A DNA stretch of 64,000 nt from Patescibacteria group bacterium (lineage in GTDB: Bacteria > Patescibacteriota > Patescibacteriia > JBDRGY01): the NCBI GenBank assembly GCA_043817315.1, contig JBDRGY010000002.1, positions 1,046 through 65,045 of the forward strand. Reading direction: 5' to 3'. Below are positions 1 to 64,000 of the stretch, piece after piece. Under the pieces are notes generated by a model, which did not search any database, had not been told where the DNA came from, and was given only the letters and a program-made list of their open reading frames with translations. Both the position numbers and the translations under genes were made by a program. How positions within the stretch are numbered: the stretch's first letter is position 1; every line of letters begins with the position of its first letter.

Positions 1-3000
1 ACTGTTTCTGAGGCTGCTGAAGTAGCACCAGCGGTATCTTTGGCTTTTACCCGATAATAATAAGTTTTAGTGTTGTCTAGCCCGACATCCAGGTAACCAT
101 AGGTTTCTGTTTCAGCAATTTGAGTAAAGCTATCGTCATCATCTATTGATCTTTCGATAACATAAGCAATTTCCTCATCCGTGGCCTGAGCTCCGTATGA
201 GCTGGCTGAAGTCAAAGGGTCCCAGACAATAGTAATTGTATATGACTGTCTTTCTCGATTGGATGAATCAGTAATAATCATGCCCGTTGGCACAGGCGGG
301 GAAGCGGTATGTGCCTCAAAGTTGACCGAATCGTAATTGTCATAGTTAACATTACTGGCATCATCTACGGCTACTACGTAGAAAGTATTATCTCCTTGTT
401 GAGTGGCATAAGCCCCAGGACCTAAGGTGGTTTGAGTGGTGTAAGAAGTATTGGTTTCGGTGGGAGTCGAATTGACTGAGTAGAAATAACCCTCAATAGT
501 TACTCCTTCATCTACCGGAGCACCCCAGGTGAATTTGAATGAGTTGGTGGTGTTACTGGTTGGCGTAACCGCTAAGTTAGTAGGGGCTGATGGAGCATCT
601 TCTGTAGTAAAGGTGTAATCAGTGGAGTAGCCGGTATTGCTATCACTGTCTGTCCATTTGGTCCGGTAGTGGTAAACGGTATTGGGTTTTAAACCGACTA
701 GAGTTACTTCGTGAGAGGTGACTGAATCTGCTTGACCCTGTTCATTACCATAACTAGTGGTGGTCCCGTATTCCACGAAGGAGGATCCTTCTCTATCAGT
801 CAGCCATTCCACTACCGCTGATTGAATCCTAGTTGCTGCTCCAGGGTTTCCCACCAAATTAGGCGGTTCATAGTACCTGCCCCTGGCTTGTTCACACACT
901 TCTGTCGATAATGCTGAAGTGGCTTCGGCGTTGTCTACTGCGGTAATCCGATAACAATACCAAGCATTTTGGGTTAAACCGGTGTCTAGATAACCGGTTC
1001 CGGTTACTTGAGATATTTCGGCATAGGTATCACTGTCATCTTCTGACCGATTAACGTTGTAATGGTCTACCGTACCAAAAGAAGGAGTATTCCAGGTCAC
1101 AGTTAAAGAATAGGTCTCTAGTTCTTGACTAGAGGTGTCAGTCACAATCACTCCTTGAGGAATACCTGGGGCGGTAGTGGTGGCCGTAAAATCGACTGAG
1201 GAATAGGCTGTCCATTCAATATTATCCACTTCATCAATGGCTACTACGTAGAAAGTGTTTAACCCTTGTCTGGTGGCAAAAGCACCTGACACTTCTGTAC
1301 TGGTTGTGTAGGTGGAATTGTCAGCGGTTGGTTCCTGGTTGACTGAGTAGTAATAACCGGCAATATCATTTTCATGGGTGTCTGGTTCATTCCAGGAAAG
1401 GGTAAATGAGTTAGTGGTTGAAATTTCCGGATCAACGGCTAAATCAGTCGGTTCTGATGGAGCAGAAGCAGACCAGTAGTATTGGACAGAAGTGTAAGAT
1501 GAATTAACATTACCAGCTACGTCCTTTGATCTGACATAAAACTTATTAATACCTTCCTGGTAAGCTTCGATGGAAGATATTGTAGTCTCTGAAATACAAG
1601 TGTCAGTCGCTCCAGCTACTCCTGTTTTGTAGCAATACTGATCAATGCCGGAATGGGCGTCGGAGCCGGCTGACCAGAGAAAGGTAAAATTGTCTTGGTT
1701 ATTAGTATAGCCAGCCGGGTCAGCGGCTACCACTCCGGGGTTAGTGGGCTCTGTACCGTCGTATTTGTAAATAAAAGCAGCCCAAGCTGAATCAGTTACC
1801 TGGCCAGCCGCGTCTCTGGCTTTGATTCTTAAATAGTAAGTAGTGCCATCTACCAAGGAGGAAGCAGTATAGGTGGCTGTGGTTCTAAGAGTTCCTGAAG
1901 TCGGTTCACAATCTACTGCCCCAAAGCACACCCAATACCCGGCATAACCTCCTGACATACCAGAATCACTATCATCATCTCCTGACCAGGTGAAATACGG
2001 TCCGGTGTGGTTGTACCATGTGTCTGTGGTAATGGCATCACCCCCGTTTTCCGAATAGCCATTGACTGTATCTGGATTAGTGGGATCATCCATATCCTTC
2101 ATGTAGTCAAACTGGTAGTCAGCTACCGATGGATTGGAAACACCATCACTACTAGTCAAAGTAATTTTCACTTGAATATATCTATTGGTGATATCACCAA
2201 CTAGGGCCACCATTTCAGTCCTTGTTTTAGTTTTAGTTCCTGATGAAGTATAAGTATCAATAGTGGTCCAAGAAGACCAGCCCGTACTGCCATCTGCGCT
2301 ATGTCTCATTTCAAACTTAGCAGAAGTATTGACTGGAGTAGTCACATTGGTTGTAAAGGCAGTGGAACCTCCAGCACTACCGTCTCCCCAGGTGTAGATG
2401 TATTGGGCATCCAGATTTTGGGAAGTATAGGTGCCGGGGGATTGGAGGGAGGCCAACTCACTGCCCAAAGAAGTGGAAGGCTCTGTAGACATAATTTTAT
2501 GAGCTTGAAAATCATCGAATCTTGCTATACCGGGGTAATGAGAAAATCCAGGATAACCCGAGGCGAAATTAGAATTTGTATCAGTCACCGTAAGTTCCCA
2601 ACTGCCGGGTTCAGCCTGCCCCACTTCCCACACCTTCATTTTCAAATCGTAATTAATAAATTGAACCTTAAAATAGTATTGAGTTTCTACCACATTAACT
2701 GGTGCTGCTGTGCTAGTCATTAGTTGCCAGGCTGCACCTACTCTTCTGTATAAATACAAGTTACTACTCCATCTTCCAACCATATAAGAATTGTTGGCGT
2801 CTTGATATCTGCCGCTAGATGCTAAAAGTTTGTGGCTAGTATCAAACACTTCTCCGGTTACTTTAAATATCTGTTCGTAGTCTGCCAATGTACCGACAGA
2901 GGTGTTCCAGAACGCGTACCAGTTGCTATTAACATCAACCCTATACTCACCGCCAACAACTGTAGCTGATGCCAAGGTTCCTGCCATCGATGCACTTGTC

Positions 3001-3677
3001 CAACCATCTGCATTTCCATCTTCAAAATCATCCCAAAAAGCAAAAACTCCGGTTCTGTCCACTGGAGGACTGACTGCAGAATCATTACCATAATACATAT
3101 AATAATCCGTATCAGTAGACGAGGCCGGAATAGCCGCTTGGGTTTTTAACTGAATTGTTGTATCTGATTGATTCCATGATTCTCCGTCAGCTAATACTCG
3201 ATCAAGTTCGTTGTTGGCACCGCCATCCCAGTAGACAATTCTAATATCATCTCCGGAGACCAATGATTTACTGTTGGTAACTAAGTCATCATGATCTAAT
3301 TCCAGGGAAACAGTATAGTCTGTCGCCATTTCCGATCCAATATTATTGGTAACGGTGATTTGTTTGCGAAAACTATAGGAACCGTTCCACCAATTTGATC
3401 CTCCGTCACCATTGATTTCGATGGCATCACCGGTAACCGTAATATCATCCAATGTGCCTAAGTTCCAATCAGCATCTGATGTAATGGTGACTGAACCGGC
3501 TTGAGGAGCGGCCAGGATAATCGGCCATTGAACTATGGAAACTACAAGGGCTAATAACAAAAATACCGAAATCACCAGCTGAATTCGGTATCTTATTTGG
3601 TAAACTCGAAGTCTATGCAAGGCTTGCTGCAACCTTGTTTTTAACTCGCTAATTTGCGATGTCGGATTTCTCCGCAT
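1..3677 (-). CDS. Giant surface-anchored adhesin-like protein, paralog A (5' part of gene; C-terminus lies beyond window start)
   Basis: Minus-strand reading frame open from the ATG at 3677 to the window edge. N-terminus MRRNPTSQISELKTRLQQALHRLRVYQIRYRIQLVISVFLLLALVV has the same signal-anchor architecture as the 3825..8891 product. Long stretches are near-identical at the DNA level to gene B (e.g. ~520-600 vs ~5575-5650; ~1990-2090 vs ~7040-7140). An extended -10 (TGTGATATAATAT) on the minus strand upstream of the ATG. Confidence 0.75.
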   Translation of the reverse strand, partial: MRRNPTSQISELKTRLQQALHRLRVYQIRYRIQLVISVFLLLALVVSIVQWPIILAAPQAGSVTITSDADWNLGTLDDITVTGDAIEINGDGGSNWWNGSYSFRKQITVTNNIGSEMATDYTVSLELDHDDLVTNSKSLVSGDDIRIVYWDGGANNELDRVLADGESWNQSDTTIQLKTQAAIPASSTDTDYYMYYGNDSAVSPPVDRTGVFAFWDDFEDGNADGWTSASMAGTLASATVVGGEYRVDVNSNWYAFWNTSVGTLADYEQIFKVTGEVFDTSHKLLASSGRYQDANNSYMVGRWSSNLYLYRRVGAAWQLMTSTAAPVNVVETQYYFKVQFINYDLKMKVWEVGQAEPGSWELTVTDTNSNFASGYPGFSHYPGIARFDDFQAHKIMSTEPSTSLGSELASLQSPGTYTSQNLDAQYIYTWGDGSAGGSTAFTTNVTTPVNTSAKFEMRHSADGSTGWSSWTTIDTYTSSGTKTKTRTEMVALVGDITNRYIQVKITLTSSDGVSNPSVADYQFDYMKDMDDPTNPDTVNGYSENGGDAITTDTWYNHTGPYFTWSGDDDSDSGMSGGYAGYWVCFGAVDCEPTSGTLRTTATYTASSLVDGTTYYLRIKARDAAGQVTDSAWAAFIYKYDGTEPTNPGVVAADPAGYTNNQDNFTFLWSAGSDAHSGIDQYCYKTGVAGATDTCISETTISSIEAYQEGINKFYVRSKDVAGNVNSSYTSVQYYWSASAPSEPTDLAVDPEISTTNSFTLSWNEPDTHENDIAGYYYSVNQEPTADNSTYTTSTEVSGAFATRQGLNTFYVVAIDEVDNIEWTAYSSVDFTATTTAPGIPQGVIVTDTSSQELETYSLTVTWNTPSFGTVDHYNVNRSEDDSDTYAEISQVTGTGYLDTGLTQNAWYCYRITAVDNAEATSALSTEVCEQARGRYYEPPNLVGNPGAATRIQSAVVEWLTDREGSSFVEYGTTTSYGNEQGQADSVTSHEVTLVGLKPNTVYHYRTKWTDSDSNTGYSTDYTFTTEDAPSAPTNLAVTPTSNTTNSFKFTWGAPVDEGVTIEGYFYSVNSTPTETNTSYTTQTTLGPGAYATQQGDNTFYVVAVDDASNVNYDNYDSVNFEAHTASPPVPTGMIITDSSNRERQSYTITIVWDPLTSASSYGAQATDEEIAYVIERSIDDDDSFTQIAETETYGYLDVGLDNTKTYYYRVKAKDTAGATSAASET

Positions 3678-3775
3678 GGTTGAATCTATTTTTGTTTTCT
3701 TTGGATTAAATACCAAAATACAACGCTCTCGCTATTTAAAGCGAGTCGTCATTGGCGTTCTATATTATATCACAA

Positions 3776-3815
3776 AAAGGGGCTTAAGTCAAAGTCCCCT
3801 TTTTATCTTTTTCCC
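3776..3815 (-). terminator. Rho-independent terminator hairpin (AAAAGGGG...CCCCTTTT) between giant genes B and A
   Basis: Inverted repeat AAAAAGGGGCTTAAGTCAAAGTCCCCTTTTT followed by a T-run on the minus strand; reads the same on both strands (bidirectional). Confidence 0.4.
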
Positions 3816-3824
3816 TATACTTAG

Positions 3825-6800
3825 CTAAAACAAATTTCCCATATTACTCATCCAAGAGAAAGTATCAGACAGATTATCTATTACGATTTGTAAAAATGAT
3901 TCTCTCTTTCTGGAGGTTAGGACAGAGTAGCTATCAGATAGGGTTTCATTGTCTGCTTTATCAGTTGCCACAACGCGGAAATGGTAGGTTCTGGCTGGTT
4001 CCAGGTCTTTGATTACCATGATGTGGTCAATCACTAGTTCTGGATTTACATCGGTTGATCCGGTGTAAGTGGAAGAAGAAAGTCCTTCTCCGTATTCCAA
4101 TTGGGAAGAAGTTGGTTCATTGGTCATCCAGGAGACAATAATCTGGACTGAAGCGGTATCACCAGACCCCACAGTATTAGCCTCATATCTAACATCAGAA
4201 ATAATAGGCGGCGTAGTATCTTCTAAAGTGGTAAAGGATTCTTCGGGGGAAACTGCTTCGTAACCGAATTGATCCCTGCCCCTGACTGTAAACTGGTAGG
4301 TGGTGGCATCTTCCAGTCCAAAGACCAGGACACTGTGATCAGTTACCAGGGCGGTATTGCCTTGAGTTTTGGAAGGTGTGTCTTCATTACCGTATTCCAC
4401 CTCTGAAGTAGTGGGTACGTTGGTGGTCCATTTGACTTCGGTCTGGCCTTCAGCCTTGTTTTCTGATGACACACTTAAAACTCTGGGGAAAGTAAGGGTG
4501 GTAAAAGCATAATCCCCTGATTCCGGTGCATTGTCGGTAGCATCTAAACCAGTAGGCCGAAAATGATAAGTGGTTCCGTCACTTAAGCCTGACAATTTCA
4601 AGGTGTGAGATAGGGTTGAAGAACCGGTAGTGTCGTAAACTACGGAGCCATAATCTGTAGTGGTGCCATAATCAATCAGTGAAGTTGTTTCTTTATTGGT
4701 TTTCCAGGAGATAGTGGCTTCATATAGTTTAATATCACTAACCACAACTTCAGAAACCCGGGGCGCTTCCAGGGTGGTTAAGCTACTGATCGAGGACAGG
4801 GCAATGTTTCCGTCAATATCCCGAGAACGAATACGGTAATAATATTTGGTCTCAGCATTTAGACCCTCCAAAACTACAGTGTGGTCGTCACTCTCTTCAA
4901 TGGTTCCCTGCTCTTCGCCCAAATCTTCAGTCAAGCCATATTCAGCGTGAGAATCCGCCTCTCGGTCTGTTTCCCAAGTAATAGTGGCTGTAAAGGAATC
5001 AGGAGTGACTGTGGGGCCAGCTGAAATCGTAGGCGGCGTCCGGTATCTGCCCTCTGGAATCTCGGAAACTACAGTGGAGGCAGCAGATTGAGCTCCGGCA
5101 TTGTCTTTGGCCGTTACTTTATAGTAATAAGTGGTTTCATTAGATAAACTGGTATCGATGTAGGCAATCGATTGAGTTTCGCTGATATCTTCAAAGGTCT
5201 TATTGTCAGTCGAGCGTTTGATTATATAAGCTACCTCTTCACCTTCACCAGAACTTATAGTAGTCGGTGGGTCCCAAGTTAGGGTCAGCATATACTTTTC
5301 AGTGTATCTGTCAGACGAATCAATGATTAACATATTGGTGGGAGCACCCGGCGCCGCCGTATTAGCCTCGAACTCTATGCTGGCATGATTGTCGTAGTTG
5401 ATGTTACCGGCATCATCGATAGCTACTATGTAAAAAGTGTTAGTACCTTGTTGGGTGGCATAAGGTCCCGGGCCTAAAGTGGTCTGGGCAGTGTAGGAAG
5501 AGTTGGTTACACTTGGCTCCTGATTAATTGAATAGTAGTAGCCCTCTATGGTTACCCCTTCATCAACCGGTTCCCCCCAGGTGAATTTGAAAGAGTTGGT
5601 GGTGTTACTGGTAGGGGCAACTGCCAGGCTAGTTGGAGCTGATGGGGCATCCGCTGTTTCAAAGGTGTAATCACCAGAATAGCCGGTATTGTCGTCCTCA
5701 TCAGTAAACTTTACTCTGTAATGATATGTGGTATCCGGTTCCAAACCGATCAGGTTAACACTGTGAGAGGATAGATGATCATCCTGGCCGGCTTCGCTAC
5801 CATAGGCTGTGGTTTCCCCATATTCCACGAATGAAGAACATTCTCTGTCTGTTAACCATTCAATAGTGGCTGATTGGATCCTGGTTTCTGCCCCTGGGTT
5901 ACCGACCAGGCTGGGAGCTTCATAATATCTGCCTCTAGCTTGTTCACAGACTTCGCTGGAAGCTGCTGAGGCTGCCTCGGCGTTGTCGGTGGCTTTAATC
6001 TGGTAGCAATACCAGGCATTCTGGGTTAAACCGGTATCCAGATAACCGGTTCCTGTTACTTGGGATATTTCGGTGTAAGTATCCCCGCCATCATCTGATC
6101 TTTCTACTTTGTAGTGATCAATTCCTCCGCCTACTTGATCCGGTTCTTCCCAGGTAACGGTTAGTCTAAAGGTGCCTTGTTCTCTGTTAGAAGAATCAGT
6201 GACGATAATTCCGGTAGGAATACCGGGGGCTGAGGTTGAGGCTGTAAATTCTATGGAAGAATAGGAACTCCAGTTCTTATTGCCGGCAGTATCTACTGCC
6301 ACCACGTAGAAAACATTAGCCCCTTGCTGGGTGGCAAAAGCATCTGGGCCAATGGTGGTTTGGGTGGTGTAAGTAACATTGTTAGCGTTAGGAATAGCGT
6401 TAATAGCGTAGTAATAACCAGCTATAGTAGTATCATGGCTGGCTGGTTCCAGCCAGGAGAAAGTAAAGGAATTAGTGGTATTAGAGGCTGGATCTACTTG
6501 TAGATTCTGAGGTTCTGATGGAGCGTTGGCTGAATAATAATAGTTTACTGAAGTGTAGTAATCAAGCAGATTTCCAGCCACATCTTTGGACCTGACGTAA
6601 AAAACATTAGTGCCTTCCTGGTAAGAGGTGATTCCAGAGACAGTGGTTTCCGCAATACAGGTATCGGTGGCAGCCGGTGCCCCTGTTTTGTAGCAGTATT
6701 CACCAATGCCGGAATGGGCATCGGAGCCGGCATTCCAAGTAAAAGAATAACTATCTTCACTGGAAAAACCAGCTGGGTTGGGTAGGATCCCAGAGGGGTT

Positions 6801-8891
6801 GCCGGGGTCAGTGGCGTCGTATTTGAAAGTGAAGGCGGTCCAGGTTGCTACGGCTTTATTTCCGGCAACATCCTGAGTTTTAATCCTTAAATAGTAGGTG
6901 CCTGATGACGAAGGAGCAGCAGTATAATTGGCATCAGTAGAATAACTACCAGCAGTGGGATCACAACTAACTGCCCCAAAACACACCCAATAACCGTGGA
7001 CTCCAGATGGATTACCCTCTGGTCCGGCTGCATCAGCTGCTCCTGCCCATGTAAAATACGGTCCGGTGTGGTTGTACCAAGTGGCCGTAGTAATGGCATC
7101 GCCTCCGTTTTCGGAATAACCATTGATGGTGTCTGGATTGGTTGGCGGGGTAACATCAGAAGGGGTAAAAGCAATGGAATTATCTTCAAAGATTGGAGTG
7201 TTTCCTCCAGAGGGCGTTAAGGTCAACTGATACTGGACATACTGCTCTGTGTCAGTCACGCAGCTGTTGGCGCTCATATCTGAACCGCTTCCTATTGCCG
7301 TGCAAGTTGAAAAATCTGGAGCACCGAACATCACCGCGCTGTCAGAAGTGCGCACTTTGACTGCCACGGTACCTGAGCCCGAAGAATTATAAGCAAGATT
7401 GCCCCAGTCAGCTGAGAATTCAGTGTTAAAAATATTAGAGGTGAGTGTCCCTGTTGATTCATAATCTGATAGACTAAAATCATCGACGTAAACTGTTTTA
7501 CTAGCCTTCACCTGCACTCCATAAGTACGACTAGAAGCAGCCCCGGTTACAGTACCGGTTAGTTTGTACCAACCACCAGCATCGGCAGTGAAGGCTGTGG
7601 TCACAGTTGAGCCGTTGGCATAAAGCTCCACGTCAGCATCAGTTACTTCCGAGCCGTCAGTATAGGCGTAGGCTACTAAAGTATAAGAATTTGTATCTCC
7701 TACATTAACATTCTGTAAAAGTTCCACGGTATTTGTTCCAGAAACTACCTTGGCTGATCCTGCTCCATTTCTTTTGGTGTCGGTATCCAAAGTAAGGGTA
7801 CTGCCCAAGTTAAACTTGTTAGCCAAGAAGTTTTCCACCCCGTGGCGGTCTGCGGCTGAGATCACTTCGTCATAAATCATAAATTCAGCTATACGTCCGT
7901 TAAGATTCCAGGTACCATCGGCCCATTTGCCGATGGCTAGCCGCGGACTGGAAAAAGTGGCCTGGGAACCAATGGCGCTGACGGACTGCGATACACCATT
8001 AAACCAAAGAAAATGGCGGTTTCCAGTATTAGAAACTTGCTGGGAAAAAATCTGGAACCCCGAATCTATATTGGGACCATTGGCCACACCACCGTTGTAA
8101 TAGTTATAGTAGTCATCAGCGGTTCCTCCAGGAGCGTAGCGGGAGATAGACGATCCATTACTTGGACTGGCTGGATTGTAAATGAAGTATAGGTAATCGT
8201 AATTACTAGACGGCTGATTGGTGTAGTCAAACGAGGCCACTGAGATAACAGTGATATCAGTGATCGAAGCAATAGAAGTTAAGTCCACATAAAGCACTTC
8301 TCCGTTGCCAGCTGTATCAACGTCTGGCGAAAATTGGAGAACCGCTCGGCTATTCAACTCATCTGTTTCATAAGTCGGTCGGCGGCTGGCTGACGTTTGG
8401 GAAGCGTCGTTATTGCTGCTCGATTGGTCTCCCCAAACCTGGACGGTCTGTCCGTCTGTGGCCAGGGTTGAACCATTGTCATTATAGGCTTCAGCGTCTG
8501 CTCGCCCATAAAACTCTAAACCGCTGATAGTGGTCGGATCTATGCCCAGCCAGCTGTCTAGATCACTAGAATCATCAACGCCTGTATCAGAAAATTCCTC
8601 AGTGGCTGATACTGATACCTGCCCGGCCGTGGTAGTAGCATCAATATTTGATCCTGAAGCGTATTCGTCTACGGTCGAAGAGCCTACGCCACCACTCCAA
8701 TCAGTCTGCGTCCAGGGTGAATCGGCTGCTCGGGTAAACGGCCATTGGGTAACCAGTACAACTATAACCAATACTAAAAATACCGAGATTATCATTTGGA
8801 TTCGGTACTTAACCCGGTAAATTCTAAGCCTAGCTAAAGCCTCTTTTAGCTGCTTCCTTAAATCAGAGGTTTTACTCTGTCTGGATTTCAT
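3825..8891 (-). CDS. Giant surface protein B (1688 aa): N-terminal signal-anchor, LamG/concanavalin-like lectin domain, carbohydrate-binding-like module, repeated Fn3/PAP-N-like modules
   Basis: ORF track. N-terminal TM helix IISVFLVLVIVVLVTQW. Segment ISVASFDYTNQPSSNYDYLYFIY...HFLWFNGVSQ...RLAIGKWADGTWNLNGRIAEFMIYDEVIS has a LamG_3-like pattern. The C-terminal ~600 aa are highly similar to the C-terminus of gene C, including the terminal tail ...RESFLQIVIDNLSDTFSWMSNMGNLF. Confidence 0.85.
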   Translation of the reverse strand: MKSRQSKTSDLRKQLKEALARLRIYRVKYRIQMIISVFLVLVIVVLVTQWPFTRAADSPWTQTDWSGGVGSSTVDEYASGSNIDATTTAGQVSVSATEEFSDTGVDDSSDLDSWLGIDPTTISGLEFYGRADAEAYNDNGSTLATDGQTVQVWGDQSSSNNDASQTSASRRPTYETDELNSRAVLQFSPDVDTAGNGEVLYVDLTSIASITDITVISVASFDYTNQPSSNYDYLYFIYNPASPSNGSSISRYAPGGTADDYYNYYNGGVANGPNIDSGFQIFSQQVSNTGNRHFLWFNGVSQSVSAIGSQATFSSPRLAIGKWADGTWNLNGRIAEFMIYDEVISAADRHGVENFLANKFNLGSTLTLDTDTKRNGAGSAKVVSGTNTVELLQNVNVGDTNSYTLVAYAYTDGSEVTDADVELYANGSTVTTAFTADAGGWYKLTGTVTGAASSRTYGVQVKASKTVYVDDFSLSDYESTGTLTSNIFNTEFSADWGNLAYNSSGSGTVAVKVRTSDSAVMFGAPDFSTCTAIGSGSDMSANSCVTDTEQYVQYQLTLTPSGGNTPIFEDNSIAFTPSDVTPPTNPDTINGYSENGGDAITTATWYNHTGPYFTWAGAADAAGPEGNPSGVHGYWVCFGAVSCDPTAGSYSTDANYTAAPSSSGTYYLRIKTQDVAGNKAVATWTAFTFKYDATDPGNPSGILPNPAGFSSEDSYSFTWNAGSDAHSGIGEYCYKTGAPAATDTCIAETTVSGITSYQEGTNVFYVRSKDVAGNLLDYYTSVNYYYSANAPSEPQNLQVDPASNTTNSFTFSWLEPASHDTTIAGYYYAINAIPNANNVTYTTQTTIGPDAFATQQGANVFYVVAVDTAGNKNWSSYSSIEFTASTSAPGIPTGIIVTDSSNREQGTFRLTVTWEEPDQVGGGIDHYKVERSDDGGDTYTEISQVTGTGYLDTGLTQNAWYCYQIKATDNAEAASAASSEVCEQARGRYYEAPSLVGNPGAETRIQSATIEWLTDRECSSFVEYGETTAYGSEAGQDDHLSSHSVNLIGLEPDTTYHYRVKFTDEDDNTGYSGDYTFETADAPSAPTSLAVAPTSNTTNSFKFTWGEPVDEGVTIEGYYYSINQEPSVTNSSYTAQTTLGPGPYATQQGTNTFYIVAIDDAGNINYDNHASIEFEANTAAPGAPTNMLIIDSSDRYTEKYMLTLTWDPPTTISSGEGEEVAYIIKRSTDNKTFEDISETQSIAYIDTSLSNETTYYYKVTAKDNAGAQSAASTVVSEIPEGRYRTPPTISAGPTVTPDSFTATITWETDREADSHAEYGLTEDLGEEQGTIEESDDHTVVLEGLNAETKYYYRIRSRDIDGNIALSSISSLTTLEAPRVSEVVVSDIKLYEATISWKTNKETTSLIDYGTTTDYGSVVYDTTGSSTLSHTLKLSGLSDGTTYHFRPTGLDATDNAPESGDYAFTTLTFPRVLSVSSENKAEGQTEVKWTTNVPTTSEVEYGNEDTPSKTQGNTALVTDHSVLVFGLEDATTYQFTVRGRDQFGYEAVSPEESFTTLEDTTPPIISDVRYEANTVGSGDTASVQIIVSWMTNEPTSSQLEYGEGLSSSTYTGSTDVNPELVIDHIMVIKDLEPARTYHFRVVATDKADNETLSDSYSVLTSRKRESFLQIVIDNLSDTFSWMSNMGNLF

Positions 8892-8894
8892 TTA

Positions 8895-11800
8895 TTAAAA
8901 CAAATTGCCGATGTTTCCTAACCAGGAGAAAGTCTGTTCTAGGTTGGAGATAACTATCTGCAAGAAAGATTCTCTGGCCCTGGAAGTTAACACTGAATAA
9001 TCGTCCGATTTAGTTTCGTTTCCAGCTTTATCTACAGCTATTGTTCTAAAATGGTAAGTTCGGGCCGGCTCCAGGTCGGGTATAATCATCAAGTGATCCT
9101 GCACCAGTTCCGGATTAATATCGGTCGAAGCTGAATATGAAGTTGACCCCAGCCCCTCCCCAAAATCAGCCGCGGTAGTGGTTGGCTCATCAGTTCTAAA
9201 GGAGACAATAATCTGAATTCTGGCTGCATCACCCGATCCCACTGTATTGGACTCATACTTGACGTGAGAAATGGTAGGCGGCGTAGTATCCTCTAAGGTT
9301 CTAAAGTTGTTTTCTACTGAAACGGCCTCGTAGCCGAATTGGTCGCGGCCCCGAACCACAAAATTGTAAATAGTTGCATCATTTAAGCCAAAAAGCAAGA
9401 CGGAGTGATCGGTTACCAGGGCAGTATTACCTTGAGTTTTGGACGGTTCATTTTCATTGTAGTATTCCACTTCCGAAGTAGTGGGCACATTGGTGGTCCA
9501 CCTAATCTCTGTTTGACCTTCGGCTTTGTTTTCCGAGGTAACATCAGACACTCGCGGAAAGGTTAGGGTAGTAAAGACATAATTATCCGAATTAAATTTA
9601 TTGCCGGAAGCATCTTCTGCATAAACTCTCAAATTATAGGTGGTTCCGTCTGCTAATCCTGTCAGTTTAATAGTGTGAGTAAAGCTAGTAGAGCCAGAGG
9701 TGTCAGTGTAGGTTAAACCATAATCCGTAGTAGTCCCATATTGAATCTGGGTAGTCGTTTCTTTATTAGTTTTCCAGGAAATTGTCGCTTCATACAACCT
9801 AATATCAGTAATCTCCATTTCCGATACCCGCGGCGCTTCTAGAGTAATAAATGAGGTTACGTCGGAATAGGCTTCATTTTCATCTCGGTCAATGGATTTT
9901 ACCTGGTAGTAATAAGTAGTTTCTGGATCTAAACCGGTAATCGTCACCGAATGATCATCAATTAAGTCAGAAGTTCCCTGTTCTCGATCATAATCTGTAG
10001 CCGAAGTTCCAAACAGGACAAAGGAGGAGGCCGGTCTTTCTGTTTTCCAGGTGACGGTGGCCGCAAAGGAATCAGGTACTATGGCCGGTCCAGCTGTAAT
10101 TTCCGGCGGAGTGGTATAACGACCGTCAGCTATTTCTTCAACTGGATCAGTGGCCGCTGAAGCGGATCCGGCTTTGTCAGCTGCTTTTACCTTGTAAAAA
10201 TATAATGTCTCAAATTCTAAATCAGTATCGATATAGGCAGTAGATTTGGTGGTGGCAATAACCTCATAGTCATTGTCCTCTTCAACCGCTCTATATATTG
10301 TATAGGTAATTTCTTCTTCCAGATCTTCTTCGACTGCATCTTTTACGATTCCAGAGGCACTGGGAGGATCAACCGAATTCCAACTGACCATTATTCGATA
10401 TTCTTTATCGGCCCGGTTGGAGACATCAAAGACTTCAGGATTAAGAGGAGCATCCGGCGGGATGGTATGAGCTTCAAAATCCACTACCGCATAATTGGCA
10501 TAATTTACATTACCGGCATCATCAGTGGCCACTACGTAGAAATTATTTATTCCCTGTTGAGTGGCTGCCGCAATCGGGCCTACTTCCGTATGAGTAGTAT
10601 AATAGACATTATCTTCGTTGGGCGGGGCATTAATACTGTAGTAATAACCTCCGACCGTAATTCCCTCGTCTACCGGCTCGGCCCAAGAGAAAGTGAAGCG
10701 ATTAACCATGTTTGATTCCGGATCAACTGCCAGATTGACCGGAGCGGAAGGGGCACCCAAGGTGGTTACTTCGTATATGGCTGATTCCCCGGTATTTCCA
10801 TCTTGGTCCACCCAGACTAATTTATAGTAATAAAGGGTGTCCGGTGATAGTCCAGTGACTAAAACCTCATGCTCGTCAACCAACTCTGAGGTGCCGGTTT
10901 CTTCTCCCAAACCTTCAGTCGTTCCGTATTGGACAAAAGAGGTAGCCGGATGAGGAATAACATTACCCAAACGATCTTGATCTGGCAAAGTCAGCCACTC
11001 GACCAAAACGGACCTGATGTAAGGAGTTACCGTCGGCTGACCGGACATAGTTGGGGCAAATTTAAATTTACCTTCCGGCTTAATACTTTCTACTGCCGAA
11101 TTACCGGAAGCGGCATTCCCACTGCCAACCGCTCTGATGAAATAACTATAGGTAATGGTGTTGTCCAAACTGGTATCTAAATAACCCAAAGTGGTAGTTG
11201 TAGCAATGTTGGTGTAATTATCTGGGGGATCAGCTACTGTGGATGGATTCTCACAATCTTCCTCACAACGATAAACTTTAAAGTTCTCGGCATTGGCCGT
11301 TTCATCCCAAGTCAGAGTGACTGAATATTTTTGAGTGGAACGATCAGAGGAGTCAGTCGCCTGCAAACTGGCTGGCGGATCTGGAGCAGTAGAAGTGAAG
11401 TCATAAGTTGTAGAGGTATAATTATCGTAATCAATGTTATTAATCACATCAGCTGCCACCAGATATAAAGTATTAGTCCCTTGTTGGGTAGCCGCTGAAA
11501 AACCAGGTAATAATCTGTTGTCAGTCTGATAGGCCGAGGTCCAACCACCGTCCGGACTGGGGGTAGTATTGCCGGCCGTATTGGTACCACAATTTTCGGC
11601 GCTAGGTAATTCATTGATTGTGAAACAATAACGTAAAATTTCATTAACATCACAAGGAGTCTGACCCAAACAGGTAGCCGGTAAGCTCCAGGAAAAGGAA
11701 AAAGTGTTATTGTTTGTGGCTGAAGTAGGCGTCGCCACTAAATTTTGCGGGGCTGTTGGCGGACTACCGGCATAGTAATAAGTAGTAGTGGCATAAGAAG

Positions 11801-14800
11801 AATAGTTGCCCGCCTCATCCAGGGCTCTAACATAGAAAATATTACCTCTGGTTCGATAAGCGGTAATTTCGGTTATGTGATTGTCATCAATGCAGGTATC
11901 AACAGCGCCGGGGGCCCCGGTTTTATAACAATAATACTCAACCCCGGAACCACCGCCATCAGTTGACACGTCCCAAGAAAAATCAAAGTCATTAGTTGAG
12001 GTGTAACCCGAGGGTGTGGCCGATACGTCAGATGGGTTAGAGGGATCAATAATATCTAATTTATAGGTAAAAGTATTAGTCGGATTAGTAGTGATATTAC
12101 CGTTATTATCGACAGTTTTTATTATCAAATAATAAGTATCGGAGGTGAGGGCAGAGGCCGCCTGGGTAGCTGCATTCCAGGAACCGTCATTGCCGGAGGC
12201 TGAATATAAATTAGTGCCGGAAACATAAGCCAGGTTAGTGGGATCGCTGGCATCATCAACCGGATCTTTGCCGCTGTCATTCCCAAAATAGACATAAAAT
12301 CCTGACAATCCAATTCCGCCGGCATTATCTGCGCCGGTCCATTCAAAGTAAGGTGTAGCGTCATTAACCCAAGTATCAGTCGCAATCTCTGTTCCCCCAT
12401 CTTCGGTATAGCCGGTTGCTGAAGTCGGGTTGGTTGGGGCCGTTCCGTCAGTATAATAACTCCAAGTTAGATCATCGACCGTCGGTGAATAAAGTTGGTC
12501 AGTCACAAAATAAATTCTAACTTGTCCATACTGAGCCACGGTAGAATCAATGCTGTAATAATTAGTGCTACTAATTTCCCGATTATTGGAAACCGCTGTC
12601 CAGTCCCCCCAATTGACGTCATCTTCATCATCAGCGCAGCCGGCATTAGAACAAGTTCTAGTTTCTATACTAATAGAAGTATTAGCCGGTTCGGTTACAT
12701 TGACCGTTAGTCCTCCGTAGCCATAAACCCCAGCCTCAAAATCCAGAATTTCTGAAGTCCAATAACCGTTACCCTCAAAACCGGTGCTGGAAGTGGCCAC
12801 CACGTAACGTTCCATTGAAGTGGTATATTCTCCGCGGAAACCCAAGACCACATTATTGCCGGTCATTACCAGGTCACCGTATTCGAAGAAAGAAGTTGTG
12901 TCTCGTGTACTCCAACTATCTTCCGAGATGTCATAAACGTACATTTCATTGCCATTGGGCTCATCACCGCGCGGGATTAAAATATTTCCCTGACCGTCCG
13001 GCACGCAGGCATCGCCGTAGCGCATATTACCCGGAGCCAATGACAGAGTACCGGCCACGTCCCAAGTTTGTGAACCGATATTAAATCGATAGATATCGTC
13101 TTGATTGTTACCACGCACCATATAAATATAACCATCTCCGCCGTTAGCAGCACAACCACCAGTATAAACAGTTCCGGGGATAGCCGAGGCAACTGTCTCC
13201 CAGATATCTGTATCAATTGTGTACTTATAAAATTCTGTGGTGTTGGCGCCTCGGGCCGTATAGATAGTATTGGTTCCATCAAACACCAAATCCGATCCGT
13301 AATTAGTTTCGTTAGCCGCCGTATTGGTGTTATCCAATCTAGTCCACTTATCATCATTTATATCGTAGCGCCAAAAGGTTCCTTCATTTTCCGTTAAGCC
13401 GCTTTCTCCCGGTAATAGATAGACTCCATCATATTGGTCACTGCTATGATTTATATATTGGGCTGACGCTCCCGGTCTAACCCGCATAGGTGCATTGGCT
13501 CTGCGCTTCCAAACATCATTGGCGATATCATAAGACCACCACTCATTGGAATTACCGCCCCTGGCCACATACAGCATATCGTTATCATTATCATAAGCCA
13601 CGGCTCCGTAGTAAAAACCATAGTTGGTATATGTATGAGGCAAGGTCGGAGTTTTCCAGCGATTTTCAGAAACGTCATAGGCCAGCAGGGCATAATCAAC
13701 CTGATAGCCCCGAATGGTGTACATGGTGTCATTAGAAGGAACGTAAACCAGGTTGCCAGCCCCTCCCTGGTATTGAGTAGTCGGCAAATCATCCAACCAT
13801 TCCCAGTTTTCATTGGCAATGTCATAACGCAGAAAACCGTTAGCTGCATAACCCCGCACTAGGTAAAAATAACCATCCAAATAATAGGCGGAGGCACCAT
13901 AATGGGTCCAGATGGGCACGCTTTTTTCATAAGACCAGGTGTTGGCCGAGACCCTATAGGAATAAAAATCGGTATCGCCATAACCTCTGGTGGCATACAG
14001 ACAGCCACCTTCGTCACTGCAATAATCACCATTGGGCACATATACTAAAGTACCGCCATAATAAACCAATTGGTCAAAACCGGTCAGCTGAGTCCAATCA
14101 TCAGCCGTTTCTCCTTCTCCGACATCGGTAATAATGTTGTATTTCCAGAACTCATTGGTGGCATCTCCCCTGGTGGCATAAATAGCATTGGCGCCATCAT
14201 AGGCCAGTTGACTACCATAATAGATTTGGGACCCTTCGAAATCACTCAGGTCTGTCCAGGTGCCGGCATTAACGTTGTAGCGGCGGAAAGTGGCGGTGTT
14301 GTTACCGCCGGTGGCAAAAACACAACCTGCCGAATCGGCACAATAGGTACCGGTTGGCACATAGACCATACTGGCGCCACCGTAAACCCCCGATCCGTAA
14401 TTGGCCAGTTGAGAATAAGTTTTATCGGCTACCGAGTAAGCGTAAAATTCCTGGCGGTTGTAACCGCGGAACATAAAAATGGTGTCATCGCCGTCATAGG
14501 ACAATCCCGATCCGTAGTAACCGCCGACATTATTGGCCACCCAGGGAATGGGTGCTTCGTTGGTCCAGATGCCGTTGCTGACTGAATCCAAAGTCAGGCT
14601 GGTCCCGGATTCAGCCGCCGTATTGATATTGGTCTCCAAAGTTCCGGTCGCTTGGAAATCGGCCTGGACCGTCCAGGTATTGGTACCGGCCGGAGAAATA
14701 CCGTTATAGGTATAAGTAAAGATAGTCTCTACATCATCCGTATTGCCGGCATCATCCTTGGCCGCCACCCGCAAATAATAAGTACTGCTGTTGGTCAGAT

Positions 14801-17800
14801 CGGTATTGACTTCGTAAGTGGTTCCGGTTTGAAAATAATCTTCGGAACTGGTCGGATCGTGAGAGGCGTTGGTAGTCCAGGACAAGTAATACCCGGCCAA
14901 GCCTGATTCGGCGTCCACAGCCCCGGTTAGTTCGAAGTAAGGATTAATATAATAGTAGGAATTGCCGGTGGTTAAAGCAGTTCCCTTGGTTGAATCAGCG
15001 TAACCGACCACAGTCGGGTTAGTCGGATTGACTGAATCCTTTTCGTAGTTAATCGTAAATTCAGAAACAGTTGGAGTATTATCGTCATCCGAATTTAAAA
15101 CCACTTTGACCTGAATATAACGATTAGCCGAAGAACCAATGGTGGTGCCGGAAACTTGAGTCCAGTCCTCCCAGGAAACTTGGTCATCAGAAGTCCTGGT
15201 GTAGTAGTCAATTGTACTACCCCCCGGCTCTAAATCAGTGGCCGTAAAACTGTTAAACGAGGTAGCGTAAGTCAGATCGTAAGTCGGAGAAATCCAACTG
15301 GCTGTGGGAATGTAATCATCAGAATCGGTAGTAAATTTATAAATGGAATTGGTATCAAACCCTCGGCGAATGTACATGGTATCAGTGGCATCATCATGAG
15401 CCATGCCAATGCCACGGACAAAATTATCAGGAGTATCACTGGCCCGGCTCCAACTATCTCCCGAGATGCTGTAGCGCCACATAGAGGTGCCGAAATTGCC
15501 GGTAATGGCGTAGATACTGTCATCTCCGTCATAGGCCAACACTGCGTTGTAATAGGAACCTTCCGGTAAGTCGGCCAATTCGGTGAAGTCATCGCCAACC
15601 GGATCGTATTCGTAAAATTGAGCCCGATAATAACCGGCTAGCATATACACTTTGTTGCCATCGTTGGTTATTCCTGCACCATAATAAGCGGTCACCGGTA
15701 GATCTTCTGTAGTCCAACTGCCATCATAATGATAAATATCGTCAGTATTGTTGCCTGCCTGAATATAGACGTCACCATCACCAAAACAGGTGATTCCCCC
15801 TCCTTCTTCCACCGCTCCCGGCATACTGCCAATACTGGACCAGCCTCCGGCATCATTGCTGATGTCATAACTGTAAAAATTAGTTGTGTTAATACCCCTG
15901 GTCAAATACAGTTCTCCATTGCCGTCATAACACAGCGAGCCGCCCCGGCTGATATTGGCTAAGCCGGTCGAGGTCATGGTGTTCCAGGCTCCATCGGCAA
16001 TATCATAACGATAGAAAATGGTGGTATTTCTACCCTGGGCCATAAACAAACACCCGGTGGCATCAGAACAACCGTCTTCACTGTTGGGCACAAAGGTGAT
16101 CAGATCGCTGTCGTAATCATTGCTGGCAATAGCCGGGGTGGCAATAGAGTCCCAAGCCCCGGCAGTAATGTCATAACGCAAGAATTCCGGCCGGTTGATT
16201 CCGGGCAGAGCATATATATAGCCGTCAAAGTAGAGGAGAGTACCGCCTTCATCAACCGTTAACCCCCCCGGCATATCCGGCGGATTATCAAGATCTTCCT
16301 GCCATTCCTGGTCAGCAATATCGTACATCATAAACTCGTCATTGTTGTAACCGGTCATGGCGTAGATATTTCCGTTGACAGCGTCAACCGCCATGGAACT
16401 GCCGTAGCTAATCCGGCCGCTGTTGCCCAGGGTGGTCGGTACATTGGCAAAATTGTAAGACCATTGAGCCAGGCTGATATCATAACGGAAAAACTCGCGA
16501 TTGTTGCTGCCCCGAAAAGCGTAGATACAACCGGTCTCACAATAAACCGGACTAGTGCCATAAGAAACCGCTGAATAGACCAAGGGGTGGCCGTTGCCGG
16601 TATAAATCTGATAAGGATAGGGAATTGAAGAAATGGTGTCGTTCCAAGTATCAGTGGCAATGTTGTATGACCAAAACCCGTCCCGGCTGTTACCTTGCGT
16701 GGCGTACAGTTTACCGTTATTGCCACTGACCAGATCCGAACCCAAACCCCAGATGTCCGGCGCATCGCTTAATTGGGTCCAAATATTATTGGCAATATCA
16801 TAGCGAAACAGAAAGGGCACGCCGTTGGTGTCGTCCGAACCGTCCTGCCCGTTGATGGCATAAATATAACCGTCATAATAAGCTAGCGAGCCTCCGTAAT
16901 AGAAACCGGTTGGCGCATCAATCAGTAATTTCCAGATATTTAACTCCGGATTATAACGAAAGAAGCCCGGTTGGTTGCCACCCACGATCATGTAGATGTA
17001 AGTACCATCAGTGGTTAAATCTGCTCCATAATTGGCGCCTTCGTAAGTATAGATGCCATAGCCACGCTGATTGGTGGGATAACCCGGAGTATCTGCACTC
17101 CAAGAACCAACTCCGCCACTGGCAATTTGCAGATCACCAGAGGTTGTGGTCATGTCTAGTTGGTTAGGATAATATTGCCCGGCTTGCCACTCGGTTTGGG
17201 AAGAGACTGTGTAGGTAGCTGCCGTAGCGTGTACCAACAGTTGCTGAATTGATCCGGCCACTAGGGTGCCAATAATCAAAATTACAAAAATCGAAATAGG
17301 AGAAAAGTGCCACCACTTCTTTTTTCTAAGAACAATTAAAGGTTTTATTTTACTTTTTTCTTTTTTACGACGTTGCTGGGCCGATTTGCTAATTGCCTTT
17401 TGCCAACTGGCATGTTTTTGGGAAATTCTACCCGGGATAGCTATTATTGTTTTTATAAATCCAGTAGTTAATCCAATAACCCGCCGCCATCTGGCCTGAT
17501 TTACCTTTTTGGTAGTTTGAATGTCTTTTTTAAGATATCTCTTGGCTTTCAACTGACGGGCTCTAACGACACTTTTAACTTGCTCTCGTTTTTTAACCGG
17601 TTTAACAAAAATACTGGCTGTCTTCTCAAAGCCAGAACGCATAAGCTGGGGAATTTCTAATTTATCTTTTAGATTGAAAGAGTATTTAAAACCCTTGGGA
17701 CGACTAAAAACTTTACCGGAGTAACTGTTTCCTCCAGTTTTTTTGGACGTTTTCCCCAGAAATCTACGTGTCCCCATAGATTTCAACTTGTTTTTTTGGT

Positions 17801-17813
17801 TTGTATTTTTCAC
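8895..17813 (-). CDS. Giant surface protein C (2972 aa): ~165-aa basic cytoplasmic N-tail, single TM anchor, Kelch-like beta-propeller repeat region, Fn3/PAP-N-like modules, conserved C-terminal tail
   Basis: ORF track. K/R-rich N-terminus, then TM FSPISIFVILIIGTLVAGSI. Many repeats of the type G..Y.....G..F.RYD...N.W..L (Kelch-like). C-terminal modules ...RARESFLQIVISNLEQTFSWLGNIGNLF are paralogous to gene B. The stop is only 3 nt from the gene B start, consistent with an operon. Confidence 0.85.
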   Translation of the reverse strand: MKNTNQKNKLKSMGTRRFLGKTSKKTGGNSYSGKVFSRPKGFKYSFNLKDKLEIPQLMRSGFEKTASIFVKPVKKREQVKSVVRARQLKAKRYLKKDIQTTKKVNQARWRRVIGLTTGFIKTIIAIPGRISQKHASWQKAISKSAQQRRKKEKSKIKPLIVLRKKKWWHFSPISIFVILIIGTLVAGSIQQLLVHATAATYTVSSQTEWQAGQYYPNQLDMTTTSGDLQIASGGVGSWSADTPGYPTNQRGYGIYTYEGANYGADLTTDGTYIYMIVGGNQPGFFRYNPELNIWKLLIDAPTGFYYGGSLAYYDGYIYAINGQDGSDDTNGVPFLFRYDIANNIWTQLSDAPDIWGLGSDLVSGNNGKLYATQGNSRDGFWSYNIATDTWNDTISSIPYPYQIYTGNGHPLVYSAVSYGTSPVYCETGCIYAFRGSNNREFFRYDISLAQWSYNFANVPTTLGNSGRISYGSSMAVDAVNGNIYAMTGYNNDEFMMYDIADQEWQEDLDNPPDMPGGLTVDEGGTLLYFDGYIYALPGINRPEFLRYDITAGAWDSIATPAIASNDYDSDLITFVPNSEDGCSDATGCLFMAQGRNTTIFYRYDIADGAWNTMTSTGLANISRGGSLCYDGNGELYLTRGINTTNFYSYDISNDAGGWSSIGSMPGAVEEGGGITCFGDGDVYIQAGNNTDDIYHYDGSWTTEDLPVTAYYGAGITNDGNKVYMLAGYYRAQFYEYDPVGDDFTELADLPEGSYYNAVLAYDGDDSIYAITGNFGTSMWRYSISGDSWSRASDTPDNFVRGIGMAHDDATDTMYIRRGFDTNSIYKFTTDSDDYIPTASWISPTYDLTYATSFNSFTATDLEPGGSTIDYYTRTSDDQVSWEDWTQVSGTTIGSSANRYIQVKVVLNSDDDNTPTVSEFTINYEKDSVNPTNPTVVGYADSTKGTALTTGNSYYYINPYFELTGAVDAESGLAGYYLSWTTNASHDPTSSEDYFQTGTTYEVNTDLTNSSTYYLRVAAKDDAGNTDDVETIFTYTYNGISPAGTNTWTVQADFQATGTLETNINTAAESGTSLTLDSVSNGIWTNEAPIPWVANNVGGYYGSGLSYDGDDTIFMFRGYNRQEFYAYSVADKTYSQLANYGSGVYGGASMVYVPTGTYCADSAGCVFATGGNNTATFRRYNVNAGTWTDLSDFEGSQIYYGSQLAYDGANAIYATRGDATNEFWKYNIITDVGEGETADDWTQLTGFDQLVYYGGTLVYVPNGDYCSDEGGCLYATRGYGDTDFYSYRVSANTWSYEKSVPIWTHYGASAYYLDGYFYLVRGYAANGFLRYDIANENWEWLDDLPTTQYQGGAGNLVYVPSNDTMYTIRGYQVDYALLAYDVSENRWKTPTLPHTYTNYGFYYGAVAYDNDNDMLYVARGGNSNEWWSYDIANDVWKRRANAPMRVRPGASAQYINHSSDQYDGVYLLPGESGLTENEGTFWRYDINDDKWTRLDNTNTAANETNYGSDLVFDGTNTIYTARGANTTEFYKYTIDTDIWETVASAIPGTVYTGGCAANGGDGYIYMVRGNNQDDIYRFNIGSQTWDVAGTLSLAPGNMRYGDACVPDGQGNILIPRGDEPNGNEMYVYDISEDSWSTRDTTSFFEYGDLVMTGNNVVLGFRGEYTTSMERYVVATSSTGFEGNGYWTSEILDFEAGVYGYGGLTVNVTEPANTSISIETRTCSNAGCADDEDDVNWGDWTAVSNNREISSTNYYSIDSTVAQYGQVRIYFVTDQLYSPTVDDLTWSYYTDGTAPTNPTSATGYTEDGGTEIATDTWVNDATPYFEWTGADNAGGIGLSGFYVYFGNDSGKDPVDDASDPTNLAYVSGTNLYSASGNDGSWNAATQAASALTSDTYYLIIKTVDNNGNITTNPTNTFTYKLDIIDPSNPSDVSATPSGYTSTNDFDFSWDVSTDGGGSGVEYYCYKTGAPGAVDTCIDDNHITEITAYRTRGNIFYVRALDEAGNYSSYATTTYYYAGSPPTAPQNLVATPTSATNNNTFSFSWSLPATCLGQTPCDVNEILRYCFTINELPSAENCGTNTAGNTTPSPDGGWTSAYQTDNRLLPGFSAATQQGTNTLYLVAADVINNIDYDNYTSTTYDFTSTAPDPPASLQATDSSDRSTQKYSVTLTWDETANAENFKVYRCEEDCENPSTVADPPDNYTNIATTTTLGYLDTSLDNTITYSYFIRAVGSGNAASGNSAVESIKPEGKFKFAPTMSGQPTVTPYIRSVLVEWLTLPDQDRLGNVIPHPATSFVQYGTTEGLGEETGTSELVDEHEVLVTGLSPDTLYYYKLVWVDQDGNTGESAIYEVTTLGAPSAPVNLAVDPESNMVNRFTFSWAEPVDEGITVGGYYYSINAPPNEDNVYYTTHTEVGPIAAATQQGINNFYVVATDDAGNVNYANYAVVDFEAHTIPPDAPLNPEVFDVSNRADKEYRIMVSWNSVDPPSASGIVKDAVEEDLEEEITYTIYRAVEEDNDYEVIATTKSTAYIDTDLEFETLYFYKVKAADKAGSASAATDPVEEIADGRYTTPPEITAGPAIVPDSFAATVTWKTERPASSFVLFGTSATDYDREQGTSDLIDDHSVTITGLDPETTYYYQVKSIDRDENEAYSDVTSFITLEAPRVSEMEITDIRLYEATISWKTNKETTTQIQYGTTTDYGLTYTDTSGSTSFTHTIKLTGLADGTTYNLRVYAEDASGNKFNSDNYVFTTLTFPRVSDVTSENKAEGQTEIRWTTNVPTTSEVEYYNENEPSKTQGNTALVTDHSVLLFGLNDATIYNFVVRGRDQFGYEAVSVENNFRTLEDTTPPTISHVKYESNTVGSGDAARIQIIVSFRTDEPTTTAADFGEGLGSTSYSASTDINPELVQDHLMIIPDLEPARTYHFRTIAVDKAGNETKSDDYSVLTSRARESFLQIVISNLEQTFSWLGNIGNLF

Positions 17814-17995
17814 AAATACAACGTTAATTAACCAACTTCCACCTTTTTCAAAAAAGCTGGTTAATTCTTTATCATTATATCATTATTTCTGTATTTAGTC
17901 AACTAGGTAAAAATTGACCATTCCTGTTTAGACAGCCGATTTTTAGCAATCCCCCAGGTCTGCTATACTATAGGTATTAATCCTAAATATATCCT

Positions 17996-18148
17996 ATGAA
18001 TAACCAAAAAGAGAAAAAGAAAGTAAGCGTTAAAACCAGCAAAAAACTGGGCATTTCTACTAAAGTACTGCTCGGCTTAGGAGTTCTTTGTGCTTTTGCC
18101 ATCGTTACTGTCGGTATTATTAGCATGTTAGCGGAACGAGCCCGCTAG
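17996..18148 (+). CDS. Small hypothetical membrane protein (50 aa)
   Basis: ATG-initiated ORF MNNQKEKKKVSVKTSKKLGISTKVLLGLGVLCAFAIVTVGIISMLAERAR with one predicted TM helix; a TATACT -10-like box lies upstream. Below the ORF-track size cutoff. Confidence 0.3.
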   Translation: MNNQKEKKKVSVKTSKKLGISTKVLLGLGVLCAFAIVTVGIISMLAERAR

Positions 18149-18379
18149 GGTAAAAACATTGACTTTTGCCCGATTCTGTGCTAAAATAAAGGTAGGAATT
18201 AAGAAATAAAAATGAAAAACAAAAACGAAATCCAAAGCGAAAAGTTTGTTTTTGACAACTATTTGGTTGTTGAAAGGTATTCAGTAACCACACCGTGGTA
18301 TGAAAACGTTTGGCAATTAATGATTGAGACTCCCAAGCGTTTTTTTCTTAGTTTATTCTAGATCCCTTTTCCAAAAACC

Positions 18380-19420
18380 ATGCATATAGACGAATTATTT
18401 AAGATTGCCGTAAAAAAAGGAGCCTCTGACCTGCATTTAGTGGCCAATATGCCCCCTGTTTTAAGGATGGATGGAGAATTAACAGAAATCCCGGACAAGA
18501 GCCCTCTCTCTTCCGAGGAAACCAAGGCTTTGGTTTTTGATATTCTAACTGACAGGCAAAGGGAGAAATTCATCGCTGAAAGAGAACTGGATATGTCTTA
18601 TGAGATAAAAGGAGTATCTCGTTTCAGGGTCAATGTTCACTGGGAAAGAGATAATGTCGGGCTGGTAGCTCGCGTTATTTCCTCTAAAATCCCCAGCATG
18701 GAAGAGGTAATGATGCCCGAAATAGTTTACGAACTTTGCCGTTTGAAACAGGGTATGATCCTCTTAACCGGGCCTACTGGCTGCGGCAAGTCAACTTCTT
18801 TAGCAGCCATGGTCAACTTGATAAATAATGAGCGCCGTTGTCATATCGTTACTCTTGAAGATCCTATTGAATTTTTATTTACATCCAGTAAAAGTGTAGT
18901 GAAACAGCGTCAGATGGGCACTGACTTTCTCTCTTTTGCCCAAGCCTTAAAAAGAGTAGTCAGGCAGGACCCCAATGTTATTATGGTTGGCGAGATGCGA
19001 GACTTAGAGACAATTGCTGCCGCTATTACCTTGGCAGAAACCGGTCACCTGGTCTTGGCCACCCTACACACTTACAACGCTTCCCAAACTATTGACCGTA
19101 TCATTGACGTCTTCCCGCCCCATCAGCAAACCCAAGTCAGACTACAGTTATCTCTGTTTTTAAGAGGTATTATTTCCCAACAGCTCCTACCAAAATTGAG
19201 GGGCGGCAGAATCGCCTCTCGTGAAATTCTAATTAACTCCCCAGCTATTGCTAATCTAATTAGAGAAAACAAAATCGCTCAAATAAAAACGGTAATCCAG
19301 ACTTCGGTTGACAGGGGCATGTTTACCATGGACCAAGGCATCCGTGATTTGTTTGAAAAAGGCTTGATTAGAGAAGACGTGGCCACTGCTCACATGGTCA
19401 ATCCGGAAATGCTACGGTAA
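18380..19420 (+). CDS. pilT: Type IV pilus retraction ATPase PilT (twitching motility protein)
   Basis: 346 aa with Walker A LTGPTGCGKSTS, HIVTLEDPIEFLF and His-box ETGHLVLATLHT, all characteristic of the PilT/PilU family. Confidence 0.9.
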   Translation: MHIDELFKIAVKKGASDLHLVANMPPVLRMDGELTEIPDKSPLSSEETKALVFDILTDRQREKFIAERELDMSYEIKGVSRFRVNVHWERDNVGLVARVISSKIPSMEEVMMPEIVYELCRLKQGMILLTGPTGCGKSTSLAAMVNLINNERRCHIVTLEDPIEFLFTSSKSVVKQRQMGTDFLSFAQALKRVVRQDPNVIMVGEMRDLETIAAAITLAETGHLVLATLHTYNASQTIDRIIDVFPPHQQTQVRLQLSLFLRGIISQQLLPKLRGGRIASREILINSPAIANLIRENKIAQIKTVIQTSVDRGMFTMDQGIRDLFEKGLIREDVATAHMVNPEMLR

Positions 19421-19431
19421 ATTATTATTAA

Positions 19432-19462
19432 AAGGTCCGGCCAATTTTGGCTGGATTTTTGT
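19432..19462 (+). terminator. Rho-independent terminator after pilT
   Basis: CCGGCCAATTTTGGCTGG hairpin followed by a TTTTT run. Confidence 0.5.
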
Positions 19463-19509
19463 TTTGCCTTGATGCTAAAAAGATTATATGATATAGTCAT
19501 CTGACTTAA

Positions 19510-19586
19510 GCGCCCGTAGCTCAATTGGATAGAGCGCTTGGCTTCGGACCAAGAGGTTGGGGGTTCGACTCCCTCCGGGCGTACCA
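19510..19586 (+). tRNA. tRNA-Arg (anticodon TCG), CCA encoded
   Basis: Cloverleaf folded by eye: acceptor GCGCCCG/CGGGCGT, D-arm GCTC-AATTGGATA-GAGC, anticodon stem CTTGG/CCAAG with loop CTTCGGA, T-arm GGGGG-TTCGACT-CCCTC, then A and CCA. Confidence 0.9.
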
Positions 19587-19599
19587 GCCAGAAAATTAG

Positions 19600-19675
19600 G
19601 CGCCCATAGCTCAATTGGTAGAGCGCCTGCCTCTTAAGCAGGGTGTTGCAGGTTCGAGTCCTGCTGGGCGTACCA
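19600..19675 (+). tRNA. tRNA-Lys (anticodon CTT), CCA encoded
   Basis: Acceptor GCGCCCA/TGGGCGT, anticodon stem CCTGC/GCAGG with loop CTCTTAA, T-arm GCAGG-TTCGAGT-CCTGC, then A and CCA. Confidence 0.9.
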
Positions 19676-19694
19676 CAATATTTAACGAAGAATA

Positions 19695-20156
19695 ATGAAC
19701 AGGGAAAGATCCATTGAATCATCCCATGGAGTTGAGGATGAGAAGGAGCCCTGTTTTTATCATGGAACGACCGAGCCAAATATTGACGAATTTGAACCAA
19801 GAAAGCGCTTAACGCCTGGCGGCGTAGATCATTAAGAACAGCCAGCTGCCATCTACGCCGGTGATAATCCGGCCTTTGCAGCTGGGCATTCTATTCCCTG
19901 GTCTAGTGAAGAGGGATTTAAATTGGGTTTTGAAAATGATCAAGTTGTTTTTTGTGTACCAAAAGAGCATAAGCATCGCCTTGACCACAAAGTATTCATA
20001 TATCAACTACCAAGAGAGGGGTTTTCTCTAACTCGGGGAGAGGGCACGGGGCATTCTTTTCAGACAGAGAAAAAAGTAAAACCACTTATGGTTCAAGAAT
20101 TTGGTACAGTCACCGAAGCCATTGAGTATTTTGGGGGTACCGTAATTATTGAATAA
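19695..20156 (+). pseudogene. Hypothetical ORF interrupted by an in-frame TAA (two ORF pieces 19695..19835 and 19836..20156 in the same frame)
   Basis: ATG at 19695 reads MNREISIESSHGVEDEKEPCFYHGTTEPNIDEFEPRKRLTPGGVDH, then TAA at 19833-19835, and the same frame continues EQPAAIYAGDNPAFAAGHSIPW...GGTVIIE to 20156. The ORF track shows only the downstream part, with a TTG start at 19923. Confidence 0.25.
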
Positions 20157-20196
20157 GGTATTCTATTTTTAAAACACTTTGGCAGCAAAGAGTTTT

Positions 20197-21021
20197 TCAA
20201 TTTATTATTGAGTTTTTAGTGCCTCTACCAACATTTAATCTGGTAATCCAAAGCGATACTAAAAAAATCGGTACTAAGACAATCAAAAAAGGAAATGAGG
20301 TTGTCGAACCGGGAATATACTTCTGAATTAATAAAGCAATTGGCAGGGAAAGGCTAAGAATTAAAGCTGACCAAATTACAACTTTTTGGGAAAAACGTTT
20401 AGTCAGAATAAGAATGGCTAATAACAAAAAGACGACATCTCCAGCCCCCAGGCTGATATCCCCCACTTTAACCAGTAAGCTAAATATCAATGGTCGAACT
20501 TGAGCTTCTGCTTGAGGAACAACAGGGATAAGCCAAACGAAAATGGCGTCTAGGCCTGCCATAATTAGTAATAGGGAAATCCAAATCCAATCATTAATCT
20601 TCAATCTCTTATATACTAGGGCCGCAGCGGCCATCAAGGCCAGGATTAAAAGAAGATTGTTGAGATATTCTGATTGGGTCAAATATACAATTAGTAGAAT
20701 AACTTGGGATAGTAAGGTGGCCAGCAGAATCGCTCTGGAGGCGCCGTGATGTTTTATTAATACTAAGAAGAAGAAGATGATATTAAGCCACAGTAACAGA
20801 ACGGCTATCAATGATTCAACTGGCGAACTAGGGTTTAGCAAAAAAAGATTTATTACTGTTATAAGAAACGGGGCAAGTAAAAACCCATTAACTCGCCTGT
20901 CTTGCTCTGTCGCTTTTTGAACCTCTTTAATGTTCAATTTACTAAAATAAAAAGAGGCCACTATTAACATCGTTAGAATTAAAAGGGTAAAAACCAATAT
21001 AGCCATATACTCATTATCCAA
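20197..21021 (-). CDS. Polytopic membrane protein with a GxGD motif; prepilin peptidase (A24)-like intramembrane aspartyl protease candidate
   Basis: 274 aa with about 8 predicted TM helices. It carries LGAGDVVFLLL (resembling the PilD GGGDFKLL motif) and a second intramembrane Asp (MAGLDAIF). It lies next to pilT. Confidence 0.45.
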   Translation of the reverse strand: MDNEYMAILVFTLLILTMLIVASFYFSKLNIKEVQKATEQDRRVNGFLLAPFLITVINLFLLNPSSPVESLIAVLLLWLNIIFFFLVLIKHHGASRAILLATLLSQVILLIVYLTQSEYLNNLLLILALMAAAALVYKRLKINDWIWISLLLIMAGLDAIFVWLIPVVPQAEAQVRPLIFSLLVKVGDISLGAGDVVFLLLAILILTKRFSQKVVIWSALILSLSLPIALLIQKYIPGSTTSFPFLIVLVPIFLVSLWITRLNVGRGTKNSIIN

Positions 21022-21096
21022 TAGTTTTGCAGAGGATACAAGCCAAGAAAATTCAAAAATGTTATAATAAATAAACTTAATATTAACTAAAAAACC

Positions 21097-21855
21097 ATGG
21101 AATTCATATGGCCAATTATCGTCATCGTGGTCATCATCCTCTTTATCAGCATCCGGCAGATCAACCAGTACCAGCGAGGAGTGATGTTCACTTTCGGAAA
21201 ATACACCGGGACCAAGGAACCGGGGTGGAGACTGGTTATTCCCATTTTTCAGATGATGAAACGGGTGGATATTCGGGTTTCAGTTGTCGACGTACCGGAT
21301 CAGGACGCTATTACCAAAGACAACGTTACCATTAAGGTAAATGCCGTACTCTATTACAAAGTAAGTGACGTCAGGGCAGCTATTATTGAAGTGGAAAACT
21401 TTCACTATGCCGTTTCCCAGTTGGCTCAAACTACCATGAGAGATATCGTCGGTGAAACTGATTTGGATAGTTTACTGACCAATCGTGAGGAAATTTCCGG
21501 TAAGATTCAAAGTATTGTTGATAAGGCCACCGATCCCTGGGGCATTAAAGTGGTAGCAGTGGAACTAAAGCATATTGAGCTGCCCGAAGAAATGAGAAGA
21601 ACTATCGGTAAACAAGCTGAAGCCGAAAGAGAAAAAAGATCGGTCATTATTAAGGCCGAAGGTGAGGTAATCGCCGCCGACAACATGGCAAAGGCCGCAA
21701 AAATAATGGGGGAGGCACCAGGGTCCCTCCATTTGAGAACTCTGCAATCAATTAACGACCTGTCTTCTGATCAATCCAATACTGTAATTTTTGCCATTCC
21801 GCTAGAAGTGCTGCGCGCCTTGGAGGGTGTAGTCAAAAAATTCGGACCGAAATAA
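21097..21855 (+). CDS. SPFH/band-7 (stomatin/prohibitin-like) membrane protein
   Basis: N-terminal TM helix, then a band-7 core (RGVMFTFGKY...VDVPDQDAITKDNVTIKVNAVLYYKV) and a coiled-coil region with AEAEREKR. Confidence 0.85.
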   Translation: MEFIWPIIVIVVIILFISIRQINQYQRGVMFTFGKYTGTKEPGWRLVIPIFQMMKRVDIRVSVVDVPDQDAITKDNVTIKVNAVLYYKVSDVRAAIIEVENFHYAVSQLAQTTMRDIVGETDLDSLLTNREEISGKIQSIVDKATDPWGIKVVAVELKHIELPEEMRRTIGKQAEAEREKRSVIIKAEGEVIAADNMAKAAKIMGEAPGSLHLRTLQSINDLSSDQSNTVIFAIPLEVLRALEGVVKKFGPK

Positions 21856-21920
21856 AGTATAAAATTACAAAATCCCCAATCGTCCTCGGCTGGGGATTTT
21901 TTTATCTTGAAAAACCTAGA

Positions 21921-22196
21921 TTATTTTAAAGCTTCTTTTAAATTTTTACCTGCTTTGAATTTGGGTATGGTTACAGTGGGGATTTGGATTCTTTCAGATG
22001 GATTCTGGGGATTGACGCCCATCCTGGCCTCTCTTCTTTTCGCCATGAATGTGCCAAAACCGGTCAAGGTAACTTCACCTCCTGATTTTAGGGTGTCCAT
22101 GACAATTTGTTCAAAACTATCCAAGACATCCTCCACTTGCTTTTTAGATAATCCGGCCTTTTCGGCAATTCTATCGGCCAATTCCGCTTTATTCAT
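21921..22196 (-). CDS. hup: DNA-binding protein HU
   Basis: 91 aa MNKAELADRIAEKAGLSKKQVEDVLDSFE...GFGTFMAKRREARMGVNPQNP...IPKFKAGK; typical HU/IHF fold sequence. Confidence 0.9.
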   Translation of the reverse strand: MNKAELADRIAEKAGLSKKQVEDVLDSFEQIVMDTLKSGGEVTLTGFGTFMAKRREARMGVNPQNPSERIQIPTVTIPKFKAGKNLKEALK

Positions 22197-22227
22197 GAAC
22201 CCTCACCTCCTTTCAAAATTAGTTATA

Positions 22228-23034
22228 TTAAACTGTCGTTTCTTTATCGGCTCGCTCGATTTTTGTGGTCTTCTTGGTTTTGGGATCAACCTCTAGATAA
22301 ACTGCATTAATAACGGCTTTGCCTTCTTCGGGAATTTCAAAAGTGTAATTTACAGAGTCTAGAAACATCTTGATAACGTTTTCTTTGTCTACTCCAATCA
22401 CCGAATCCAGGGCTCCTATCATGCCGATATCGGAAACATATCCGGTGCCTTCTTTTAAAATCTTCTGGTCAGCAGTTCCAATGTGGGTATGAGTACCCAT
22501 GACCGCTGAAGCTCTACCGTCTAAGTAATGCCCTAGGGCGTTTTTCTCCGAGGTGGCTTCAGCGTGAAAATCAACTATCACAGCGGCAAACTTGGGCCAA
22601 TCTTTTTCCAGTTGTTCAAATATTTCATCAAACTTGCGAAAGGGGCAATCGAAGCTTTCTGTGAAAAAAACTCTACCTATTAAGTTTATCACAAGTACTT
22701 TTTTCGTGCCAACGTCTATCACCTTGTGACCAAATCCGGGTACATTTGGCGGATAATTGGCCGGACGCAGCACCTTACTGCCCTCTTCCATGACAATATC
22801 TCCCACCTCTTTTTTTCTCCAGATATGATTGCCTGAAGTAAACAAATCAAAACCAAGTTCTTCCATTTCTGCTAATGTTTTTTTAGTCACCCCTTTGCCG
22901 TGTGCCAGATTCTCCACATTTAGCAACATCAAATCAGGATCATATTGTTCCCGGTATTCTGGCACTACTTTAGTTAGTGCCGCTCTGCCTATCTTGCCGA
23001 CCACGTCGCCAAAAAACAATATTTTTAGTTTCAT
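22228..23034 (-). CDS. ymdB: YmdB-like 2',3'-cyclic nucleotide phosphodiesterase (TIGR00282 metallophosphoesterase)
   Basis: MKLKILFFGDVVGKIGR...GNHIW...DFHAEATSEK...GTHTHIGTAD. It sits downstream of rny, as in the Firmicutes rny-ymdB operon. Confidence 0.85.
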   Translation of the reverse strand: MKLKILFFGDVVGKIGRAALTKVVPEYREQYDPDLMLLNVENLAHGKGVTKKTLAEMEELGFDLFTSGNHIWRKKEVGDIVMEEGSKVLRPANYPPNVPGFGHKVIDVGTKKVLVINLIGRVFFTESFDCPFRKFDEIFEQLEKDWPKFAAVIVDFHAEATSEKNALGHYLDGRASAVMGTHTHIGTADQKILKEGTGYVSDIGMIGALDSVIGVDKENVIKMFLDSVNYTFEIPEEGKAVINAVYLEVDPKTKKTTKIERADKETTV

Positions 23035-23067
23035 ATGTACCTTTCTAGGGCGAGTTATTTCGCCAGA

Positions 23068-24600
23068 TTATCTTGCGTAATCAATTACTCTGGTTTCTCT
23101 AATGACATTTACTTTAATTTCGCCAGGATATCTCAATTCCTCTTCGATTTTCTTAGCCACTTCTTTGGCCAATTTTATAGCTCCCAGATCATCAATCTCA
23201 TTGGGCATCACAAACACTCTGACTTCTCGTCCTGCCTGGATAGCATAAGACTTCTCAACTCCTGGGAAGGAGGTGGCTACTTTCTCCAGTTCATCTAAGC
23301 GCTGCAAATACTGTTCGTAGGTGTCTTTTCTGGCCCCTGGCCTGGATCCGGAAATAGCATCAGCTACTTTTACAATAATACCTTCCAGGGTAGTGGGGTG
23401 ATCCTCGTGATGTTCCACGATCGGTTTTATAATCTCTTCGGGTAGTCCAAATTTCTTGGCAATGTCCCGACCAATTTCAGGATGAGTGCCCTGTACTTCA
23501 TGGTCTACTGCCTTTCCTATATCATGTAACAGTCCGGCCTTTTTAGCGACTGCCGCATTGGCTCCTAGCTCCTCGGCCAATAAGGCAGAGAGGTTGGCCA
23601 CTTCAACGGAGTGACGCAGTACGTTTTGGCCATAGGAAGTACGATATTTGAGCCGACCCAAGATTCTGACTAGCTTAGGATCGATGCCGGTTACTCCCAC
23701 TTCGTACGTGGCATCTTCACCGGCTTTTCGAATATCCTGAGCCAATTCTTTTTTGGATATCTCGATGGCCTCTTCAATCTTGGAAGGATGAATGCGTCCA
23801 TCAGCTATTAGTTTGTCCAAGGCTCTTTTAGCCAAGTGGCGACGGATGGGACTAAACCCAGAGATAACGATAGCTTCAGGAGTATCGTCTACCACAATCT
23901 CTACTCCGGTTAGCTGTTCAATAGCCTTGATGTTTCTTCCTTCACGGCCGATAATCCTTCCCTTCATGTCATCAGAGGGCAGAGAAACTATGGTTGTAGT
24001 AGTCTCGGCTGCATGTGAGGTGACACAGCGCTGAATAGCAGTGGTTAATAAATCTCGGGCCTTGATGTCGAATACTTCTTGGTTTTCTCTCTCTAACTTG
24101 CGAATGCGTTCCACTAAATCCTCTTTCATTTCTTTCTCGGTCATTTCCATCAATTCATTTTTAGCGTCCTCCTTGGACATCGAAGCTACCGTTTCTAATT
24201 TTTTGATCTGGTCTTGTTGAATTTCTAATACTTTCTTCTTTATTGACTCTACTTGTCGGGCTTTGTCATATACTTTCTGCTGGCGGTTCTCCAGGTCTAA
24301 CAACTTCTGATCAAATAAACTTTCTCTTTTTTCTAAACGATTTTGCAGAGATTTTAATTCTCGGCGCCTGGCCGCTTCTTCCTTTTTGGCCTCCTCAATC
24401 ATGGTGATGGCTTTGTCTTTGGCTCGTAATAAAATCTCTCTTTCTTTTGACCGGGCGTCATCAACTATTTTTTTGGCTTTAGCGTCTGCTGAATCAATTT
24501 GCCGTGCCGCCATCGATTTTCTCACCCAGTAACCGATAATCATACCACCTGGCACAGCCAGTGCCAGAAAGATGATGTACAACAGATTTAGTTCATTCAT
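23068..24600 (-). CDS. rny: Ribonuclease Y
   Basis: N-terminal TM helix, coiled coil, KH domain (GRIIGREGRNIKAIEQLTGVEIVVDD) and HD domain (HSVEVANLSALLAEELG...GLLHDIGKAVDHE). Confidence 0.9.
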   Translation of the reverse strand: MNELNLLYIIFLALAVPGGMIIGYWVRKSMAARQIDSADAKAKKIVDDARSKEREILLRAKDKAITMIEEAKKEEAARRRELKSLQNRLEKRESLFDQKLLDLENRQQKVYDKARQVESIKKKVLEIQQDQIKKLETVASMSKEDAKNELMEMTEKEMKEDLVERIRKLERENQEVFDIKARDLLTTAIQRCVTSHAAETTTTIVSLPSDDMKGRIIGREGRNIKAIEQLTGVEIVVDDTPEAIVISGFSPIRRHLAKRALDKLIADGRIHPSKIEEAIEISKKELAQDIRKAGEDATYEVGVTGIDPKLVRILGRLKYRTSYGQNVLRHSVEVANLSALLAEELGANAAVAKKAGLLHDIGKAVDHEVQGTHPEIGRDIAKKFGLPEEIIKPIVEHHEDHPTTLEGIIVKVADAISGSRPGARKDTYEQYLQRLDELEKVATSFPGVEKSYAIQAGREVRVFVMPNEIDDLGAIKLAKEVAKKIEEELRYPGEIKVNVIRETRVIDYAR

Positions 24601-24695
24601 AGTTTTATTTCCTTATTTTGACCTTTATTTTTATAGTAATTGGCAAATAAATAAGACCGAGGAACTCGGTCATTTATTAAGTTTTATTAGCAAAT

Positions 24696-25271
24696 CTAGG
24701 AGATGATCTTGTCTATCAGCCCGTATTTCTTAGCCTCTTCCGCTGTCATAAAAAAATCTCTGTCAGTGTCTTCTTCAATTTTCTTTAAGGGTTGTCCTGT
24801 GTGGTGAGCTAATATCTTGTTTAAACGATCACGGATTTTCAAAATATGCTCTGCTCTAATTTTAATGTCTTGGGCTTGTCCTTCTGCTCCGCCCATAACC
24901 TGATGCAGGAGTACTTCTGAATTGGGCAAGGTAAATCTTTTACCCTTCTGGCCGGCTGATAAGAGCACTGCTCCCATTGAACCGGCTAGACCGACACAGA
25001 TAGTCACCACGTTTGGTTTAACATACTGCATGGTGTCATAGATAGCCATCCCGGCAGTGACCGAACCGCCAGGAGTGTTGACATAGAGTTTTATATCTTT
25101 ATTTTTGTCTTCCGATTCTAAAAAAAGAAGTTGAGCAATTACCGTATTGGCTACATTGTCATCTATCAAATCACCTAAAAAGATTATTCTCTCTTTTAAA
25201 AGTCGAGAATAAATATCATAGGCGCGCTCCCCTCTTGTAGATTTTTCTATTACTGTGGGTATTAATCTCAT
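24696..25271 (-). CDS. clpP: ATP-dependent Clp protease proteolytic subunit
   Basis: 191 aa with [32 protein letters not shown] and [11 protein letters not shown], the ClpP Ser-His-Asp context. Confidence 0.9.
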
Positions 25272-25277
25272 AGGGAT

Positions 25278-26249
25278 TTAGACAATTTGCCAACCGTTTG
25301 CTGTTTCTTTCAGCTTTCCTTTTACGGTAAATCCAGCTGCTTTTTTATGCCCTCCACCACCAAACATTGTAGCAATCTTTGAAACATCTATCAAGTCATC
25401 GGTGGATCGCAGACTACCTTTGATCTTACCGCCGGGTACTTCCCGCAAAACCAGCACTGCTTTGGTGTCAGACAGATTATTTAGGAAATTAGCTACTCCT
25501 TCGGTGCCCTCGTCGTCTGTTTGGCATTCCTCCAGGTCCTTTTGGGTGATGATAGTGGTGATAAAACCAGTTTCTTGATTCTTCTTCAATCGAGAGAGGG
25601 CCCTGCCCCACAGTTTGAGAGTACTTATTTGTTTATTTTTCAGAACATGAGTTACTATTTTTTTGAGGTCAGCTCCCTGAATCAAAAGTTTGGAAGCGCT
25701 ACGTAGCGAAGCAATGTTGGTGGCCGGATTAGTAAAGGCGCCAGTGTCCAGCAAGATGCCCGTTAGTAGGCAAGTAGCCATTTCTTTATCAACACTAATT
25801 CTCAGGTCGTCGAAATAATTGAAAAGGATTTCCGAAGTGGAAGAGGCTCCCGGATCAACCAAGTTTAGATCGCCAAACATCTGATTAGTATGGTGGTGAT
25901 CGATATTTACCAGCAAGGGCCGACGATAGGTAAATTCTTTAAAATACTCTTGCACTCCGGCATACATCAAATCACCAGAATCTAAGACCAGAATTGTATC
26001 GTAAATATCTTGAGAGAAAATCTGTGGATTGGTTTCTACCGACTCCACGAAAGGCAGAAAATCAAACTGGCCCGAGGGACAATCCAGGGCAAATAAGGTG
26101 TGTTTTCTCTTTTCCCTCTTTAAGTAGTTGGCTAATGATAAACCAGCTCCGATAGCATCACCATCCGGATTCTGATGAATAACCAAAAGGATGTTTTTTG
26201 ATCTATCAATATTATAGTTTATCTCTTTGTGAATACGGGAAAAATCCAT
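25278..26249 (-). CDS. DHH-DHHA1 phosphoesterase (NrnA-like oligoribonuclease/pAp phosphatase)
   Basis: HQNPDGDAIGAGLSLANYL and DHHHTN motifs, with a C-terminal DHHA1-like GGGH. Confidence 0.8.
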   Translation of the reverse strand: MDFSRIHKEINYNIDRSKNILLVIHQNPDGDAIGAGLSLANYLKREKRKHTLFALDCPSGQFDFLPFVESVETNPQIFSQDIYDTILVLDSGDLMYAGVQEYFKEFTYRRPLLVNIDHHHTNQMFGDLNLVDPGASSTSEILFNYFDDLRISVDKEMATCLLTGILLDTGAFTNPATNIASLRSASKLLIQGADLKKIVTHVLKNKQISTLKLWGRALSRLKKNQETGFITTIITQKDLEECQTDDEGTEGVANFLNNLSDTKAVLVLREVPGGKIKGSLRSTDDLIDVSKIATMFGGGGHKKAAGFTVKGKLKETANGWQIV

Positions 26250-26280
26250 ATATTACCTGGTAAATTTTCAACAGACCAGT

Positions 26281-26622
26281 TTAACGGGATTTCTTTTGTT
26301 TGTCAAGGATGCGAAAAATGCGGTCGGCTTTTTCTTCTGAAGTATCGATTTTAAAAGCAATCTTAGGTACAAATTTTAAGTGCAGTTTTTTAAACAAGAG
26401 TGATTGAATATTGAAAATATCGGAGTTTACTAAATCGAGTGCCGCCTTGCGATAAGTTATGGGTAGGACCGAGAGCCAGATAGTACAGTTTTTTAGATCA
26501 GGAGCCGTGTCCACTTTTTCTACAGTTACCAAATACTCCCGGGGAAACTCAATCTCCTTTAGCACGATCACATTAAACTGTTGCCGGATCAGTTCGTTGA
26601 TCCGGTCGGTTCTTATGCTCAT
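26281..26622 (-). CDS. rbfA: Ribosome-binding factor A
   Basis: 113 aa, RbfA-like KH fold sequence, directly downstream of infB in the conserved infB-rbfA arrangement. Confidence 0.75.
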   Translation of the reverse strand: MSIRTDRINELIRQQFNVIVLKEIEFPREYLVTVEKVDTAPDLKNCTIWLSVLPITYRKAALDLVNSDIFNIQSLLFKKLHLKFVPKIAFKIDTSEEKADRIFRILDKQKKSR

Positions 26623-28607
26623 TAAAGTTCCAATTTTTTGGCTAACTTTTGTTCTTGGTAGACTGTTAGCTTATCTCCCTCGGTAATGTCAGTAAAGCCG
26701 GATAGCCGTAACCCAAACTCATTGCCCTCTTTGACTTCGTCAACATTCTTCTTTTGAATCTGCAGCTGAGTAATCTTACCTTCTCCCAGTGGTTCTTTTC
26801 TGCGGAAGGCCTCGAATTTGGTCTTAGATAAAATTTTACCCTTAATTACCCGGCCACCCACAATGGCACTGTTTTTGTCTTTACGAAATACCGCTAATAT
26901 TTCTAGCTTGCCTAAATCTTCGCGCACCACTTCGTGCTCTAATAGTTCTTCCAGCCTATCTTTGGCTTCATCAATTAATTTATAAATAACCGAGAAAGTT
27001 TTTAAGTTCTCGTATTTGCGGCCGCGAATGACCTCTTGAGCCTCATTGGTAAAGGCAACGTGAAAACCGTAGAGATGGGCATCAGTAGTATCTGCCTGAA
27101 TAATATCCTGGCCCGAGATATTGCCTAATCCTTTTTTAACCACGTTGACCGCTACCTGGTCTGTTTTCAATTTTCGCAAAGAATTTATTATTGCTTCTAG
27201 GGAACCCAAAGTATCTGCTTTGATAATCAGATTCAGGTATGTAATTTTCGATTTTTTATTGGTTGACTTCTGGGGCATTATCTTTACCTGTTCCTTGATC
27301 ACTCTTAGTTTCTCTTTCTGTTGCTCCTTCAGCCCTCTCTTTAGTAATTTCTGATCTTCGATCACATGAAGAATGTCTCCCACCTTGGGACATCCCTTCA
27401 GGCCTATTATCTTGACCGGTTGGGCCGGTTCTGCTTCTTTGATGGTTTTTCCATTATGGTCATTCAATGATTTTATTTTTCCGGCTATCTCTCCTACCGA
27501 GACCAGGTCACCCCGACGCAGGGTACCGGTGTTGATCACGACCGTGGCCACGGCCCCTTCGCCTTTATCGATATGTGACTCAATAACGATACCGACTGCT
27601 TCCCTTTTGGGATTGGCTAGCAACTTATCTTTTTCCATGTCGGCTACCAACAATATCATATCCAGGAGTTCGTCCAGACCTTTCTTTTCTTTGGCCGAAA
27701 CCTCCTGACAGACTATCTTGCCTCCCCACTCTTCGGGATTTAAATCCTTTTGAGTCAACTGTTGTTTAACTTTTTGACAGTCAGCCTCTGGTTTATCAAC
27801 TTTATTAATGGCAACTAGCAGGGGGATTTTTGCTTTATTGATGATATCGATTGCCTCATCGGTTTGGGGCTTAATCCCATCATCCGCCGCAATAACTAAA
27901 ACGGCAATATCGGCGACTTTGGCTCCTCGGGAACGCATTTTATTAAAAGCTTCATGCCCGGGTGTGTCTATAAATGTAATCTTTTTACCCTTATGTTCTA
28001 CCTGATAGGCACCAATATGCTGAGTAATTCCTCCACTCTCTTGGGCCACTACGTTAGTTTCCCTGATAGCATCCAGCAGAGCTGTTTTTCCGTGATCCAC
28101 GTGTCCCAGCACTACTACAGTTGGTGGTTTGGGCTTAAGTCTGGAGGAATCATCCTTTAAAAGCTTAGCCAGGCTATCGTCCTGCATTTCCTCGTCAATG
28201 GTAGATTCCTCTTTAGCCAAAACGGCATCATAGCCCAAGTCTTCGGTAATAATGGCTGCTGTCTCAAAATCAATTTCTTCATTTTGAGAAGAGGCAATTC
28301 CGTTTTTCATTAAAATTCCCAATAAATCAACTACAGTCATGTCCAGTTTTTCGGCAAAGTCTCGGATAATTATCCTGCTGGGTAGATTTATCTTTTCGCC
28401 CTGGCTCAATTCTACAGCTTCCTCTTCCTCTTCCTCGGCTTCTTTTTTTAGACTAACTTTACCCTCAAGAGCTTCGTAAATTTTTTGAGCTTGTCTGTCG
28501 TCAATTTTTATGGCTCGGCGGCCCACATCAAAACCTAGCTCTTCGATTTCGTCAAAAAGTTGTTTCTTGGTAATTTTTAATTTTCTGGCTAGTTCGGTTA
28601 CGTTCAT
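26622..28607 (-). CDS. infB: Translation initiation factor IF-2
   Basis: G-domain [19 protein letters not shown]...DTPGHEAF...NKVDK, plus the IF-2 C-terminal beta-barrel domains. Confidence 0.95.
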
Positions 28608-28712
28608 AGGTAAGTTATTTTACTTGCTTGCTGGCTGCCAGTCAAGGCCCAAACTTTTCAAAAAATCGCCAGACATGCGGCGACTCTTTCAAATAATGAA
28701 AATAGTCGAAGT

Positions 28713-29474
28713 CTAAAACATCCTTTTCTTTCCAACAATAATTTTTAATTTTTTAGGTGCTACTTCGATAGAAACCGGGGTCTTGGTTATTTTCTGGCCA
28801 TCGGCCAATACGGTGACTGAGTCAGCTCGGCTGACTATTTTCAACCGGCGGGCCGGGAATACGCTTTTCTTGGAATCTGATTTCAACCAGCGGCCCAACA
28901 GCCCCCTGGGTTCATCTTTAGAGGTAATCACTGTTTCTAAAATTCCGTCTTGGGGATTGGAGGCGGCTCCTTTTTCTGATAAATAGTCGAAATTGCAAAT
29001 TTGTACGTAACTATTTTGGGAGGTTGGGGTCACCCAGTAACGACCGTCGCATTCTATAGAAACTGCTCCCGAGGGAACTTCAACCGATGACAGAAAGAAA
29101 TGTTTGTTGATCTTGCCAATATCTATCTGCTCACACAAACGAGCCGAGAGAACATCACAAGCCTTTTCATCGTGAGGAATGTCCAGGATCTGGGCAATCT
29201 TACTTTTGGTATCAACCGGTATATAACCTATGGTAGCGGGTTTGCCAGCCACGATTTTAATAACATCGAATAAGGTCTGATCATTTCCGACAGCCACTAT
29301 TGTCTCCGCTCCTTTTCTAAGTCCATCATCGATGGTCTCTTTCATGTTTTTGAGGAGCGTCATCTTTGCTGTCCGTCCGTTTAAACTCAAATCTGCCAAA
29401 CGAGCCTCTATCCGGTTTAAAACGGGCTCGTATTTCTTGTCGTTTAAATAGGAATCGTAAATGTAGAGATACAT
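28713..29474 (-). CDS. Diacylglycerol-kinase catalytic domain (DAGK_cat/YegS-like) protein with a degenerate GGDGT motif
   Basis: 253 aa; TIVAVGNDQT replaces the canonical GGDGT. Overall layout resembles the YegS/BmrU lipid kinase family. Confidence 0.45.
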   Translation of the reverse strand: MYLYIYDSYLNDKKYEPVLNRIEARLADLSLNGRTAKMTLLKNMKETIDDGLRKGAETIVAVGNDQTLFDVIKIVAGKPATIGYIPVDTKSKIAQILDIPHDEKACDVLSARLCEQIDIGKINKHFFLSSVEVPSGAVSIECDGRYWVTPTSQNSYVQICNFDYLSEKGAASNPQDGILETVITSKDEPRGLLGRWLKSDSKKSVFPARRLKIVSRADSVTVLADGQKITKTPVSIEVAPKKLKIIVGKKRMF

Positions 29475-29492
29475 AAATCGCCAAAGCGCCCG

Positions 29493-29918
29493 CTATTTTT
29501 TATTGTTGTTACGTCCTTTTTGATTGTTGGTCCTGGGGTCAATCTCCATGTCCTCTTTAACATCTGCTTCAGAAACCATCATGCACTTACCGTTAAATTG
29601 AGCTCCAGCGGCAATAGAAATTACTTTTGTTTCCAGGTTACCGATCAGTTTGGCGGTCTCAGCCAATTCGATTTTTTCCCTGGCTTTCACATTGCCTCTA
29701 ATTTGACCCGACAGGTGGATATTTTCTGCTGCCACGTCGGCCTTTATCTTGGCACCGGATCCTACTCTTAAGTTCTTGGCAGTTCGTAGGGTGCCCTGGA
29801 CTTCGCCCTCCACTACCACATCACCCTTACCATAAAAATTTCCTTCTACCTTAACCGAGGGTCCGATTAAGGTTTCTGTTTCTTTTAATTCGCGGTCATC
29901 TTTGGGAAAAATTGCCAT
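29493..29918 (-). CDS. Bactofilin (polymer-forming cytoskeletal protein, DUF583)
   Basis: Repetitive beta-helix-like segments VKVEGNFYGKGDVVVEGEVQGTLRTAKNLRVGSGAKIKADVAAENIHLSGQIRGNV typical of bactofilin/CcmA. Confidence 0.7.
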   Translation of the reverse strand: MAIFPKDDRELKETETLIGPSVKVEGNFYGKGDVVVEGEVQGTLRTAKNLRVGSGAKIKADVAAENIHLSGQIRGNVKAREKIELAETAKLIGNLETKVISIAAGAQFNGKCMMVSEADVKEDMEIDPRTNNQKGRNNNKK

Positions 29919-30051
29919 AATTTTGGTCCTTTTTTGAAAAAAATGCTAATTGGTAATCTAATCTTAGGCAAAATATGGGAAAATGTAAAGGAAATCTTGT
30001 TGTATGAGGCTTATTATTATAAACTAAAGACAAGATTATTAGATTATTCTC

Positions 30052-30216
30052 ATGTCTGAAGAAGAAATTAACCCAACCTACCTAAAAAGGGATTTGATCT
30101 TTACTCTGATTTTGTCTCTGGTTGTGGTCATGATTTTCGCCGGCCTGGTATTGATGGAGAGCAGTACCGGCCAAATCAGCCAAGTTGCCCACAAATTGAT
30201 GAATTACTTGATATAG
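30052..30216 (+). CDS. Small hypothetical membrane protein (54 aa)
   Basis: ATG ORF MSEEEINPTYLKRDLIFTLILSLVVVMIFAGLVLMESSTGQISQVAHKLMNYLI with one TM helix. Below the ORF-track cutoff. Confidence 0.25.
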   Translation: MSEEEINPTYLKRDLIFTLILSLVVVMIFAGLVLMESSTGQISQVAHKLMNYLI

Positions 30217-30349
30217 CTCTATTTTACGAAGCTTATTTTTGGCTATTATTAGGTAAAAGTCTGCATATTTTTTCTAATATTGACGTTTTGCTGACAAGAT
30301 GTTCCACGTGGAACATCATCTGTATTTTTAGCTAAGGTTAGGCAAATTT

Positions 30350-30421
30350 GCCCTTGTAGCTCAATGGATAGAGCAGATCCGTCCTAAGGATAAGATGGGG
30401 GTTCGATTCCCTCCAAGGGCA
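30350..30421 (+). tRNA. tRNA-Arg (anticodon CCT), no encoded CCA
   Basis: Acceptor GCCCTTG/CAAGGGC, D-arm GCTC-AATGGATA-GAGC, anticodon loop GTCCTAA, T-arm GGGGG-TTCGATT-CCCTC. Confidence 0.8.
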
Positions 30422-30501
30422 TATTACAGCGAATTCTTAAGGTCTTGAGCCGTATGAAAGGCCGAAATCCCGCCGATTGGCGGGGCCTCTCGGGAGACCA
30501 T

Positions 30502-30556
30502 GGGCCGTTAGCTCAGTTGGCTAGAGCGTCACTTTCGCACCCGCCTATCGGAGTGC
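30502..30556 (+). pseudogene. 5' fragment of a tRNA-Ala (CGC)-like gene (acceptor, D-arm and anticodon-loop remnant) directly upstream of the complete tRNA-Ala(CGC)
   Basis: GGGCCGTTAGCTCAGTTGGCTAGAGCGTCACTTTCGCAC is near-identical to the 5' half of the tRNA-Ala at 31767. No matching anticodon 3' stem or T-arm follows. Continues as linker CCGCCTATCGGAGTGC. Confidence 0.5.
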
Positions 30557-30628
30557 GGGCCAGTAGCTCAGTGGTAGAGCACTGCATTCGCATTGCAGGG
30601 GTCAGGGGTTCGACTCCCCTCTGGTCCA
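30557..30628 (+). tRNA. tRNA-Ala (anticodon CGC), G3:U70, no encoded CCA
   Basis: Acceptor GGGCCAG/CTGGTCC (G3:T70), D-arm GCTC-AGTGGTA-GAGC, anticodon stem CTGCA/TGCAG with loop TTCGCAT, T-arm AGGGG-TTCGACT-CCCCT, discriminator A. Confidence 0.9.
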
Positions 30629-30702
30629 TTTCCGCACGGCGGGCAGGTGGCGAAAGTCGCCCCGCTTTTTGGCGGAGCACGGCACCAAATCAAAAAAATG
30701 CC

Positions 30703-30740
30703 TAAAATCAGCCAAATTTTGGCTTGATTGTTTTTACAAA
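30703..30740 (+). terminator. Rho-independent terminator (AGCCAAAATTTTGGCT palindrome plus T-run)
   Basis: Self-complementary CAGCCAAATTTTGGCTTG followed by ATTGTTTTT. Confidence 0.4.
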
Positions 30741-30802
30741 ATGTGTTAGAATTAAGTTGTCCTTAATTTAGAAAAAATCCAAATTGAAAGGGGGTGAACT
30801 AA

Positions 30803-31492
30803 ATGGATACTTTTACATCATGGGGAGACGCCCTAAATAACTCATTAGATAATATCTGGACAGGTTTCCTTGATTTTCTGCCCAAATTCGTAGGGGCAGT
30901 TTTAATCTTCGTAATTGGCTGGATCGTTTCAGTTCTGATCGGAAATTTGGTATCAAGAGTAGTCAAATACCTTTGGGTAGATCGCCTATTACAAAGAATT
31001 AAGGTTAAGGAGGCAGTAGAAAAAGCCGGTATAAAGGTTGATATTGCCAAAAGTATGGGGTTGATAGTTAAGTGGTTTTTGATCTTTGTTTTTCTAACTG
31101 CCGCTACTGATGTTGTGGGTTGGACTGAAGTTACTCTGTTTTTGCGTAAATTCGTCGGTTATCTGCCAAATGTGATTATTGCCGTCATCATCTTCACCTT
31201 GGGCTTAATGTTTGCTAATTGGGTCCAAAGTGTGGTCAAAAAGTCAATTTCCGCCTATAAATTGCTCTCTCCTGAATTAGTATCAGCCATAGCTAAGTGG
31301 TCCATCGTTGTTTTCAGTCTGCTGGCCGCCTTAATCCAGTTAAGGGTCGCTCCTTCACTATTACAAACCTTATTCACAGGTATTGTTGCCATGATCGCTA
31401 TTGCCGGAGGCCTGGCTTTTGGCTTGGGTGGCAAGGAATATGCCCGGAACCTTTTAGAAAAAGTCCAAAAAGACGTCCATCCTAAAGAATAA
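30803..31492 (+). CDS. Membrane protein with repeated conserved TM-helix motifs (MscS-like N-terminal TM_helix repeat family)
   Basis: 229 aa, 4-5 TM helices with repeated (I/V)x(I/V)xxxLxxAA-like segments; RBS GAAAGGGGGTG upstream. Confidence 0.5.
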   Translation: MDTFTSWGDALNNSLDNIWTGFLDFLPKFVGAVLIFVIGWIVSVLIGNLVSRVVKYLWVDRLLQRIKVKEAVEKAGIKVDIAKSMGLIVKWFLIFVFLTAATDVVGWTEVTLFLRKFVGYLPNVIIAVIIFTLGLMFANWVQSVVKKSISAYKLLSPELVSAIAKWSIVVFSLLAALIQLRVAPSLLQTLFTGIVAMIAIAGGLAFGLGGKEYARNLLEKVQKDVHPKE

Positions 31493-31707
31493 AGACTAAA
31501 AACGCTTGCTAGTATTTCTCTTTTTAAGCTATAATCTTTCTAGTAAGCGTTTTTGTTTATGGGCCGGTCCCTAGGTCCCGCACTGCGGGACCGGGATCCC
31601 GATCACCAAAAGTGACTTAGGGATAGTTCAGTTTCCGCCAAAGGCGGACCAGCCTCTGGCTGGGGCTATCATCTCTTTGCGATAAAAAGTATTATATTAA
31701 TCAATTT

Positions 31708-31891
31708 GGGCCGGTAGTTCAGTTAGCTAGAATGCCTCCATGGCATGCCTGCCCGCCAGGACCCATGGGCCGTTGGCTCAGTTGGTAGAGCGTCTCCATG
31801 GCATGGAGAAGGTCACCGGTTCGAATCCGGTCCGGTCCATAGGCTCTGGCAGGCGGGGAGGAGGTCAGGGGTTCGAGTCCCCTCCGGTCTA
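31708..31891 (+). tRNA. Outer tRNA-Ala (GGC) gene interrupted between positions 38 and 39 by a 110-nt insert (31747..31856) that contains a second complete tRNA-Ala(GGC)
   Basis: 5' exon 31708..31746: GGGCCGG TA GTTC-AGTTAGCTA-GAAT G CCTCC ATGGCAT. 3' exon 31857..31891: GGAGG AGGTC AGGGG-TTCGAGT-CCCCT CCGGTCT A, followed by TTTTTTATTT. All stems pair (G1:U72, G3:U70). Insert flanks GCCTGCCCGCC and GGCAGGCGGGG are mutually complementary. Confidence 0.5.
31767..31839 (+). tRNA. tRNA-Ala (anticodon GGC), nested inside the outer tRNA-Ala locus; no encoded CCA
   Basis: Acceptor GGGCCGT with G3:T70, D-arm GCTC-AGTTGGTA-GAGC, anticodon stem TCTCC/GGAGA with loop ATGGCAT, T-arm ACCGG-TTCGAAT-CCGGT, discriminator A. 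Confidence 0.85.
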
Positions 31892-31967
31892 TTTTTTATT
31901 TGACCAACCGTTAAGCATTTGTTAAGTTTATATACTTTAAGAGTTGCTCTTTCCCCAGGGAGGGCGT

Positions 31968-32462
31968 ATGCGCGAGATGATCGTGGAGACAGTTCCGGTT
32001 GTTCCGGACCTAGGCAATATGGGTTGCCCTGATTGGTTTCACCACCACGGCCGTAAGATGCGGTTAACTGTGGCCGATACGACCAAGCAAGTAGTGGTCA
32101 TATCTGCTTCAGCGGCCACCTTGACCATCTCTGTCAAGGAAGTAGGTAGGGGCGACGAGTGGTTTGTGGCCTGGGAAGTTGTCCAGTCGCAGCTGGCGAA
32201 GACCAACGGACGCGTTGTCATGTCCTGCGATGAATTGAGTGCTGCCTTCGGCATTGCCGATCATTCTTACCGATACGGTGGTTGGGTCATCGAAAGATTC
32301 GGCGGCGACTCTGCCAATCAAGGCCAGTACCTTCGCTACCAGGATTTTCTCAACATCCCTTGTCCCGGCACCGGGCATGATGGTGATCCCAACATCTCTG
32401 TGGAGCTGGATGACGAGATTAAGGATGCCATTCGTCAACTAGTCAGAGCCCGCATGGGCTAA
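31968..32462 (+). CDS. Hypothetical protein (164 aa) on a compositionally atypical GC-rich segment
   Basis: ATG at 31968 preceded by GGAGGG RBS (the ORF track begins at an upstream TTG, 31944). About 55% GC against about 42% locally. No recognisable motif. Followed by terminator hairpin AGAGCCGATTCC...GGATTGGCTCT TTTT. Confidence 0.55.
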   Translation: MREMIVETVPVVPDLGNMGCPDWFHHHGRKMRLTVADTTKQVVVISASAATLTISVKEVGRGDEWFVAWEVVQSQLAKTNGRVVMSCDELSAAFGIADHSYRYGGWVIERFGGDSANQGQYLRYQDFLNIPCPGTGHDGDPNISVELDDEIKDAIRQLVRARMG

Positions 32463-32534
32463 GAGAACAGAGCCGATTCCATTAATGGATTGGCTCTTTT
32501 AAATTGCCCGGCCCTGCACCGAATTTGGTGCGGG

Positions 32535-32562
32535 TTGACATTATTTCTAGCTGTGTTATTAT
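32535..32562 (+). promoter_or_regulatory. Sigma-70-like promoter (TTGACA, 16-nt spacer, TATTAT)
   Basis: TTGACA at 32535-32540 and TATTAT at 32557-32562; the palindromic operator starts 7 nt downstream. Confidence 0.5.
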
Positions 32563-32568
32563 ATCAAT

Positions 32569-32585
32569 ATACCCCCTGGGGGTAT
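32569..32585 (+). promoter_or_regulatory. CsoR-type operator palindrome ATACCCCCTGGGGGTAT (site 1)
   Basis: Perfect 8+1+8 inverted repeat overlapping the predicted transcription start. Same class as known CsoR operators (TACCC...GGGTA with G/C tracts). Confidence 0.6.
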
Positions 32586-32602
32586 GTGGATAACTATATT
32601 AT

Positions 32603-33145
32603 ATGGCTGTCTTAAGAAATTTCAGTATCAAATTTGTCGATATAATGATTGGTGTTGTTTTGGGTGTTGGTTTTCAGTGGTGGCCCGACCTCAAAGAGGT
32701 CTGGCAGTATCTAGCATTCCTGTTTGTTTACTTAAATTTAATCGATTATTGGATTGACTATTCCCCTACTATCAAGAAATTCCCCTTAAAGAGAGAGTTA
32801 GACGTCATCCTTCATACTTTTATAATTTTCTCCATGTTTTTCCTGATATTTAACACCAGTAATTCTTTGTCTGCCTTTTTATTAGCGTTCGTTCTTTACC
32901 GCATTCTAGATATTGTGTGGATCTGGAGAATGAAAACCGTTTACAGGGCAAGCGCTTATGATAAAAAATTTCTCAATTCCTGGGGTTTACAAGATATTTA
33001 CGAAGTAGCCTTCACCTTGCTCCTGCTATTGGCTTTCTGGATGTGGAAAGGACAGCCGTTGTATTATTTACTTATTTTTATCGCCTTGAGAGTGCTTACT
33101 AGAATTATGGCTAGCTTGCGTTATAAAAAAATATATTATTCTTAG
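32603..33145 (+). CDS. Polytopic membrane protein of unknown function (180 aa), flanked by CsoR-type operators
   Basis: ORF track; about 5 TM helices, aromatic-rich (W/Y/F). No recognisable family. Confidence 0.65.
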   Translation: MAVLRNFSIKFVDIMIGVVLGVGFQWWPDLKEVWQYLAFLFVYLNLIDYWIDYSPTIKKFPLKRELDVILHTFIIFSMFFLIFNTSNSLSAFLLAFVLYRILDIVWIWRMKTVYRASAYDKKFLNSWGLQDIYEVAFTLLLLLAFWMWKGQPLYYLLIFIALRVLTRIMASLRYKKIYYS

Positions 33146-33150
33146 TGTAA

Positions 33151-33167
33151 ATACCCCTCCGGGGTAT
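33151..33167 (+). promoter_or_regulatory. CsoR-type operator palindrome ATACCCCTCCGGGGTAT (site 2)
   Basis: 7+3+7 inverted repeat, 14 nt upstream of the CsoR-like gene start; near-identical half-sites to site 1. Confidence 0.6.
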
Positions 33168-33180
33168 ATCCATAGCTAAT

Positions 33181-33420
33181 ATGTCCAAACAATCTCCTCT
33201 GATTAGTCAAATCAATCGCACTTGTGGCCAGCTGGAAGGCCTGGCCCGGTTAACTAAGGACAAAAGAGCTTGTCCTGAAGTGATAAACCAGTTTTTGGCG
33301 ATCAAGGCTGGTCTTAACCGCATCGGCATGTTAATTTTAAGTGACGAATATAAAAACTGTTCACTGAAAGACCGTAAAAGAATGGAAGTATTAATAAAAA
33401 ACATATTCAAAATTAAATAG
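33181..33420 (+). CDS. CsoR/RcnR/FrmR-family metal-sensing transcriptional repressor (DUF156)
   Basis: 79 aa with INRTCGQLEGLARLTKDKRACPEVINQFLAIKAGLNRIGMLILSDEYKNC. This matches the family pattern R-x-xGQ-x-G-x-x-RM...C-x-x-(I/V)-x-Q...A-(I/V)...AL...(L/I)L and the candidate metal ligands Cys/His(Glu)/Cys. Confidence 0.7.
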   Translation: MSKQSPLISQINRTCGQLEGLARLTKDKRACPEVINQFLAIKAGLNRIGMLILSDEYKNCSLKDRKRMEVLIKNIFKIK

Positions 33421-33434
33421 AAAGGTGATAAAAA

Positions 33435-33764
33435 ATGGCAGAAATGCAATTTACCGATGACAACTTCGAACAAGAAGTATTAAAGGAGGAAACCATGCCG
33501 GTCTTGGTAGATTTCTTCGCTACTTGGTGCCCGCCTTGCAAAATACTGGGCCCCATCATTGAAGAATTGGCCAAAGACTTTGAAGGCAAAGTAAAGATTG
33601 GCAAGATAGACGTGGATCAAAATAAAAAGTACGCGGCCCAATACGGTGTCCAGAGTATTCCAACAACTATCCTTTTTCAGAACGGGGAGGTCCTGGAAAC
33701 ATTGATGGGCTTACAGCAAAAGGACAAATTAGAAGAACTATTGAACAAACAGCTAAAAGCTTAA
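33435..33764 (+). CDS. trxA: Thioredoxin
   Basis: 109 aa with the WCPPCK active site. Confidence 0.9.
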   Translation: MAEMQFTDDNFEQEVLKEETMPVLVDFFATWCPPCKILGPIIEELAKDFEGKVKIGKIDVDQNKKYAAQYGVQSIPTTILFQNGEVLETLMGLQQKDKLEELLNKQLKA

Positions 33765-33774
33765 TTCTAAAACA

Positions 33775-33969
33775 ATGCCAATATTCGAATACCAATGTCG
33801 TGACTGCGATCTTAGCTTTGAAAAATTAGTTAAGGATTCGGACACCAAGGTCATCTGTCCCAATTGTAAAAAGACCAACAACCAGAAGCTGGTCTCCTCT
33901 TTCAGTTCCAAGCAACCCGGCTGTTCCGGCTGTGGCCATGATTGTTCGGCCTGCTCTAAAGATTTATAA
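33775..33969 (+). CDS. FmdB-family zinc-ribbon protein (putative regulatory protein)
   Basis: 64 aa MPIFEYQCRDCDLSFE...VICPNCK...; CxxC...CxxC zinc ribbon with a Cys-rich C-terminal tail. Confidence 0.65.
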   Translation: MPIFEYQCRDCDLSFEKLVKDSDTKVICPNCKKTNNQKLVSSFSSKQPGCSGCGHDCSACSKDL

Positions 33970-33987
33970 GCAATAACAATAAATAAT

Positions 33988-34938
33988 ATGTATGATGTCA
34001 TAATAGTCGGTGCCGGGGCATCCGGTCTTACGGCTGCTATCTATGCCAGTCGCCGCAATTTAAAAACTTTAGTGATCTCCCAAGATATCGGTGGCCAGGC
34101 GGCCACTACTCCTGAAGTAGAAAATTATCCCGGGTTTGAGGAAATGACTGACGGTTTTGAATTGATGCAAAAATTTAAATCCCAAGCCGAGAAATTCGGT
34201 GCCGAAATAAAAACAGGCGAAGTAACCGGAATCGAGAGGCAAGAGCATAAGTTCATTGTAAAAACTCCGGTGGAAAATTTGGCGACGGAGTCAGTTGTTT
34301 TAGCTTTTGGTCTAACTCATCGTCATCTGGGCGTCCCAGGAGAAGAGAATTTAATTGGCAGAGGGGTAACTTACTGCGCCACTTGTGACGGTCCCCTTTT
34401 CCGAGACAAAACTATCGCAGTTGTCGGAGGTGGAGCTTCCGCCATGGAAACTGCCTTGTATATGTCAGAAATGGCTAAGCAGGTTTATCTGGTCCACCGA
34501 CGTGATCAATACCGTGGCGAAGAAGTGATGCTCAAACGATTAAATGAAGCCAAAAATATTGAGCAAGTATTAAATTCCCAAATTGAAGAAATTAAAGGCC
34601 AAGATAAAGTTGAGGCTATTACAGTCAAAAACAATGAAGGGATAGCTAGAGAAATAAAAGTTGACGGAGTTTTTGTGGAAATCGGCTTGGAAGTAAAATC
34701 AGAGTTTATCAAGGGGTTAGTGGACTTAGATGAGAAAAATCAGATCATAATTGACGCCATCAATCAAACCAATTGTCCTGGAATTTACGCTGCTGGGGAC
34801 GTCACCAATATAGTATATAAACAAATAGTCACTTCGGCCGGTGAGGGCGCTAAAGCTGCTTTGTCAGCCTATCAATACCTGCAAAAGAAGAAGGGGTTGC
34901 CCCCGCAAGTCGATTGGGGTAAAAAGAAAGAAAAATAA
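33988..34938 (+). CDS. trxB: Thioredoxin-disulfide reductase
   Basis: FAD motif GAGASGLTAA, redox-active CATCDG, NAD(P)H motif GGGASAME. Confidence 0.9.
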   Translation: MYDVIIVGAGASGLTAAIYASRRNLKTLVISQDIGGQAATTPEVENYPGFEEMTDGFELMQKFKSQAEKFGAEIKTGEVTGIERQEHKFIVKTPVENLATESVVLAFGLTHRHLGVPGEENLIGRGVTYCATCDGPLFRDKTIAVVGGGASAMETALYMSEMAKQVYLVHRRDQYRGEEVMLKRLNEAKNIEQVLNSQIEEIKGQDKVEAITVKNNEGIAREIKVDGVFVEIGLEVKSEFIKGLVDLDEKNQIIIDAINQTNCPGIYAAGDVTNIVYKQIVTSAGEGAKAALSAYQYLQKKKGLPPQVDWGKKKEK

Positions 34939-34940
34939 TA

Positions 34941-36218
34941 ATGAATTCTTTTAGTTCCACTAAAAATTCCATAAAAGAAGCAGCCCGAGTAATTGATTTG
35001 GATAACAATGTCCTGGAGCAGATCCTTTATCCTGACCGCATTATCCAGGTCAAAGTGCCTATTAAAAAAGACGATGGATCAATCAAGATTTATCAGGGCT
35101 ATCGAATTCAATACAATAACGCCCGTGGACCTTACAAGGGCGGTATTCGTTATCACCAGGATGTTAATTTGAACGAAGTGCAGGCCTTGGCCGCTTTAAT
35201 GAGTTTAAAAACTGCAGTAACCGGTATCCCCATGGGAGGTGGCAAGGGGGGCATCAAGGTTAATCCCAAAGAACTAAGTAAACCTGAATTGGAACAGCTG
35301 TCTCGTAATTTTATGCGGGCGCTCTTTGAACACGTTGGCCCCAAAAAGGATGTCTTAGCACCAGACGTTAATACCAACTCCACCATCATGAGTTGGATGA
35401 TGGATGAATATTCCCAAATGGTCGGACACAGTGAGCCAGCCGTCGTCACCGGAAAACCTTTATCGATTGGCGGTAGCGAGGGGAGAGAAGAGGCAACTGC
35501 CCTGGGCGGCTATTACATTATTAAACAACTGGTTAAGAAATATAAACTACAGCCTCAAAAAACCCGGGTGATTATCCAGGGGTTTGGCAATGTAGGTTAT
35601 AACTTGGCGGAAATTTTATTTAAGAAAAAATTCAGGCTGGTTGGTTTTTCTGATTCTCAAAGCGCTCTCTATTCCCAAGAAGGACTAAATCCCGACTCCA
35701 CCATGAGAAGTAAAAAGCATAAAGGCTATATTGATGACTGTTACCTGGCCGGTTCGGTCAAGGATTGCCGCCCCGAATCTGATCACCTAAAACATCATCT
35801 GCATATTACCAACAAGCAGTTACTAACTCAGCCTTGTGATCTTCTAATACCGGCGGCCTTGGGTGGGGTGATTGATTCCAGCAACGTGGGCCGGGTTAAA
35901 GCCAAATACATCGTGGAAATGGCCAACGGTCCCATCACCTTTGAGGCTGACCAAAGGTTGGCCAAGAAAAAAGTAGTGGTAATTCCTGACATCCTTTCCA
36001 ATGCCGGTGGCGTAACGGGATCATATTTCGAATGGCTGCAAAACATCCAGGGGCAATCTTGGACTAAAGCTCAGTTTAACAATAGACTAGAGCAAATTAT
36101 GAAAACTGCTTTTGATCAGGTTGATAAAATTGCTGCTCAATACCAAATCAGTATGCGAACCGCTGCTAACGTTCTGGCTCTGCAAAGAATCGGTCAAGCC
36201 ATCCAAGACAGGCAATAA
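34941..36218 (+). CDS. gdhA: Glutamate dehydrogenase (Glu/Leu/Phe/Val dehydrogenase family)
   Basis: GGGKGGI glycine-rich catalytic motif, KGGIRYH, and the NAD(P)-binding GFGNVG. Confidence 0.9.
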   Translation: MNSFSSTKNSIKEAARVIDLDNNVLEQILYPDRIIQVKVPIKKDDGSIKIYQGYRIQYNNARGPYKGGIRYHQDVNLNEVQALAALMSLKTAVTGIPMGGGKGGIKVNPKELSKPELEQLSRNFMRALFEHVGPKKDVLAPDVNTNSTIMSWMMDEYSQMVGHSEPAVVTGKPLSIGGSEGREEATALGGYYIIKQLVKKYKLQPQKTRVIIQGFGNVGYNLAEILFKKKFRLVGFSDSQSALYSQEGLNPDSTMRSKKHKGYIDDCYLAGSVKDCRPESDHLKHHLHITNKQLLTQPCDLLIPAALGGVIDSSNVGRVKAKYIVEMANGPITFEADQRLAKKKVVVIPDILSNAGGVTGSYFEWLQNIQGQSWTKAQFNNRLEQIMKTAFDQVDKIAAQYQISMRTAANVLALQRIGQAIQDRQ

Positions 36219-36235
36219 TATTAATAAAATGAGGT

Positions 36236-36282
36236 CCGTTGCTTGAGTAGTTCAGGCTCAACCGGGCCTATTTTTTATTTGA
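36236..36282 (+). terminator. Terminator hairpin with a tRNA-3'-end-like shape (GGTCCG...TTGAG-TAGTTCAGG-CTCAA-CCGGGCC TA TTTTTT)
   Basis: Stem-loops followed by a T-run. Its tail CCGGGCCTATTTTTTATTTGAC parallels the 3' end of the outer tRNA-Ala at 31884-31905 (CCGGTCTATTTTTTATTTGAC). Confidence 0.35.
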
Positions 36283-36356
36283 CTAAATCGCTCATATAAA
36301 ATAAGCTATCTTAAAGCTCATTAATAGTCACCCCACCCGCTCCAAGGAGGCAAACA

Positions 36357-36995
36357 GTGAATGTTGTGCTGTTGGGCAAACCGGGCTGTGGTAAGGGCAC
36401 CCAGGCTGAGATGATAATCGAGCCCCTGGGCCTCACCCATCTTTCTACGGGGAATATCTTCCGGGAACACCTGGCACAAGGAACGGAACTGGGCAACCGG
36501 ATAAGATCCATCATGGACGACGGGGAACTGGTAGACGATACTACTACCTGCCAAGTCGTTGCTGACTTCTTGGGACAGCATCAAGGTCAGTATATTCTCT
36601 TTGATGGTTTCCCCCGCACCGTGCCTCAGGCTGACTGGCTTGATAGTGAAGATGGAATTCCTCTTGACCTGATCATATTGATGGATCTACCTGATGAGGA
36701 AGTGATCAGGAGACTAACCTCCAGAAGACAGTGTCGCCAGTGCGGCAAGATCTACAACGTGCTGTTCTTTCCTCCCCAGAAAGAGGGAGTCTGTGACGTC
36801 TGCGGCGGAGAAGTCTATCAGCGTGATGATGACTCTGAGGAAGTGGCCCGCGAGCGGCTAGAGGAATTCTACGAGGAGACAGCCCCTCTAATCGACTACT
36901 ACCGTAATCAGGGCCGCTTGACTCCTGTTGATGCTTCTGGAAGCCGCGAGGAGACTAACGCCAAGATAGTCAGTTTACTGGAGGAAATCAAATAG
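36357..36995 (+). CDS. adk: Adenylate kinase (long form with Zn-binding lid)
   Basis: GTG start with AAGGAGG RBS. P-loop GKPGCGKGTQA. Lid with CRQCGKIYN...CDVCGG. GC-rich (about 53%) relative to surroundings. Confidence 0.9.
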   Translation: MNVVLLGKPGCGKGTQAEMIIEPLGLTHLSTGNIFREHLAQGTELGNRIRSIMDDGELVDDTTTCQVVADFLGQHQGQYILFDGFPRTVPQADWLDSEDGIPLDLIILMDLPDEEVIRRLTSRRQCRQCGKIYNVLFFPPQKEGVCDVCGGEVYQRDDDSEEVARERLEEFYEETAPLIDYYRNQGRLTPVDASGSREETNAKIVSLLEEIK

Positions 36996-37130
36996 CTCTC
37001 ATAGTCCCGATTCCATCGGGACTTTTTATTTGACGAATCGCCTCAAATCAAATAGCATAGAAGATAGTTTCGCACAAGTTCTTTCCCAGCAGAAGTCACC
37101 TAAAGAAACCTCCACCAAAGGAGGTGTCTG

Positions 37131-37211
37131 ATGAAGAATTGGAGGATTTTTATTATCTTACTTCTGCTGCTATCATCAGGTGGCATTGCCACCGCAGGCC
37201 TGTTCATCTAG
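37131..37211 (+). CDS. Small hydrophobic peptide (26 aa) with strong RBS
   Basis: AAAGGAGGTG then ATG; product MKNWRIFIILLLLLSSGGIATAGLFI. The RBS lies in the hairpin ACCTCC-ACCAAA-GGAGGT. The stop overlaps the terminator hairpin GGCCTGTTC...GAACAGGCC. Confidence 0.3.
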   Translation: MKNWRIFIILLLLLSSGGIATAGLFI

Positions 37212-37334
37212 AACAGGCCTTTTTGTTTCACGTGAAACGGTTTTTGGCCAAAAACATATATTCGTTATATAATCAAAAAACGCTCTTTTAAACAATTAGG
37301 GCAAAACAAGTTTCTTCAGCCACAAGGAGGAGAG

Positions 37335-38087
37335 ATGGATCTGGGCGACAGAGGCATTGATAGGGTCGAATTTCGGCTGCTGGAAGTAAGCAACGGTCAC
37401 AGCTCTGACTGGATGACTTTCTGTGACATCAGATCCTTGTCTGATTTCCTGGACCTGATGGAAGGCTGGCAGGAGTGGCTGGTTCCAGACATTCCCGATC
37501 TTGACCGCTTCCTGGTTTGGGTCTATTTCGAGGATGGAACCAAGCGCACTTTTGAAGTAACTGAGGCCTACGCCGCAGATTACACTAACGCTCCAGAAGA
37601 GGTCACCTACCCCATTTCCTCTGAGGCCTTCTACTTCTTGGCTCGGGCCGTTCAGACTCATAGTTTCAGCTCGCTGGCCAAGCTGTCTCTTGTTCGCTGT
37701 CTGAGCGCTACAACCAAGATAGAGGTCAATAACACTTGGACTTGCGATGACCCGCATGGCTGGAAACAACGCCGAGGCAGCATCGAAGGCGATCTCTTGG
37801 GCCCTATCATCGAAGCCCTTAGGCCAGGCGACCCGGTCGGCTTTTTTATGGCCAGCCCCCAAGTTCCACATTACTGGATCAGCCTGTATGATGCCGACAA
37901 CCATCTCCTGGTTGACTTTCTGGTGTTGGATCGCCTCATCCATCTCGGCGGTCAAGCATCCGACTGGTTCTTCTTCGGCGCTGCTAACCTGCACACCTTA
38001 CTCGATGAAGTCATGCAAGGCTTCCCGGTAACATCAACCGATCTCGACGAAGTTATTGAAGCGCTGGCCCAATCAAGAAGTTACTAG
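37335..38087 (+). CDS. Hypothetical protein (250 aa), GC-rich, no recognisable family
   Basis: AAGGAGGAG RBS then ATG; about 56% GC. The antisense ORF 37296..37994 is a shadow of the high-GC coding strand. Followed by a complex terminator (CTCCATCGAG...CTCGATGGAG TTTTTT). Confidence 0.55.
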   Translation: MDLGDRGIDRVEFRLLEVSNGHSSDWMTFCDIRSLSDFLDLMEGWQEWLVPDIPDLDRFLVWVYFEDGTKRTFEVTEAYAADYTNAPEEVTYPISSEAFYFLARAVQTHSFSSLAKLSLVRCLSATTKIEVNNTWTCDDPHGWKQRRGSIEGDLLGPIIEALRPGDPVGFFMASPQVPHYWISLYDADNHLLVDFLVLDRLIHLGGQASDWFFFGAANLHTLLDEVMQGFPVTSTDLDEVIEALAQSRSY

Positions 38088-38171
38088 ACTGTTCCTTTAG
38101 CTCCATCGAGCCTGCCTATCGGCAGACAGGCTGGTCTCGATGGAGTTTTTTAATTTGCTATAATAAAGATA

Positions 38172-38774
38172 ATGACTTATCCTAATCGTCAACTAGAAAA
38201 CAAATTGGCTAAAAAGTATCAGCGAATCGCCGGAGTGGATGAAGCCGGTCGAGGTGCTCTGGCCGGACCAATTGTAGCTGGAGCCGTGATTATGCCCCGG
38301 AAAAGAATTTTAGGTATCAAAGACTCAAAGCTGCTTTCGCCCCAAAAACGCCAGATCCTTTTTAAAGAAATTAAAAAAGAAGCGATTGCCTGGGCCATTG
38401 GTTCTGTCTCCAATAAACAAATCGATAAGATCGGTATCGGCCGGGCCAATAAGCTGGCTATTCAAAAAGCAATTGGTAAATTGAATCCTAGACCAGATTA
38501 TGTTTTAATCGACGGTAATTTAAAAATCGATTCTAAGCTTCCCTACCGCTCAATTATTGATGGTGACTATAAAATCTATGTAATTGCCGCTGCTTCTATA
38601 TTGGCCAAAGTCTATCGGGACAATCTTCTCGTCAGCTATCATCGGAAATATCCTAAATATCAACTGTCCAGTCACAAGGGGTATGGCACCAAAACCCATC
38701 TGGTCCAGCTTAAAAAGCTGGGACCGAGTCAGCTGCACCGCCTCAGTTTCCTGTCAGGCCTTTTAAAAAGGTAA
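38172..38774 (+). CDS. rnhB: Ribonuclease HII
   Basis: IAGVDEAGRGALAGPIVAGAVI catalytic DEDD N-terminal motif and DSK; length 200 aa. Confidence 0.9.
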   Translation: MTYPNRQLENKLAKKYQRIAGVDEAGRGALAGPIVAGAVIMPRKRILGIKDSKLLSPQKRQILFKEIKKEAIAWAIGSVSNKQIDKIGIGRANKLAIQKAIGKLNPRPDYVLIDGNLKIDSKLPYRSIIDGDYKIYVIAAASILAKVYRDNLLVSYHRKYPKYQLSSHKGYGTKTHLVQLKKLGPSQLHRLSFLSGLLKR

Positions 38775-38807
38775 AAAGTGTGCTATAATGTAAGTGAAAA
38801 TAAGCTT

Positions 38808-39362
38808 ATGACAGTCCAAGTATCCGGGGGAAACGAATTAATAAACCCCGAGAAAATTCTTAAGAAAATCAAAATAGGCTTCGGCGATAAAGTGGCTGAT
38901 TTCGGCTGTGGCGGAGCTGGTTTTTTTACTTTAGCTACAGCCAAAATGGTAGGACAAGACGGGATAGTCTATGCGGTTGATGTCCTTAAACCCGTCCTGG
39001 CCGCCATCGAAAGCAAGGCTTTCTTAAACGGTGTTAAAAATATCAAAACGATTTGGTCTAACTTGGAAGTTTACCAGGCCACTCACATTCCCGACCAAGC
39101 GGTTGACCTGGGGATGTTGATCAATGTTTTATTCCAAGGAACCAAGAAACTGGATATGCTCAAGGAGTGCGCTCGCATTGTTAAAAAGGGTGGACGGTTC
39201 GTAATCATCGATTGGAAGTCAATCGGAGCCCCCTTCGGACCCCCTGCCAAGATGCGGATACCCGAAGAGAAGATTAGGGAGATGACCAAGATGCTAAATC
39301 TCAAAGAAGAAGAATTCTTTGACGCGGGCACTTACCATTATTGCTTCATCTTCAGAAAATAA
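38808..39362 (+). CDS. Class I SAM-dependent methyltransferase
   Basis: SAM motif I VADFGCGGAGFF. ATG at 38808 follows a TATAAT box (the ORF-track start at 38778 is inside the promoter). Confidence 0.75.
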   Translation: MTVQVSGGNELINPEKILKKIKIGFGDKVADFGCGGAGFFTLATAKMVGQDGIVYAVDVLKPVLAAIESKAFLNGVKNIKTIWSNLEVYQATHIPDQAVDLGMLINVLFQGTKKLDMLKECARIVKKGGRFVIIDWKSIGAPFGPPAKMRIPEEKIREMTKMLNLKEEEFFDAGTYHYCFIFRK

Positions 39363-39410
39363 ATTTGTAATTTAGAAAGTTCAGCGACCAGCAATGGTCA
39401 TTTTTTTATT

Positions 39411-39788
39411 ATGAAGAACTATCGGCAAAATTTAGGCGACTGGGGTGAACAGCTAGCTGTAAAATATTTAGCGAAGCTCGGTTATCGGATATTGAATAGA
39501 AAGTGGCGCGTCCGGGAGGGCGAAATTGATTTGATCGCCCTGGAAGGGAATACTTTGGTTTTTATCGAAGTTAAAACCAGGCGTTCTCATCTTTTTGGCC
39601 TGGCTGTGGAATCTATCACCCCCGGGAAGCAGATGAAAATGATAAAAAGCATTCAGAAATACTTGGCTCAGCATATTAATGCCAAAAAGAGGCAAATTAG
39701 AATTGATGTTATCCTCATTGACCTTGATAAGAATTCAAAAATATATCTGACTCACATGAAAAATCCTGTCATTGACTGTCAGGAATGA
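39411..39788 (+). CDS. yraN: YraN-family (UPF0102) endonuclease
   Basis: GEQLAVKYLAKLGYRILNRKWRVREGEIDLIA...FIEVKTR, the PD-(D/E)xK-like YraN pattern; rnhB-yraN synteny is common. Confidence 0.8.
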   Translation: MKNYRQNLGDWGEQLAVKYLAKLGYRILNRKWRVREGEIDLIALEGNTLVFIEVKTRRSHLFGLAVESITPGKQMKMIKSIQKYLAQHINAKKRQIRIDVILIDLDKNSKIYLTHMKNPVIDCQE

Positions 39789-39876
39789 TACTTGCCAAAT
39801 ATTGACCTTTAATTTATACTAATAATGGACTAGTTTTTAAACTAGTCTTTTTTATTAAGTAATCAATTTAAATCTC

Positions 39877-41169
39877 ATGAAATCAGAAATATCAGCCGCC
39901 ATAAAACAAATATGTCAGGAAAAAAATATATCCTACGAATCGGTAATTGAGACTATCGAGGCAGCTTTGGCTGTGGCCTACCGCAAGGATTTTGGCGAAA
40001 AAGATCAGAATATTATTGTCAATTTTGACCCGGACACCAGTAAGTCTGATGTTTTTGACGTAAAAAAGGTGGTAGCTGACGAGGCTGAAGACTTAGAGAG
40101 CTTTGATCCCAAAGCAGAGATTATTTTAACCGAAGCTCAAAAAATCAAGAAAGGTGCCAAAATTGATGACGAGCTAAAAGAAAAGTTGGTACCACCGACT
40201 GATTACGGACGAATGGCCGCCCAGACCGCTAAGCAGGTTATCATCCAAAAGTTACGAGAGGCCGAAAGAGAAACACTTTACAATGAATATAAGTCCAAAG
40301 AGGGCGAGATCGTTACCGGAATAATCCAGGGCATTGAGGGCCGGGTGGTCTTGGTAGAGTTAGGGCATGCCACCGGTATTATGCCTCCTCAAGAACAGAT
40401 CCGCGATGAAAATTACCGATCAGGCCAAAGGATGAAAATATTTATCGTGTCGGTTAACGCTACTTCCAAGGGTCCGGAGATTATAGTCTCCCGCGCTCAT
40501 CCTGATATGGTAAAACGACTATTTACTCAGGAAGTGCCCGAAATCCAAAATGGGGCTATCGAAATCAAGGCCATTGGTCGAGAAGCTGGTTCTAGAACTA
40601 AAATAGCTGTGCGCTCCAACCAAGCCAACATAGATCCTATCGGATCCTGTGTTGGGCAAAGGGGTAGTCGTGTCCAAACTATTATTGGTGAACTGGGCGG
40701 AGAAAAGGTTGACATTGTCCAGTATGATGATGATCCGATTAAATTTATCGTTAATGCACTTTCTCCGGCAAAAATAATTTCGGTTAAGCTTGATCGCAAA
40801 GAAAAATCGGCAATAGCCGAAGTAAAAGAGGATCAACTCTCTTTAGCTATTGGCAAGGGGGGACAGAACGTTCGTTTATCCGCAAGAATATCCGGATGGA
40901 AAATTGATATTGTACCTGAAGGGGAGAAGAAACCGGCTAGAGCTGACAAAGATGATAAAAAAGATGAGGACAAAGAAGAAAAGGACAAAAAAGAAGATGA
41001 GTCGGAAAAGAAGACCGACAAGAAGGAAAAGAAAGAGACTAAGGAAGATGATGAACCGAAAAAAAAGAAGAAAGAGAAGGCGGAAAAGGAAGAAGAGGAA
41101 AAACCTAATCCCAAGAAAGAGGACAAAGAAGAAAAGGACAAAAAAGAAGAAGGCAAGAAAGGTAACTAA
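39877..41169 (+). CDS. nusA: Transcription termination/antitermination factor NusA with K/E-rich low-complexity C-terminal tail
   Basis: N-terminal domain, S1 domain (GEIVTGIIQGIEGRVVLVELG) and two KH domains (GSCVGQRGSRVQ...; LAIGKGGQNVRLSA); ~90-aa KEKD-rich tail. Confidence 0.9.
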   Translation: MKSEISAAIKQICQEKNISYESVIETIEAALAVAYRKDFGEKDQNIIVNFDPDTSKSDVFDVKKVVADEAEDLESFDPKAEIILTEAQKIKKGAKIDDELKEKLVPPTDYGRMAAQTAKQVIIQKLREAERETLYNEYKSKEGEIVTGIIQGIEGRVVLVELGHATGIMPPQEQIRDENYRSGQRMKIFIVSVNATSKGPEIIVSRAHPDMVKRLFTQEVPEIQNGAIEIKAIGREAGSRTKIAVRSNQANIDPIGSCVGQRGSRVQTIIGELGGEKVDIVQYDDDPIKFIVNALSPAKIISVKLDRKEKSAIAEVKEDQLSLAIGKGGQNVRLSARISGWKIDIVPEGEKKPARADKDDKKDEDKEEKDKKEDESEKKTDKKEKKETKEDDEPKKKKKEKAEKEEEEKPNPKKEDKEEKDKKEEGKKGN

Positions 41170-41209
41170 TAAGTCTGATAAAACATAAATTTAAAAAGGA
41201 GAAACTAAG

Positions 41210-43183
41210 ATGCACCTAGGAATTATCGCCATCATTTTCGGACTAGCTGGTTTATTGGTCGCCTTGATCCTATTCTTTTTGGTCAAGAGGCAGCCGGCTG
41301 GGAATGAAACAATGAAAGACATTTCAGATCAAATCCATCAAGGAGCTATGGTTTTTCTGAAAAAAGAGTATTCAATCCTTTCAATTTTTATTATTGCAAT
41401 ATTTGTTTTGCTTTTCTGGAAAATCGGTCAGTGGACAGCTGTGGCTTATCTAACTGGATCGGTCTGTTCCATGATTGCCGGTTATTTCGGCATGCAGGCA
41501 GCCACCAAGGCCAATGTCAGAACCGCCCAAGCTGCTTCAACTGGCGATCAGGGCAGGGCCTTAACCACTGCCTTTACTGGCGGAGCGGTAATGGGTCTAT
41601 CAGTAGCTGCTTTGGGCATGTTAGGTTTGGGAATATATTATTATTTTTTTCGAGACAGCAATCCAGCCGTTTTATCCGGCTTTTCCATGGGAGCCTCATC
41701 AATCGCCTTATTCGCCAGGGTAGGTGGAGGAATTTTCACCAAATCAGCTGATGTCGGAGCTGATCTGGTCGGTAAGATAGAGGCCGGCATTCCCGAAGAT
41801 GATCCCAGAAATCCAGCTGTTATTGCCGACAACGTCGGTGATAATGTCGGTGATGTTGCCGGAATGGGAGCTGATATTTTTGAATCTTACGTCGGTTCCA
41901 TTGTAGCCACCATCGCTATCGCCGCCACTGCAGCTACTTATGCTGCTTTGAAGCTGGAATATATGGCCCTGCCACTCTGGGTAGTAATTACAGGGCTAGT
42001 GGCCTCTGTTCTGGGGATTCTTTCAGTCCGAGTGTTTAGTAAAATGAATCCTCAGACTGTTTTGCGGCTAGTAACTTATGTGGCAGCTTTGATCCTATTA
42101 ATCGTTTCTTATTTTATTGTGGATAAACTGGGTTTACCGGTGGGTGTTTTTTGGGCCATTCTATCCGGCACCATTGCTGGCATTGTGATCGGCTTATTAA
42201 CTGAGTTTTACACTTCAGGTAGTCCGGTTCGGAAAATCGCTAAAGCTTCGGAAACAGGTGCGGCCACCAATATCATCACCGGCCTAGCTGTCGGCATGGA
42301 AAGCGTAGTGGCGCCGGTCATTATTATCAGCGCTGCGGTTTTTATCTCTTTTCAGATGGCCGGTTTATACGGAATCGGTATTGCTGCCGTAGGAATGCTG
42401 GCCACAATCGGTGTCACCATGTCAGTGGATGCTTACGGCCCGATAGCTGATAATGCTGGCGGCATTTCAGAAATGGCACATCTGCCTCCGGAAACCAGAA
42501 AGGTAACTGATAAACTTGATTCTCTCGGCAATACCACAGCAGCTATTGGTAAGGGCTTTGCCATCGGTTCGGCTGCCCTGACTGCCTTGGCCTTGTTTTC
42601 TGCTTACACAACGGCTGTTGGCTTAGATAGTATTAATCTGACTGAAGCCACAGTGGTAGTCGGTTTATTTATTGGCGGCCTACTTCCCTTCTTTATTGCC
42701 TCTAGTACCATGACGGCCGTGGGCCGAGCCGCCTTTAAAATGGTTAATGAAGTCCGAAGACAGTTTAAAGAAATCTCCGGCTTAATGGAGGGAACGGCCA
42801 AACCAGACTCGGCTCGTTGTGTCTCTATTGCTGCCACGGGGGCTCTTAAAGAAATGATTATACCGGGCTTAGTTGCCATTATTGCGCCTGTACTAGTCGG
42901 CCTATTCTTGGGTAAAGCGGCCTTGGGCGGACTTCTGGCTGGCGCCACCCTGACCGGTGTATTACTGGCTTTGATGATGGCCAACGGAGGCGGTGCCTGG
43001 GACAATGCCAAGAAGTATATCGAGGCTGGTCACCATGGAGGTAAGGGGTCTGCTCCCCATAAAGCTGCAGTGGTTGGTGACACGGTTGGTGATCCCTTTA
43101 AAGACACCTCTGGCCCCTCAATGAATATTCTAATAAAGTTGATGGCAGTAGTGGCACTGGTTCTGGCCCCCCTCTTTATCTAA
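41210..43183 (+). CDS. hppA: Membrane-bound proton/sodium-translocating pyrophosphatase
   Basis: 657 aa, about 15 TM helices, signature [21 protein letters not shown], plus [15 protein letters not shown]. Confidence 0.95.
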
Positions 43184-43195
43184 AATAGTTTTCAT

Positions 43196-43852
43196 ATGGA
43201 AAAAACTTATCCTATCTTTAGACGCACTCTTGGTGCTGCCTTTATGTGGCGACCCGATGAGGTTGTTGGTTATGACAATATTCCAGCTAAAGGCCCCTTC
43301 ATTGTGGCTGTTAACCACATCAGTCATCTAGAGCCGTTTATGGTAGGTGCTCAGGTGGTCAAAAAAACTGACCAAAAAGTTCACTACATAGCTAAGCCAG
43401 AATACTGGAAATGGCCCGGTGCCAAACTGGCTGCTCAATATTCCGGGGCGGTAGTCTACGACAAAAAAGACAAGAAGGGTTGTCTGGACCCAGCCCTCAA
43501 TGTATTGAAGACTGGAGGAATAATGGCAATTTTTCCAGAGGGCACCAGAAATTTTGACTACGCCCTGCTGCGCGGCCATACCGGTGTTGCCAGGATGGTT
43601 TTGGGAGCTAAAGTTCCGGTACTGCCTGTTGGTTTTTTCGGACCCCACACCTACGGCTGGGACACTTTTATTCATCTGTTTTTTAAAGGAACCAAAATAA
43701 AGATTATTTTCGGTCAACTGATGCATTTTGATCAGCATTACGAAAAAAAGGTTACTAAAAAACTGCTTCAGGAAATTACCGATGAAGTTATGAGAGCCAT
43801 TGGCAAGTTGTGCCAAAAATCTTATCCTTATAAAGTAGACGTTTATAAATAA
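43196..43852 (+). CDS. plsC: 1-acyl-sn-glycerol-3-phosphate acyltransferase (lysophospholipid acyltransferase family)
   Basis: Acyltransferase motifs NHISHLEP (block I) and FPEGTR (block III). Confidence 0.8.
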   Translation: MEKTYPIFRRTLGAAFMWRPDEVVGYDNIPAKGPFIVAVNHISHLEPFMVGAQVVKKTDQKVHYIAKPEYWKWPGAKLAAQYSGAVVYDKKDKKGCLDPALNVLKTGGIMAIFPEGTRNFDYALLRGHTGVARMVLGAKVPVLPVGFFGPHTYGWDTFIHLFFKGTKIKIIFGQLMHFDQHYEKKVTKKLLQEITDEVMRAIGKLCQKSYPYKVDVYK

Positions 43853-43863
43853 CCAATAAAATT

Positions 43864-45315
43864 ATGGAAAAGTGGGCCAACTTACAAAAAATGCCCCTGG
43901 AAAAAATCCAGGCATTGCAAAACAAAAAACTAAAACGGTTTGTCCGGCATTTTGTCCCATATTCCCCCTACTACCGAGAATTGTTTATAAAAAATAACTT
44001 ATCCTTTTCTGACATCCAAACCACCGATGATTTGGTCAAGCTGCCCTTTACCACTAAAGAGGATTTAGCTCCTTCTGATGATGACCCTGGCCGTCCACGC
44101 AAGTTTATGCTACAGCCTGACGAAGAGCTAATTAAGAAATACGCTTCTAAGGGTGCTTTGCTAAAAATCCTGTGGCAAAAAATCACTAAACAGGATTACA
44201 AAAAAGCGCTGGAGTGGCAGTTTAAACCAATCCATTTACACTTTACGACTGGTCGTACGGCTAAGCCGACTGCTTTCGGTTATTCCGCTTATGACCTGGA
44301 GAATATCAAACAAGCCGGTGAAAGAATGTTTAACGTAGCTGGAGCAACCAGGGATATGACAAGCATTAACGGTTTTCCCTACTCTCCTCATTTAGCTTTC
44401 TGGCAAGCCTTTTTTGGCTTTACTCAAATCGGTTTAACTTCCTTGCAAACCGGCGGCGGCAAAGTGATGGGCACTCAAAAAATTATTGACGCGATCGAAA
44501 GTCTGAAGGCCAAATTGGTTGTCTTTATTCCTGGCTATGCTTATCACCTGATGCGGGAAGCAGCTTCTCAGCAAAAAGACTATTCTAATATTGAACTAGT
44601 TATTACTGGTGGTGAGAAATTAAGTCCTGGCTTCCGCGACAAAATTAGAGAATTCCTTCAGTCAATGGGATCGGCTAATCCTAAAATCTTAGCCACCTAT
44701 GCCATGACTGAAGGGAAAGTGGGCTGGATTCAGTGCCACGAGAAATCCGGCTATCATCTATATCCGGATATTGAATATTTTGAACTGGTTAACGAAGAGG
44801 GGCAGCGCGTTAAAGAAGGAGAAAAGGGCCAGATCGTTTACACCGCCCTTGATTGGCAAAGTTCCATGGTCTTGCGCTACAAAACTGGCGACTTAACCGA
44901 CAATATTGAAACTAACCCCTGCCCGCACTGCCAAAGAACCGTCCCCCGCATTAATCCAAATATTCAAAGATCATCTGAGTTCAAAGAATTCAAATTGGCC
45001 AAGGTTAAGGGCGAGCTGGTTAATTTGAATTTATTCATGCCTTTGATTTCCGGCTTGGCCGAAGTGGAAGAGTGGCAGGTAGAAATTAAAAAGAAAAATA
45101 ATGACCCCTTGGAGTTAGACGAAATTTACCTTTATGTCTCTCCCCGGCCTGGTGTTAATTGGGAATCATTTAAAACCAAGCTGGAGAAATTGGTTTATGC
45201 TGATATTGGGGTGGGCGTTATTATTGAACAGATGGATACCCAGGAAATTCTGGGGCGTCTAGGCATGGAAACCGAACTCAAAGAAAAGAGATTGCTGGAT
45301 TCCAGGCCACAATAA
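43864..45315 (+). CDS. Phenylacetate-CoA ligase-like adenylate-forming enzyme (PaaK/F390 synthetase family)
   Basis: 483 aa. N-terminal LQNKKLKRFVRHF...YYRE and the central TTGRTAKPT... adenylation core resemble PaaK-family ANL enzymes. Confidence 0.6.
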   Translation: MEKWANLQKMPLEKIQALQNKKLKRFVRHFVPYSPYYRELFIKNNLSFSDIQTTDDLVKLPFTTKEDLAPSDDDPGRPRKFMLQPDEELIKKYASKGALLKILWQKITKQDYKKALEWQFKPIHLHFTTGRTAKPTAFGYSAYDLENIKQAGERMFNVAGATRDMTSINGFPYSPHLAFWQAFFGFTQIGLTSLQTGGGKVMGTQKIIDAIESLKAKLVVFIPGYAYHLMREAASQQKDYSNIELVITGGEKLSPGFRDKIREFLQSMGSANPKILATYAMTEGKVGWIQCHEKSGYHLYPDIEYFELVNEEGQRVKEGEKGQIVYTALDWQSSMVLRYKTGDLTDNIETNPCPHCQRTVPRINPNIQRSSEFKEFKLAKVKGELVNLNLFMPLISGLAEVEEWQVEIKKKNNDPLELDEIYLYVSPRPGVNWESFKTKLEKLVYADIGVGVIIEQMDTQEILGRLGMETELKEKRLLDSRPQ

Positions 45316-45336
45316 ATAATATCTAAGATAAAAAAA

Positions 45337-45372
45337 TAGGACATCGATTGAACTCGATGTCCTTTTGTACCT
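45337..45372. terminator. Bidirectional rho-independent terminator (GGACATCGA...TCGATGTCC flanked by A/T runs)
   Basis: AAAAAAATAGGACATCGATTGAACTCGATGTCCTTTTGT sits between the convergent genes 43864..45315(+) and 45383..45880(-). Confidence 0.55.
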
Positions 45373-45382
45373 CCTGGATTCG

Positions 45383-45880
45383 CTATCCAGCCATGGCCAG
45401 CTGGCCAGTAGATGCCTCTTTGAGGGCAAGCTCAGGACGGACTAGAACCTGACCCTCCGGGCAGATCTTGATATCCACCTTGCCTTCATTTGGCAAAGGG
45501 GTGATAGTACCGATCTGAGTACTGACATCTCCAGCCCCTTGGAAGACCCAAAGCAGATGGCCACCCGGGCCAACCTCCAGGCCCATGCCCAGGGACTCTA
45601 GTCTTTCCCGAAAGCTTTCAGGGATATCACCAATCAGCTGGAAAGAGTCTCCGGATATGACCAGCTCTCCCCTGGGATGGAAGTGCCACTCCACCTTGCC
45701 GTCATCCGATCGGGGGGTAACATTGCCGATCTGAGTGGTTATGTCCTGACCAACCGTCCGGATCGATATATGCTGACCTTTGTAGCCACGGGCGAACTCG
45801 ATTCCCCGTACCGTCAAGGAATCAGCCAGATCCGACATGCTGCCAACAAAGATGAAGTCCTGATCGCTGGACCAGCTCAT
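45383..45880 (-). CDS. Hypothetical protein with an internal tandem duplication (two ~45-aa repeats), GC-rich
   Basis: Repeats ITTQIGNVTPRSDDGKVEWHFHPRGELVISGDSFQLIGDIPESF and VSTQIGTITPLPNEGKVDIKICPEGQVLVRPELAL. ATG at 45880 preceded by AAGGAAAGGGGGG. Upstream TTGACA-16-TAAGAT promoter. Confidence 0.5.
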   Translation of the reverse strand: MSWSSDQDFIFVGSMSDLADSLTVRGIEFARGYKGQHISIRTVGQDITTQIGNVTPRSDDGKVEWHFHPRGELVISGDSFQLIGDIPESFRERLESLGMGLEVGPGGHLLWVFQGAGDVSTQIGTITPLPNEGKVDIKICPEGQVLVRPELALKEASTGQLAMAG

Positions 45881-45998
45881 TCTTTGCCCCCCTTTCCTTA
45901 GCCTGGACAATACTCCTTTTGGGACTTACCCATCTTAGCAGAAAATTTCAATTTGTCAAGTATACTTTGGTTCCAAAAAATGATAAAATTAAGCCAGC

Positions 45999-46538
45999 AT
46001 GACATTCATTTTCCAATGTATTTGGTATATGCTGCCGGCTGGTTTTGCCAACATGTCACCGGTACTGATGAAATTCGGGTTTAAGAAAATCGCCAAGCCA
46101 GTCGATGGCGGCCACACTTGGCACGGCAAGCCCATTTTGGGTAAAAGCAAAACTTGGCGCGGTTATCTTTTTGCTCCTATTTTCGGCCTGATCATGTTTG
46201 GTTTCCAGCAGTATCTGTATCAATTTGAAGCTATTCAAAGGCTTAGTTTTTTCAACTACCATGAGCAAACCATCTGGTTGGGTGCTTTGCTGGGCGCCGG
46301 AGCTATTTTGGGTGATTCTCTAAAAAGCTTCTTTAAAAGACGGGTCAATCTGCGCCCCGGGCAGAGCTGGATCCCCTTTGATCAGATAGATTACACCCTT
46401 GGGGGCCTGACTCTCGGAGCTATACTTTTCTGGCCTGGCTGGAATGTCTTTGGTACCGTTATCGGGGTTGGACTTTTTCTCCATATGATAGTAAATTTAA
46501 TTGGATATTCTATTAAACTACAAAAAACTAAACTATGA
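45999..46538 (+). CDS. CDP-archaeol synthase-like (CarS/DUF46 family) membrane protein
   Basis: 179 aa, about 5 TM helices; PVDGGHTWHGKPILGKSKTWRGYLFAPIFG resembles the CarS cytoplasmic-loop motif (D..G...GK...G..KTWRG). Confidence 0.5.
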   Translation: MTFIFQCIWYMLPAGFANMSPVLMKFGFKKIAKPVDGGHTWHGKPILGKSKTWRGYLFAPIFGLIMFGFQQYLYQFEAIQRLSFFNYHEQTIWLGALLGAGAILGDSLKSFFKRRVNLRPGQSWIPFDQIDYTLGGLTLGAILFWPGWNVFGTVIGVGLFLHMIVNLIGYSIKLQKTKL

Positions 46539-47821
46539 AGTACGAAATCAAGAAATTGCCCAAAAACCAAGTTCAGATCGTTGTCGAAATTCCGGTCGAT
46601 GCTCATAAGCCGCATTTGGAAAAGGCGGCTCAGCTTTTAGTTAAAGATTCGAAAATATCAGGCTTCAGACCGGGCAAGGTGCCTTATGATATACTCAAGG
46701 AAAAATTGGGAGAGTCGGCAATATATCAAGAAGCGGCTCACCTGATAGTGGAAAAAACCTATCCTGATATCTGCCAAAAGGAAAAATTACTGACCGTGGC
46801 TTCTCCTAAAGTCGAGGTCATAAAAGTGGCTCCGGGCAATCCATTTATTTACAAAGTAATTGTCCCCTTGTTGCCCAGAGTGACACTGGGTGACTATAAG
46901 AAGTTTAAGTCCCAGAAGAATAAAGTTGAGGTAAAGCCTGAACAAGTGGAAAAGGTGTTGCAGGATTTACGTCAGATGCGCGCCACTGAAGTGGCTGCCG
47001 ACAAAGCCATCGCCAAGGGTGATAAAGCTGAAATTGATTTTCAAATTTTTATGGACAAAGTGGCTATTGAGGGTGGCCAAGGCAATAAGTTTGCCATGAT
47101 TGTTGGCGAGGGGTATTTTATCCCTGGATTCGAAGACCAATTGATTGGCATGACTAAGGGCCAAGAAAAAAAATTCCAGCTAACTTTTCCCAAGAATTAC
47201 TTCCAGAAGAATCTGGCCAACCGAGAAGGTGATTTTCAGGTAAAAGTGGTGGCCGTTTATGAAAGAAAGTTACCCGAGTTAAATGATAATTTTGCCAAGA
47301 CTGTCGGCAACAAATTTTTGTCATTTAATCACCTTAAGCAGGAGCTGACCAAGAATCTGGAGCAAGAGGAACAAAGAAAAGAAGATCAGCGTTTTGAATT
47401 GGCACTTTTGGAAGAAATTATCGGGCGCTCTCAGTTCGAAGAAATTCCGGAGATCCTGATTGAAGCAGAGTTGGATAAAATGATCGCTGAGTTGCGGGCC
47501 GAAATCGAAAGTCGTCAGTTAAAATTCGATGACTACCTCAAAAGCATTAAGCAATCCGTGGAAAACTTAAGGGGAGAATTCAACGACAAAGCCATAAAAA
47601 GAGTAAAAACTGCCCTGGTCAGTCGGGAAATTGCCGAAACAGAGGATATCGATGCCAACGACGAAGAAGTGGCAGCCGAGATCAATAAAACCATGCAACT
47701 CTACGCCGGTGATGAAGATATCAAAAAGCGCCTGGCCACTCCTCAGTATTTTACATATCTCAAGAACGTCATGATCAGTAAAAAAGTCTTTCAGTTCCTC
47801 GATAAATTGGCTTCAAAATAA
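46535..47821 (+). CDS. tig: Trigger factor
   Basis: N-terminal ribosome-binding signature GFRPGKVP, PPIase-like middle domain, C-terminal arm; 428 aa. Confidence 0.9.
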   Translation: MKYEIKKLPKNQVQIVVEIPVDAHKPHLEKAAQLLVKDSKISGFRPGKVPYDILKEKLGESAIYQEAAHLIVEKTYPDICQKEKLLTVASPKVEVIKVAPGNPFIYKVIVPLLPRVTLGDYKKFKSQKNKVEVKPEQVEKVLQDLRQMRATEVAADKAIAKGDKAEIDFQIFMDKVAIEGGQGNKFAMIVGEGYFIPGFEDQLIGMTKGQEKKFQLTFPKNYFQKNLANREGDFQVKVVAVYERKLPELNDNFAKTVGNKFLSFNHLKQELTKNLEQEEQRKEDQRFELALLEEIIGRSQFEEIPEILIEAELDKMIAELRAEIESRQLKFDDYLKSIKQSVENLRGEFNDKAIKRVKTALVSREIAETEDIDANDEEVAAEINKTMQLYAGDEDIKKRLATPQYFTYLKNVMISKKVFQFLDKLASK

Positions 47822-47826
47822 TAATT

Positions 47827-48669
47827 ATGAAGTTCGGCGCTCACGTTTCCATTGCGCACGGTATCCAATACGCTCCGCTAAATGCCAACCAGCTAGGCTG
47901 TGAGGTTTTTCAGATGTTCACTCGCCCTCCTCAGGGGGGTCCTGCGTCTAACTTAAACGAACAAGCCATTGAAGATTTTCTTACTAATTGCAGTAAGTTC
48001 CAGTTTACCGACTATTACGTTCATGCCCCTTACTATATAAACCTGGCATCTATAAAAAAGAATATCTATTTTGGTTCGATAGCTGCCATTCGCAAAGAAC
48101 TTGAAGTCGGCGCTAAAATTAAAGCTGAATACGTGATGTTCCATCCGGGCAGCGCCAAGGACGTTACCGAAAAAAAGGGCATCAAGATGGTGATAGAGGG
48201 CCTCAAGAAGATATTAGACGGTTACGACGGAGCTACAGAACTGTTAATCGAAAACTCGGCCGGGGCTGGTTCTGTGGTCGGTGACAAATTTGAGGAAATT
48301 GCCGAGATTATCCAGGAAGTCAATCATCCTAAATTAACCGGTGTTTGCCTGGATACTGCTCATTCTTTTGAATCCGGTTATGATTGGCAAGACAAAAAGG
48401 CAGTTGATAATACCTTGAAGAAGTTCGATAAAACCCTAGGGCTCTCTAAGTTAAAAATGATGCACGGTAATGATTCCAAAACAGTTATCGGCTCTCATTC
48501 GGACAGACATGAACATATCGGCCAGGGAGAAATCGGACTTGGGGGGTTTAAGGCTATTATCAAGCACTCTAAACTACAAAAGATCAATTTAGTTTTAGAA
48601 ACCCCGGCTGATCAAGGTGGTTACAAAACCGATTTAAAAATATTGAAAGACTTAAGGGCGGGCCAATGA
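47827..48669 (+). CDS. nfo: Endonuclease IV (AP endonuclease family 2)
   Basis: MKFGAHVSIA...HAPYYINLAS...MFHPGS...ENSAGAGS...LDTAHSFESGYD...HGNDSK...SHSDRHEHIGQGEIG; the metal-ligand pattern of Nfo. Confidence 0.9.
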   Translation: MKFGAHVSIAHGIQYAPLNANQLGCEVFQMFTRPPQGGPASNLNEQAIEDFLTNCSKFQFTDYYVHAPYYINLASIKKNIYFGSIAAIRKELEVGAKIKAEYVMFHPGSAKDVTEKKGIKMVIEGLKKILDGYDGATELLIENSAGAGSVVGDKFEEIAEIIQEVNHPKLTGVCLDTAHSFESGYDWQDKKAVDNTLKKFDKTLGLSKLKMMHGNDSKTVIGSHSDRHEHIGQGEIGLGGFKAIIKHSKLQKINLVLETPADQGGYKTDLKILKDLRAGQ

Positions 48670-49196
48670 AAATACCCTTTTTCGTCACCTTGGGTTTTCC
48701 TGGCTCTGGAAAATCCACTTTAACCAAGGCGTTTATTAAGAAGCATCCTCAGTTTCAACCAATTTTTGTTTCCGATTTTTTCTTTAAAACTAATCTGATT
48801 AACAAAAAAGGGGTGGCTCAAGATAAAGATTATGTCAAAAAGGGCCACCGTTTTCTTTATCAGAGTATCCAGAAAATCACCCAACCAACTATTTTGGAAC
48901 TGGGAACCTCTTTGCCCTCATTTAACACCCAACAAATAAAGAAACTTAAAGATAAGCACCCCATAAAATTGAAAGTGCTTTTTTGTGTCTGCGATCCGGA
49001 AATTGCCCTCAAGCGACACCTTAAAAGACATCGCCCGGTCCCCTATAAACTAAAATATCTGAGAATTCGTTACCAGCGAGACTATCCTGGCGAATATCTG
49101 CGATATTGCAAGAAGCATAAACTTCCTTATCACATGATCGATACCACCAAGCCGGTGGCTGCTAACGTCAAAATCTGGGAAAGCTTGTTAAAATAA
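48666..49196 (+). CDS. P-loop NTPase/kinase (AAA_33-like)
   Basis: Walker A GFPGSGKSTL at the N-terminus; size and layout resemble small polynucleotide/nucleoside kinase-like ATPases; translationally coupled to nfo. Confidence 0.5.
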   Translation: MKIPFFVTLGFPGSGKSTLTKAFIKKHPQFQPIFVSDFFFKTNLINKKGVAQDKDYVKKGHRFLYQSIQKITQPTILELGTSLPSFNTQQIKKLKDKHPIKLKVLFCVCDPEIALKRHLKRHRPVPYKLKYLRIRYQRDYPGEYLRYCKKHKLPYHMIDTTKPVAANVKIWESLLK

Positions 49197-49867
49197 TGTC
49201 CAATCAAATCCTCTTCATCATAATGTCCTTAATATCCCTGGGCTTTGTCCTTTTGGCTTTTCGTTTGGGCAAGGTCTATCTGATTGGCATGATTGTGGCT
49301 TGTGCTGTTTTAATGAACATTTTCGTGACCAAGGGAATGTATCTGTTCGGCTTGGCTGCTACCGGTGGCAATGTGTTATACGCTTCTATTTTTTTGGGCA
49401 CAGACTTGCTTTCAGAGCACTACGGCAAAAGAGCCGCTTACCAGGCAGTACTAACCGGCTTTTTAGCCTCGCTTTTCTTTTTAGTGACTTCGCAACTGAT
49501 TCTTAAATTCTCTCCGGCTGATTTCGACATAGCCCATAGCGCCTTAAAAACCATATTTACCTTAACTCCCCGGATCGTGACCGGTTCTATGGCGGCTTAT
49601 TTAATCTCCCAGAATCTTGATGTCTGGTTATTCCTAAAAATCAAGAAGAAAACCGGAGACAGGCATCTTTGGCTGCGCAATAACGGGTCCACTTTCGGCT
49701 CTCAGCTGATTGATTCCATTATTTTTACAGTAATCGCTTTCGCCGGAGTCTATCCCGACCTCTTACAACTAATCCTATTTACCTATATAATAAAGGTGGC
49801 GGTGGCTGTTTTGGACACGCCGTTTATTTATCTTTCTAAAAAGCTAAAACCAAAAGAGTTAAGATGA
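49196..49867 (+). CDS. YhhQ-family (DUF165) queuosine-precursor transporter-like membrane protein
   Basis: FLGTDLLSEHYG, ISQNLDVWLFLKIKK and NGSTFGSQLIDSIIFTVIAF align with E. coli YhhQ segments FLATDL, LGQILDVHVFNRLRQ and TASTLFGNVSDTLAFFFIAF. Confidence 0.65.
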   Translation: MSNQILFIIMSLISLGFVLLAFRLGKVYLIGMIVACAVLMNIFVTKGMYLFGLAATGGNVLYASIFLGTDLLSEHYGKRAAYQAVLTGFLASLFFLVTSQLILKFSPADFDIAHSALKTIFTLTPRIVTGSMAAYLISQNLDVWLFLKIKKKTGDRHLWLRNNGSTFGSQLIDSIIFTVIAFAGVYPDLLQLILFTYIIKVAVAVLDTPFIYLSKKLKPKELR

Positions 49868-50337
49868 AACCAACCAGATCTCCCTACGCCGTGGCTAGGA
49901 AATCTAAAGTCCACGGCAAGGGCCTTTTTGCCAAAAAAGACATTTGGCCAGGTACCAAGATAATCGAATATGTCGGTAATAAAAATAAAAGCAGTCGCTG
50001 GGAAGATGATGACCATAGTGAAACTATTTATGTTTTCCAATTGAACCGGAAATACGATATCGACGGTGATGTCAACTGGAACACCGCCAAGTATATTAAC
50101 CATTCCTGTGATCCTAATAGTGAGGTCGATATAATAGATGATAGAATCTGGATTATTGCCATTAAAAAGATAAAAAAAGGCCAGGAAATTACCTACAACT
50201 ACGGATTTGACCTCAAAGACTGGCAGGAACATCCTTGTAGGTGTGGGGCTAAAAACTGCGTCGGTTACATCATCGATGATTACTACTGGCCCAAATTGCA
50301 CCGAAAAATTAAAAGGCATAATAAGAAGAAAAAATGA
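49864..50337 (+). CDS. SET-domain protein (putative lysine methyltransferase)
   Basis: GKGLFAKKDIWPGTKIIEYVG, NHSCDPNSEV, GQEITYNYGF and post-SET CRCGAKNC. Confidence 0.85.
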   Translation: MKPTRSPYAVARKSKVHGKGLFAKKDIWPGTKIIEYVGNKNKSSRWEDDDHSETIYVFQLNRKYDIDGDVNWNTAKYINHSCDPNSEVDIIDDRIWIIAIKKIKKGQEITYNYGFDLKDWQEHPCRCGAKNCVGYIIDDYYWPKLHRKIKRHNKKKK

Positions 50338-51104
50338 AGTTAACTATTTTAGGCACTGGTACCTCTACCCCAACTAAAAAACGCAATTCCTCCGGATATT
50401 TCCTAAAGATTAAAAAGAAGAGTGTTTTGCTTGATTGTGGTAGTGGAATAACTAAACAAATGATGTTGGCCGGAAAAAAATACTGGGATATTGATTATAT
50501 CTTCATCACTCATTTACATGCTGACCATATTGCTGATTTGGGCTATCTGCTTCATGGTATTTACATCCGAAGTGACCACAGGGGCCATAAGCGGAATAAA
50601 AAACTAGAAATATATGGACCGCCTGGTTTTGCCAAATCGTATCAATACCAAAGAAAAGCTATTAGCTTCCCGGCGGGTAAAGAATCTTACGAAGTAAAGA
50701 TCTATGAAATCAAAAATAAGAAACTCAATTTTTCTAGTTTCTGCATCGAATCAAGGGAGGTTAAGCATGCACCGAATTTAACTTGTTTGGGCTATCGTTT
50801 TAAAGAAAGAGGTGGTAAAACTCTTGTTTATGGCGGTGATACTGGTTTTTGTAAGGGAATCGTTAAATTAGCAAAAAATGCAGACGCCCTTATTCTGCCT
50901 GTTTCTCTTCCTGAACACATTAAAACCTCCTACCACTTGATTCCCTCTGAAGTAGGGCAAGTTACCCAAGGAGCTAAAGCCAAAAAACTATATTTGACCC
51001 ACTTTTACCCTATTACTGAAAAATATGACGTAAAGAAAATTATCAAGAAATATTATAAAGGTCCAACTACAATAGCTAAAGATCTAATGGAGATTAGAAT
51101 CTAA
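50334..51104 (+). CDS. MBL-fold metallo-hydrolase, RNase Z-like
   Basis: MKLTILGTGTSTPTKKRNSSGYFL...LLDCGSG...ITHLHADHIADL resembles the RNase Z N-terminus and HxHxDH motif; shorter (256 aa) than canonical RNase Z. Confidence 0.55.
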   Translation: MKLTILGTGTSTPTKKRNSSGYFLKIKKKSVLLDCGSGITKQMMLAGKKYWDIDYIFITHLHADHIADLGYLLHGIYIRSDHRGHKRNKKLEIYGPPGFAKSYQYQRKAISFPAGKESYEVKIYEIKNKKLNFSSFCIESREVKHAPNLTCLGYRFKERGGKTLVYGGDTGFCKGIVKLAKNADALILPVSLPEHIKTSYHLIPSEVGQVTQGAKAKKLYLTHFYPITEKYDVKKIIKKYYKGPTTIAKDLMEIRI

Positions 51105-51872
51105 ATGCTCAACTTCACCAAAAATTTAGCCAAGGAGGCGGGCAAAATCCCCCGGAAGCACTGGGGCAAACTTAAATCCTATAAATACAAAAGGTCTAGA
51201 GATCTATTGACTATAGCTGACGTCGAGACCAATAAATTTATCGTCAATAAAGTACGCAAGCAGTATCCCGGTCATTCCATTATGGCTGAGGAGTCGGGTA
51301 AAATAATTAATCCGGGCGGTCAATATCTGTGGGTAATTGATCCCATTGACGGCACGGCCGCTTATTCCCGGGGCCTGCCTTATTTTGGCACCTCCATTGC
51401 CTTATTTAAAGACGGTCAGCCGTTTATCGGTGTTATTTATGACCCGCTGCTGGATGAACTTTTCTGGGCTCAGGACAAAAAGGGTGCGTATTTTAATGGT
51501 AAGAAAATCAAGCCGAGCAAAATAAGCATATTAAGCAGAGCAGTAATTGATACTGGTTTTCCTCACCAAAGAAAAAGTATACAGGGTCAGAAGCAACTGA
51601 AAAATACCGGTATTCTCTACAATAAAATTGAAAATTTTATCGTTAACACCTGTGCTGTTTCCGGATTATGTTATGTGGCTTGCGGCAGGTTGGAAGTATA
51701 CTACGAATACATTTTGAATCCTTGGGATTTCGCGGCCGGCGCTATCATCGTAGAACAAGCTGGTGGTAAAGTAACCACTCCAGAGGGTCGACCTTGGACT
51801 TTAAAAGACAAAAGAATCGTAGCCAGTAACGGTTTGATTCATAATAAATTTTTAAAACAATTAACCAAATAA
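51105..51872 (+). CDS. Inositol monophosphatase family protein
   Basis: WVIDPIDGT metal-binding motif and IMPase/FIG-family layout. Confidence 0.85.
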   Translation: MLNFTKNLAKEAGKIPRKHWGKLKSYKYKRSRDLLTIADVETNKFIVNKVRKQYPGHSIMAEESGKIINPGGQYLWVIDPIDGTAAYSRGLPYFGTSIALFKDGQPFIGVIYDPLLDELFWAQDKKGAYFNGKKIKPSKISILSRAVIDTGFPHQRKSIQGQKQLKNTGILYNKIENFIVNTCAVSGLCYVACGRLEVYYEYILNPWDFAAGAIIVEQAGGKVTTPEGRPWTLKDKRIVASNGLIHNKFLKQLTK

Positions 51873-51873
51873 T

Positions 51874-52368
51874 ATGCAAGTAGCCATTTTATCCGATCTG
51901 CATGACAATTACACCGCCTGGCAGATTATCCTCAAACAAATACAACAACAAAAAATAGAAACTATACTTTATTGCGGCGATTTGGCCGCTCCCTCCATGC
52001 TTAAAAAAATGATTGAGGAATATGAGGGGCAAGTTCATCTGGTTTTTGGCAACGTGGCCGATCGGGAGACAGAAACTAAGATAGCCGGAACCTCGGATAA
52101 AGTCACTCATTACGGTGACCAAGCAGAGTTAGAAATCGATGGCAAAAAGATTGCTCTCAATCATTTTCCAGATAAAGGTAAAGAGTTGGCGGAGTCTGGT
52201 CAATATGATTATGTTTTTCACGGCCACAATCATCAACAGGCCCAAGCCGAGATTGGGAATACAACCCTTATTAATCCAGGAACTGCTGGCGGAATGTTTC
52301 AGTATCCCAGCTATGCTGTAGTTGATTTTTCTAACGATACGGTTGAGTTTAAGAATATTACTTTATAA
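51874..52368 (+). CDS. Metallophosphoesterase (YfcE/MJ0936-like)
   Basis: Motifs ILSDLHDN, GDL, GNVAD and GHNHQ. Confidence 0.8.
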   Translation: MQVAILSDLHDNYTAWQIILKQIQQQKIETILYCGDLAAPSMLKKMIEEYEGQVHLVFGNVADRETETKIAGTSDKVTHYGDQAELEIDGKKIALNHFPDKGKELAESGQYDYVFHGHNHQQAQAEIGNTTLINPGTAGGMFQYPSYAVVDFSNDTVEFKNITL

Positions 52369-52380
52369 ACCTTGCGTGAG

Positions 52381-53148
52381 ATGAAAAAAACAGCGATCCA
52401 GGCAGCCAAACTAGCCGGAGACTATCTGGCCCAGAACTTCGCTAAAATCAGGCGATCACAGATTTCTGTTAAATCAGCCAGTCAAGTGGTTAGTCGGGCC
52501 GACACCGATGCAGAAAAGATAATTCTTAAGACAATCAGACGGAAGTTTCCCGATCATTCAATATATTCTGAAGAAATCGGCCATATTAAGAAAAAATCGG
52601 ATTATCAGTGGGTTATCGATCCCCTAGACGGTTCCACCAACTTCCTGATGCAAAATCCTTTTTTTGCCACCTCTATCGCCCTGCTTCACAAAGGAAGGGT
52701 TATTTTGGGCGTTGCCAATGCTCCTCTAATGAATCATTTTTATCTGGCGGAAAAAAACAAAGGTGCGTACCGCAACGGAAAAAAGATTAGAGTCTCCAAC
52801 AAGAAAAAGTTGTCGGAATCATTTTTAACCTTCTGTCACGGTAACTCGGTTAAAGACATTAAGCGCTCCATAAAAGTCTACCAAACTTTTAAACTGCTTT
52901 GTGCTGATATGCGGCAACTGGGTTCTGGTATTCTGGAATGTGGCATGGTCGCTTTCGGCTCAACCGAAGATATAATGACTCCTGGCGCTAATTTATACGA
53001 CGTGGCTGCTGGTGCTTTGATGGTAGAAGAGGCTGGAGGCCGGGTTACCGACTTTCAGGGTGATAAATGGAGCGTCAAATCAAAAGACATAGTCTGTTCC
53101 AATAGCCATATTCACAACCAACTGATAAAACACCTGAAGAAAATATGA
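52381..53148 (+). CDS. Inositol monophosphatase family protein (second paralog)
   Basis: WVIDPLDGSTNF motif; the ATG at 52381 is used (the ORF track starts at an upstream TTG, 52372). Confidence 0.8.
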   Translation: MKKTAIQAAKLAGDYLAQNFAKIRRSQISVKSASQVVSRADTDAEKIILKTIRRKFPDHSIYSEEIGHIKKKSDYQWVIDPLDGSTNFLMQNPFFATSIALLHKGRVILGVANAPLMNHFYLAEKNKGAYRNGKKIRVSNKKKLSESFLTFCHGNSVKDIKRSIKVYQTFKLLCADMRQLGSGILECGMVAFGSTEDIMTPGANLYDVAAGALMVEEAGGRVTDFQGDKWSVKSKDIVCSNSHIHNQLIKHLKKI

Positions 53149-53507
53149 TAATCTCCGGCAAGGTAGTTAAAGGATCCGGTCTTTCTACAAAAAAAGGTTT
53201 TCCTACGGCCAATATAAATATTCGTAGAAAATTTCCTAAATGGGTTTCTGTGGCCCAGGCTAAAGTTGGCGAAAAGACTTATCCAGGAATATTAATTGTG
53301 GGAGCCCCGACCCGACATATCAGAAAATTTCCCAAAATCGAATTTTTCTGCTTTTCCCAGAAATGCAAATTTTATGGCCAGTCAATTGAAATTAAAATAT
53401 TAAAGAAAATAAGGGGTACTAAGAAATTCGGTACTCCCAAGGAACTTCTTAAACAAATCAACCAAGACATTCATTTAGCTAAGAAGTATTTCAAAACCCA
53501 TGGATAA
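53145..53507 (+). CDS. Riboflavin kinase (flavokinase domain, stand-alone)
   Basis: GKVVKGSGLSTKKGFPTANI matches the RibF C-terminal kinase domain motif G.V..G...G...GFPTAN. Confidence 0.6.
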   Translation: MIISGKVVKGSGLSTKKGFPTANINIRRKFPKWVSVAQAKVGEKTYPGILIVGAPTRHIRKFPKIEFFCFSQKCKFYGQSIEIKILKKIRGTKKFGTPKELLKQINQDIHLAKKYFKTHG

Positions 53508-54051
53508 TCTGACTAAAATCGCTGAAGAAGTAAATAAATGTCAAAAGTGTCCTCTGGCTAAAGACCGGACTAGGGCAGTGCCTGGTGACGGGTCTAAGAA
53601 ATCCGGCTTGATGTTTATTGGTGAGGGTCCAGGTCGCGAAGAGGACAAGCAGGGATTGCCTTTTGTGGGTACAGCTGGCAAATTTTTGGATGAGCTGCTT
53701 TCTGTGATAAAATTAGAAAGGAAAGAAGTTTTTATTGGTAATGTGGTAAAATGCCGTCCTCCGGGGAATAGAGACCCTTTGCCGGAAGAAATTGCCACCT
53801 GTTTACCTTATCTAGAAAGACAAGTTGAGGCCTTAAAGCCAAAATTGATCGTCCTGCTGGGTCGACATGCTATGTATCGTTTTTTGCCTGAGCAGCTAAA
53901 AATTTCTAAAGTTCACGGTAAGCCCTTCCGTCGCCACAATCAAGTCTATCTTCCCCTTTATCATCCTGCCGCCGCCTTGTATCACGGAAGTCTACGGGAA
54001 ACTATAATTAAAGATTTTAAAAAAATTCCTTTACTATTAAAAAAGATATAA
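53500..54051 (+). CDS. Uracil-DNA glycosylase, family 4
   Basis: CQKCPLAKDRTRAVPGDG...MFIGEGPGREED...GLPFVGTAGKFL; the family-4 UDG Fe-S Cys pattern and GEGPG motif. Confidence 0.85.
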   Translation: MDNLTKIAEEVNKCQKCPLAKDRTRAVPGDGSKKSGLMFIGEGPGREEDKQGLPFVGTAGKFLDELLSVIKLERKEVFIGNVVKCRPPGNRDPLPEEIATCLPYLERQVEALKPKLIVLLGRHAMYRFLPEQLKISKVHGKPFRRHNQVYLPLYHPAAALYHGSLRETIIKDFKKIPLLLKKI

Positions 54052-54052
54052 A

Positions 54053-54310
54053 ATGCCGCACAAAGCTCCGCCACCACATAAGCTGCCGGGCGAACCGCCC
54101 AAATTGCCTCATGAGCATCCCAAATTGCCTCCGCCTCATCACAAAAAAGGTAAGATTTTCTGGGCCTTTCTGACCGGTACCATTGCCACGGTCTTTGTAG
54201 GTTTTCTGCTCAGTCTGTTTGATATTTCTATAAATGTTATCCTGCCGGTCTTGGCTCCCATTTGGGTCGGTAGTATTACTCTGATATATACTATCACCAA
54301 AGAACACTAG
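54053..54310 (+). CDS. Small membrane protein with Pro/His-rich N-terminus (85 aa)
   Basis: ORF track; MPHKAPPPHKLPGEPPKLPHEHPKLPPPHHKKG followed by two TM helices. Confidence 0.4.
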   Translation: MPHKAPPPHKLPGEPPKLPHEHPKLPPPHHKKGKIFWAFLTGTIATVFVGFLLSLFDISINVILPVLAPIWVGSITLIYTITKEH

Positions 54311-54351
54311 GGCTTGATTTTTAAAAAATTTCTGCTAGAATAGCCTATACT

Positions 54352-54426
54352 GGCCACGTAGCCAAGTGGTAAGGCGGAGGTTTGCAAAACCTTTATTCGG
54401 CGGTTCGATCCCGCCCGTGGCCTCCA
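54352..54426 (+). tRNA. tRNA-Cys (anticodon GCA), CCA encoded
   Basis: Acceptor GGCCACG/CGTGGCC, anticodon stem GAGGT/ACCTT with loop TTGCAAA, T-arm GGCGG-TTCGATC-CCGCC, then T and CCA. Confidence 0.9.
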
Positions 54427-54486
54427 TCCTTCGACAAGCTCAGGATGAGCATTGGAGAAGGATGCCCTGAATTTATTGAAGGGCAA

Positions 54487-54744
54487 ATGAAATATTACGT
54501 CTATATTTTAAAATGTGACGAGGAAAATTTATATACGGGATCGACTTGTGATTTGAAAAATCGGATTGAAAAGCATAAAAAAGGAGAAGGTGCTATATTT
54601 ACCAGAAACAGAAAATCGATTAAACTTGTATATAAAGAACTTTATAAAATAAGGGAGTTGGCTGAAAAAAGAGAAAAGCAGATAAAAGGGTGGTGCAGAA
54701 AAAAGAAGATAAATTTAATCAAATTTGGCCATCCTCTAGGGTAA
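54487..54744 (+). CDS. Small GIY-YIG nuclease-domain protein (85 aa)
   Basis: MKYYVYILKCDEENLYTGSTCDLKNRIEKHKKGEG; GIY-YIG core (YVYIL...LYTGST...R...H). The upstream part of the ORF-track ORF overlaps tRNA-Cys and is excluded. Confidence 0.75.
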   Translation: MKYYVYILKCDEENLYTGSTCDLKNRIEKHKKGEGAIFTRNRKSIKLVYKELYKIRELAEKREKQIKGWCRKKKINLIKFGHPLG

Positions 54745-54753
54745 ATAGAATCT

Positions 54754-54828
54754 GCGGATGTCGTATAATGGTTATTATTCATCCTTGCCAAGGATGAGAT
54801 GGCGGTTCGATTCCGCTCATCCGCTCCA
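54754..54828 (+). tRNA. tRNA-Gly (anticodon GCC), CCA encoded
   Basis: Acceptor GCGGATG/CATCCGC, anticodon stem CATCC/GGATG with loop TTGCCAA, T-arm GGCGG-TTCGATT-CCGCT, then T and CCA. AT-rich D-stem with one mismatch. Confidence 0.8.
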
Positions 54829-54854
54829 TTTTTTAAAAGCCACTTAAGATAAAT

Positions 54855-54941
54855 GCCGCGGTGGCGGAATCGGTATACGCGCTGGACTTAAAATCCAGTG
54901 GTGGCAACACCTTGAGAGTTCGAGTCTCTCCCGCGGCACCA
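54855..54941 (+). tRNA. tRNA-Leu (anticodon TAA), long variable arm, CCA encoded
   Basis: Acceptor GCCGCGG/CCGCGGC, anticodon stem CTGGA/TCCAG with loop CTTAAAA, long variable arm TGGTGGCAACACCTTGAGAG, T-arm TTCGAGT. Confidence 0.9.
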
Positions 54942-54988
54942 AAATTAAAAACAACCCTGAAATTAGCGGGCTGTTTTTTTATCTATTG

Positions 54989-55516
54989 TTATTTTAGTAT
55001 TTCTACCTTTAAAATCTTAGCACCCCAGGCCTTGGCTTCGGCCTTGCTATGAACCCACATATCAAATAGATACTGGGAGGTATGTCTTTCATGCAATCTA
55101 TCTTGAATCACAAATATCTTATCGCCGAATTGGTCCGGGAATCGGACCTTAGTGCCAAATGGCAAATACTGATGCGCCATTATCCCGTTGGCCGTTCGTT
55201 CGCCAGAGGCAGTGACAAAGGGATCGCCTGAAGTTTCGTCCGGGGAAGATGAATAGGCAGTTACTGTGGTCCAAAAGGTTTTCTTGACCTCATATTCTTT
55301 GGCGGGGATGTCGGGCAAGGCTTCAATTGGAGACATGTTGATTTCTCTGCAGATCAGCTGGGCGTCGTCATAAACCAGGCTCAATTCGGGCTGAGTAGCA
55401 ATAGAATATTGGGGCAGCCAAACAGAAACAAAAGAAACCAACGAAATAATAACAACATAGGTTGCTAATCCGTTGGTTTTGCTTCCCCCTTGAGAAATAT
55501 GCCTCTGAAATCTCAT
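54989..55516 (-). CDS. 3D-domain protein (MltA/YuiC-like, probable cell-wall lytic transglycosylase-related), membrane anchored
   Basis: N-terminal TM helix. C-terminal TVTAYSSSPDETSGDPFVTASGERTANGIMAHQYLPFGTKVRFPDQFGDKIFVIQDR...DMWV matches the 3D (three-Asp) domain. Confidence 0.6.
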   Translation of the reverse strand: MRFQRHISQGGSKTNGLATYVVIISLVSFVSVWLPQYSIATQPELSLVYDDAQLICREINMSPIEALPDIPAKEYEVKKTFWTTVTAYSSSPDETSGDPFVTASGERTANGIMAHQYLPFGTKVRFPDQFGDKIFVIQDRLHERHTSQYLFDMWVHSKAEAKAWGAKILKVEILK

Positions 55517-55829
55517 AGGTTAACCAATTTAAAATCCCCTTTATTTTGGGGAGTAATTTACATAATAACACGGCTATTTTGCCCTGTCAAGGGATAAAAA
55601 AGGCCTGGAAATCCGCTTCTTCTTTGGTCGTTTTTAAGACTTGTTCTTGATTCCTTTTCCCACCAACCAGATAACTACTATTAAGACAATTGCTGCTGTT
55701 ACCCAAGCCCACCAGTAGTCGATAATTATTTCTTCCATCTTTTTTTGTCGATTACTTTTTTATTTATTAGAGCGAGTGACCCCGCTGTTGGCGGGGCGTC
55801 TTCGGCTCGCTTGTATAACCTGTTCAGTA

Positions 55830-55901
55830 AGCGGGTGAGCGGAATCGAACCGCCGTCTTCAGGTTGGAAACCTGACATAATAGCCACTATACTACACCCG
55901 C
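55830..55901 (-). tRNA. tRNA-Gly (anticodon TCC), no encoded CCA
   Basis: Minus-strand sequence GCGGGTG TA GTAT-AGTGGCTA-TTAT G TCAGG TTTCCAA CCTGA AGAC GGCGG-TTCGATT-CCGCT CACCCGC T. Confidence 0.85.
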
Positions 55902-55958
55902 CCGCCCAATTCCTGGAACCTACATCTTTCTAGATAAGTTACAAGAATTGGGCGGGCG
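55899..55958. repeat. Perfect 14-bp inverted repeat CGCCCGCCCAATTC ... GAATTGGGCGGGCG with 32-nt loop, overlapping the 5' end of tRNA-Gly(TCC)
   Basis: Arms at 55899-55912 and 55945-55958 are exact reverse complements. Lies immediately downstream of the minus-strand GIY-YIG gene stop (55963). Confidence 0.5.
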
Positions 55959-55962
55959 CGCC

Positions 55963-56220
55963 TTAACGAGACGCTAGATAATTTTTTAAGTTTTTCTTAA
56001 TAAATCTTCTCCCCCAGCCACTTTTATAGTATCTTTCTCTCTGGAGGGCATCTTGCTTGCTCAGGAAAGCTTCGCAATAAATTAACTTCAGTGGTAAGTG
56101 GGGCTGGGTTGAATAAGTTGACCCTTTATTGTGTTCTTTGACTCTCTTCTTTAGATTCTTGGTGAATCCTATATATAACCTGCCATTTTTCTCACTTTGT
56201 AGAATGTACACGTAATACAT
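55963..56220 (-). CDS. Small GIY-YIG nuclease-domain protein (85 aa), second copy
   Basis: MYYVYILQSEKNGRLYIGFTKNLKKRVKEHNKG; GIY-YIG motif. Confidence 0.75.
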   Translation of the reverse strand: MYYVYILQSEKNGRLYIGFTKNLKKRVKEHNKGSTYSTQPHLPLKLIYCEAFLSKQDALQRERYYKSGWGRRFIKKNLKNYLASR

Positions 56221-56247
56221 CTGGGTTTAACGAATAATTAAACCCCG

Positions 56248-56586
56248 TCATTTCTTCTTTTTAGGTTGCCAAAGATACTTATCTAAATCTACATAATAGT
56301 TACCTTCTTTTTCTTTTACCTTCACCCCTTCCTTGATTAGAAGATAGGCCTGTTCCTGGGCCGGGTGAGCTAAATTGACAATACTGATTCGACCCTCCCG
56401 ATTAATCACTCTTTGCCAAGGAACAACCTTGGACTTGGCACCCACCACTTCGTGTAAAGCCCAGCCCACCATCCGGGCGGATCGTGGTGAACCGATAAGG
56501 GCGGCAATTTGTCCGTAGGTGGCTACTTTGCCCTTGGGTACTTTTTTGACCATCTGATAAACATGTTGGTAGAAATTCTGGGCCAT
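56248..56586 (-). CDS. Alkyltransferase-like (ATL) protein: MGMT/Ogt DNA-binding domain with active-site Cys replaced by Trp
   Basis: VATYGQIAALIGSPRSARMVGWAL...VPWQRVIN; the canonical PCHRV is PWQRV here, as in ATL proteins (PWHRV). Confidence 0.7.
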   Translation of the reverse strand: MAQNFYQHVYQMVKKVPKGKVATYGQIAALIGSPRSARMVGWALHEVVGAKSKVVPWQRVINREGRISIVNLAHPAQEQAYLLIKEGVKVKEKEGNYYVDLDKYLWQPKKKK

Positions 56587-56630
56587 CTTTGTTTAATAAT
56601 ACTACCCGAAAAAAATATATTTTTCAACCC

Positions 56631-58307
56631 CTACTCAATCAAGCGATAGAGATTAACCGCTTGATTGTCTTCCTCAATACCTAAAAGTGGCCAGGACTGG
56701 ATCAGTTCGAAGTTGTCAAAAATTGGATCACCATTTTTTTCCGATTCAGCAATCTCGGCCAGATGCTTACCCCAGATAGCCGGGCCCTGGTCTCCAGTTT
56801 TGGTAATCAGGTAATCAGCTTCAGTGATTACCTCTTGCCAGTCAGTACTTCTTATTCGACTGCTCAAGGCATAATCAACTTGATAATCATGATTAAAAGA
56901 TTCTAACTCCAACAAACGTCCCCAGTATTGAACGGGCTGACCCGACAAAAAGATACTGTTGGGCACTACAGCTATTTTAATCAGATTATGTTCAGATTTA
57001 TTTTGCTGCAAATCAGTTTTTAGGGCTGATGCTACCACCTCAAGGTTGTTGTGATATTGAGTGGGATAAGTAAAACCGTAGCGGACGTCAGAATAGGTTA
57101 CATTTTTATAACCATATTCTTCAGATAACGCCAATTTCTCATAAATGTTGTCTGAAAAGGATTTCACCCCCCAAGAAGTTTCTGTCCAGACAAATACACC
57201 CATTGTCAAGATCAAACCAATGCCTACATGGCGCCAGATTCGATTAACTTTCCAGAAAGAAGTAGCGGCTAAAATAGCTAAAGCCGGAAAAACCGGCAAA
57301 AAGTATCGAGACTCTTTAGAATAAAACAAAAAAGTCATAATTAGATAAGGTACAACGATCCAAGCTAACAAGAACCAGCCGTTTTTGACTCGGTTCTTGA
57401 TAAAGAAAAACAAACCGACCAGAGACCAAGCCGCCAAGGGCCAAGTCAGACTGTTTACAGTCTTGCGAACGTAATAACCGATATTATCTAAGCTAAATAA
57501 ATCTTCGGTGGGCACTGAAAAAATATTCTGCCTTGTTGCTTGGGCTGATTTCCAGATATCCTTAGCGTGAGTCAAATACCAAGGAGCAATCAGGGTTAAG
57601 ATTATAGCAATAAGAATAACTAAATTAATTTTTTTTGTTTTTCTACTTTCTTTATCTTTAAACGATTTTATTAAAATATATATCAAGGGGCCCAAAATGA
57701 AAACGACAGCTGTCCATTTAGTTAATATGGCCAAGGCAGTGGCCAGTCCGAATAAAATTGACCATTTTCTACTTTTAAAACCGTTTGATTTTATCAAGGC
57801 GGCCAACGAAGCCATTGTCATAGCTGTTAAAGGAAAATCCAAATCGTAAATCCGACTGAAATGGGCCAGCAACGGATAAAACAAAGAAATGGCTAGGGCC
57901 AAAATAGCTAGCCAGCGGTTTTTTAATAAGTAATGGGCGATGCCATAAACTGAAAGAATGTAGATTAATAACCAAAATAATAGAGAAATCTGGGGAATAT
58001 CAAAATGTCTACCGCCTATCAAGAAAAAAGTGCCGGTTACTATATAGCTAAATGGGGGATAAATAGTATCCAAATTTAATATAGTTCTGGGCTTGAAATT
58101 GGCCATCAATTCTGAAATCTGTAGGCTGCGTTGGGAGTGGCCCGCAATATCCCACAGGGGTGGACTTTGATCTTGAACCACCCAGACTATATTGACCAGC
58201 ACCGCTGCCAAAGCCACCAGCCCTAAAATTAAAAAAGAAAACCATTTTTCGCGGTACCAAATACTGATGGTTTCCTTTTTGGGTTCAGCTCTATTGTCGA
58301 TATCCAT
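56631..58307 (-). CDS. GT-C superfamily membrane glycosyltransferase (GT39/ArnT/PMT-like)
   Basis: 558 aa; about 11 N-terminal TM helices then a soluble C-terminal domain; overall PMT_2/ArnT-like topology. Confidence 0.55.
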   Translation of the reverse strand: MDIDNRAEPKKETISIWYREKWFSFLILGLVALAAVLVNIVWVVQDQSPPLWDIAGHSQRSLQISELMANFKPRTILNLDTIYPPFSYIVTGTFFLIGGRHFDIPQISLLFWLLIYILSVYGIAHYLLKNRWLAILALAISLFYPLLAHFSRIYDLDFPLTAMTMASLAALIKSNGFKSRKWSILFGLATALAILTKWTAVVFILGPLIYILIKSFKDKESRKTKKINLVILIAIILTLIAPWYLTHAKDIWKSAQATRQNIFSVPTEDLFSLDNIGYYVRKTVNSLTWPLAAWSLVGLFFFIKNRVKNGWFLLAWIVVPYLIMTFLFYSKESRYFLPVFPALAILAATSFWKVNRIWRHVGIGLILTMGVFVWTETSWGVKSFSDNIYEKLALSEEYGYKNVTYSDVRYGFTYPTQYHNNLEVVASALKTDLQQNKSEHNLIKIAVVPNSIFLSGQPVQYWGRLLELESFNHDYQVDYALSSRIRSTDWQEVITEADYLITKTGDQGPAIWGKHLAEIAESEKNGDPIFDNFELIQSWPLLGIEEDNQAVNLYRLIE

Positions 58308-58327
58308 TCTTGATTTATCAATCCAAC

Positions 58328-58404
58328 TGGTCGGGGATGCCGGACTTGAACCGGCGGCCTCCTGCTCCCAAAGCAGGCGCGCTAGCCAACTGCGCCAATC
58401 CCCG
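58328..58404 (-). tRNA. tRNA-Pro (anticodon TGG), CCA encoded
   Basis: Minus strand: CGGGGAT TG GCGC-AGTTGGCTA-GCGC G CCTGC TTTGGGA GCAGG AGGCC GCCGG-TTCAAGT-CCGGC ATCCCCG A CCA. Confidence 0.9.
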
Positions 58405-58770
58405 CTATTTTTTATACCGTTTCTCGTTGGTCCTATATCCTGTATCGGAAGTCCAGTTTAGAAATATTCTTTTTTTAAAACCGCCTTTCTTGGTCATATT
58501 TTTCCGGCGGGCAGTCTTAATCTGTTTGTCGGTGATCTTCTTAACCTTTTTAATCTCCTCGATAACTTCTATTACATCAGCTAATTCGTCAGTTAATTCT
58601 TGTTTGGATTTTGCGGCAGTTAGCCCACTGGCCTCTTCTTCCACTTTCTGGATCAATTTTGCTTCATACTCTTTTTTCTTCAATATCCGATAGAAACCAG
58701 TGCCTCCGGATTTTTCAATCTTTTCCGGAATTTTATCGCGAATCAACTTGTTATAGTAAATTTTTTTCAT
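58405..58770 (-). CDS. MazG/HisE-like all-alpha nucleotide pyrophosphohydrolase (predicted)
   Basis: KLIRDKIPEKI...LIQKVEEEASGL...ELTDELADVIEVIEEI resembles the MazG-like EExxE/D acidic metal-binding helices. Confidence 0.45.
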   Translation of the reverse strand: MKKIYYNKLIRDKIPEKIEKSGGTGFYRILKKKEYEAKLIQKVEEEASGLTAAKSKQELTDELADVIEVIEEIKKVKKITDKQIKTARRKNMTKKGGFKKRIFLNWTSDTGYRTNEKRYKK

Positions 58771-58781
58771 TCACTTGTCTG

Positions 58782-60008
58782 CTATTTCATAGTATCAGCC
58801 TCGGCTCTTTCAGTCACTGGAATCTCCATTAAAACAACGGCTCTATGTCTACCATTTTCTTCTTGAGTTCCTACTTGTGTAACACTTGCAGAAGAAATGT
58901 TGGTATCATAAAGCAAGTTGCCGTCTGGGGTCTTTACTCCCCCTTGATATTTAGCAATTTCTCCTCTAGCCTGCATCGTTGCTCTATCAACAGCAATCTG
59001 AAAATCACCTGAAGTCATACTTTTTACCACTAATAATTTTCCATCTTTTTCAAAAACCTTATCAATATTATCCCATAGCCAGTCCTCATCAATATCTACA
59101 CCACTCTCTAGTCTCTCAACGTCAATAGTGATCGGTTCATAAACTCTTTCTGCTTCTTTTGCTGCCGCTTCTGATTCAAGCACTGGTGGTTTTAATCCTT
59201 CTTCTCCTATTTCAGTTTGAGCTGCTGATCTGAAGGTGACTTCATTAACCATTTGTTCAAGACCATACTGTAAACTCTTAACTCTAAGGTCTGGGTTGTC
59301 CTCATTTTCCATCATGTACTTAGCGTATTCTATCATCTGGTCACAACTTGCTCTAAATCTGGTTTCTTGGCCGTGCGTTTCAGCTGAAGCAATACCTGCC
59401 TTTATCATGTTGTCCAATAACACTTTTCCTTCTTCCTGAGTTAATCCGTCAATCTCTCCCATTTGAGGTATATATTCTCCGATTACTGACTTCACCGCCT
59501 CGACATCTAAATCAGTTGGCTCTGCCTCTGCTTGTTCTCCTGGAGCGATCTCTTCACCTGCCTCTGAGATTTCTTCTTCGCCTTCACCCTCTTCTGGTTG
59601 ATCTTCATCTCCTGCCTCATATCCACTTCCTGTTTCAGCAGCTGTGGCTACACCAGCAGCTACTCCCAACACCATTGCCGCTAAAACAACAGTTTTAACA
59701 GTCTTACCAAATTTACCCTTCGCTGCTCCACGCAGTTTGCTCAATGCTGATGAAACCTTTTCTTCCACTTCATCTCCAACTTCTTCAGGCGTTCTGCCTT
59801 CAGCATCGATGTCTAATTCATCTAATAACCCTTTAACTGCTTCTTGTTGGGGGCCTAATTGCTCGGCCATCCTTGCTTTGGCATATTGTTCCATGACCAC
59901 CTGTCCTTCAACTGCTTCAGCTAAGGCAGCTGGGTCTATCTCAGGAGTTCCTTCTGTTTCATTGGCTATTTGTTCTTTAACCTCCGATGGGACTTCTCCT
60001 CTTCTCAT
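58782..60008 (-). CDS. Acidic (Glu/Asp-rich) protein with one internal TM helix; function unknown
   Basis: 408 aa; TM segment KTVKTVVLAAMVLGVAAGVATAAE flanked by E/D-rich low-complexity regions; no recognisable family. Confidence 0.5.
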   Translation of the reverse strand: MRRGEVPSEVKEQIANETEGTPEIDPAALAEAVEGQVVMEQYAKARMAEQLGPQQEAVKGLLDELDIDAEGRTPEEVGDEVEEKVSSALSKLRGAAKGKFGKTVKTVVLAAMVLGVAAGVATAAETGSGYEAGDEDQPEEGEGEEEISEAGEEIAPGEQAEAEPTDLDVEAVKSVIGEYIPQMGEIDGLTQEEGKVLLDNMIKAGIASAETHGQETRFRASCDQMIEYAKYMMENEDNPDLRVKSLQYGLEQMVNEVTFRSAAQTEIGEEGLKPPVLESEAAAKEAERVYEPITIDVERLESGVDIDEDWLWDNIDKVFEKDGKLLVVKSMTSGDFQIAVDRATMQARGEIAKYQGGVKTPDGNLLYDTNISSASVTQVGTQEENGRHRAVVLMEIPVTERAEADTMK

Positions 60009-60030
60009 AATATTTTAGGTTAATAATAGA

Positions 60031-60284
60031 TGGTGCCGAGGGGCAGAATCGAACTGCCGACGCAAGGATTTTCAGTCCTTCGCCCCGCCCGCCGAACAAC
60101 GGCGAACTTGGAAGTAATCTACCTTTGGTGCCTGGGGCCAGAATCGGACTGGCGACGCAAGGATTTTCAGTCCTTCGCTCTACCACTGAGCTACCCAGGC
60201 TTCAAAGACAGACTACAAATTTCTTTTTCAATCAACTATATTCGCTCGGCGTTGCGGACAGGTCTACCACTGAGCTACCTCGGC
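60031..60284 (-). other. Nested tRNA-Phe locus: split outer tRNA-Phe-like copy flanking the complete tRNA-Phe
   Basis: 5' fragment 60263-60284 is GCCGAGG TA GCTCAGTGGTAGA. 3' fragment 60031-60082 is CGAAGGA CTGAAAA TCCTT GCGTC GGCAG-TTCGATT-CTGCC CCTCGGC A CCA. Acceptor strands GCCGAGG/CCTCGGC pair across the intervening complete gene. Linkers contain CCTGTCCGC and GGCGGGCGGGG. Confidence 0.5.
60126..60200 (-). tRNA. tRNA-Phe (anticodon GAA), CCA encoded
   Basis: Minus strand: GCCTGGG TA GCTC-AGTGGTA-GAGC G AAGGA CTGAAAA TCCTT GCGTC GCCAG-TCCGATT-CTGGC CCCAGGC A CCA. Confidence 0.9.
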
Positions 60285-60356
60285 TAATTTTAAAAAAAAA
60301 CCTATTTGCTATATCAGTTTAGCCGACCAAGGGCAAAAAGTCAACTAGAAAAACTC

Positions 60357-62003
60357 CTATTTTGGGGAATATTTATAGATTCTAACGTAATCACCCTTAA
60401 GCAAATCTACCCGGCAAGTTCTTAAAACCGAAAAGTCGTTACTGTATAAAAGCTGTTCGGGAGTGTATTCCGGGTTAGGTTCTACGGCGTAGATTAATTC
60501 GTTTTGGGAGGTTAGTTGCTGGTACTGTTCCGCCGCCCAGACAAAGTTGGGTTCGGGATCGGGGAAACCAGCCTCCTGAAGAATGCGACCGTGTACCCCT
60601 CCGGAAATGATGAAGTGGGTCGCTCCTTGCTTTTCATATTCTTCTCGGTCTCGCACAGTTAAATTGGGAACCTTTTCGGTAATATATTTATCAGCAGGCA
60701 AATCCGGGGTATACGGTTCTACTACAAATTCAGTACCTTCCGGCATTTCCCGTAATATATATTGGCGTGCTTTCTCAATAGTGTAGTCATCCGCCCAACC
60801 GTACATGGTCCGAGCTAAGCGCCAGGCAGGGGCAGCAAATATGATTATACAGATTAAAACCGCTAACCAGCGGCGGCGACTACAATACTTAAAAATATAA
60901 TCAAGACCGGCTGCTCCCATGATAAATAAGATAGTAACCGCCGGGATCAACCATCTGGCCCAGTGCAGATTAAGAACGGACAGCAATAAAATGTAGCTGA
61001 TGACGCTGATTAACAGAAAGAAAAACTTAAATTCACGCTGGCTATATTTCTTTTTGATTATCTTGTAGCAAATAAAAAATATAATTGCTAGGGTTATCAA
61101 AAATAGAAAGGTGCCCAGTTGCCAGTGTAGAGTATCTATGGTATACCATTTTAAATTGCCCCAAAAACCAAGATCATCATGACCTCCGTGCTCCGTCCGG
61201 TTTTCAATTACCAGATGATAAAGCACACGGTGGAAATTCAAAAATAAAAACGGCCCGGTGACAAAGCTAGCCACAATAGCTGCAAAACCACTGGCCAGCC
61301 AGTTCTTGATAAACAGTTTCTTCTGACGCCACAACCAAACAAATATCATGATTAGTGGCACTACAAAAAATAGAGAAGGATATTTAGTAGCCGCGGCCAC
61401 TCCCAGGCTGGCTCCGACCCCCAGATACCAACCAATTTTGGCCGGCTGATCGATCAAGCGGAAGACAAAAAACAACATCAGCATCAAGAAAAAAGTTTGG
61501 ATAATGTCTGGTCGGATTATATGTGAGTGGTCCACCAGAAAAAATGAGGTGGCCACCAGAATTGCAGCTATAATTCCTGTTCTTTTATTCCAGTGCTTAC
61601 CGACAAAGTAGGCCAACAAAACAGTAGCCGCTCCCAAGAGAGCAGGTAACATCCGGCCGGCTGTCTGAAAAATGGTGGTAAATAACTGGTAGTTTTGGGA
61701 AGCGGCTAAGGCAGTCTCGTGAGCTTGGTTAACAAAAAAGTTAATAATTCTAAAAATAAAACCCATGCCATAGATCAGGGACTGGGCAGGAGCACCAAAC
61801 CAGCCGGGGTTTAAAGCACCGTTGGCAATATTGAGGGCCGGTTCTACGAAAAATTCTTCATCCACCAAATAAAGCCGGGGTAATCCAAAACTGATAAAGA
61901 CCAAACGCAAAATCAGGCCAATTAAAAAAATCGCCATTAGTATGATGAATATCTTGCTGGGCTTGCGAATATGTTTCATTCCTTTGGCGATTATGGTGGG
62001 CAC
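60357..62003 (-). CDS. GT-C superfamily membrane glycosyltransferase (GT39/ArnT/PMT-like), second copy
   Basis: 548 aa, about 12 TM helices plus a C-terminal soluble domain. The ORF-track start is a GTG at 62003 that overlaps the outer tRNA-Ile 3' fragment; the ATG at 61979 is an alternative start. Confidence 0.55.
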   Translation of the reverse strand: MPTIIAKGMKHIRKPSKIFIILMAIFLIGLILRLVFISFGLPRLYLVDEEFFVEPALNIANGALNPGWFGAPAQSLIYGMGFIFRIINFFVNQAHETALAASQNYQLFTTIFQTAGRMLPALLGAATVLLAYFVGKHWNKRTGIIAAILVATSFFLVDHSHIIRPDIIQTFFLMLMLFFVFRLIDQPAKIGWYLGVGASLGVAAATKYPSLFFVVPLIMIFVWLWRQKKLFIKNWLASGFAAIVASFVTGPFLFLNFHRVLYHLVIENRTEHGGHDDLGFWGNLKWYTIDTLHWQLGTFLFLITLAIIFFICYKIIKKKYSQREFKFFFLLISVISYILLLSVLNLHWARWLIPAVTILFIMGAAGLDYIFKYCSRRRWLAVLICIIIFAAPAWRLARTMYGWADDYTIEKARQYILREMPEGTEFVVEPYTPDLPADKYITEKVPNLTVRDREEYEKQGATHFIISGGVHGRILQEAGFPDPEPNFVWAAEQYQQLTSQNELIYAVEPNPEYTPEQLLYSNDFSVLRTCRVDLLKGDYVRIYKYSPK

Positions 62004-62379
62004 GGATGGATTCGAACCATCGACCTCGTCATTACCTGCCCGCCGTACGGATACACGTATTAATCATCTACTGCTGGTGGGCACGGATGGAGTTGAACCA
62101 TCGACCTCGTCATTATCAGTGACGCGCTCTAACCAACTGAGCTACGTGCCCCCCAGCAGTAGACAAAAATAAACTTCCTATTGGTTGGGTTAATGTAAAA
62201 GTTCTTTGAGGCACCGTACTCCGGCAGGCGGGTCAGTGACCCCGCAACTAGGTTCGTTACACTCGCCAGTGCGGGGCAGGCGCGCTTTCCTATTTGGTGC
62301 TTACAGTAAGTTGGTGCGCTCCCCGTCCGACTGTCTGGCGTCAGTCAAGCTGACGGGTAGCTAACTGAGCTACGTGCCC
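61994..62379 (-). other. Nested tRNA-Ile locus: split outer tRNA-Ile-like copy flanking the complete tRNA-Ile(GAT)
   Basis: 5' fragment 62358-62379 is GGGCACG TA GCTCAGTTAGCTA. 3' fragment 61994-62034 is TAA TGACG AGGTC GATGG-TTCGAAT-CCATC CGTGCCC A CCA, preceded by GGCGGGCAGG (62035-62048). The upstream linker contains CCCGCCTGCC and GCCTGCCCCGC. Confidence 0.5.
62075..62151 (-). tRNA. tRNA-Ile (anticodon GAT), CCA encoded
   Basis: Minus strand: GGGCACG TA GCTC-AGTTGGTTA-GAGC G CGTCA CTGATAA TGACG AGGTC GATGG-TTCAACT-CCATC CGTGCCC A CCA. Confidence 0.9.
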
Positions 62380-62448
62380 AAACTAAAAAGGATTTTCAAT
62401 ATCCAAGTATATACCAATTTATCAGAAAAACTTAGTTTTGACAAGTGT

Positions 62449-63096
62449 TTATAGTCCGGACTTTTCTTCCGGTCTTTCCTGTAAACTGGCGTCAAAAATA
62501 AAGCGATTGAGAATTATGTGCCACTTATCCTTTACTTGCGGCCACTCTGTTTTTATGCCGGAAAAGCGCTTAACTACCACCACCAGTAACAAGCCGATAA
62601 AGACCCAGCCCTGCCAATAAGGAAGCCTAAAGATAACCACAGCTACTGGTAGGCAGGAGAAAAACAAAATCATGGGAATGGGTGTATGTTTGGTTATTAT
62701 CCAAAAAATGATAAAAATTATGAAGCAGTAGAGAAAGGCTTTGGGCGCTAACACGGCAGCCAGGCCAAGGCCAGCTCCACCTCCTCGTCCTTCTCCCCGT
62801 TTTAAGAAAATTGACCAGTTGTGCCCGACCACCCCCAGTACACCACCAATTGCTCCTATCATCGGCCAGCCCAGATAATTGCCGATGAGCACCGGCAAGA
62901 CTCCTTTGGAAATATCCAGAGCCCCGGAAATGATCGCCGGCCCTACTCCGGCTGTCCGGGCTACATTGGACCCGCCCATTTTTCGCCAACCATGTTCGGT
63001 GACATCGATACCTTTGAATATTTTGCCGGCGAAAAAACCAAAAGACATAGCTCCCCAAAGGTAACAAGTGATCAAAAATATTATCTGCCAAATCAT
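62449..63096 (-). CDS. plsY: Glycerol-3-phosphate acyltransferase PlsY
   Basis: About 6 TM helices; IDVTEHGWRKMGGSNVARTAG corresponds to the PlsY motif (REHGSGNxGATN) and overall PlsY length and topology. Confidence 0.7.
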   Translation of the reverse strand: MIWQIIFLITCYLWGAMSFGFFAGKIFKGIDVTEHGWRKMGGSNVARTAGVGPAIISGALDISKGVLPVLIGNYLGWPMIGAIGGVLGVVGHNWSIFLKRGEGRGGGAGLGLAAVLAPKAFLYCFIIFIIFWIITKHTPIPMILFFSCLPVAVVIFRLPYWQGWVFIGLLLVVVVKRFSGIKTEWPQVKDKWHIILNRFIFDASLQERPEEKSGL

Positions 63097-63448
63097 GCAT
63101 TAACTATATCACAAGATAAGAAACTATCCAGGCTCCTGGCCCAATATGGACACCCCTAGCAGGGGTCATGCCACTTTCGCCGATTTCTCCAACCGGTAAG
63201 TCTTTCTTGAGAGAGAAACAGTTGGCTCTAAGGTCAATCAGATTTTAGTCTCTGTGTAGCCATTGGCCATGGGGAAATTGTATCAAAAAAAGCCGATTTA
63301 AATAAATCGACTAATTTTCTGCCTTTAGCAGCTAAATGGTAACAGAAAGGAAACGTTTTCCCTCCGCCTAAGGCGGGGGGCCGACCTATCTCTAGGTAAA
63401 GAGATTGGATAAAGTGCCGAATTCGGGCACTCTATCAATTATTCTCCC

Positions 63449-64000
63449 TAGAAAGGAGGTGATCCATCCACAGCTTCCGCTACGGATGCCTTGTTACGAC
63501 TTCGTCCCTATTATCGATCCTACCTTCGGCCCAGTAAACTGGGACTTCGGGTATTACCGACTCTCTTGACGTGACGGGCGGTGTGTACAAAACCCGAGAA
63601 CGTATTCAACGCGCCGTGGCTGATGCGCGTTTACTAGTGATTCCAGCTTCATGAGGTCGAGTTTCAGACCTCAATCCGAACTGAGACTAGGTTTGATGGG
63701 ATTAGCTCCACGTTACCGTTTCGCAAGACCCATTGTTACTAGCCATTGTAGCACGTGTGTCGCCCAGGGCGTCAGAGGACCATGCTGATCTGACGTCATC
63801 CCTTCCTTCCTCCCCCTTAAAGGGGGCAGTCTGACATGAACAATTTAACATATCACAGGGGTTGCGCTCGTTTCCGGACTTAACCGTACATCTCACGACA
63901 CGAGCTGACGACGACCATGCAGCACCTGTCACTAGGCTCCTTTGCAGGCACATTCTCCTTTCGGTGAATTTCCTAGGATGTCAAGCCCTGGTAAGGTTTC
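63449..64000 (-). rRNA. rrs: 16S ribosomal RNA, 3' portion (continues beyond window end)
   Basis: Plus strand carries reverse complements of the universal 16S 3' motifs: AGAAAGGAGGTGATCC (anti-SD end), TACGGCTACCTTGTTACGACTT-like ACGGATGCCTTGTTACGACTT, TGACGGGCGGTGTGTACAA and GCATGGTCGTCGTCAGCTCGTG. The covered region corresponds to roughly E. coli positions 970-1542. Confidence 0.9.

Follow-up and report, generated by a model that had tools for sequence, protein, structure and literature searches.

The locus analysed here (locus 1, positions 30502-30687, plus strand) comes from an ultra-small bacterium (Patescibacteria/CPR). It lies in a 64-kb window, by which we mean the whole stretch of 64,000 nucleotides under study, and consists of a complete tRNA-Ala(CGC) gene nested inside the anticodon loop of an older resident tRNA-Ala(CGC) gene. 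A first-pass annotation, made from the sequence alone, had described this nested layout with a degenerate outer copy. The outer 5′ piece (30502-30539) corresponds to nt 1-37 of the resident gene and covers the 5′ strand of the acceptor, the D-arm, the 5′ strand of the anticodon stem and the loop as far as A37. Its annotated start holds; its length is 38 nt and not the 39 nt first given, C30540 being the first base of the left arm of the insert. This left arm X (CCCGCCTATCGGAGTGC, 30540-30556) is followed by the inner tRNA-Ala(CGC) (30557-30628), found where it had been annotated by both ARAGORN and Rfam (RF00005, 70.1 bits for a gathering threshold of 29 bits). The inner sequence carries the G3:U70 alanine identity pair (G3-T70 as read from the DNA) and is presumably a functional gene. 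Then come the right arm Y (TTTCCGCACGGCGGGCAGG, 30629-30647), complementary to X, and a decayed outer 3′ piece (30648-30687) representing the resident gene from nt 38 onward. The 108-nt insert (30540-30647), of which 72 nt are tRNA, has no ORF and is ordered as a GC-rich left arm, a short leader, the complete tRNA-Ala(CGC), a short trailer and the complementary right arm. It sits exactly between nt 37 and 38, and no target duplication is seen. ORF callers place false ORFs across such nests, for example at 30445-30705 and 60030-60287.

The two flank pairings reported in the first-pass annotation were both recovered by folding. CCCGCC (30540-30545) pairs with the GGCGGG inside GGCGGGCAGG (30638-30647) and CGGAG with UUCCG, and ACTTTCGC (30531-30538) pairs with GCGAAAGT (30650-30657). 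In the outer 3′ piece the T-arm has been replaced by a hairpin, CCCCGCTTTTTGGCGGAG (30660-30677), and two bases are missing from the 3′ strand of the acceptor, ACGGCAC-CA; this 3′-end remnant, also picked out in the annotation, reads ACGGCACCA at 30679-30687. When the two outer pieces are joined ARAGORN finds no tRNA gene, and the Rfam/Infernal search suggested for the isolated 5′ and 3′ flanks, truncated matches allowed, returned no tRNA match.

We obtained relatives by homology search with the MS-channel ORF of the window, followed by contig look-ups. In one of them, L120, the orthologous position is occupied by a tRNA-Ala(CGC) gene that is intact and not nested, which makes it the empty site for locus 1. 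Comparison of homologous loci, as the annotation had proposed, gives 35/38 identities for the outer 5′ piece and 10/12 for the first 12 nt of the 3′ piece, in which TGGCGAAAGTCG aligns with TTGCGAAGGTCG of L120. The resident halves (30502-30539 and 30648-30687) are shown to be a decaying pseudogene. A chance match, the alternative envisaged for the 5′ fragment, fails on these identities, the more so since the window has two instances of the two-start pattern GGGC...TAGYTCAG N30-55 GGGS...GCTCAG and 100 shuffles gave none.

Upstream of the nest lies a tRNA-Arg(CCT) gene (30349-30422, plus strand; ARAGORN, Rfam 63.2 bits), itself preceded by a promoter-like site, CTGACA-17-CATCAT (30291-30319, plus strand), which is a match to the consensus only, in a region conserved in the relatives. 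A hairpin and T-run resembling a terminator follow locus 1 (30710-30724, plus strand). The tRNA-Arg(CCT) gene and locus 1 presumably share one operon, which the promoter-like site would start and the terminator-like hairpin would close, and we infer from these two sites that the pieces of locus 1 are co-transcribed. Between the two genes, a GC hairpin (CCCGCCGATTGGCGGGG, 30469-30485, plus strand) stands immediately 5′ of the 3′-end remnant of a second tRNA-Arg allele (CCTCTCGGGAGACCA, 30486-30500, plus strand; by-eye comparison). This second allele is intact in L120 and L121. Reciprocally, L120 holds a remnant, ATTCCCTCCAAGGGCACCA, of the tRNA-Arg allele that is intact in the window, with an analogous hairpin, ccgcccctggcgggg, at the corresponding place.

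A second alanine nest, locus 2 (31561-31891, plus strand), has three layers, downstream of a promoter-like site, TTGCTA-18-TATAAT (31506-31535). The outermost layer (31561-31670) is a decayed tRNA-Ala 5′ remnant in the order GGGCCGG, an insert (31568-31623), TAGTTCAGTT, two mini-hairpins (31634-31648 and 31649-31663) and GGCTA. It begins where the intact gene begins in L119 and L121, and shares both hairpins and 81.5% sequence identity with the outer 5′ piece of L120. The middle layer is a tRNA-Ala(GGC) gene whose 5′ part (nt 1-38, 31708-31746) matches the un-nested tRNA-Ala(GGC) genes of L119 and L121 at 38/39 positions and whose 3′ part (nt 39-73) lies at 31857-31891. Between them, the insert (31747-31856) comprises X (31747-31766), an inner tRNA-Ala(GGC) (31767-31839; ARAGORN, Rfam 59 bits) and Y (31840-31856). 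Once joined, with CCUCCAUGGCAU followed by GGAGGAGGUCAGGGG at the junction, the outer parts form a cloverleaf that ARAGORN reports as tRNA-Ala(GGC). Compared with its intact orthologues, this outer copy shows G18A (it carries A18), C72U and loss of the encoded CCA. Locus 1 had been read as an older, decayed version of this locus, and the evidence supports that reading with one correction. The two share the same build and locus 1 is the more decayed, but they do not share an insertion: two different genes were independently hit, the CGC gene at nt 37/38 and the GGC gene at nt 38/39, by different cassettes.

The relatives provide empty and filled states for both loci. The locus 1 cassette is present in the window, L119 and L121 and absent from L120. 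For the locus 2 cassette, it is the window and L120 that are filled, and L119 and L121, with their intact un-nested tRNA-Ala(GGC), that are empty. The two patterns are in conflict. No bases are duplicated between filled and empty sites, whether the window is compared with L120 at locus 1 or with L119 and L121 at locus 2. The locus 2 cassettes of the window and of L120 agree at 103/107 positions (96%), for 66-75% identity in neighbouring genes; their X and Y arms together reach 91%, which is weak evidence for transfer given how short they are. The outer pieces at locus 2 of L120 are badly decayed. If the cassette was ancestral to the window and L120, we roughly estimate that about 7 outer changes would be expected in the window, where 2-3 are seen, so the intact outer copy would have been kept longer than neutral decay predicts, a point against a mere insertion of cassettes.

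The inner gene of locus 1 is identical to a gene of L119 at 72/72 positions. The L119 copy occupies a different resident allele at the same 37/38 junction, with a homologous Y, and a homologous Y also follows the tRNA-Ala(CGC) of L121. The L119 locus was recovered identically from a second source as L125 (L119 from ENA, L125 from JGI). A 35-mer of the inner gene searched against metagenomes returned mostly unrelated bacteria sharing the anticodon arm, and only L125, from the L119 organism, was informative.

These comparisons bear on whether the nests are chimeric joins of tRNA strain variants. All sequences come from metagenome-assembled genomes, in which tRNA repeats can be mis-joined. Yet orthologous nests were recovered from independent samples by independent assemblers (the window with L120; L119 with L125), others stand in records titled complete chromosomes (L084 in OY969413.1 and L113 in CP070684.1), and an assembler would not create complementary arms that covary. 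An assembly artefact is therefore scarcely credible.

Two further nests (loci 3 and 4) lie on the minus strand. In the nested tRNA-Phe(GAA) (60031-60284), the outer 5′ piece (60284-60263) ends in the D-arm and the outer 3′ piece occupies 60083-60031; the insert is made of X (60262-60201), the inner tRNA (60200-60126) and Y (60125-60084). The nested tRNA-Ile(GAT) (61994-62379) has an outer copy with three interruptions: its 5′ segments run from 62379 to 62358, through a hairpin (62357-62322), GAGCGC (62321-62316), an insert (62315-62241) and GTCACTGA (62240-62233), up to a cassette composed of X (62232-62152), the inner tRNA (62151-62075) and Y (62074-62035), with the outer 3′ part at 62034-61994. 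ARAGORN recognises the joined Phe outer pieces as tRNA-Phe and, three interruptions notwithstanding, the joined Ile outer pieces as tRNA-Ile. The search for synteny through homologues of the PMT gene led to L122, which is not syntenic, and to L123, which is distant and whose Ile, Val and Phe genes are not nested.

Complementarity of X and Y is significant at all four loci of the window. The duplexes reach -18.8 kcal/mol at locus 1 (equalled by 10 of 500 shuffles), -21.4 kcal/mol at locus 2, -35.2 kcal/mol for Phe (0 of 500) and -36.0 kcal/mol for Ile (1 of 500). Across genomes the arms covary: 99% of cells are paired, and 7 of the 12 pairs have changed on both sides, none on one side only. No G-U pairs occur in arms of the CCCCG family. 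Perfect inverted repeats of at least 8 nt accompany 14 of 28 tRNAs with both outer pieces, as against 10 of 79 with neither. Furthermore, the terminal motif CCYGCC...GGCRGG is common to cassettes carrying Ala, Phe, Ile and Arg tRNAs, and promoter-like sites are found only upstream of the outermost piece (4/4 loci).

Could the resident gene simply have been duplicated in place, by slippage, template switching or break repair, with X and Y as by-products? Inner and outer parts are identical in one nest of our genome scan (L115) and nearly so in the window Ile nest, where the copies differ at 4/77 positions; the tandem arrays of 5′ piece plus spacer seen in L067 and in Woeseiaceae resemble slippage or amplification; and breaks made in tRNA genes by the phage nuclease SegB can drive amplification dependent on homologous recombination (PMC13096335). 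At locus 1, however, inner and outer copies differ at many positions, including compensatory changes in the stems, and the inner copy is identical to a gene that another genome has inside a different resident allele; on these two grounds it is not a local duplicate. The conflicting presence and absence of the two Ala cassettes, the single terminal motif bounding cassettes of four tRNA identities, and arms that derive neither from the tRNA nor from its flanks also argue against an origin in place, which we hold to be quite improbable.

The scan revealed many further nests, reaching four levels or more, in Patescibacteria and in some DPANN archaea. The compact layout recurs in dozens of genomes, nests are present in independent assemblies, and in every nest inspected the innermost copy is intact (ARAGORN). 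The fate of the outer copy varies: it is clearly dead in the Arg nest of L119, and in L015 and L115 it lacks nt 22-32. Among viral contigs, a scan for nested Ala starts found none, and a scan for CCCCG-tRNA-CGGGG cassettes gave 26 chance matches, none with complementary arms; this counts against the cassette explanation given below.

The state of the outer copies raises the question of whether the insert is a tRNA-encoding intron, the outer halves being held by X:Y, much as in the split tRNAs of Nanoarchaeum, and ligated so that one locus yields two tRNAs. In that case the entire unit would be transcribed, and either the inner tRNA would be excised or some endonuclease would recognise the X:Y helix. 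Removal of the intervening sequences in silico produces no tRNA at locus 1, but the exons join precisely into perfect cloverleafs at loci 2, 3 and 4, including the thrice-interrupted Ile, a result that counts against a mere insertion of cassettes. The locus 1 junction is the canonical intron position 37/38, the X:Y helix begins at the junction and covaries, and the DPANN, which possess the splicing endonuclease, have similar layouts (L040 and L078). The extra hairpins are likewise non-random, lying in loops or at stem ends, as would also be expected of a spliced outer copy. On the other hand, no bulge-helix-bulge could be drawn for the four window nests or for several CPR nests (folds and junctions examined by hand). 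The best junction, that of Ile, has a 4-nt bulge, 3 bp and a 1-nt bulge where the motif requires 3 nt, 4 bp and 3 nt. Neither splicing endonuclease nor RNA ligase nor RtcB-type ligase was found by Pfam among the 40 ORFs of the 64-kb window, many outer copies are dead (locus 1, locus 2 of L120, the L119 Arg nest, L015 and L115), and an outer copy is redundant with an inner one of the same anticodon. The lack of G-U pairs in the CCCCG-family arms is more readily reconciled with a repeat at the DNA level than with an RNA helix. We consider this reading unlikely. The CAGG tail pairs with the CUG of the Ile anticodon loop, and does not do so in the Val or Ala nests; with the intron option switched on, ARAGORN missed the outer genes.

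A particular form of splicing would keep the outer genes alive: a protein-dependent mechanism without bulge-helix-bulge, in Patescibacteria and possibly DPANN, in which a plain helix at the junction would be recognised and the exons ligated. It would remove both hairpin inserts and tRNA-containing inserts, and a nested locus would then give two or more tRNAs. We have little confidence in this proposal; if it were true, no tRNA intron system outside the ribozyme type would have been known before in Bacteria, nor any intron carrying a tRNA as cargo.

tRNA genes are well-known targets of integration, above all in their anticodon and T loops, and partial copies of the tRNA stay behind. The nests could be scars of a prophage or island inserted by an integrase and later almost wholly deleted, and one locus of the scan, L039, does look like such a case. 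But integration duplicates only the part of the tRNA located 3′ of the crossover, and here 5′ and 3′ pieces flank a complete gene; the 108-nt insert contains no integrase remnant, its arms are inverted repeats, and the same compact layout is repeated in dozens of genomes. This origin appears very unlikely to us.

Other known elements were considered and rejected. No group I intron was detected in the 108-nt insert, Rfam giving no Intron_gpI match at the gathering threshold or at E<=10. A MITE or DDE transposon would account for the terminal inverted repeats, but the target-site duplication is absent at loci 1 and 2. An integron cassette does not fit, the termini being CCCGCC and GGCGGGCAGG and not RYYYAAC...GTTRRRY, with no IntI among the window ORFs. 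As for IS200/IS605, REP/RAYT, IS110, serine-recombinase att sites and P-nucleotide-type repair scars, none is known to have all the features required, namely inverted arms flanking a cargo, no target duplication, loop targets and variable arms.

The explanation that we favour, with a probability of about 0.68, is that promoterless tRNA cassettes bounded by inverted repeats insert into the loops of a resident gene of the same anticodon and take its promoter, and that the resident halves decay. The locus 1 cassette lacks any promoter-like site and would depend for its transcription on the promoter of the resident Arg-Ala operon. The X:Y stem would insulate the folding of the inner tRNA, which RNase P and the 3′-end processing enzymes would release. 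Expressed in this way, the inner gene would replace the one that its insertion destroyed, and only insertions of the same anticodon would consequently survive where tRNA genes are single-copy. The same process would have operated at least three more times in the window, in Ala-GGC (three layers), Phe and Ile, and widely in Patescibacteria and some DPANN, building nests of several levels. These would then decay through hairpin insertions and deletions between direct repeats, leaving 5′-only or 3′-only remnants.

The choice of tRNA loops as targets, the absence of target duplication, the variable arms in strictly Watson-Crick pairing and the conserved C-rich/G-rich terminus together point to a structure-directed event at the DNA level. 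This may be the recombination or transposition of a hairpin-forming element, or the repair of a nuclease break, and spread between relatives might occur by homologous recombination through the conserved tRNA halves. The Pfam search of the 40 ORFs of the 64-kb window found no transposase, recombinase or integrase, which counts against mobility.

Small GIY-YIG nuclease genes beside tRNA genes are the only candidate driver seen, and we offer them as a lead. Counting the window together with the fetched loci, we find 11 small GIY-YIG ORFs, of which 10 have a tRNA gene within 145 nt. Two stand beside other tRNAs of the window (54487-54744 and 55963-56220), none adjoins loci 1-4, and in the fetched loci six abut tRNAs carrying nests or 5′ fragments. 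The proteins are single-domain, of about 85 aa, UPF0213/SLX1-like and found in cellular genomes. In the tRNA clusters of phages T4 and T6, the free-standing GIY-YIG homing endonuclease SegB cleaves within tRNA genes, and the tRNA region is transferred or amplified when the break is repaired (PMC2330249; PMC13096335). Both situations have a GIY-YIG nuclease gene beside tRNA genes; however, SegB yields tandem arrays and not nests. Apart from this work, our search of the literature on bacterial or CPR tRNA genes that are nested, interrupted or mobile returned nothing relevant. The recurrence of the nested layout at four loci of the window and in many related genomes suggests that tRNA genes are replaced in a manner not described before.

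Among the closest parallels are the disrupted tRNA genes of archaea, which include bulge-helix-bulge introns placed canonically or elsewhere, introns that have transposed in Thermoproteales, and the split or tri-split tRNAs of Nanoarchaeum and Caldivirga (PMC10714607; PMC3218864; PMC3978253). In both cases interruptions fall at 37/38 and in the D, anticodon and T loops, sometimes several per gene, and the layout is found in ultra-small symbionts, DPANN included. The GC-rich helix beside the two halves resembles the leader/trailer helix of the split tRNAs. The nests differ in their bacterial host, in lacking a bulge-helix-bulge, in an outer gene that is often dead and in an intervening sequence that is itself a complete tRNA of the same anticodon. 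Bacterial anticodon loops can also hold group I introns (PMC3984707; bioRxiv 10.1101/2020.01.27.920355). These likewise interrupt the anticodon loop of a bacterial tRNA gene between precise exons, whereas our insert lacks a ribozyme core, is much too small for such an intron and includes a tRNA.

Phage and island integrases cross over at the anticodon loop, the T loop or the 3′ end of tRNA genes. With such integrative elements the nests share symmetric stem-loop targets, the supply of a tRNA sequence that preserves function, and scars in the form of partial copies. Unlike them, the element measures only some 110-200 nt, has no integrase, brings a whole tRNA rather than its 3′ part, leaves both 5′ and 3′ remnants and ends in inverted repeats. 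Integron attC cassettes resemble ours in their promoterless cargo placed under a resident promoter, their stacking at one site, and their imperfect palindrome of variable sequence with conserved pairing and short termini; here, however, the termini are CCYGCC/GGCRGG, the arms flank the cargo, the target is a tRNA gene and no IntI is seen.

tRNA genes are usually seen as the most static of genes, on which mobile elements passively land. In the present case a tRNA gene itself seems to be what moves, landing in its own counterpart, taking its promoter and leaving earlier alleles behind as a fossil record that can be dated. Should this be right, tRNA alleles turn over fast in the largest uncultivated bacterial radiation, perhaps, more speculatively, under an arms race with tRNA-targeting nucleases. 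The cassettes would also represent a new small architecture (GC clamp, AT-rich leader, tRNA, trailer, second clamp), natural markers for strain history, and a bacterial parallel to the origin of the split and intron-containing tRNAs of archaea. Were the outer copies spliced after all, a new RNA-processing pathway in Bacteria would be implied. As a practical matter, tRNA finders report the innermost copy only.

The nest at 30422-30700 is real, and the first-pass annotation, whose quoted motifs are all present at their positions, interpreted it correctly. An outer 5′ piece (30502-30539, GGGCCGTTAGCTCAGTTGGCTAGAGCGTCACTTTCGCA), holding the acceptor 5′ strand, the D-arm, the anticodon-stem 5′ strand and the loop bases through A37, is followed by a left arm, X (30540-30556, 17 nt), a complete inner tRNA-Ala(CGC) (30557-30628, called by ARAGORN, 70.1 bits with Rfam) and a right arm, Y (30629-30647, 19 nt). 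The tRNA 5′ portion had been given as 39 nt; it is present, but only 38 nt are tRNA-derived and the 39th base belongs to X. X and Y pair through CCCGCC with GGCGGG and CGGAG with UUCCG, forming a duplex of -18.8 kcal/mol that was equalled by 10 of 500 shuffles, and the pairing extends outward (ACTTTCGC with GCGAAAGT). The outer copy is ruined beyond nt 49, with an 18-nt GC hairpin (30660-30677) in place of its T-arm and an acceptor strand that reads ACGGCAC-CA where ACGGTCCACCA is expected. The Rfam search that had been proposed for the flanks found no matches in them when isolated, and the outer halves joined in silico were not recognised as a tRNA.

What was the locus before the insertion? 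The mechanosensitive-channel gene lying between the two tRNA-Ala loci led us to the syntenic regions of three relatives (L119, L120 and L121), whose proteins are 77-80% identical to those of the window. Where the window has this nest, L120 has one uninterrupted tRNA-Ala(CGC). Of the first 38 nt of that gene, 35 agree with the upstream piece of the window, and nt 38-49 (TTGCGAAGGTCG) align to the downstream TGGCGAAAGTCG. A resident gene has thus been cut in two precisely between nt 37 and nt 38, its halves now forming the flanks, and the insertion duplicated zero bases. The degenerate outer copy noted at first is thus borne out by this 35/38 match, the wrecked 3′ half and the failure of the joined halves, and the locus looks like the oldest of the four nests in the window. 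Its inner gene is identical (72/72) to the L119 gene, whose counterpart locus has a different resident allele, a homologous Y and the same junction. Replacement is also seen at the tRNA-Arg(CCT) locus, reciprocally between the window and L120. The window carries at 30469-30500 the 3′ remnant of an allele intact in L120 and L121, while L120 carries (~3770-3800) that of the allele intact in the window, each with a GC hairpin directly 5′ of it.

The nested tRNA-Ala(GGC) (31708-31891) has outer halves (31708-31746 and 31857-31891) that join into a perfect tRNA-Ala(GGC). In L119 and L121 this outer gene is uninterrupted, with 38 of 39 positions of the 5′ part identical. Between nt 38 and 39 lies the 110-nt insert, in which X and Y bracket another, different tRNA-Ala(GGC). 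The cassette recurs in L120 (103/107 identical), where the outer halves are badly decayed. Relative to the intact orthologues, the window outer gene carries G18A and C72U and has lost the encoded CCA. Upstream, at 31561-31670, a third and older layer, the outermost, survives as the 5′ remnant of a tRNA-Ala gene, broken up by a 56-nt insert and by two 15-nt mini-hairpins in the D-loop. This remnant is homologous to the L120 outer piece (81.5% identity), with the hairpins common to both, and its start coincides with that of the gene in L119 and L121, directly 3′ of a conserved promoter-like TTGCTA-18-TATAAT. Three independent outer copies (window 31725, the window Ile outer in the 62363 region, and locus L034 of our genome scan) have A in place of the invariant G18 and read AGTTAGCTA or AGTTAGTTA.

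The two remaining nests lie on the minus strand. In the tRNA-Phe(GAA) nest (60031-60284) the break in the outer gene falls in its D-arm, and the two pieces (60284-60263 and 60083-60031) surround X, an inner tRNA-Phe and Y. Inner and outer both look intact; the inner T-loop is the unusual TCCGATT (C at position 55) and the outer one the canonical TTCGATT. The tRNA-Ile(GAT) outer gene (62379-61994) has three interruptions, namely a D-loop hairpin, a 75-nt insert and the inner-tRNA cassette between nt 35 and 36. Joined in silico, the Phe and Ile outers are each still called as tRNAs. The joined Ile outer is a perfect tRNA differing from the inner at only 4 of 77 positions. Insertions seem to build up more quickly than point mutations. 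The main rival explanation, splicing of the outer gene at the RNA level, can draw on such perfect exons, found at three loci, and on the location of the hairpins in loops. However, inspection of the folds and junctions by hand revealed no bulge-helix-bulge motif, many outers are dead, and the outer gene is redundant with the inner one, so that we consider splicing improbable; should this small chance hold, it would mean bacterial tRNA splicing, which would be categorically new.

The cassette ends in the window have a common C-rich/G-rich motif (CCYGCC... and ...GGCRGGCAGG), and when up to 1 mismatch is allowed the window has 12 copies of GGCGGGCAGG, where 2.7 would be expected. The X:Y duplexes reach -35 (Phe) and -36 (Ile) kcal/mol, equalled by 0/500 and 1/500 shuffles, respectively. 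Arm sequences vary by family (CCTGCCCGCC, CCCCG..., AT-rich in L061) and pairing is kept: in the CCCCG family (n = 8 cassettes) 99% of cells are paired, and 7 of the 12 pairs changed on both sides, 0 on one side. Beyond the window, perfect inverted repeats of at least 8 nt flank 14 of 28 tRNAs with both outer pieces, versus 10 of 79 with neither. Mini-hairpins of ~15-18 nt recur across CPR genomes (TCCGCC-NNN-GGCGGA, YCAGCC-NNN-GGCTGR, CCCCGC-YTTT-GGCGGGG), inserted in the D-loop or T-loop of disrupted copies or substituted for the T-arm (window 30660-30677, 31634-31663 and 30469-30485; also L120, L067, L076 and L062). Directly upstream of tRNA-Gly(TCC), a hairpin CCGCCCAATTC...GAATTGGGCGG (55902-55955) has the GC-clamp style of the cassette arms, yet both its arms lie on one side of the tRNA. 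L113 and L034 each have a tRNA remnant whose D-loop is interrupted by a 20-nt (near-)perfect palindrome, CCTGCCTGCC(G)GCAGGCAGG; the palindrome, which in L104 also lies downstream in an intergenic spacer, resembles an X+Y pair without cargo.

The observations are consistent with replacement of a resident tRNA gene through nested insertion. A cassette lacking a promoter would enter a loop of the resident gene of the same anticodon, destroying that gene, and would presumably be transcribed from the resident promoter; promoter-like sites are found solely upstream of the outermost piece at 4/4 window loci. The normal tRNA end-processing enzymes would then release the inner tRNA, and deletion between direct repeats could give the 3′-only states of L119 and L121 and the 5′-only states elsewhere. 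Cassette mobility is supported over local duplication on three counts: compensatory changes separate the inner from the outer copies, the L119 gene with 72/72 identity sits in a different resident allele, and the two Ala cassettes conflict in their distribution among the four genomes.

How is the insertion carried out? The lack of target duplication disfavours a DDE transposase, and Pfam annotation of 40 ORFs in the 64-kb window revealed neither a recombinase or transposase nor a splicing endonuclease or RNA ligase. The loop targets, the junction helix and the variable yet strictly Watson-Crick arms suggest recognition of structure, which could take place on folded single-stranded DNA, or through a hairpin-ended fragment captured at a break. 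At CPR nest loci, small UPF0213/SLX1-like GIY-YIG ORFs are the single protein family that recurs without being syntenic: 10 of the 11 in the window and fetched loci lie at most 145 nt from a tRNA gene, and six abut a tRNA with fragments or a nest. The two in the window (54487-54744, plus strand; 55963-56220, minus strand), single-domain genes of ~85 aa, immediately adjoin tRNA-Cys/Gly(GCC) and tRNA-Gly(TCC). The phage enzyme SegB is likewise of the GIY-YIG type; it cleaves within tRNA genes and drives recombination-dependent transfer and amplification (PMC2330249; PMC13096335). Small GIY-YIG genes are a lead, as a possible driver of tRNA-gene breaks.

Scanning species-representative genomes for two tRNA starts 45-70 nt apart gave at least 118 loci. 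Among the matches listed, the full layout (outer 5′ piece, X, intact same-anticodon tRNA, Y, outer 3′ piece) occurs in many Patescibacteria-labelled and some DPANN-labelled loci, and other phyla have mostly 5′-only fragments or tandem arrays of fragment plus spacer (Woeseiaceae, Oscillospiraceae), which may be decayed nests or reflect a different process. Some nests are multi-level (at least four levels in L067, three in L038 and L061). The innermost ARAGORN-detected copy is intact in every nest inspected; outer copies have extra hairpins or missing segments (nt 22-32 in L015 and L115). A process related to nesting may act outside CPR. In Woeseiaceae and Gammaproteobacteria MAGs (L012, L017, L042, L049, L110), an intact tRNA-Val(GAC) is preceded by 2-3 tandem 46-nt units, each made up of the initial 18 nt of the tRNA and a spacer of 28-31 nt; L042 shows, in addition, a 3′ remnant with an interruption in its T-loop.

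Our full-text literature search turned up no account of a bacterial tRNA gene nested within another. The closest known systems, archaeal disrupted tRNAs, integrase att scars, integron cassettes and SegB homing, each have some features in common with the nests but fail on others, and we file the nests as a variant of insertion elements targeting tRNA genes.

The window is bacterial (G+C ~44%, 13 tRNA genes by ARAGORN) and has the 3′ portion of a 16S rRNA gene at its end. Proteins encoded in it are 100% identical to those of a metagenome-assembled Patescibacteria group bacterium (CPR). At 62449-63452 a plsY-like gene separates the 16S 3′ end from tRNA-Ile; the more distant relative L123 has un-nested tRNA-Ile, Val and Phe after its 16S. 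Two neighbouring giant ORFs (1688 and 2972 aa) occupy 3825-8891 and 8895-17813 on the minus strand. Two plus-strand ORFs lying wholly over tRNA nests (30445-30705, 86 aa; 60030-60287, 85 aa) are almost certainly artefacts and might be annotated as genes by mistake.

What the first reader, a model, noticed from the sequence alone, without database searches (positions are those of the whole stretch)
30502..31891. Shared flanking-motif pair at all four nested-tRNA loci: CCTGCCCGCC-like before and GGCGGGCAGG-like after the inner tRNA
All four loci (Ala-CGC, Ala-GGC, Phe, Ile) share the layout: outer 5' fragment, linker L1 carrying CC(T)GCCCGCC, complete inner tRNA, linker L2 carrying GGCGGGC(A/G)GG, outer 3' fragment. 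L1 and L2 are complementary within each locus. In three loci the L2 motif directly abuts the outer 3' fragment. The outer copy is split at a different place in each locus: 38/39 in Ala, about 23/24 in Phe, about 21/36 in Ile. It also decays to a different degree, from intact in Ala-GGC to fragmentary in Ala-CGC. The non-nested tRNAs (Arg, Lys, Cys, Gly, Leu, Pro) show none of this. Such recurrence argues for a specific mechanism. Candidates are a tRNA-carrying insertion cassette with terminal complementary motifs that targets cognate tRNA genes, an intron-like element, or a programmed split/duplication system.
Basis: partly seen in the sequence, partly recalled or inferred. Interest (0 to 1): 0.8.

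Follow-up and report, generated by a model that had tools for sequence, protein, structure and literature searches.

The report
tRNA genes nested inside tRNA genes
Four tRNA genes in this small-genome bacterium have each been split by a tiny GC-clamped DNA cassette carrying a complete copy of the same tRNA, and the same cassette type occurs in about ninety other bacterial species, which points to an apparently undescribed selfish element that replaces the gene it destroys.

Summary
At four loci (Ala-CGC, Ala-GGC, Phe, Ile) a complete tRNA gene sits on a GC-rich stem (L1:L2). The stem ends in (CCYG)2CC / GG(CRGG)2 motifs, and the whole unit is inserted precisely, without target duplication, into a tRNA gene of the same anticodon. 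Removing the inserts in silico restores cloverleaf tRNAs for three loci; Ile needs three inserts removed.

One pattern scan found at least 117 matching stretches. About 87 are the same nested architecture, mostly in Patescibacteria and also in Flavobacteriaceae, including cultured strains.

Sister Flavobacteriaceae carry the uninterrupted gene at the same locus. There the outer copy is the resident gene and the inner copy is foreign; the inner copy is identical in two genera. Outer copies range from intact to wrecked.

So these are DNA insertion cassettes that carry a replacement tRNA, not introns. The termini also exist as a cargo-less 20-nt palindrome in at least 120 metagenome contigs. Small GIY-YIG nuclease genes are tightly linked to these palindromes and to duplicated or nested tRNAs elsewhere, and they abut two tRNA-Gly genes in this window. 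How the cassettes move is not established. I found no published description.

The parts
30502..30539 (+). Locus A: outer tRNA-Ala(CGC) 5' part (positions 1-37)
   Evidence: 93% identical over 30 nt to the 5' part of the inner Ala-GGC tRNA; sequence.
30540..30556 (+). Locus A: L1, left arm of cassette (type II terminus CCCGCCT...)
   Evidence: Pairs with L2; homologous to the Ile L1 with a compensatory change.
30557..30628 (+). Locus A: inner tRNA-Ala(CGC), presumed working copy
   Evidence: ARAGORN; Rfam RF00005 70.1 bits.
30629..30647 (+). Locus A: L2, right arm ending GGCGGGCAGG
   Evidence: Exact motif hit.
30648..30687 (+). Locus A: decayed remnant of the outer 3' part (ends ACGGCACCA). 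Its first bases, GCGAAAGT, are the reverse complement of the 5' exon end.
   Evidence: No tRNA is found after excision.
31708..31747 (+). Locus B: outer tRNA-Ala(GGC) 5' part (to position 39)
   Evidence: Excision restores tRNA-Ala(GGC). The D loop AGTTAGCTA lacks G18.
31748..31766 (+). Locus B: L1 (type I terminus CCTGCCCGCCA...)
31767..31839 (+). Locus B: inner tRNA-Ala(GGC)
   Evidence: Rfam 59 bits; 63/73 identical to the inner tRNA of the homologous cassette in L097.
31840..31857 (+). Locus B: L2 (...TGGCAGGCGGG)
31858..31891 (+). Locus B: outer tRNA-Ala(GGC) 3' part, followed by a T run
   Evidence: 29/34 identical to the outer 3' part in L097.
60263..60284 (-). Locus C: outer tRNA-Phe 5' part (positions 1-23)
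60201..60262 (-). Locus C: L1 (CCTGTCCGC..., then an AT-rich stretch and a tRNA-proximal stem)
60126..60200 (-). Locus C: inner tRNA-Phe(GAA)
   Evidence: Rfam 68.1 bits. It is 68/75 identical to the outer copy, and the differences include compensatory pairs in the acceptor and T stems.
60084..60125 (-). Locus C: L2 (...GGCGGGCGGG)
60031..60083 (-). Locus C: outer tRNA-Phe 3' part (positions 24-76)
62358..62379 (-). Locus D: outer tRNA-Ile exon 1 (positions 1-21)
62322..62357 (-). Locus D: insert 1, a cargo-less 36-nt hairpin CCCGTC...GACGGG at 21/22
62316..62321 (-). Locus D: exon 2 (GAGCGC, positions 22-27)
62241..62315 (-). Locus D: insert 2 (75 nt, probably composite; contains CCTGCCCCGCA...TGCGGGG) at 27/28
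62233..62240 (-). Locus D: exon 3 (GTCACTGA, positions 28-35)
62152..62232 (-). Locus D: L1 of the tRNA-carrying insert 3 (type II, CCCGCCTGCCGGAGTACGG...)
62075..62151 (-). Locus D: inner tRNA-Ile(GAT)
   Evidence: Rfam 75.8 bits. It is 73/77 identical to the joined outer exons; all four differences lie in the D and T loops.
62035..62074 (-). Locus D: L2 (...CCGTACGGCGGGCAGG)
   Evidence: Exact motif hit.
61994..62034 (-). Locus D: exon 4 (positions 36-76)
   Evidence: 95% identical to the inner tRNA over 41 nt.
38111..38130 (.). Degenerate cargo-less palindrome (CCTGCCTATCGGCAGACAGG) at the tip of a terminator-like hairpin (38101-38151). Same element family; not in a tRNA.
55963..56226 (-). 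Small UPF0213-type GIY-YIG gene, 60 nt upstream of tRNA-Gly(TCC), with the hairpin CCCGCCCAATTC...GAATTGGGCGGG (55901-55956) in between. Candidate trans-acting nuclease of the system (inferred).
54460..54744 (+). Second small GIY-YIG gene, ending 10 nt before tRNA-Gly(GCC). Candidate nuclease (inferred).

Best explanation
Each locus is a resident tRNA gene into which a small DNA cassette has been inserted cleanly, with no target-site duplication.

The cassette is a complete tRNA gene of the same anticodon mounted at the tip of a GC-rich stem. The two strands of that stem (L1, L2) end in imperfect 10-11-nt inverted termini, CCYGCCYGCC(A) ... (T)GGCRGGCRGG.

The insertion kills the resident ('outer') gene. 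The outer gene then decays and collects further small GC hairpins. The carried ('inner') tRNA takes over.

Inferred steps:
- The inner tRNA is transcribed from the resident promoter as part of a long precursor.
- The L1:L2 clamp keeps the inner cloverleaf from mispairing with the homologous outer halves. It leaves 2-3 unpaired nucleotides before position +1 for RNase P.
- Because the resident gene is destroyed, the host cannot lose the cassette. This is an addiction-type selfish strategy.

Shown: the cassettes move horizontally between genomes and re-insert at different positions, mostly in or next to the D loop (about positions 16-23) or the anticodon loop (33-37).

Not shown: how they move. 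My preferred model is a nuclease that breaks tRNA genes, with the cassette joined into the break and only cognate insertions surviving. The best candidate enzyme is the small UPF0213-type GIY-YIG nuclease. Its genes are tightly linked to the same palindromes and to duplicated or nested tRNAs in other genomes, and they abut two tRNA genes in this window. The four window cassettes would then be ORF-less, MITE-like members.
For: 1. Anatomy. Precise excision restores ARAGORN tRNAs Ala(GGC), Phe(GAA) and Ile(GAT, from four exons). L1:L2 helices appear in all folds.

2. Family. The pattern scan gave at least 117 stretches, and 108 of the 121 matches hold an inner tRNA. In 87 the flanks align contiguously to the inner tRNA across the junction. 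Of 44 outers detected after rule-based excision, 40 have the same anticodon as the inner copy. The remaining low-GC hits are also nested but decayed, and no clear solo cassette was seen.

3. Empty site. Five sister Flavobacteriaceae have an uninterrupted tRNA-Val(GAC) after queD. The outers of L111 and L076 match their own lineage's native gene. Their inner tRNAs are identical to each other and differ from the natives by compensatory changes. The insertion points differ, 18/19 against 21/22.

4. Outer decay. 76% of outer stem pairs are intact, against 100% for inner (true by construction of the ARAGORN calls). Broken pairs per locus range from 0 to 13. The window's outer Ile and Ala-GGC lack G18, and the Ala-CGC outer is not a tRNA. 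The L111 outer has lost its anticodon arm.

5. Recurrent invasion. The same syntenic Thr-CGT locus carries a type I cassette at 23/24 in some lineages and a type II cassette at 35/36 in others. Multi-level nesting occurs in L004 and L013.

6. Termini occur in both orientations relative to the tRNA (type I 44 loci, type II 22). The stem covaries beyond the fixed ends: score 0.165 against 0.078 in shuffles, with 0 of 500 shuffles reaching it.

7. The cargo-less palindrome CCTGCCTGCCGGCAGGCAGG occurs in at least 120 metagenome contigs. It has sharp ends and no target duplication, and it never interrupts an otherwise intact tRNA (0 of 127).

8. GIY-YIG link. All 11 GIY-YIG ORFs in the cassette loci lie 0-313 bp from a tRNA (p = 1e-7). 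It is the only gene family enriched next to the palindrome (7 contigs, 5 of them within 64 bp). ORF-bearing duplicated or nested modules were seen.

9. Promoter-like sites lie upstream of the outer 5' parts only (weak evidence).
Against: - No transposase, recombinase or nuclease lies inside the window cassettes, and no enzyme has been shown to act on the termini.
- The link to GIY-YIG is by association only. ORF-bearing modules do not carry the (CCYG)2CC termini at their edges. The Flavobacteriaceae loci have no GIY-YIG gene within the stretch I held.
- Some outers are fully intact: 8 loci have no broken pair, and the window Ile exons have perfect stems despite three inserts. A spliced intron would look the same.
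- In L092 and L096 the inner and outer copies are 100% identical. That fits in-situ duplication or gene conversion as well as import.
- Why cassettes are found only in cognate tRNA genes is explained by inference (tRNA-directed breaks plus selection), not by data.
- There are no expression data for any locus.
Confidence: 0.78

Rival explanations
1. RNA-level intron. The outer tRNA is the functional gene. L1-tRNA-L2 is removed from the precursor, for example by RNase P and RNase Z cutting out the inner tRNA, or by an unknown endonuclease, and the exons are then ligated. One transcript would yield two tRNAs.
For: Inserts are precise and sit in loops, at positions where tRNA introns occur; 35/36 is the commonest anticodon-loop site, the same site as the Patescibacteria group I introns (PMC13011429). 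About half of the outers still fold after excision. The window Ile exons are perfect across three inserts. The L1:L2 helix covaries.
Against: No intron or ribozyme family is detected even at E<=1. The inserts are far shorter than group I introns. Both junctions lie at the base of one continuous helix (C1:G40 paired in 29 of 29 sequences), so there is no bulge-helix-bulge. Outers decay along a continuum, and many are unrepairable by any splicing. Outer Ile and Ala-GGC lack G18. The inner tRNA always has the same anticodon, which an intron does not need. The cargo-less palindrome never interrupts an otherwise intact tRNA. The termini occur in both orientations.
Confidence: 0.06
2. In-situ origin without mobility. 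A GC hairpin landed in a tRNA gene and a copy of that same gene was later duplicated into the hairpin tip by replication or repair errors. The arrangement is then inherited vertically, and inner and outer copies diverge in place.
For: In L092 and L096 the inner and outer copies are 100% identical, including trailer or leader bases and tandemly repeated 5' fragments. Cassettes are never seen outside cognate genes.
Against: The inner tRNAs of L111 and L076 are identical to each other but unlike either host's native gene, and they sit at different positions. Sister species have empty sites. The same syntenic Thr-CGT gene carries different cassette types at different sites. There are 160 compensatory inner/outer differences.
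Confidence: 0.07
3. Scars of integrase-mediated integration. Prophages or genomic islands integrated into tRNA genes, duplicating part of the tRNA, and later lost almost all of their DNA.
For: tRNA genes are classic integration sites, with anticodon-loop and T-loop sublocations (established knowledge). tRNA fragments lie next to intact tRNAs.
Against: Integration leaves a direct repeat of the core at both ends and a partial, not complete, extra tRNA copy. Here the two outer parts are exactly complementary halves, with no repeat. Inserts are 108-198 nt with conserved inverted termini. There is no integrase gene nearby.
Confidence: 0.02
4. Ordinary precursor-processing stems or an assembly artefact. 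L1/L2 are normal leader-trailer stems of these organisms' tRNA genes, and the outer fragments are chance debris or mis-assembly of repeated tRNA sequence.
For: GC-rich hairpins are common around tRNAs in this window.
Against: Non-nested tRNAs in the window lack the motif pair. The halves join exactly in 87 loci. The same structure is present in isolate genomes (L049, L111) and in an independent assembly of this organism.
Confidence: 0.02

Closest known systems
tRNA-gene-integrating genomic islands and prophages (tyrosine integrases; anticodon-loop, T-loop and 3'-end sublocations)
   Same: They target tRNA genes, often in loop-coding positions. The element carries tRNA sequence that restores a working gene, and a displaced tRNA fragment is left behind.
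   Different: Those elements are kilobases long and encode an integrase. They carry only the 3' segment and leave a direct repeat at both ends. Here the insert is 0.1-0.2 kb, carries a whole tRNA, has inverted GC termini, leaves no repeat and has no integrase.
Group I introns in Patescibacteria tRNA genes (Nakagawa et al. 2026, PMC13011429)
   Same: Same phylum, same genes, and a shared favoured site (35/36). Both are overlooked by standard tRNA annotation.
   Different: Those are self-splicing ribozymes recognised by covariance models, and the interrupted gene is the functional one. Here there is no ribozyme signature, a complete tRNA is carried, and the interrupted gene decays.
Archaeal bulge-helix-bulge introns, multi-intron, split and permuted tRNA genes
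   Same: tRNA genes interrupted at many non-canonical positions, sometimes several times, with complementary sequences bringing the halves together.
   Different: Archaeal, dependent on the splicing endonuclease, with bulge-helix-bulge geometry and functional exons. Here the host is bacterial, both junctions lie at the base of a continuous helix, and the exons are pseudogenic.
Small palindromic mobile repeats (MITEs, REP/RAYT, Rickettsia palindromic elements, yeast mitochondrial GC clusters)
   Same: Short GC-rich palindromes in AT-rich genomes. They are many, mostly intergenic, and occasionally lie in frame inside genes or in RNA genes. They are non-autonomous.
   Different: None is known to carry a complete tRNA or to sit specifically in the cognate tRNA gene. 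Classic MITEs leave target duplications and these do not. The 20-nt unit and its termini match no family I could find in the literature.
Free-standing GIY-YIG homing endonucleases, and 'collaborative homing' with an insertion that disrupts the nuclease target
   Same: A small GIY-YIG gene lies next to a highly conserved target gene. Insertions interrupt that gene. The elements are spread across lineages, and the product structure looks like duplicative repair.
   Different: Known homing GIY-YIG enzymes such as I-TevI have DNA-binding domains. These proteins are domain-only UPF0213 proteins of unknown activity. The interrupting sequence is not a self-splicing intron, so a whole replacement gene is carried. 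Cleavage is untested.
Non-intron insertion sequences in CPR rRNA genes (Tsurumaki et al. 2024, PMC11270868)
   Same: Same organisms. That paper describes short (<200 bp) uncharacterised ORF-less inserts at tips or bases of stem-loops of structural RNA genes, and GIY-YIG proteins encoded by inserts that are neither group I nor group II introns.
   Different: The paper does not mention tRNA genes, palindromes or a carried replacement gene. Whether the rRNA inserts share the termini was not tested here.

Membership tests
tRNA (Rfam RF00005): inner copies | Covariance-model score above the gathering threshold (29 bits) and a cloverleaf with an anticodon | tested here: met
   Inner Ala-CGC 70.1, Ala-GGC 59, Phe 68.1 and Ile 75.8 bits; ARAGORN.
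Group I intron | Match to the group I catalytic core (Rfam Intron_gpI) and a length that can hold P3-P9 | tested here: not met
   No hit even at E<=1 with permissive filters. The inserts are 36-198 nt, of which 72-77 nt are the tRNA.
Archaeal-type BHB intron | Two 3-nt bulges holding the splice sites, separated by a 4-bp helix | tested here: not met
   The first and last insert nucleotides pair with each other (C1:G40 in 29 of 29 sequences), so both junctions lie at the base of one continuous helix.
Archaeal-type BHB intron | Splicing endonuclease (EndA) and ligase in the genome | not testable with these tools
   Only 64 kb of the genome is available.
Integrase-mediated island or prophage in a tRNA gene | Direct repeat of the att core at both junctions; partial tRNA duplication | tested here: not met
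   The flanks are complementary halves that join without overlap in 87 loci.
Integrase-mediated island or prophage in a tRNA gene | Integrase gene at one end of the insert | tested here: not met
   The inserts have no room for an ORF. Neighbouring genes are unrelated.
MITE (non-autonomous DNA transposon) | Terminal inverted repeats | tested here: met
   CCYGCCYGCC(A)...(T)GGCRGGCRGG, with two fixed mismatched positions.
MITE (non-autonomous DNA transposon) | Target-site duplication | tested here: not met
   Exact joins in tRNAs. For the 20-nt palindrome, direct repeats of 2 nt or more occur in 6 of 96 cases.
MITE (non-autonomous DNA transposon) | A related autonomous element encoding the transposase with the same ends | tested here: inconclusive
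   GIY-YIG ORFs are linked to the palindromes and tRNA remnants, but they are not bounded by the same termini.
IS200/IS605-type or REP/RAYT single-strand elements | No target duplication; insertion 3' of a fixed tetra- or pentanucleotide; subterminal hairpins; HUH transposase | tested here: inconclusive
   No duplication (met). No fixed 5' flank, only A-rich and T-poor at position -1 (not met). No HUH gene was seen in the 209 low-GC loci clustered, but whole genomes were not searched.
GIY-YIG homing-endonuclease element | GIY-YIG ORF inside or beside the mobile insert | tested here: inconclusive
   Not inside the four window cassettes. Present in duplicated or nested modules elsewhere and beside two tRNA-Gly genes in the window.
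GIY-YIG homing-endonuclease element | Site-specific cleavage of the uninterrupted target | not testable with these tools
   Needs biochemistry.

The most novel reading that the evidence does not exclude
A previously unrecognised class of selfish element that lives on tRNA genes. Domain-only GIY-YIG nucleases would break tRNA genes or act on the (CCYG)2CC palindromic ends. GC-clamped cassettes carrying a whole replacement tRNA would be joined into the break. The host then becomes dependent on the cassette because its own gene is destroyed. Repeated rounds would give tRNA-in-tRNA-in-tRNA nesting. The system would span Patescibacteria and Bacteroidota and be a main shaper of their tRNA loci.
Probability: 0.3. 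Interest if true: 0.9.

Novelty: categorically new. Interest (0 to 1): 0.85.

Why it matters
1. It describes a way for a mobile element to persist that I could not find described: it destroys an essential single-copy gene and carries the replacement. This differs both from introns, which splice out, and from islands, which restore only the 3' end.

2. It affects annotation. In this window 4 of the 12 working tRNA genes are nested, and the outer halves and hairpin debris will be mis-called or ignored. The working tRNA in such genomes can be a foreign allele.

3. It offers a bacterial parallel to the long-running question of how archaeal tRNA genes became interrupted, split and multiply disrupted.

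4. It gives a possible role, unproven, to the UPF0213 GIY-YIG proteins, for which I found no functional assignment, and to a 20-nt palindrome present in at least 120 metagenome contigs.

5. It is testable now, because cultured Flavobacteriaceae (Flagellimonas beolgyonensis KCTC 23501, Aestuariivivens insulae AH-MY3) carry the cassette while close relatives carry the empty site.

Tried and rejected
- Searched for close relatives of this genome through neighbouring proteins. The PMT-like protein gave no relative in genome contigs. The next PlsY homologue is 33% identical. The exact look-up of the channel-like protein found nothing. Orthologous comparison for the window itself was therefore impossible, and I used Flavobacteriaceae instead.
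- Rfam at permissive thresholds found nothing but tRNA in the inserts.
- Bulge-helix-bulge geometry is rejected by the helix register.
- The viral contig scan gave 5 hits, four of them the same sequence. All are 59% GC and none is nested, so there is no sign of phage carriage.
- Tested whether the palindrome inserts into loops of pre-existing hairpins. The enrichment is weak (p = 0.02), although individual cases exist (window 38101-38151).
- No target consensus or duplication around the palindrome, apart from depletion of T at position -1.
- Compared inner-inner with outer-outer identities to detect horizontal transfer in Patescibacteria. This was uninformative because outer decay dominates.
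- The third (outermost) level of nesting in L004 is visible by eye but too decayed for ARAGORN.
- Literature searches on nested, interrupted or split tRNAs in bacteria, on the motifs as strings, and on GIY-YIG with tRNA in CPR found no description. The library covers open-access papers only.
Full report
**What is in the window**

The window is bacterial (3' end of a bacterial-type 16S rRNA at 63452-64000), 44% G+C. It belongs to an NCBI metagenome-assembled 'Patescibacteria group bacterium' with no close sequenced relative. ARAGORN and Rfam find 13 tRNA calls.

- a 5' piece of a tRNA
- a linker L1
- a complete tRNA of the same anticodon
- a linker L2 complementary to L1
- the remaining 3' piece

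Deleting the inserts exactly at the motif borders gives ARAGORN cloverleafs for Ala(GGC), Phe(GAA) and Ile(GAT).

It has four exons and three inserts, at 21/22, 27/28 and 35/36. Only the third insert carries the tRNA, and no exon base is missing. The Ala-CGC outer copy has lost its 3' half.

GGCGGGCAGG-like motifs are four to five times more frequent than in shuffles, and the exact copies lie only at these loci. The combined L1-tRNA-L2 pattern never occurs in shuffles. An independent ENA assembly reproduces the Ile locus.

**It is a large family**

I scanned one genome per species with CCCGCC-N45-75-GGTTCRANTCC-N15-45-GGCRGGCRGG.

The high-GC actinobacterial, planctomycete and myxobacterial hits look like chance. 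The low-GC hits (91 matches in 89 loci, window included) all contain a tRNA, and their flanks are the two halves of a second tRNA.
- In 87 matches the flanks align to the inner tRNA without a gap at the junction.
- After rule-based excision, 44 outers are still called by ARAGORN, and 40 of those have the inner copy's anticodon. The other four are decayed.
- I saw no clear cassette outside a cognate tRNA gene.

Hosts are mostly Patescibacteria lineages (Saccharibacteria, Parcubacteria groups, Microgenomates groups, Dojkabacteria, Berkelbacteria and others). They also include Flavobacteriaceae and other Bacteroidota, among them the cultured strains Flagellimonas beolgyonensis KCTC 23501 and Aestuariivivens insulae AH-MY3.

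The window's own cassettes have homologues at the same sites elsewhere: Ala-GGC in L097 and Ala-CGC at 37/38 in L089.

**Anatomy of the cassette**

Three terminus classes occur:
- type I, CCTGCCCGCC...GGCAGGCGGG: 44 loci
- type II, CCCGCCTGCC...GGCGGGCAGG: 22 loci
- an Arg-specific class, CCCGCCCGAC...GGCGGGCGGG: 14 loci

Type II is type I turned round relative to the tRNA.

In 29 type I elements the first and last ten bases form a helix with one fixed U·G and one fixed C·A. The next seven positions covary: score 0.165 against 0.078 in shuffles (0 of 500 reach it), and far above the slid registers. The mean L1:L2 duplex energy is -22.4 kcal/mol, against -14.7 with shuffled L2.

Both junctions therefore lie at the base of one continuous helix, which excludes bulge-helix-bulge geometry. 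Rfam finds no intron or ribozyme in the inserts even at E<=1.

Insertion points cluster at about 21 and 23 (D arm) and at 33-37 (anticodon loop, 35/36 commonest), with a few in the T loop. The base before the insert is A in 41 of 65 cases and T in 2.

**The outer gene is the dead resident, the inner gene an import**

The decisive comparison is the queD-tRNA-Val(GAC) locus of Flavobacteriaceae. Five species have an uninterrupted tRNA there.

In F. beolgyonensis the outer acceptor, D and T arms are identical to that native sequence. However, the gene carries:
- the cassette at 18/19
- an 18-nt palindrome in place of the anticodon arm
- a short GC palindrome in the T arm

In a Croceitalea genome the outer copy matches native Croceitalea, with indels, and the cassette sits at 21/22.

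The two inner tRNAs are identical to each other. They differ from every native gene by compensatory changes in three stems. So the cassette moved between genera, inserted independently, and the resident gene was left to decay.

The wider set agrees:
- Outer stems keep 76% of their pairs. Broken pairs per locus run from 0 to 13, beside 160 compensatory inner/outer differences.
- One syntenic Thr-CGT gene carries type I at 23/24 in some lineages and type II at 35/36 in others, including two Saccharibacteria.
- Cassettes sit inside tRNAs that are themselves cassette cargo (L004; L013).

In the window:
- The Phe copies differ by compensatory changes (68/75 identical).
- The Ile copies differ only in loops (73/77).
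- The outer Ile and Ala-GGC D loops have lost G18.
- The Ala-CGC outer is beyond recognition.

**How it most likely works**

Shown:
- precise insertion without target duplication
- cognate cargo
- outer decay
- horizontal movement
- re-insertion at different positions

Inferred:
- The inner tRNA is expressed from the resident promoter. Promoter-like sites occur only upstream of the outer 5' parts (weak).
- The GC clamp isolates the inner cloverleaf from its near-identical outer halves and leaves 2-3 free bases for RNase P.
- Destroying the resident gene makes the cassette impossible to lose.

The mode of movement is unknown. Joints between tRNA and termini share no homology, so the cassette must be joined into a break rather than recombined in. 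The absence of cassettes outside cognate genes can be explained if breaks are made in tRNA genes generally and only cognate insertions are viable.

**The wider system**

The termini also exist back to back as a 20-nt palindrome, CCTGCCTGCCGGCAGGCAGG.
- It has sharp ends, no target duplication and no target consensus.
- It is mostly intergenic: 19% lie inside long open frames, against 62% for random positions.
- It never interrupts an otherwise intact tRNA (0 of 127). This argues against its being spliced.

The window holds a degenerate copy at the tip of a terminator-like hairpin (38111-38130) and several related hairpins.

The only gene family recurrently found next to the palindrome is a small UPF0213-type GIY-YIG protein: 7 contigs, 5 of them within 64 bp.

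In the cassette loci all 11 such ORFs lie within 313 bp of a tRNA, 10 of them within 41 bp (p = 1e-7). A repeated module is:
- the 5' remnant of a tRNA, interrupted by the palindrome or other GC hairpins at 12/13, 21/22, 23/24 or 35/36
- then the GIY-YIG ORF
- then an intact tRNA of the same type, whose first 10-22 bases supply the ORF's last codons and its stop codon

This module is seen. In L096 the tRNA-Glu module is fully nested, with 100% identical copies.

In the window both GIY-YIG genes abut tRNA-Gly genes. Their closest solved relatives are UPF0213 proteins and Slx1. This makes the nuclease the best candidate driver, but the evidence is association only.

**Comparison with what is known**

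The nearest known systems are:
- tRNA-integrating islands
- Patescibacteria group I tRNA introns
- archaeal disrupted tRNA genes
- small palindromic repeats
- free-standing GIY-YIG homing endonucleases

Each shares some features, and each fails on a defining feature that I tested (see the membership table).

[quoted passage not shown] A 2024 study of CPR rRNA genes notes uncharacterised short inserts and non-intron inserts that encode GIY-YIG proteins, but nothing on tRNAs (PMC11270868). String and phrase searches found no description of the motifs or of nested tRNAs. The search covers open-access literature only.

**Verdict**

- The core explanation has a confidence of about 0.78: a DNA cassette carrying a replacement tRNA, with a dead outer gene, belonging to a mobile family.
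- The enzyme and the targeting rule remain open.

Noticed in passing
window 54460-54744 (+) and 55963-56226 (-); loci L011, L013, L024, L035, L042, L044, L068, L091, L096: Small (79-116 aa) UPF0213-type GIY-YIG genes sit directly 5' of co-oriented tRNA genes. They often overlap the tRNA's first 10-22 nt and use the tRNA's own TAG/TAA as the stop codon. All 11 in the fetched loci lie within 313 bp of a tRNA.
   Followed up: partly
L118-L237 (metagenome contigs): The 20-nt perfect palindrome CCTGCCTGCCGGCAGGCAGG occurs in at least 120 contigs, mostly of low GC. It has sharp ends and no target duplication. GIY-YIG is the only gene family enriched beside it.
   Followed up: partly
L222 12286-12305; also L150, L209, L177, L158: The same palindrome lies inside long open reading frames and is read in frame (SLPAGRQV in a P-type ATPase just before the GDGINDAP motif). 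Since 20 nt is not a multiple of three, the insertion must have been accompanied by another small change.
   Followed up: no
window 38101-38151: A degenerate copy of the palindrome (CCTGCCTATCGGCAGACAGG) sits at the tip of a 10-bp hairpin followed by a T run, between two genes. It looks like a terminator with the element in its loop.
   Followed up: partly
window 31561-31608 and 31620-31673: Two tRNA-like remnants lie upstream of the Ala-GGC locus. One starts like tRNA-Ala and ends ...CACCA. In the other the body is replaced by two 15-nt GC hairpins (TCCGCCAAAGGCGGA, CCAGCCTCTGGCTGG). Near-identical hairpins interrupt dead tRNA copies in other phyla-level lineages (L090, L097, L102, L117, L249).
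   Followed up: partly
window 30531-30538 and 30650-30657: At the Ala-CGC locus the end of the 5' exon (ACTTTCGC, including the anticodon) and the bases just after the cassette (GCGAAAGT) are reverse complements, which extends the cassette stem into the flanks. In L111 the outer anticodon arm is likewise replaced by a perfect 18-nt palindrome. Unexplained.
   Followed up: no
L249 about 1720-2000: In Allomuricauda sp. d1 the intact tRNA-Val(GAC) is followed by a tandem array of at least four units. Each unit is the tRNA's 3' part (about positions 44-76) plus a spacer with the hairpin TCCGCCTCTGGCGGA.
   Followed up: no
L092 3120-3400: Three tandem copies of '5' tRNA fragment + L1' precede a nested tRNA-Arg(CCG). 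Its inner and outer copies are 100% identical, including 3 nt of trailer. This is either a very recent event or concerted evolution.
   Followed up: partly
window 62449-63452: A protein gene (plsY) lies between the 16S rRNA 3' end and the tRNA-Ile locus, and no 23S follows within the window, so the rRNA operon is broken up. A GC hairpin (CCCCGCCTTAGGCGGAGGG) sits just after the 16S.
   Followed up: no
L013, L017, L018, L021, L036, L037, L040, L052 and others: Many low-GC MAGs with typical Patescibacteria-like loci are titled 'uncultured Gammaproteobacteria' or 'Pseudomonadales' in their ENA records. The labels look unreliable, so the taxonomic spread outside Patescibacteria and Bacteroidota is uncertain.
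   Followed up: no

Follow-up and report, generated by a model that had tools for sequence, protein, structure and literature searches.

At positions 31708-31891 of the window, by which we mean the entire 64,000-nucleotide stretch of DNA analysed here, a tRNA-Ala(GGC) gene is split in its anticodon arm by a 110-nt insert that holds a second tRNA-Ala(GGC) gene. The features of this locus are:

31506..31535, + strand: promoter-like site TTGCTA-18-TATAAT of the resident tRNA-Ala(GGC) locus (10/12 consensus match)
31561..31672, + strand: relic of an older tRNA-Ala 5' piece, GGGCCGG...GATAGTTCAGTT...GGCTA (homology to L002, fold)
31708..31747, + strand: outer tRNA-Ala(GGC), 5' piece, with the acceptor 5' strand, D arm, anticodon stem 5' strand, anticodon loop and G39 (ARAGORN on the join)
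31748..31857, + strand: insertion element of 110 nt with the family ends CCTGCCCGCC...GGCAGGCGGG (alignment to L002, MFE fold, end motif)
31767..31839, + strand: inner (cargo) tRNA-Ala(GGC), presumed to be the working gene (ARAGORN; Rfam, 59 bits)
31858..31891, + strand: outer tRNA-Ala(GGC), 3' piece, with the anticodon stem 3' strand, variable loop, T arm, acceptor 3' strand and A73
31892..31897, + strand: T-run past the outer 3' end, read from the sequence with no terminator-scan call, so that any role is putative

The split tRNA-Ala(GGC) gene and its relatives

The outer gene consists of GGGCCGGTAGTTCAGTTAGCTAGAATGCCTCCATGGCAT(G) in the 5' piece and (G)GAGGAGGTCAGGGGTTCGAGTCCCCTCCGGTCTA in the 3' piece, followed by TTTTTT, and the join of 31708-31747 to 31858-31891 is recognised by ARAGORN as a tRNA-Ala(ggc) of 74 nt, in which all four arms pair and G1:U72 and G3:U70 are present. 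An earlier sequence-only reading of this DNA had described one tRNA-Ala(GGC) split by a 110-nt insert holding another, with a T-run beyond, and the ARAGORN call on the join, Rfam and the fold bear this out. It had placed the split at 38/39, which stands as written but only to within one ambiguous G: the 5' piece ends at 31746/7 and the 3' piece begins at 31857/8, and with the insert limits that the element family indicates, CCTGCCCGCC...GGCAGGCGGG at 31748-31857, the junction becomes 39/40. It had also called the outer fold flawless; the pairing of the arms, including G1:U72 and G3:U70, is as described, but the gene falls slightly short of flawless: D-loop position 18, invariably G, is an A here and a G in all five aligned genes (three uninterrupted, two cargo). 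In the MFE fold of the 184 nt (-87.2 kcal/mol, z = -2.68) the outer exons pair despite the insert, giving two nested cloverleaves linked by a linker helix. The arms 31748-31766 and 31840-31857 form this stalk, and the terminal motifs CCTGCCCGCC and GGCAGGCGGG pair at 9 of 10 positions, including one wobble, with one mismatch; in this fold the complementary linkers postulated at the base of the insert pair as a helix. The 3' linker is 17 nt long and not 18. On the plain window sequence both ARAGORN and Rfam report the inner gene alone. The intron mode of ARAGORN (-i0,250/300), which the sequence-only reading had proposed as a check, likewise leaves the outer gene unreported, and the joins were built by hand instead.

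The inner tRNA scores 59 bits against RF00005, for which the Rfam gathering score is 29 bits, and is called Ala(ggc) by ARAGORN. It keeps G3:U70, has a U7:C66 mismatch and does not encode CCA. About a quarter of its positions differ from those of the outer gene, with compensatory changes in the stems, and the inner gene is therefore no local copy of the outer one.

Four syntenic relatives (L001, L002, L003 and L122) were obtained through the flanking mechanosensitive-channel-like protein, at 77-80% amino-acid identity. Three of them, L001, L003 and L122, carry an uninterrupted tRNA-Ala(GGC) at the same locus with the same promoter block upstream; this TTGCTAGT...GGCTATAAT block lies directly upstream of the uninterrupted gene in these three and also of the L002 locus. 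In the window the promoter-like site at 31506-31535 would be expected to drive the nested unit. Such relatives had been named in advance as evidence against a split gene that is still in use. The joined outer tRNA is identical to the uninterrupted L003 gene at 71 of 73 positions; the two substitutions are G18>A and C72>U, and TTT stands in place of the encoded CCA. Because of this match to an uninterrupted gene at the same locus, the outer cloverleaf is not due to chance. The best reading of these comparisons is that the outer gene is a young pseudogene and the inner tRNA the working copy. A separation of only two substitutions from a functional orthologue fits a very recent insertion, and also retained function; the same holds for the many metagenomic outer genes that are perfect once the element is deleted.

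The fourth relative, L002, has the same insert and linkers in unrelated flanks: a pairwise alignment gives 104/107 identical positions and falls to background beyond, the limits of similarity being exactly CCTGCC...GGCAGGC. The sole difference between the two inner tRNAs is at position 66, where L002 has an A that gives a U7:A66 pair. The U7:C66 mismatch of the window's inner tRNA is thus missing from L002, an observation that counts against the working-copy reading. A cassette-specific pattern, GGACCCATGGGCC N{58,66} GGTCCATAGG, had no match in the JGI metagenomes or IMG/VR, and L002 is therefore the only other known copy.

The history of the resident locus exceeds one insertion, there being a relic upstream (31561-31672) and a variable islet downstream (31944-33145). 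The relic occupies the position of the tRNA start site in L001 and L003, is homologous to the L002 outer 5' piece GGGCCCATAGTTCAGTT-TCCACCAAGGGCGGATCAGCCTCAGACTGAGG-CTA and has a fold z of -3.44. It is disrupted by other small inserts, among them a double-hairpin element at 31633-31663 that also occurs in L031, L072 and L175. The downstream ORFs at 31968-32459 and 32603-33142 belong to no Pfam family, and no splicing endonuclease (EndA) or RtcB-type ligase domain was found in the neighbouring ORFs tested. As to the host, the window contains a bacterial 16S fragment at 63452-64000, and the protein of 30803-31492 is 100% identical to an NCBI entry named 'Patescibacteria group bacterium'.

A family of armed elements in the window, in metagenomes and in CPR genomes

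Three further tRNA genes of the window are interrupted in the same manner:

30502..30686, + strand: second nest, tRNA-Ala(CGC), with the 5' piece at 30502-30539, the element at 30540-30647 and the 3' piece at 30648-30686
60031..60284, - strand: third nest, tRNA-Phe(GAA), split in the D stem at 23/24, with the 5' piece at 60284-60263 and the 3' piece at 60083-60031
61994..62379, - strand: fourth nest, tRNA-Ile(GAT), split at 35/36, with the 5' piece at 62379-62233 and an intact 3' piece at 62034-61994

The element of the second nest has the ends CCCGCC...GGCGGGCAGG and carries a tRNA-Ala(CGC) at 30557-30628. Its outer tRNA-Ala(CGC) has decayed, a GC hairpin standing in place of the T arm, and ARAGORN cannot call the join; an uninterrupted homologue of this outer gene is present in L002 (2299-2378). 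In the third nest the element (60262-60084, 179 nt, CCTGTCCGC...GGCGGGCGGG) carries a tRNA-Phe at 60200-60126 and lies in an older tRNA-Phe gene that is perfect once rejoined; ARAGORN calls the join tRNA-Phe(gaa), the 3' piece alone reaching just 29 bits with Rfam. The fourth element (62232-62035, 198 nt, CCCGCCTGCC...GGCGGGCAGG) carries a tRNA-Ile at 62151-62075. Two hairpin inserts further break the 5' piece of its host, and ARAGORN calls the join tRNA-Ile(gat). These arms recur at the same site in the Doudnabacteria locus L102, and the Ile-type arms in the window are a reverse-complement arrangement of the family ends. Overall, the end motif occurs 12 times in the window at no more than one mismatch, against 2.5 expected.

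A scan of the JGI metagenomes for CCTGCCCGCC N{78,102} GGCAGGCGGG recovered at least 120 loci, with 10 more from viral contigs, some of these matches being chance hits in GC-rich DNA. Among the matches of moderate AT content the modal length is 102 nt, the interiors are unrelated and the ends agree over a longer stretch, (A)CCTGCCCGCCAWTGCC ... GGCRWTGGCAGGCGGG; these extended 16-nt ends are conserved in the element family. Comparison of the cargo-bearing members showed that: 1) A tRNA cargo is present in 28 of the 133 metagenome and viral matches listed. 2) Exact deletion of the element yields an ARAGORN-callable host tRNA in 18 of these 28 listed matches. All 18 hosts are restored without a base gained or lost and show no target duplication. 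3) The host has the anticodon and strand of the cargo in 16 of the 18 restored cases listed. 4) The outer host is uncallable in the other 10 of the 28 matches listed, most of which still have cognate fragments. 5) Junctions in the cargo-bearing matches listed fall after positions 21-23, 33-36 or 54-55, which are the three loops; in the family at large, the insertion sites include the D stem as well as the D, anticodon and T loops, and host bases are sometimes lost. 6) The polarity of the cargo relative to the arms is one way in 20 and the other way in 8 of the 28 listed, and the occurrence of both polarities argues for an element acting at the DNA level rather than an RNA signal tied to the transcript. 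7) The same arms are common to at least 12 different tRNA cargos and to interiors that are not tRNAs.

None of the approximately 105 cargo-less copies among the matches listed lies in a callable tRNA, and Rfam placed none inside a known RNA gene at the 17 loci with cargo-less elements on which it was run. One cargo-less copy splits the ORF of an IS91-like transposase, which shows that the family does insert into DNA. Among the matches listed, the base preceding the element is A at 42 of 59 distinct cargo-less sites, the predicted folds of the empty sites are more stable than those of re-paired controls (-3.51 vs -2.78 ± 0.25 kcal/mol), and the junction lies in a predicted hairpin loop at 27 of the 34 structured sites. 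Cargo-less interiors showed no excess of decayed tRNAs over shuffles, by relaxed ARAGORN thresholds or by T-loop motif count. Nor is there support for an interior that guides the element by complementarity to its target, since the longest matches between interior and flank exceed those of re-paired controls only marginally (6.56 vs 6.18). Candidates for an autonomous copy with an ORF, the pairs in L125, L231 and L249, turned out to be separate small elements around ordinary genes, and no transposase or autonomous copy was found among the loci examined. Carriage by phages was also rejected: none of the 10 viral-contig matches contains a tRNA, most of them being chance hits in GC-rich DNA or hairpins made of arms alone.

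The sequence-only reading had suggested looking for the same architecture in related CPR genomes. GTDB, sampled at one genome per species, was scanned for a tRNA-Ala-like 5' end repeated 43-73 nt downstream, and every tRNA in the genomes listed by the scan was aligned to its own flanks; a true nest was taken to be a 5' fragment, an arm, a full tRNA, a complementary arm and a 3' fragment. Among the matches listed, true nests are almost confined to CPR genomes, namely Uhrbacteria (L009, L053), Staskawiczbacteria (L033), Colwellbacteria (L065), Doudnabacteria (L102), Kaiserbacteria (L114) and unclassified Patescibacteria (L031, L064, L077, L107). The arm sequences differ between nest families yet pair in all, and they covary between the two Uhrbacteria species. 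Matches in Clostridia, Gammaproteobacteria and Bacteroidota have a 5' fragment only, with neither 3' fragment nor paired arms, and were set aside as a different phenomenon.

In L072, a relative of the window organism, nests are stacked in the manner of Russian dolls. Three tRNA-Arg(CCT) layers are all inserted at one D-loop site, and at least three tRNA-Ala(CGC) layers alternate between two alleles. All layer junctions are identical, of the form ..GCATTCG|TCCCGCAC...GTGCGGGA|C.., with damage and small hairpin inserts accumulating towards the older layers. L009 and L053, as well as L072, have had 5-11 host bases replaced.

Origin of the nests and alternative explanations

These results establish the insertion of a discrete element without target duplication, the cognate nature of its cargo and the decay of the outer copies. 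With good confidence, we interpret the insert as a miniature hairpin-armed element with a tRNA as cargo, the split resident gene as a pseudogene, and the cargo as the supplier of the lost function. In the sequence-only reading a very recent insertion scar had been the fallback; this was right in substance but understates the case, the insert being a discrete element of a large family whose cargo replaces the tRNA.

A role for the outer halves other than decoding must be weighed against this. They might be kept under selection as a tRNA-like scaffold that recruits RNase P or 3'-end processing, or that stabilises the precursor; synthetic tRNA scaffolds behave likewise. The acceptor stem is indeed the best kept part of old outer copies (the tRNA-Ala(CGC) of the window; L002, L122), often with CCA present, and in two Uhrbacteria (L009, L053) compensatory changes are found in the T stem and acceptor stem of the outer copy and in the arms. 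However, compensatory differences could equally be inherited from resident genes that were once functional in each species, the outer T loops and D loops of L072, L031 and L175 are full of hairpin inserts, 10 of the 28 outers among the matches listed are uncallable, and the uninterrupted relatives do without any scaffold. We therefore regard selection for such a scaffold as unlikely.

It is very improbable that the insert is a true intervening sequence, removed after transcription with ligation of the outer halves, giving two tRNA-Ala(GGC) products, the inner and the outer. The near-perfect outer cloverleaf, the callable tRNA left by exact deletion in 18 of the 28 cargo-bearing matches listed, and arms that bring both junctions together in the MFE fold are what such a reading expects, and Patescibacteria are rich in tRNA introns, though these are of group I (PMC13011429). 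Against it, the MFE and centroid structures contain no bulge-helix-bulge, the 5' junction ending a 7-nt loop and the 3' junction lying flush with a helix. There is no match to a group I or group II model, for which 110 nt is too short, and no intron family was found by Rfam in 30200-32200 at the gathering score or at E<=10. Cleavage by RNase P and RNase Z would leave the arms attached to the halves, members in a D stem (tRNA-Phe) or replacing host bases (L053/L009, L072) cannot be spliced to a tRNA, and the polarity of the arms relative to the transcript is not fixed. Finally, G18 of the outer gene is mutated and older outers decay. The intron-like or split-tRNA interpretation first offered for this locus is consequently not supported, given the lack of both a bulge-helix-bulge and a group I match, the variety of insertion sites and the decay of older outer copies.

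Equally improbable is the formation of the nest in place, by local duplication and deletion within a tandem tRNA array and with no discrete element. Inner and outer genes are indeed 97-100% identical in the nests of L053, L065, L199 and L229, and one-sided tandem arrays of [5' piece + arm] units occur in L175 and L031. In the window, by contrast, the two genes are too divergent, with compensated stems; relatives carry the outer gene alone, the insert has sharp boundaries in its L002 context, and the same arms enclose at least 12 tRNA cargos as well as non-tRNA interiors. For the window locus these comparisons largely refute local duplication. An assembly artefact, a chimera joining two tRNA-Ala alleles in the MAG from which the window derives, is exceedingly unlikely, as the same architecture recurs in independent NCBI, ENA, Logan, JGI and GTDB assemblies and four nests with precise element boundaries lie on one contig.

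The reading of the insert as an armed element with replacement cargo suggests the following course of events. The element would have entered the anticodon arm of the resident tRNA-Ala(GGC) as DNA, leaving no target-site duplication, and the enzyme responsible would act on it in trans. The nested unit would then be transcribed whole from the resident promoter, the arm stalk of about 16 bp keeping the inner cloverleaf apart from the near-identical outer halves. The inner tRNA would probably be freed by the joint action of RNase P, an endonuclease or exonuclease at the 3' end, and the CCA-adding enzyme, and the outer halves would be by-products that are never rejoined. Nested alleles may thereafter spread into intact cognate genes by recombination, with the outer pieces as homology arms, and the previous cargo tRNA could serve as the intact target of the next round, giving rise to Russian-doll stacks. 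Recombinational spread would account for the identical junctions of successive layers and for the alternation of alleles. Copies bearing a tRNA are essentially restricted to the cognate tRNA gene, most likely because of such spread. An element that entered a single-copy tRNA gene and brought no matching cargo would kill the host; random insertion followed by selection alone predicts free-standing cargo copies, of which almost none were seen, and this favours recombination, as an inference rather than a demonstration. As to whether these cassettes, armed, carrying a complete tRNA and found only in the cognate gene, constitute a class of selfish elements in Patescibacteria, we consider the case evenly balanced. 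On the selfish-cassette reading the host gene is destroyed and replaced at once, so that loss of the insert requires precise reversal, and the stacks would result from successive invasions of each new cargo, competing alleles alternating as in L072.

Relationship to known systems and implications

Several known systems resemble the nests in part. Integrative elements that target tRNA genes, such as prophages and genomic islands, likewise land in the gene, often in the anticodon or T loop, preserve its function and leave a displaced tRNA fragment; they are, however, kilobases long, encode an integrase, and restore only the 3' (or 5') part, with one fragment at the far end, whereas the insert has about 110 nt, no enzyme gene and a whole tRNA, and keeps both host halves around it. 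Neither an integrase nor att direct repeats, the marks of tRNA-targeting islands, accompany the 110-nt insert, and no further tRNA-Ala fragment is present in the 64-kb window.

MITEs, Rickettsia palindromic elements, REPINs and the IS200/IS605-derived PATEs are similarly non-coding elements of about 100 nt with complementary ends and variable interiors. They too are multi-copy and polymorphic for presence or absence, have genes and intergenic hairpins as insertion sites, and rely on an enzyme in trans. The insert of the window is itself 110 nt long, non-coding and multi-copy, with complementary termini and presence/absence polymorphism. Unlike these elements, the family has no target-site duplication, has imperfect and polar inverted repeats, and carries, in about a third of the copies of the size class searched, a tRNA cognate to the host gene. 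No fixed-length duplication was found, the window junction permitting at most one ambiguous G, and with its imperfect inverted-repeat ends the element is hence not a textbook MITE. As regards a possible derivation from IS200/IS605-type (HUH) elements, duplication is absent, an A precedes 42 of the 59 sites listed and the sites tend to be hairpin loops; the ends, however, pair with each other rather than each forming a hairpin of its own. We found no report of a cognate, functional-looking tRNA cargo for any MITE family in the literature searched, including a recent prokaryote-wide MITE survey.

Among introns, those of archaeal tRNAs, the transposed introns of Thermoproteales and the split tRNAs of Nanoarchaeum resemble the nests in their short inserts with pairing flanks in the D, anticodon or T loop, and related archaeal introns have also spread among tRNA genes. 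The archaeal systems need a bulge-helix-bulge together with splicing endonuclease and ligase, and function stays with the interrupted gene; here the motif is absent, the host is bacterial, and it is the interrupted gene that decays while the insert supplies the tRNA. The known tRNA introns of Patescibacteria are group I ribozymes (PMC13011429, mSystems 2026), which share with the nests that the host gene is missed by standard tRNA finders. They self-splice and exceed 200 nt, whereas 73 of the 110 nt of the insert are tRNA and no intron model matches it. Lastly, the intervening sequences of bacterial 23S and 16S rRNA, excised by RNase III without religation, are also stem-bounded and lie in a structural RNA gene. 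Such rRNAs keep working in pieces; a tRNA severed in the anticodon arm would lose its function, which here the cargo would provide.

In the literature searched, including the MITE survey, we found no bacterial case of one tRNA gene lying inside a cognate one. The parts are known in kind, as miniature non-autonomous elements and as tRNA-targeting mobile DNA that compensates for the damage it does, and what appears to be new is their combination: a complete substitute tRNA carried as cargo, strictly cognate nesting, stacks of several layers and wide occurrence among CPR bacteria. Self-splicing and partial restoration are the known ways in which a mobile insert is accommodated in an essential RNA gene, and full replacement would be a third. 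Any mechanism must explain the strict cognate rule: among the matches listed, cargo and host agree in 16 of the 18 hosts that can be called, and no tRNA holds any of the approximately 105 cargo-less copies.

The nests bear directly on annotation. The tRNA finders report the inner gene only, together with some decayed outers that are called as extra tRNAs (e.g. the 29-bit 'tRNA-Phe' at 60031-60103), and the tRNA counts and pseudo-tRNA calls of CPR genomes are therefore affected. They also provide a testable system for three questions: 1) the horizontal exchange of tRNA genes among ultra-small bacteria; 2) an enzyme that inserts DNA without duplication and prefers sites after an A in hairpin loops; and 3) the processing of a tRNA out of a tRNA-like precursor. 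If the selfish-cassette reading is true, there would be a machinery that moves stem-bounded DNA into hairpin loops, and tRNA genes in these reduced genomes would turn over by replacement rather than by point mutation.

Small hairpin elements in tRNA pieces and beyond

In distant CPR genomes, one element recurs within dead outer tRNA pieces, the resident halves left around an insert, where it sits in the D loop or the T loop:

Window 31633-31663; syntenic relative L002, 3278-3308; also L072 (a relative with multi-layered stacks) and L031 and L175 (one-sided arrays of 5' piece plus arm); both orientations: double-hairpin element of ~30 nt, TCCGCCAAAGGCGGA + CCAGCCTCTGGCTGG

This element looks like a second mobile hairpin family, smaller than the arm family of miniature elements with complementary ends. 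Two further occurrences concern the arm family itself:

L138 (metagenome contig Ga0100380_10007641) 2546-2647: cargo-less member of 102 nt inside an IS91-like transposase ORF
L249 (IMG/VR contig) about 10436-11451, - strand: arms-only hairpins of 33 nt, CCTGCCCGCCAGTGCC AGGCGATGGCAGGCGGG

The first interrupts the transposase ORF within the motif ...CEGCGHEFLLAFSCKRRHFCPSCHQKR/VVEFGEW... and carries no tRNA. The L249 hairpins have no interior and lie as copies ~1 kb apart; they may represent the minimal unit of the arm family.

Remnants, a possible duplication and a conserved palindrome at tRNA genes of the window and its relatives

Several tRNA loci of the window and its relatives bear hairpins, a palindrome or possible traces of earlier rearrangement:

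Window 55829-55902 (surroundings 55770-55970), - strand: tRNA-Gly(TCC), with a long hairpin before the gene and a GC hairpin after it
L122 (a syntenic relative) 1125-1165, L002 3420-3463 and window 30648-30686: recurrent 3' tRNA remnants with a GC hairpin in place of the T arm
Window 19510-19675: adjacent tRNA-Arg(TCG) and tRNA-Lys(CTT), almost the same in acceptor stem and D arm
Window 30298-30317, L002 about 2010, L003 (a syntenic relative) about 2044, L072 about 4023 and 4545: perfect palindrome (T)GTTCCACGTGGAAC(A)

The hairpin 5' of tRNA-Gly(TCC) is CGCCCAATTC...GAATTGGGCG; on the 3' side the GC hairpin CCCCGCCAACAGCGGGG is accompanied by TCACTCGCT, reminiscent of the 3' strand of an old acceptor stem. 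The region 55770-55970 is possibly a fifth nest in an advanced state of decay. In the recurrent 3' remnants, CCCCGCC-loop-GGCGGGG takes the place of the T arm, and behind it come the acceptor 3' strand and CCA; that of L122 directly follows an intact tRNA and has no 5' partner.

The first 28 nt of tRNA-Arg(TCG) and tRNA-Lys(CTT) are 93% identical and the two genes have the common end GGGCGTACCA; these shared ends, together with the near-identity of acceptor stems and D arms, suggest that one was derived from the other via duplication and anticodon change. The palindrome lies upstream of the tRNA-Arg(CCT)/tRNA-Ala(CGC) cluster and is kept in all relatives. It was also picked up by the terminator scan, and could be an operator or processing site.

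Copies of tRNA 5' ends outside CPR

Among the matches listed, Clostridia (tRNA-Ala CGC), Gammaproteobacteria (tRNA-Met CAT) and Bacteroidota (tRNA-Val) show widespread 5'-end copies of 16-41 nt, located 20-50 nt upstream of the intact tRNA and devoid of arms or a 3' fragment (GTDB loci L012, L014, L027, L074, L110 and many more). Short 5'-end copies also occur in DPANN archaea:

L011, L117 (Micrarchaeota) and L105, L116 (Nanohaloarchaea): tRNA-Ala genes whose own 5' end recurs as a 15-17-nt copy upstream, together with a hairpin

Relatives of the window and the flank of the nested tRNA-Ala

The L002 contig, JAIWBS010000045.1 in GTDB (also L075), shows clear synteny with the Patescibacteria window, yet its MAG is labelled 'Pirellulales bacterium'; this is probably a binning error. 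Directly 3' of the nested tRNA lies a variable segment:

Window 31944-33145: islet with two ORFs, of 164-172 aa and 180 aa

Neither ORF matched a Pfam family; the second (180 aa) is membrane-like. At this position relatives have different small ORFs, or nothing at all, which makes the tRNA flank a hot spot of gene turnover.
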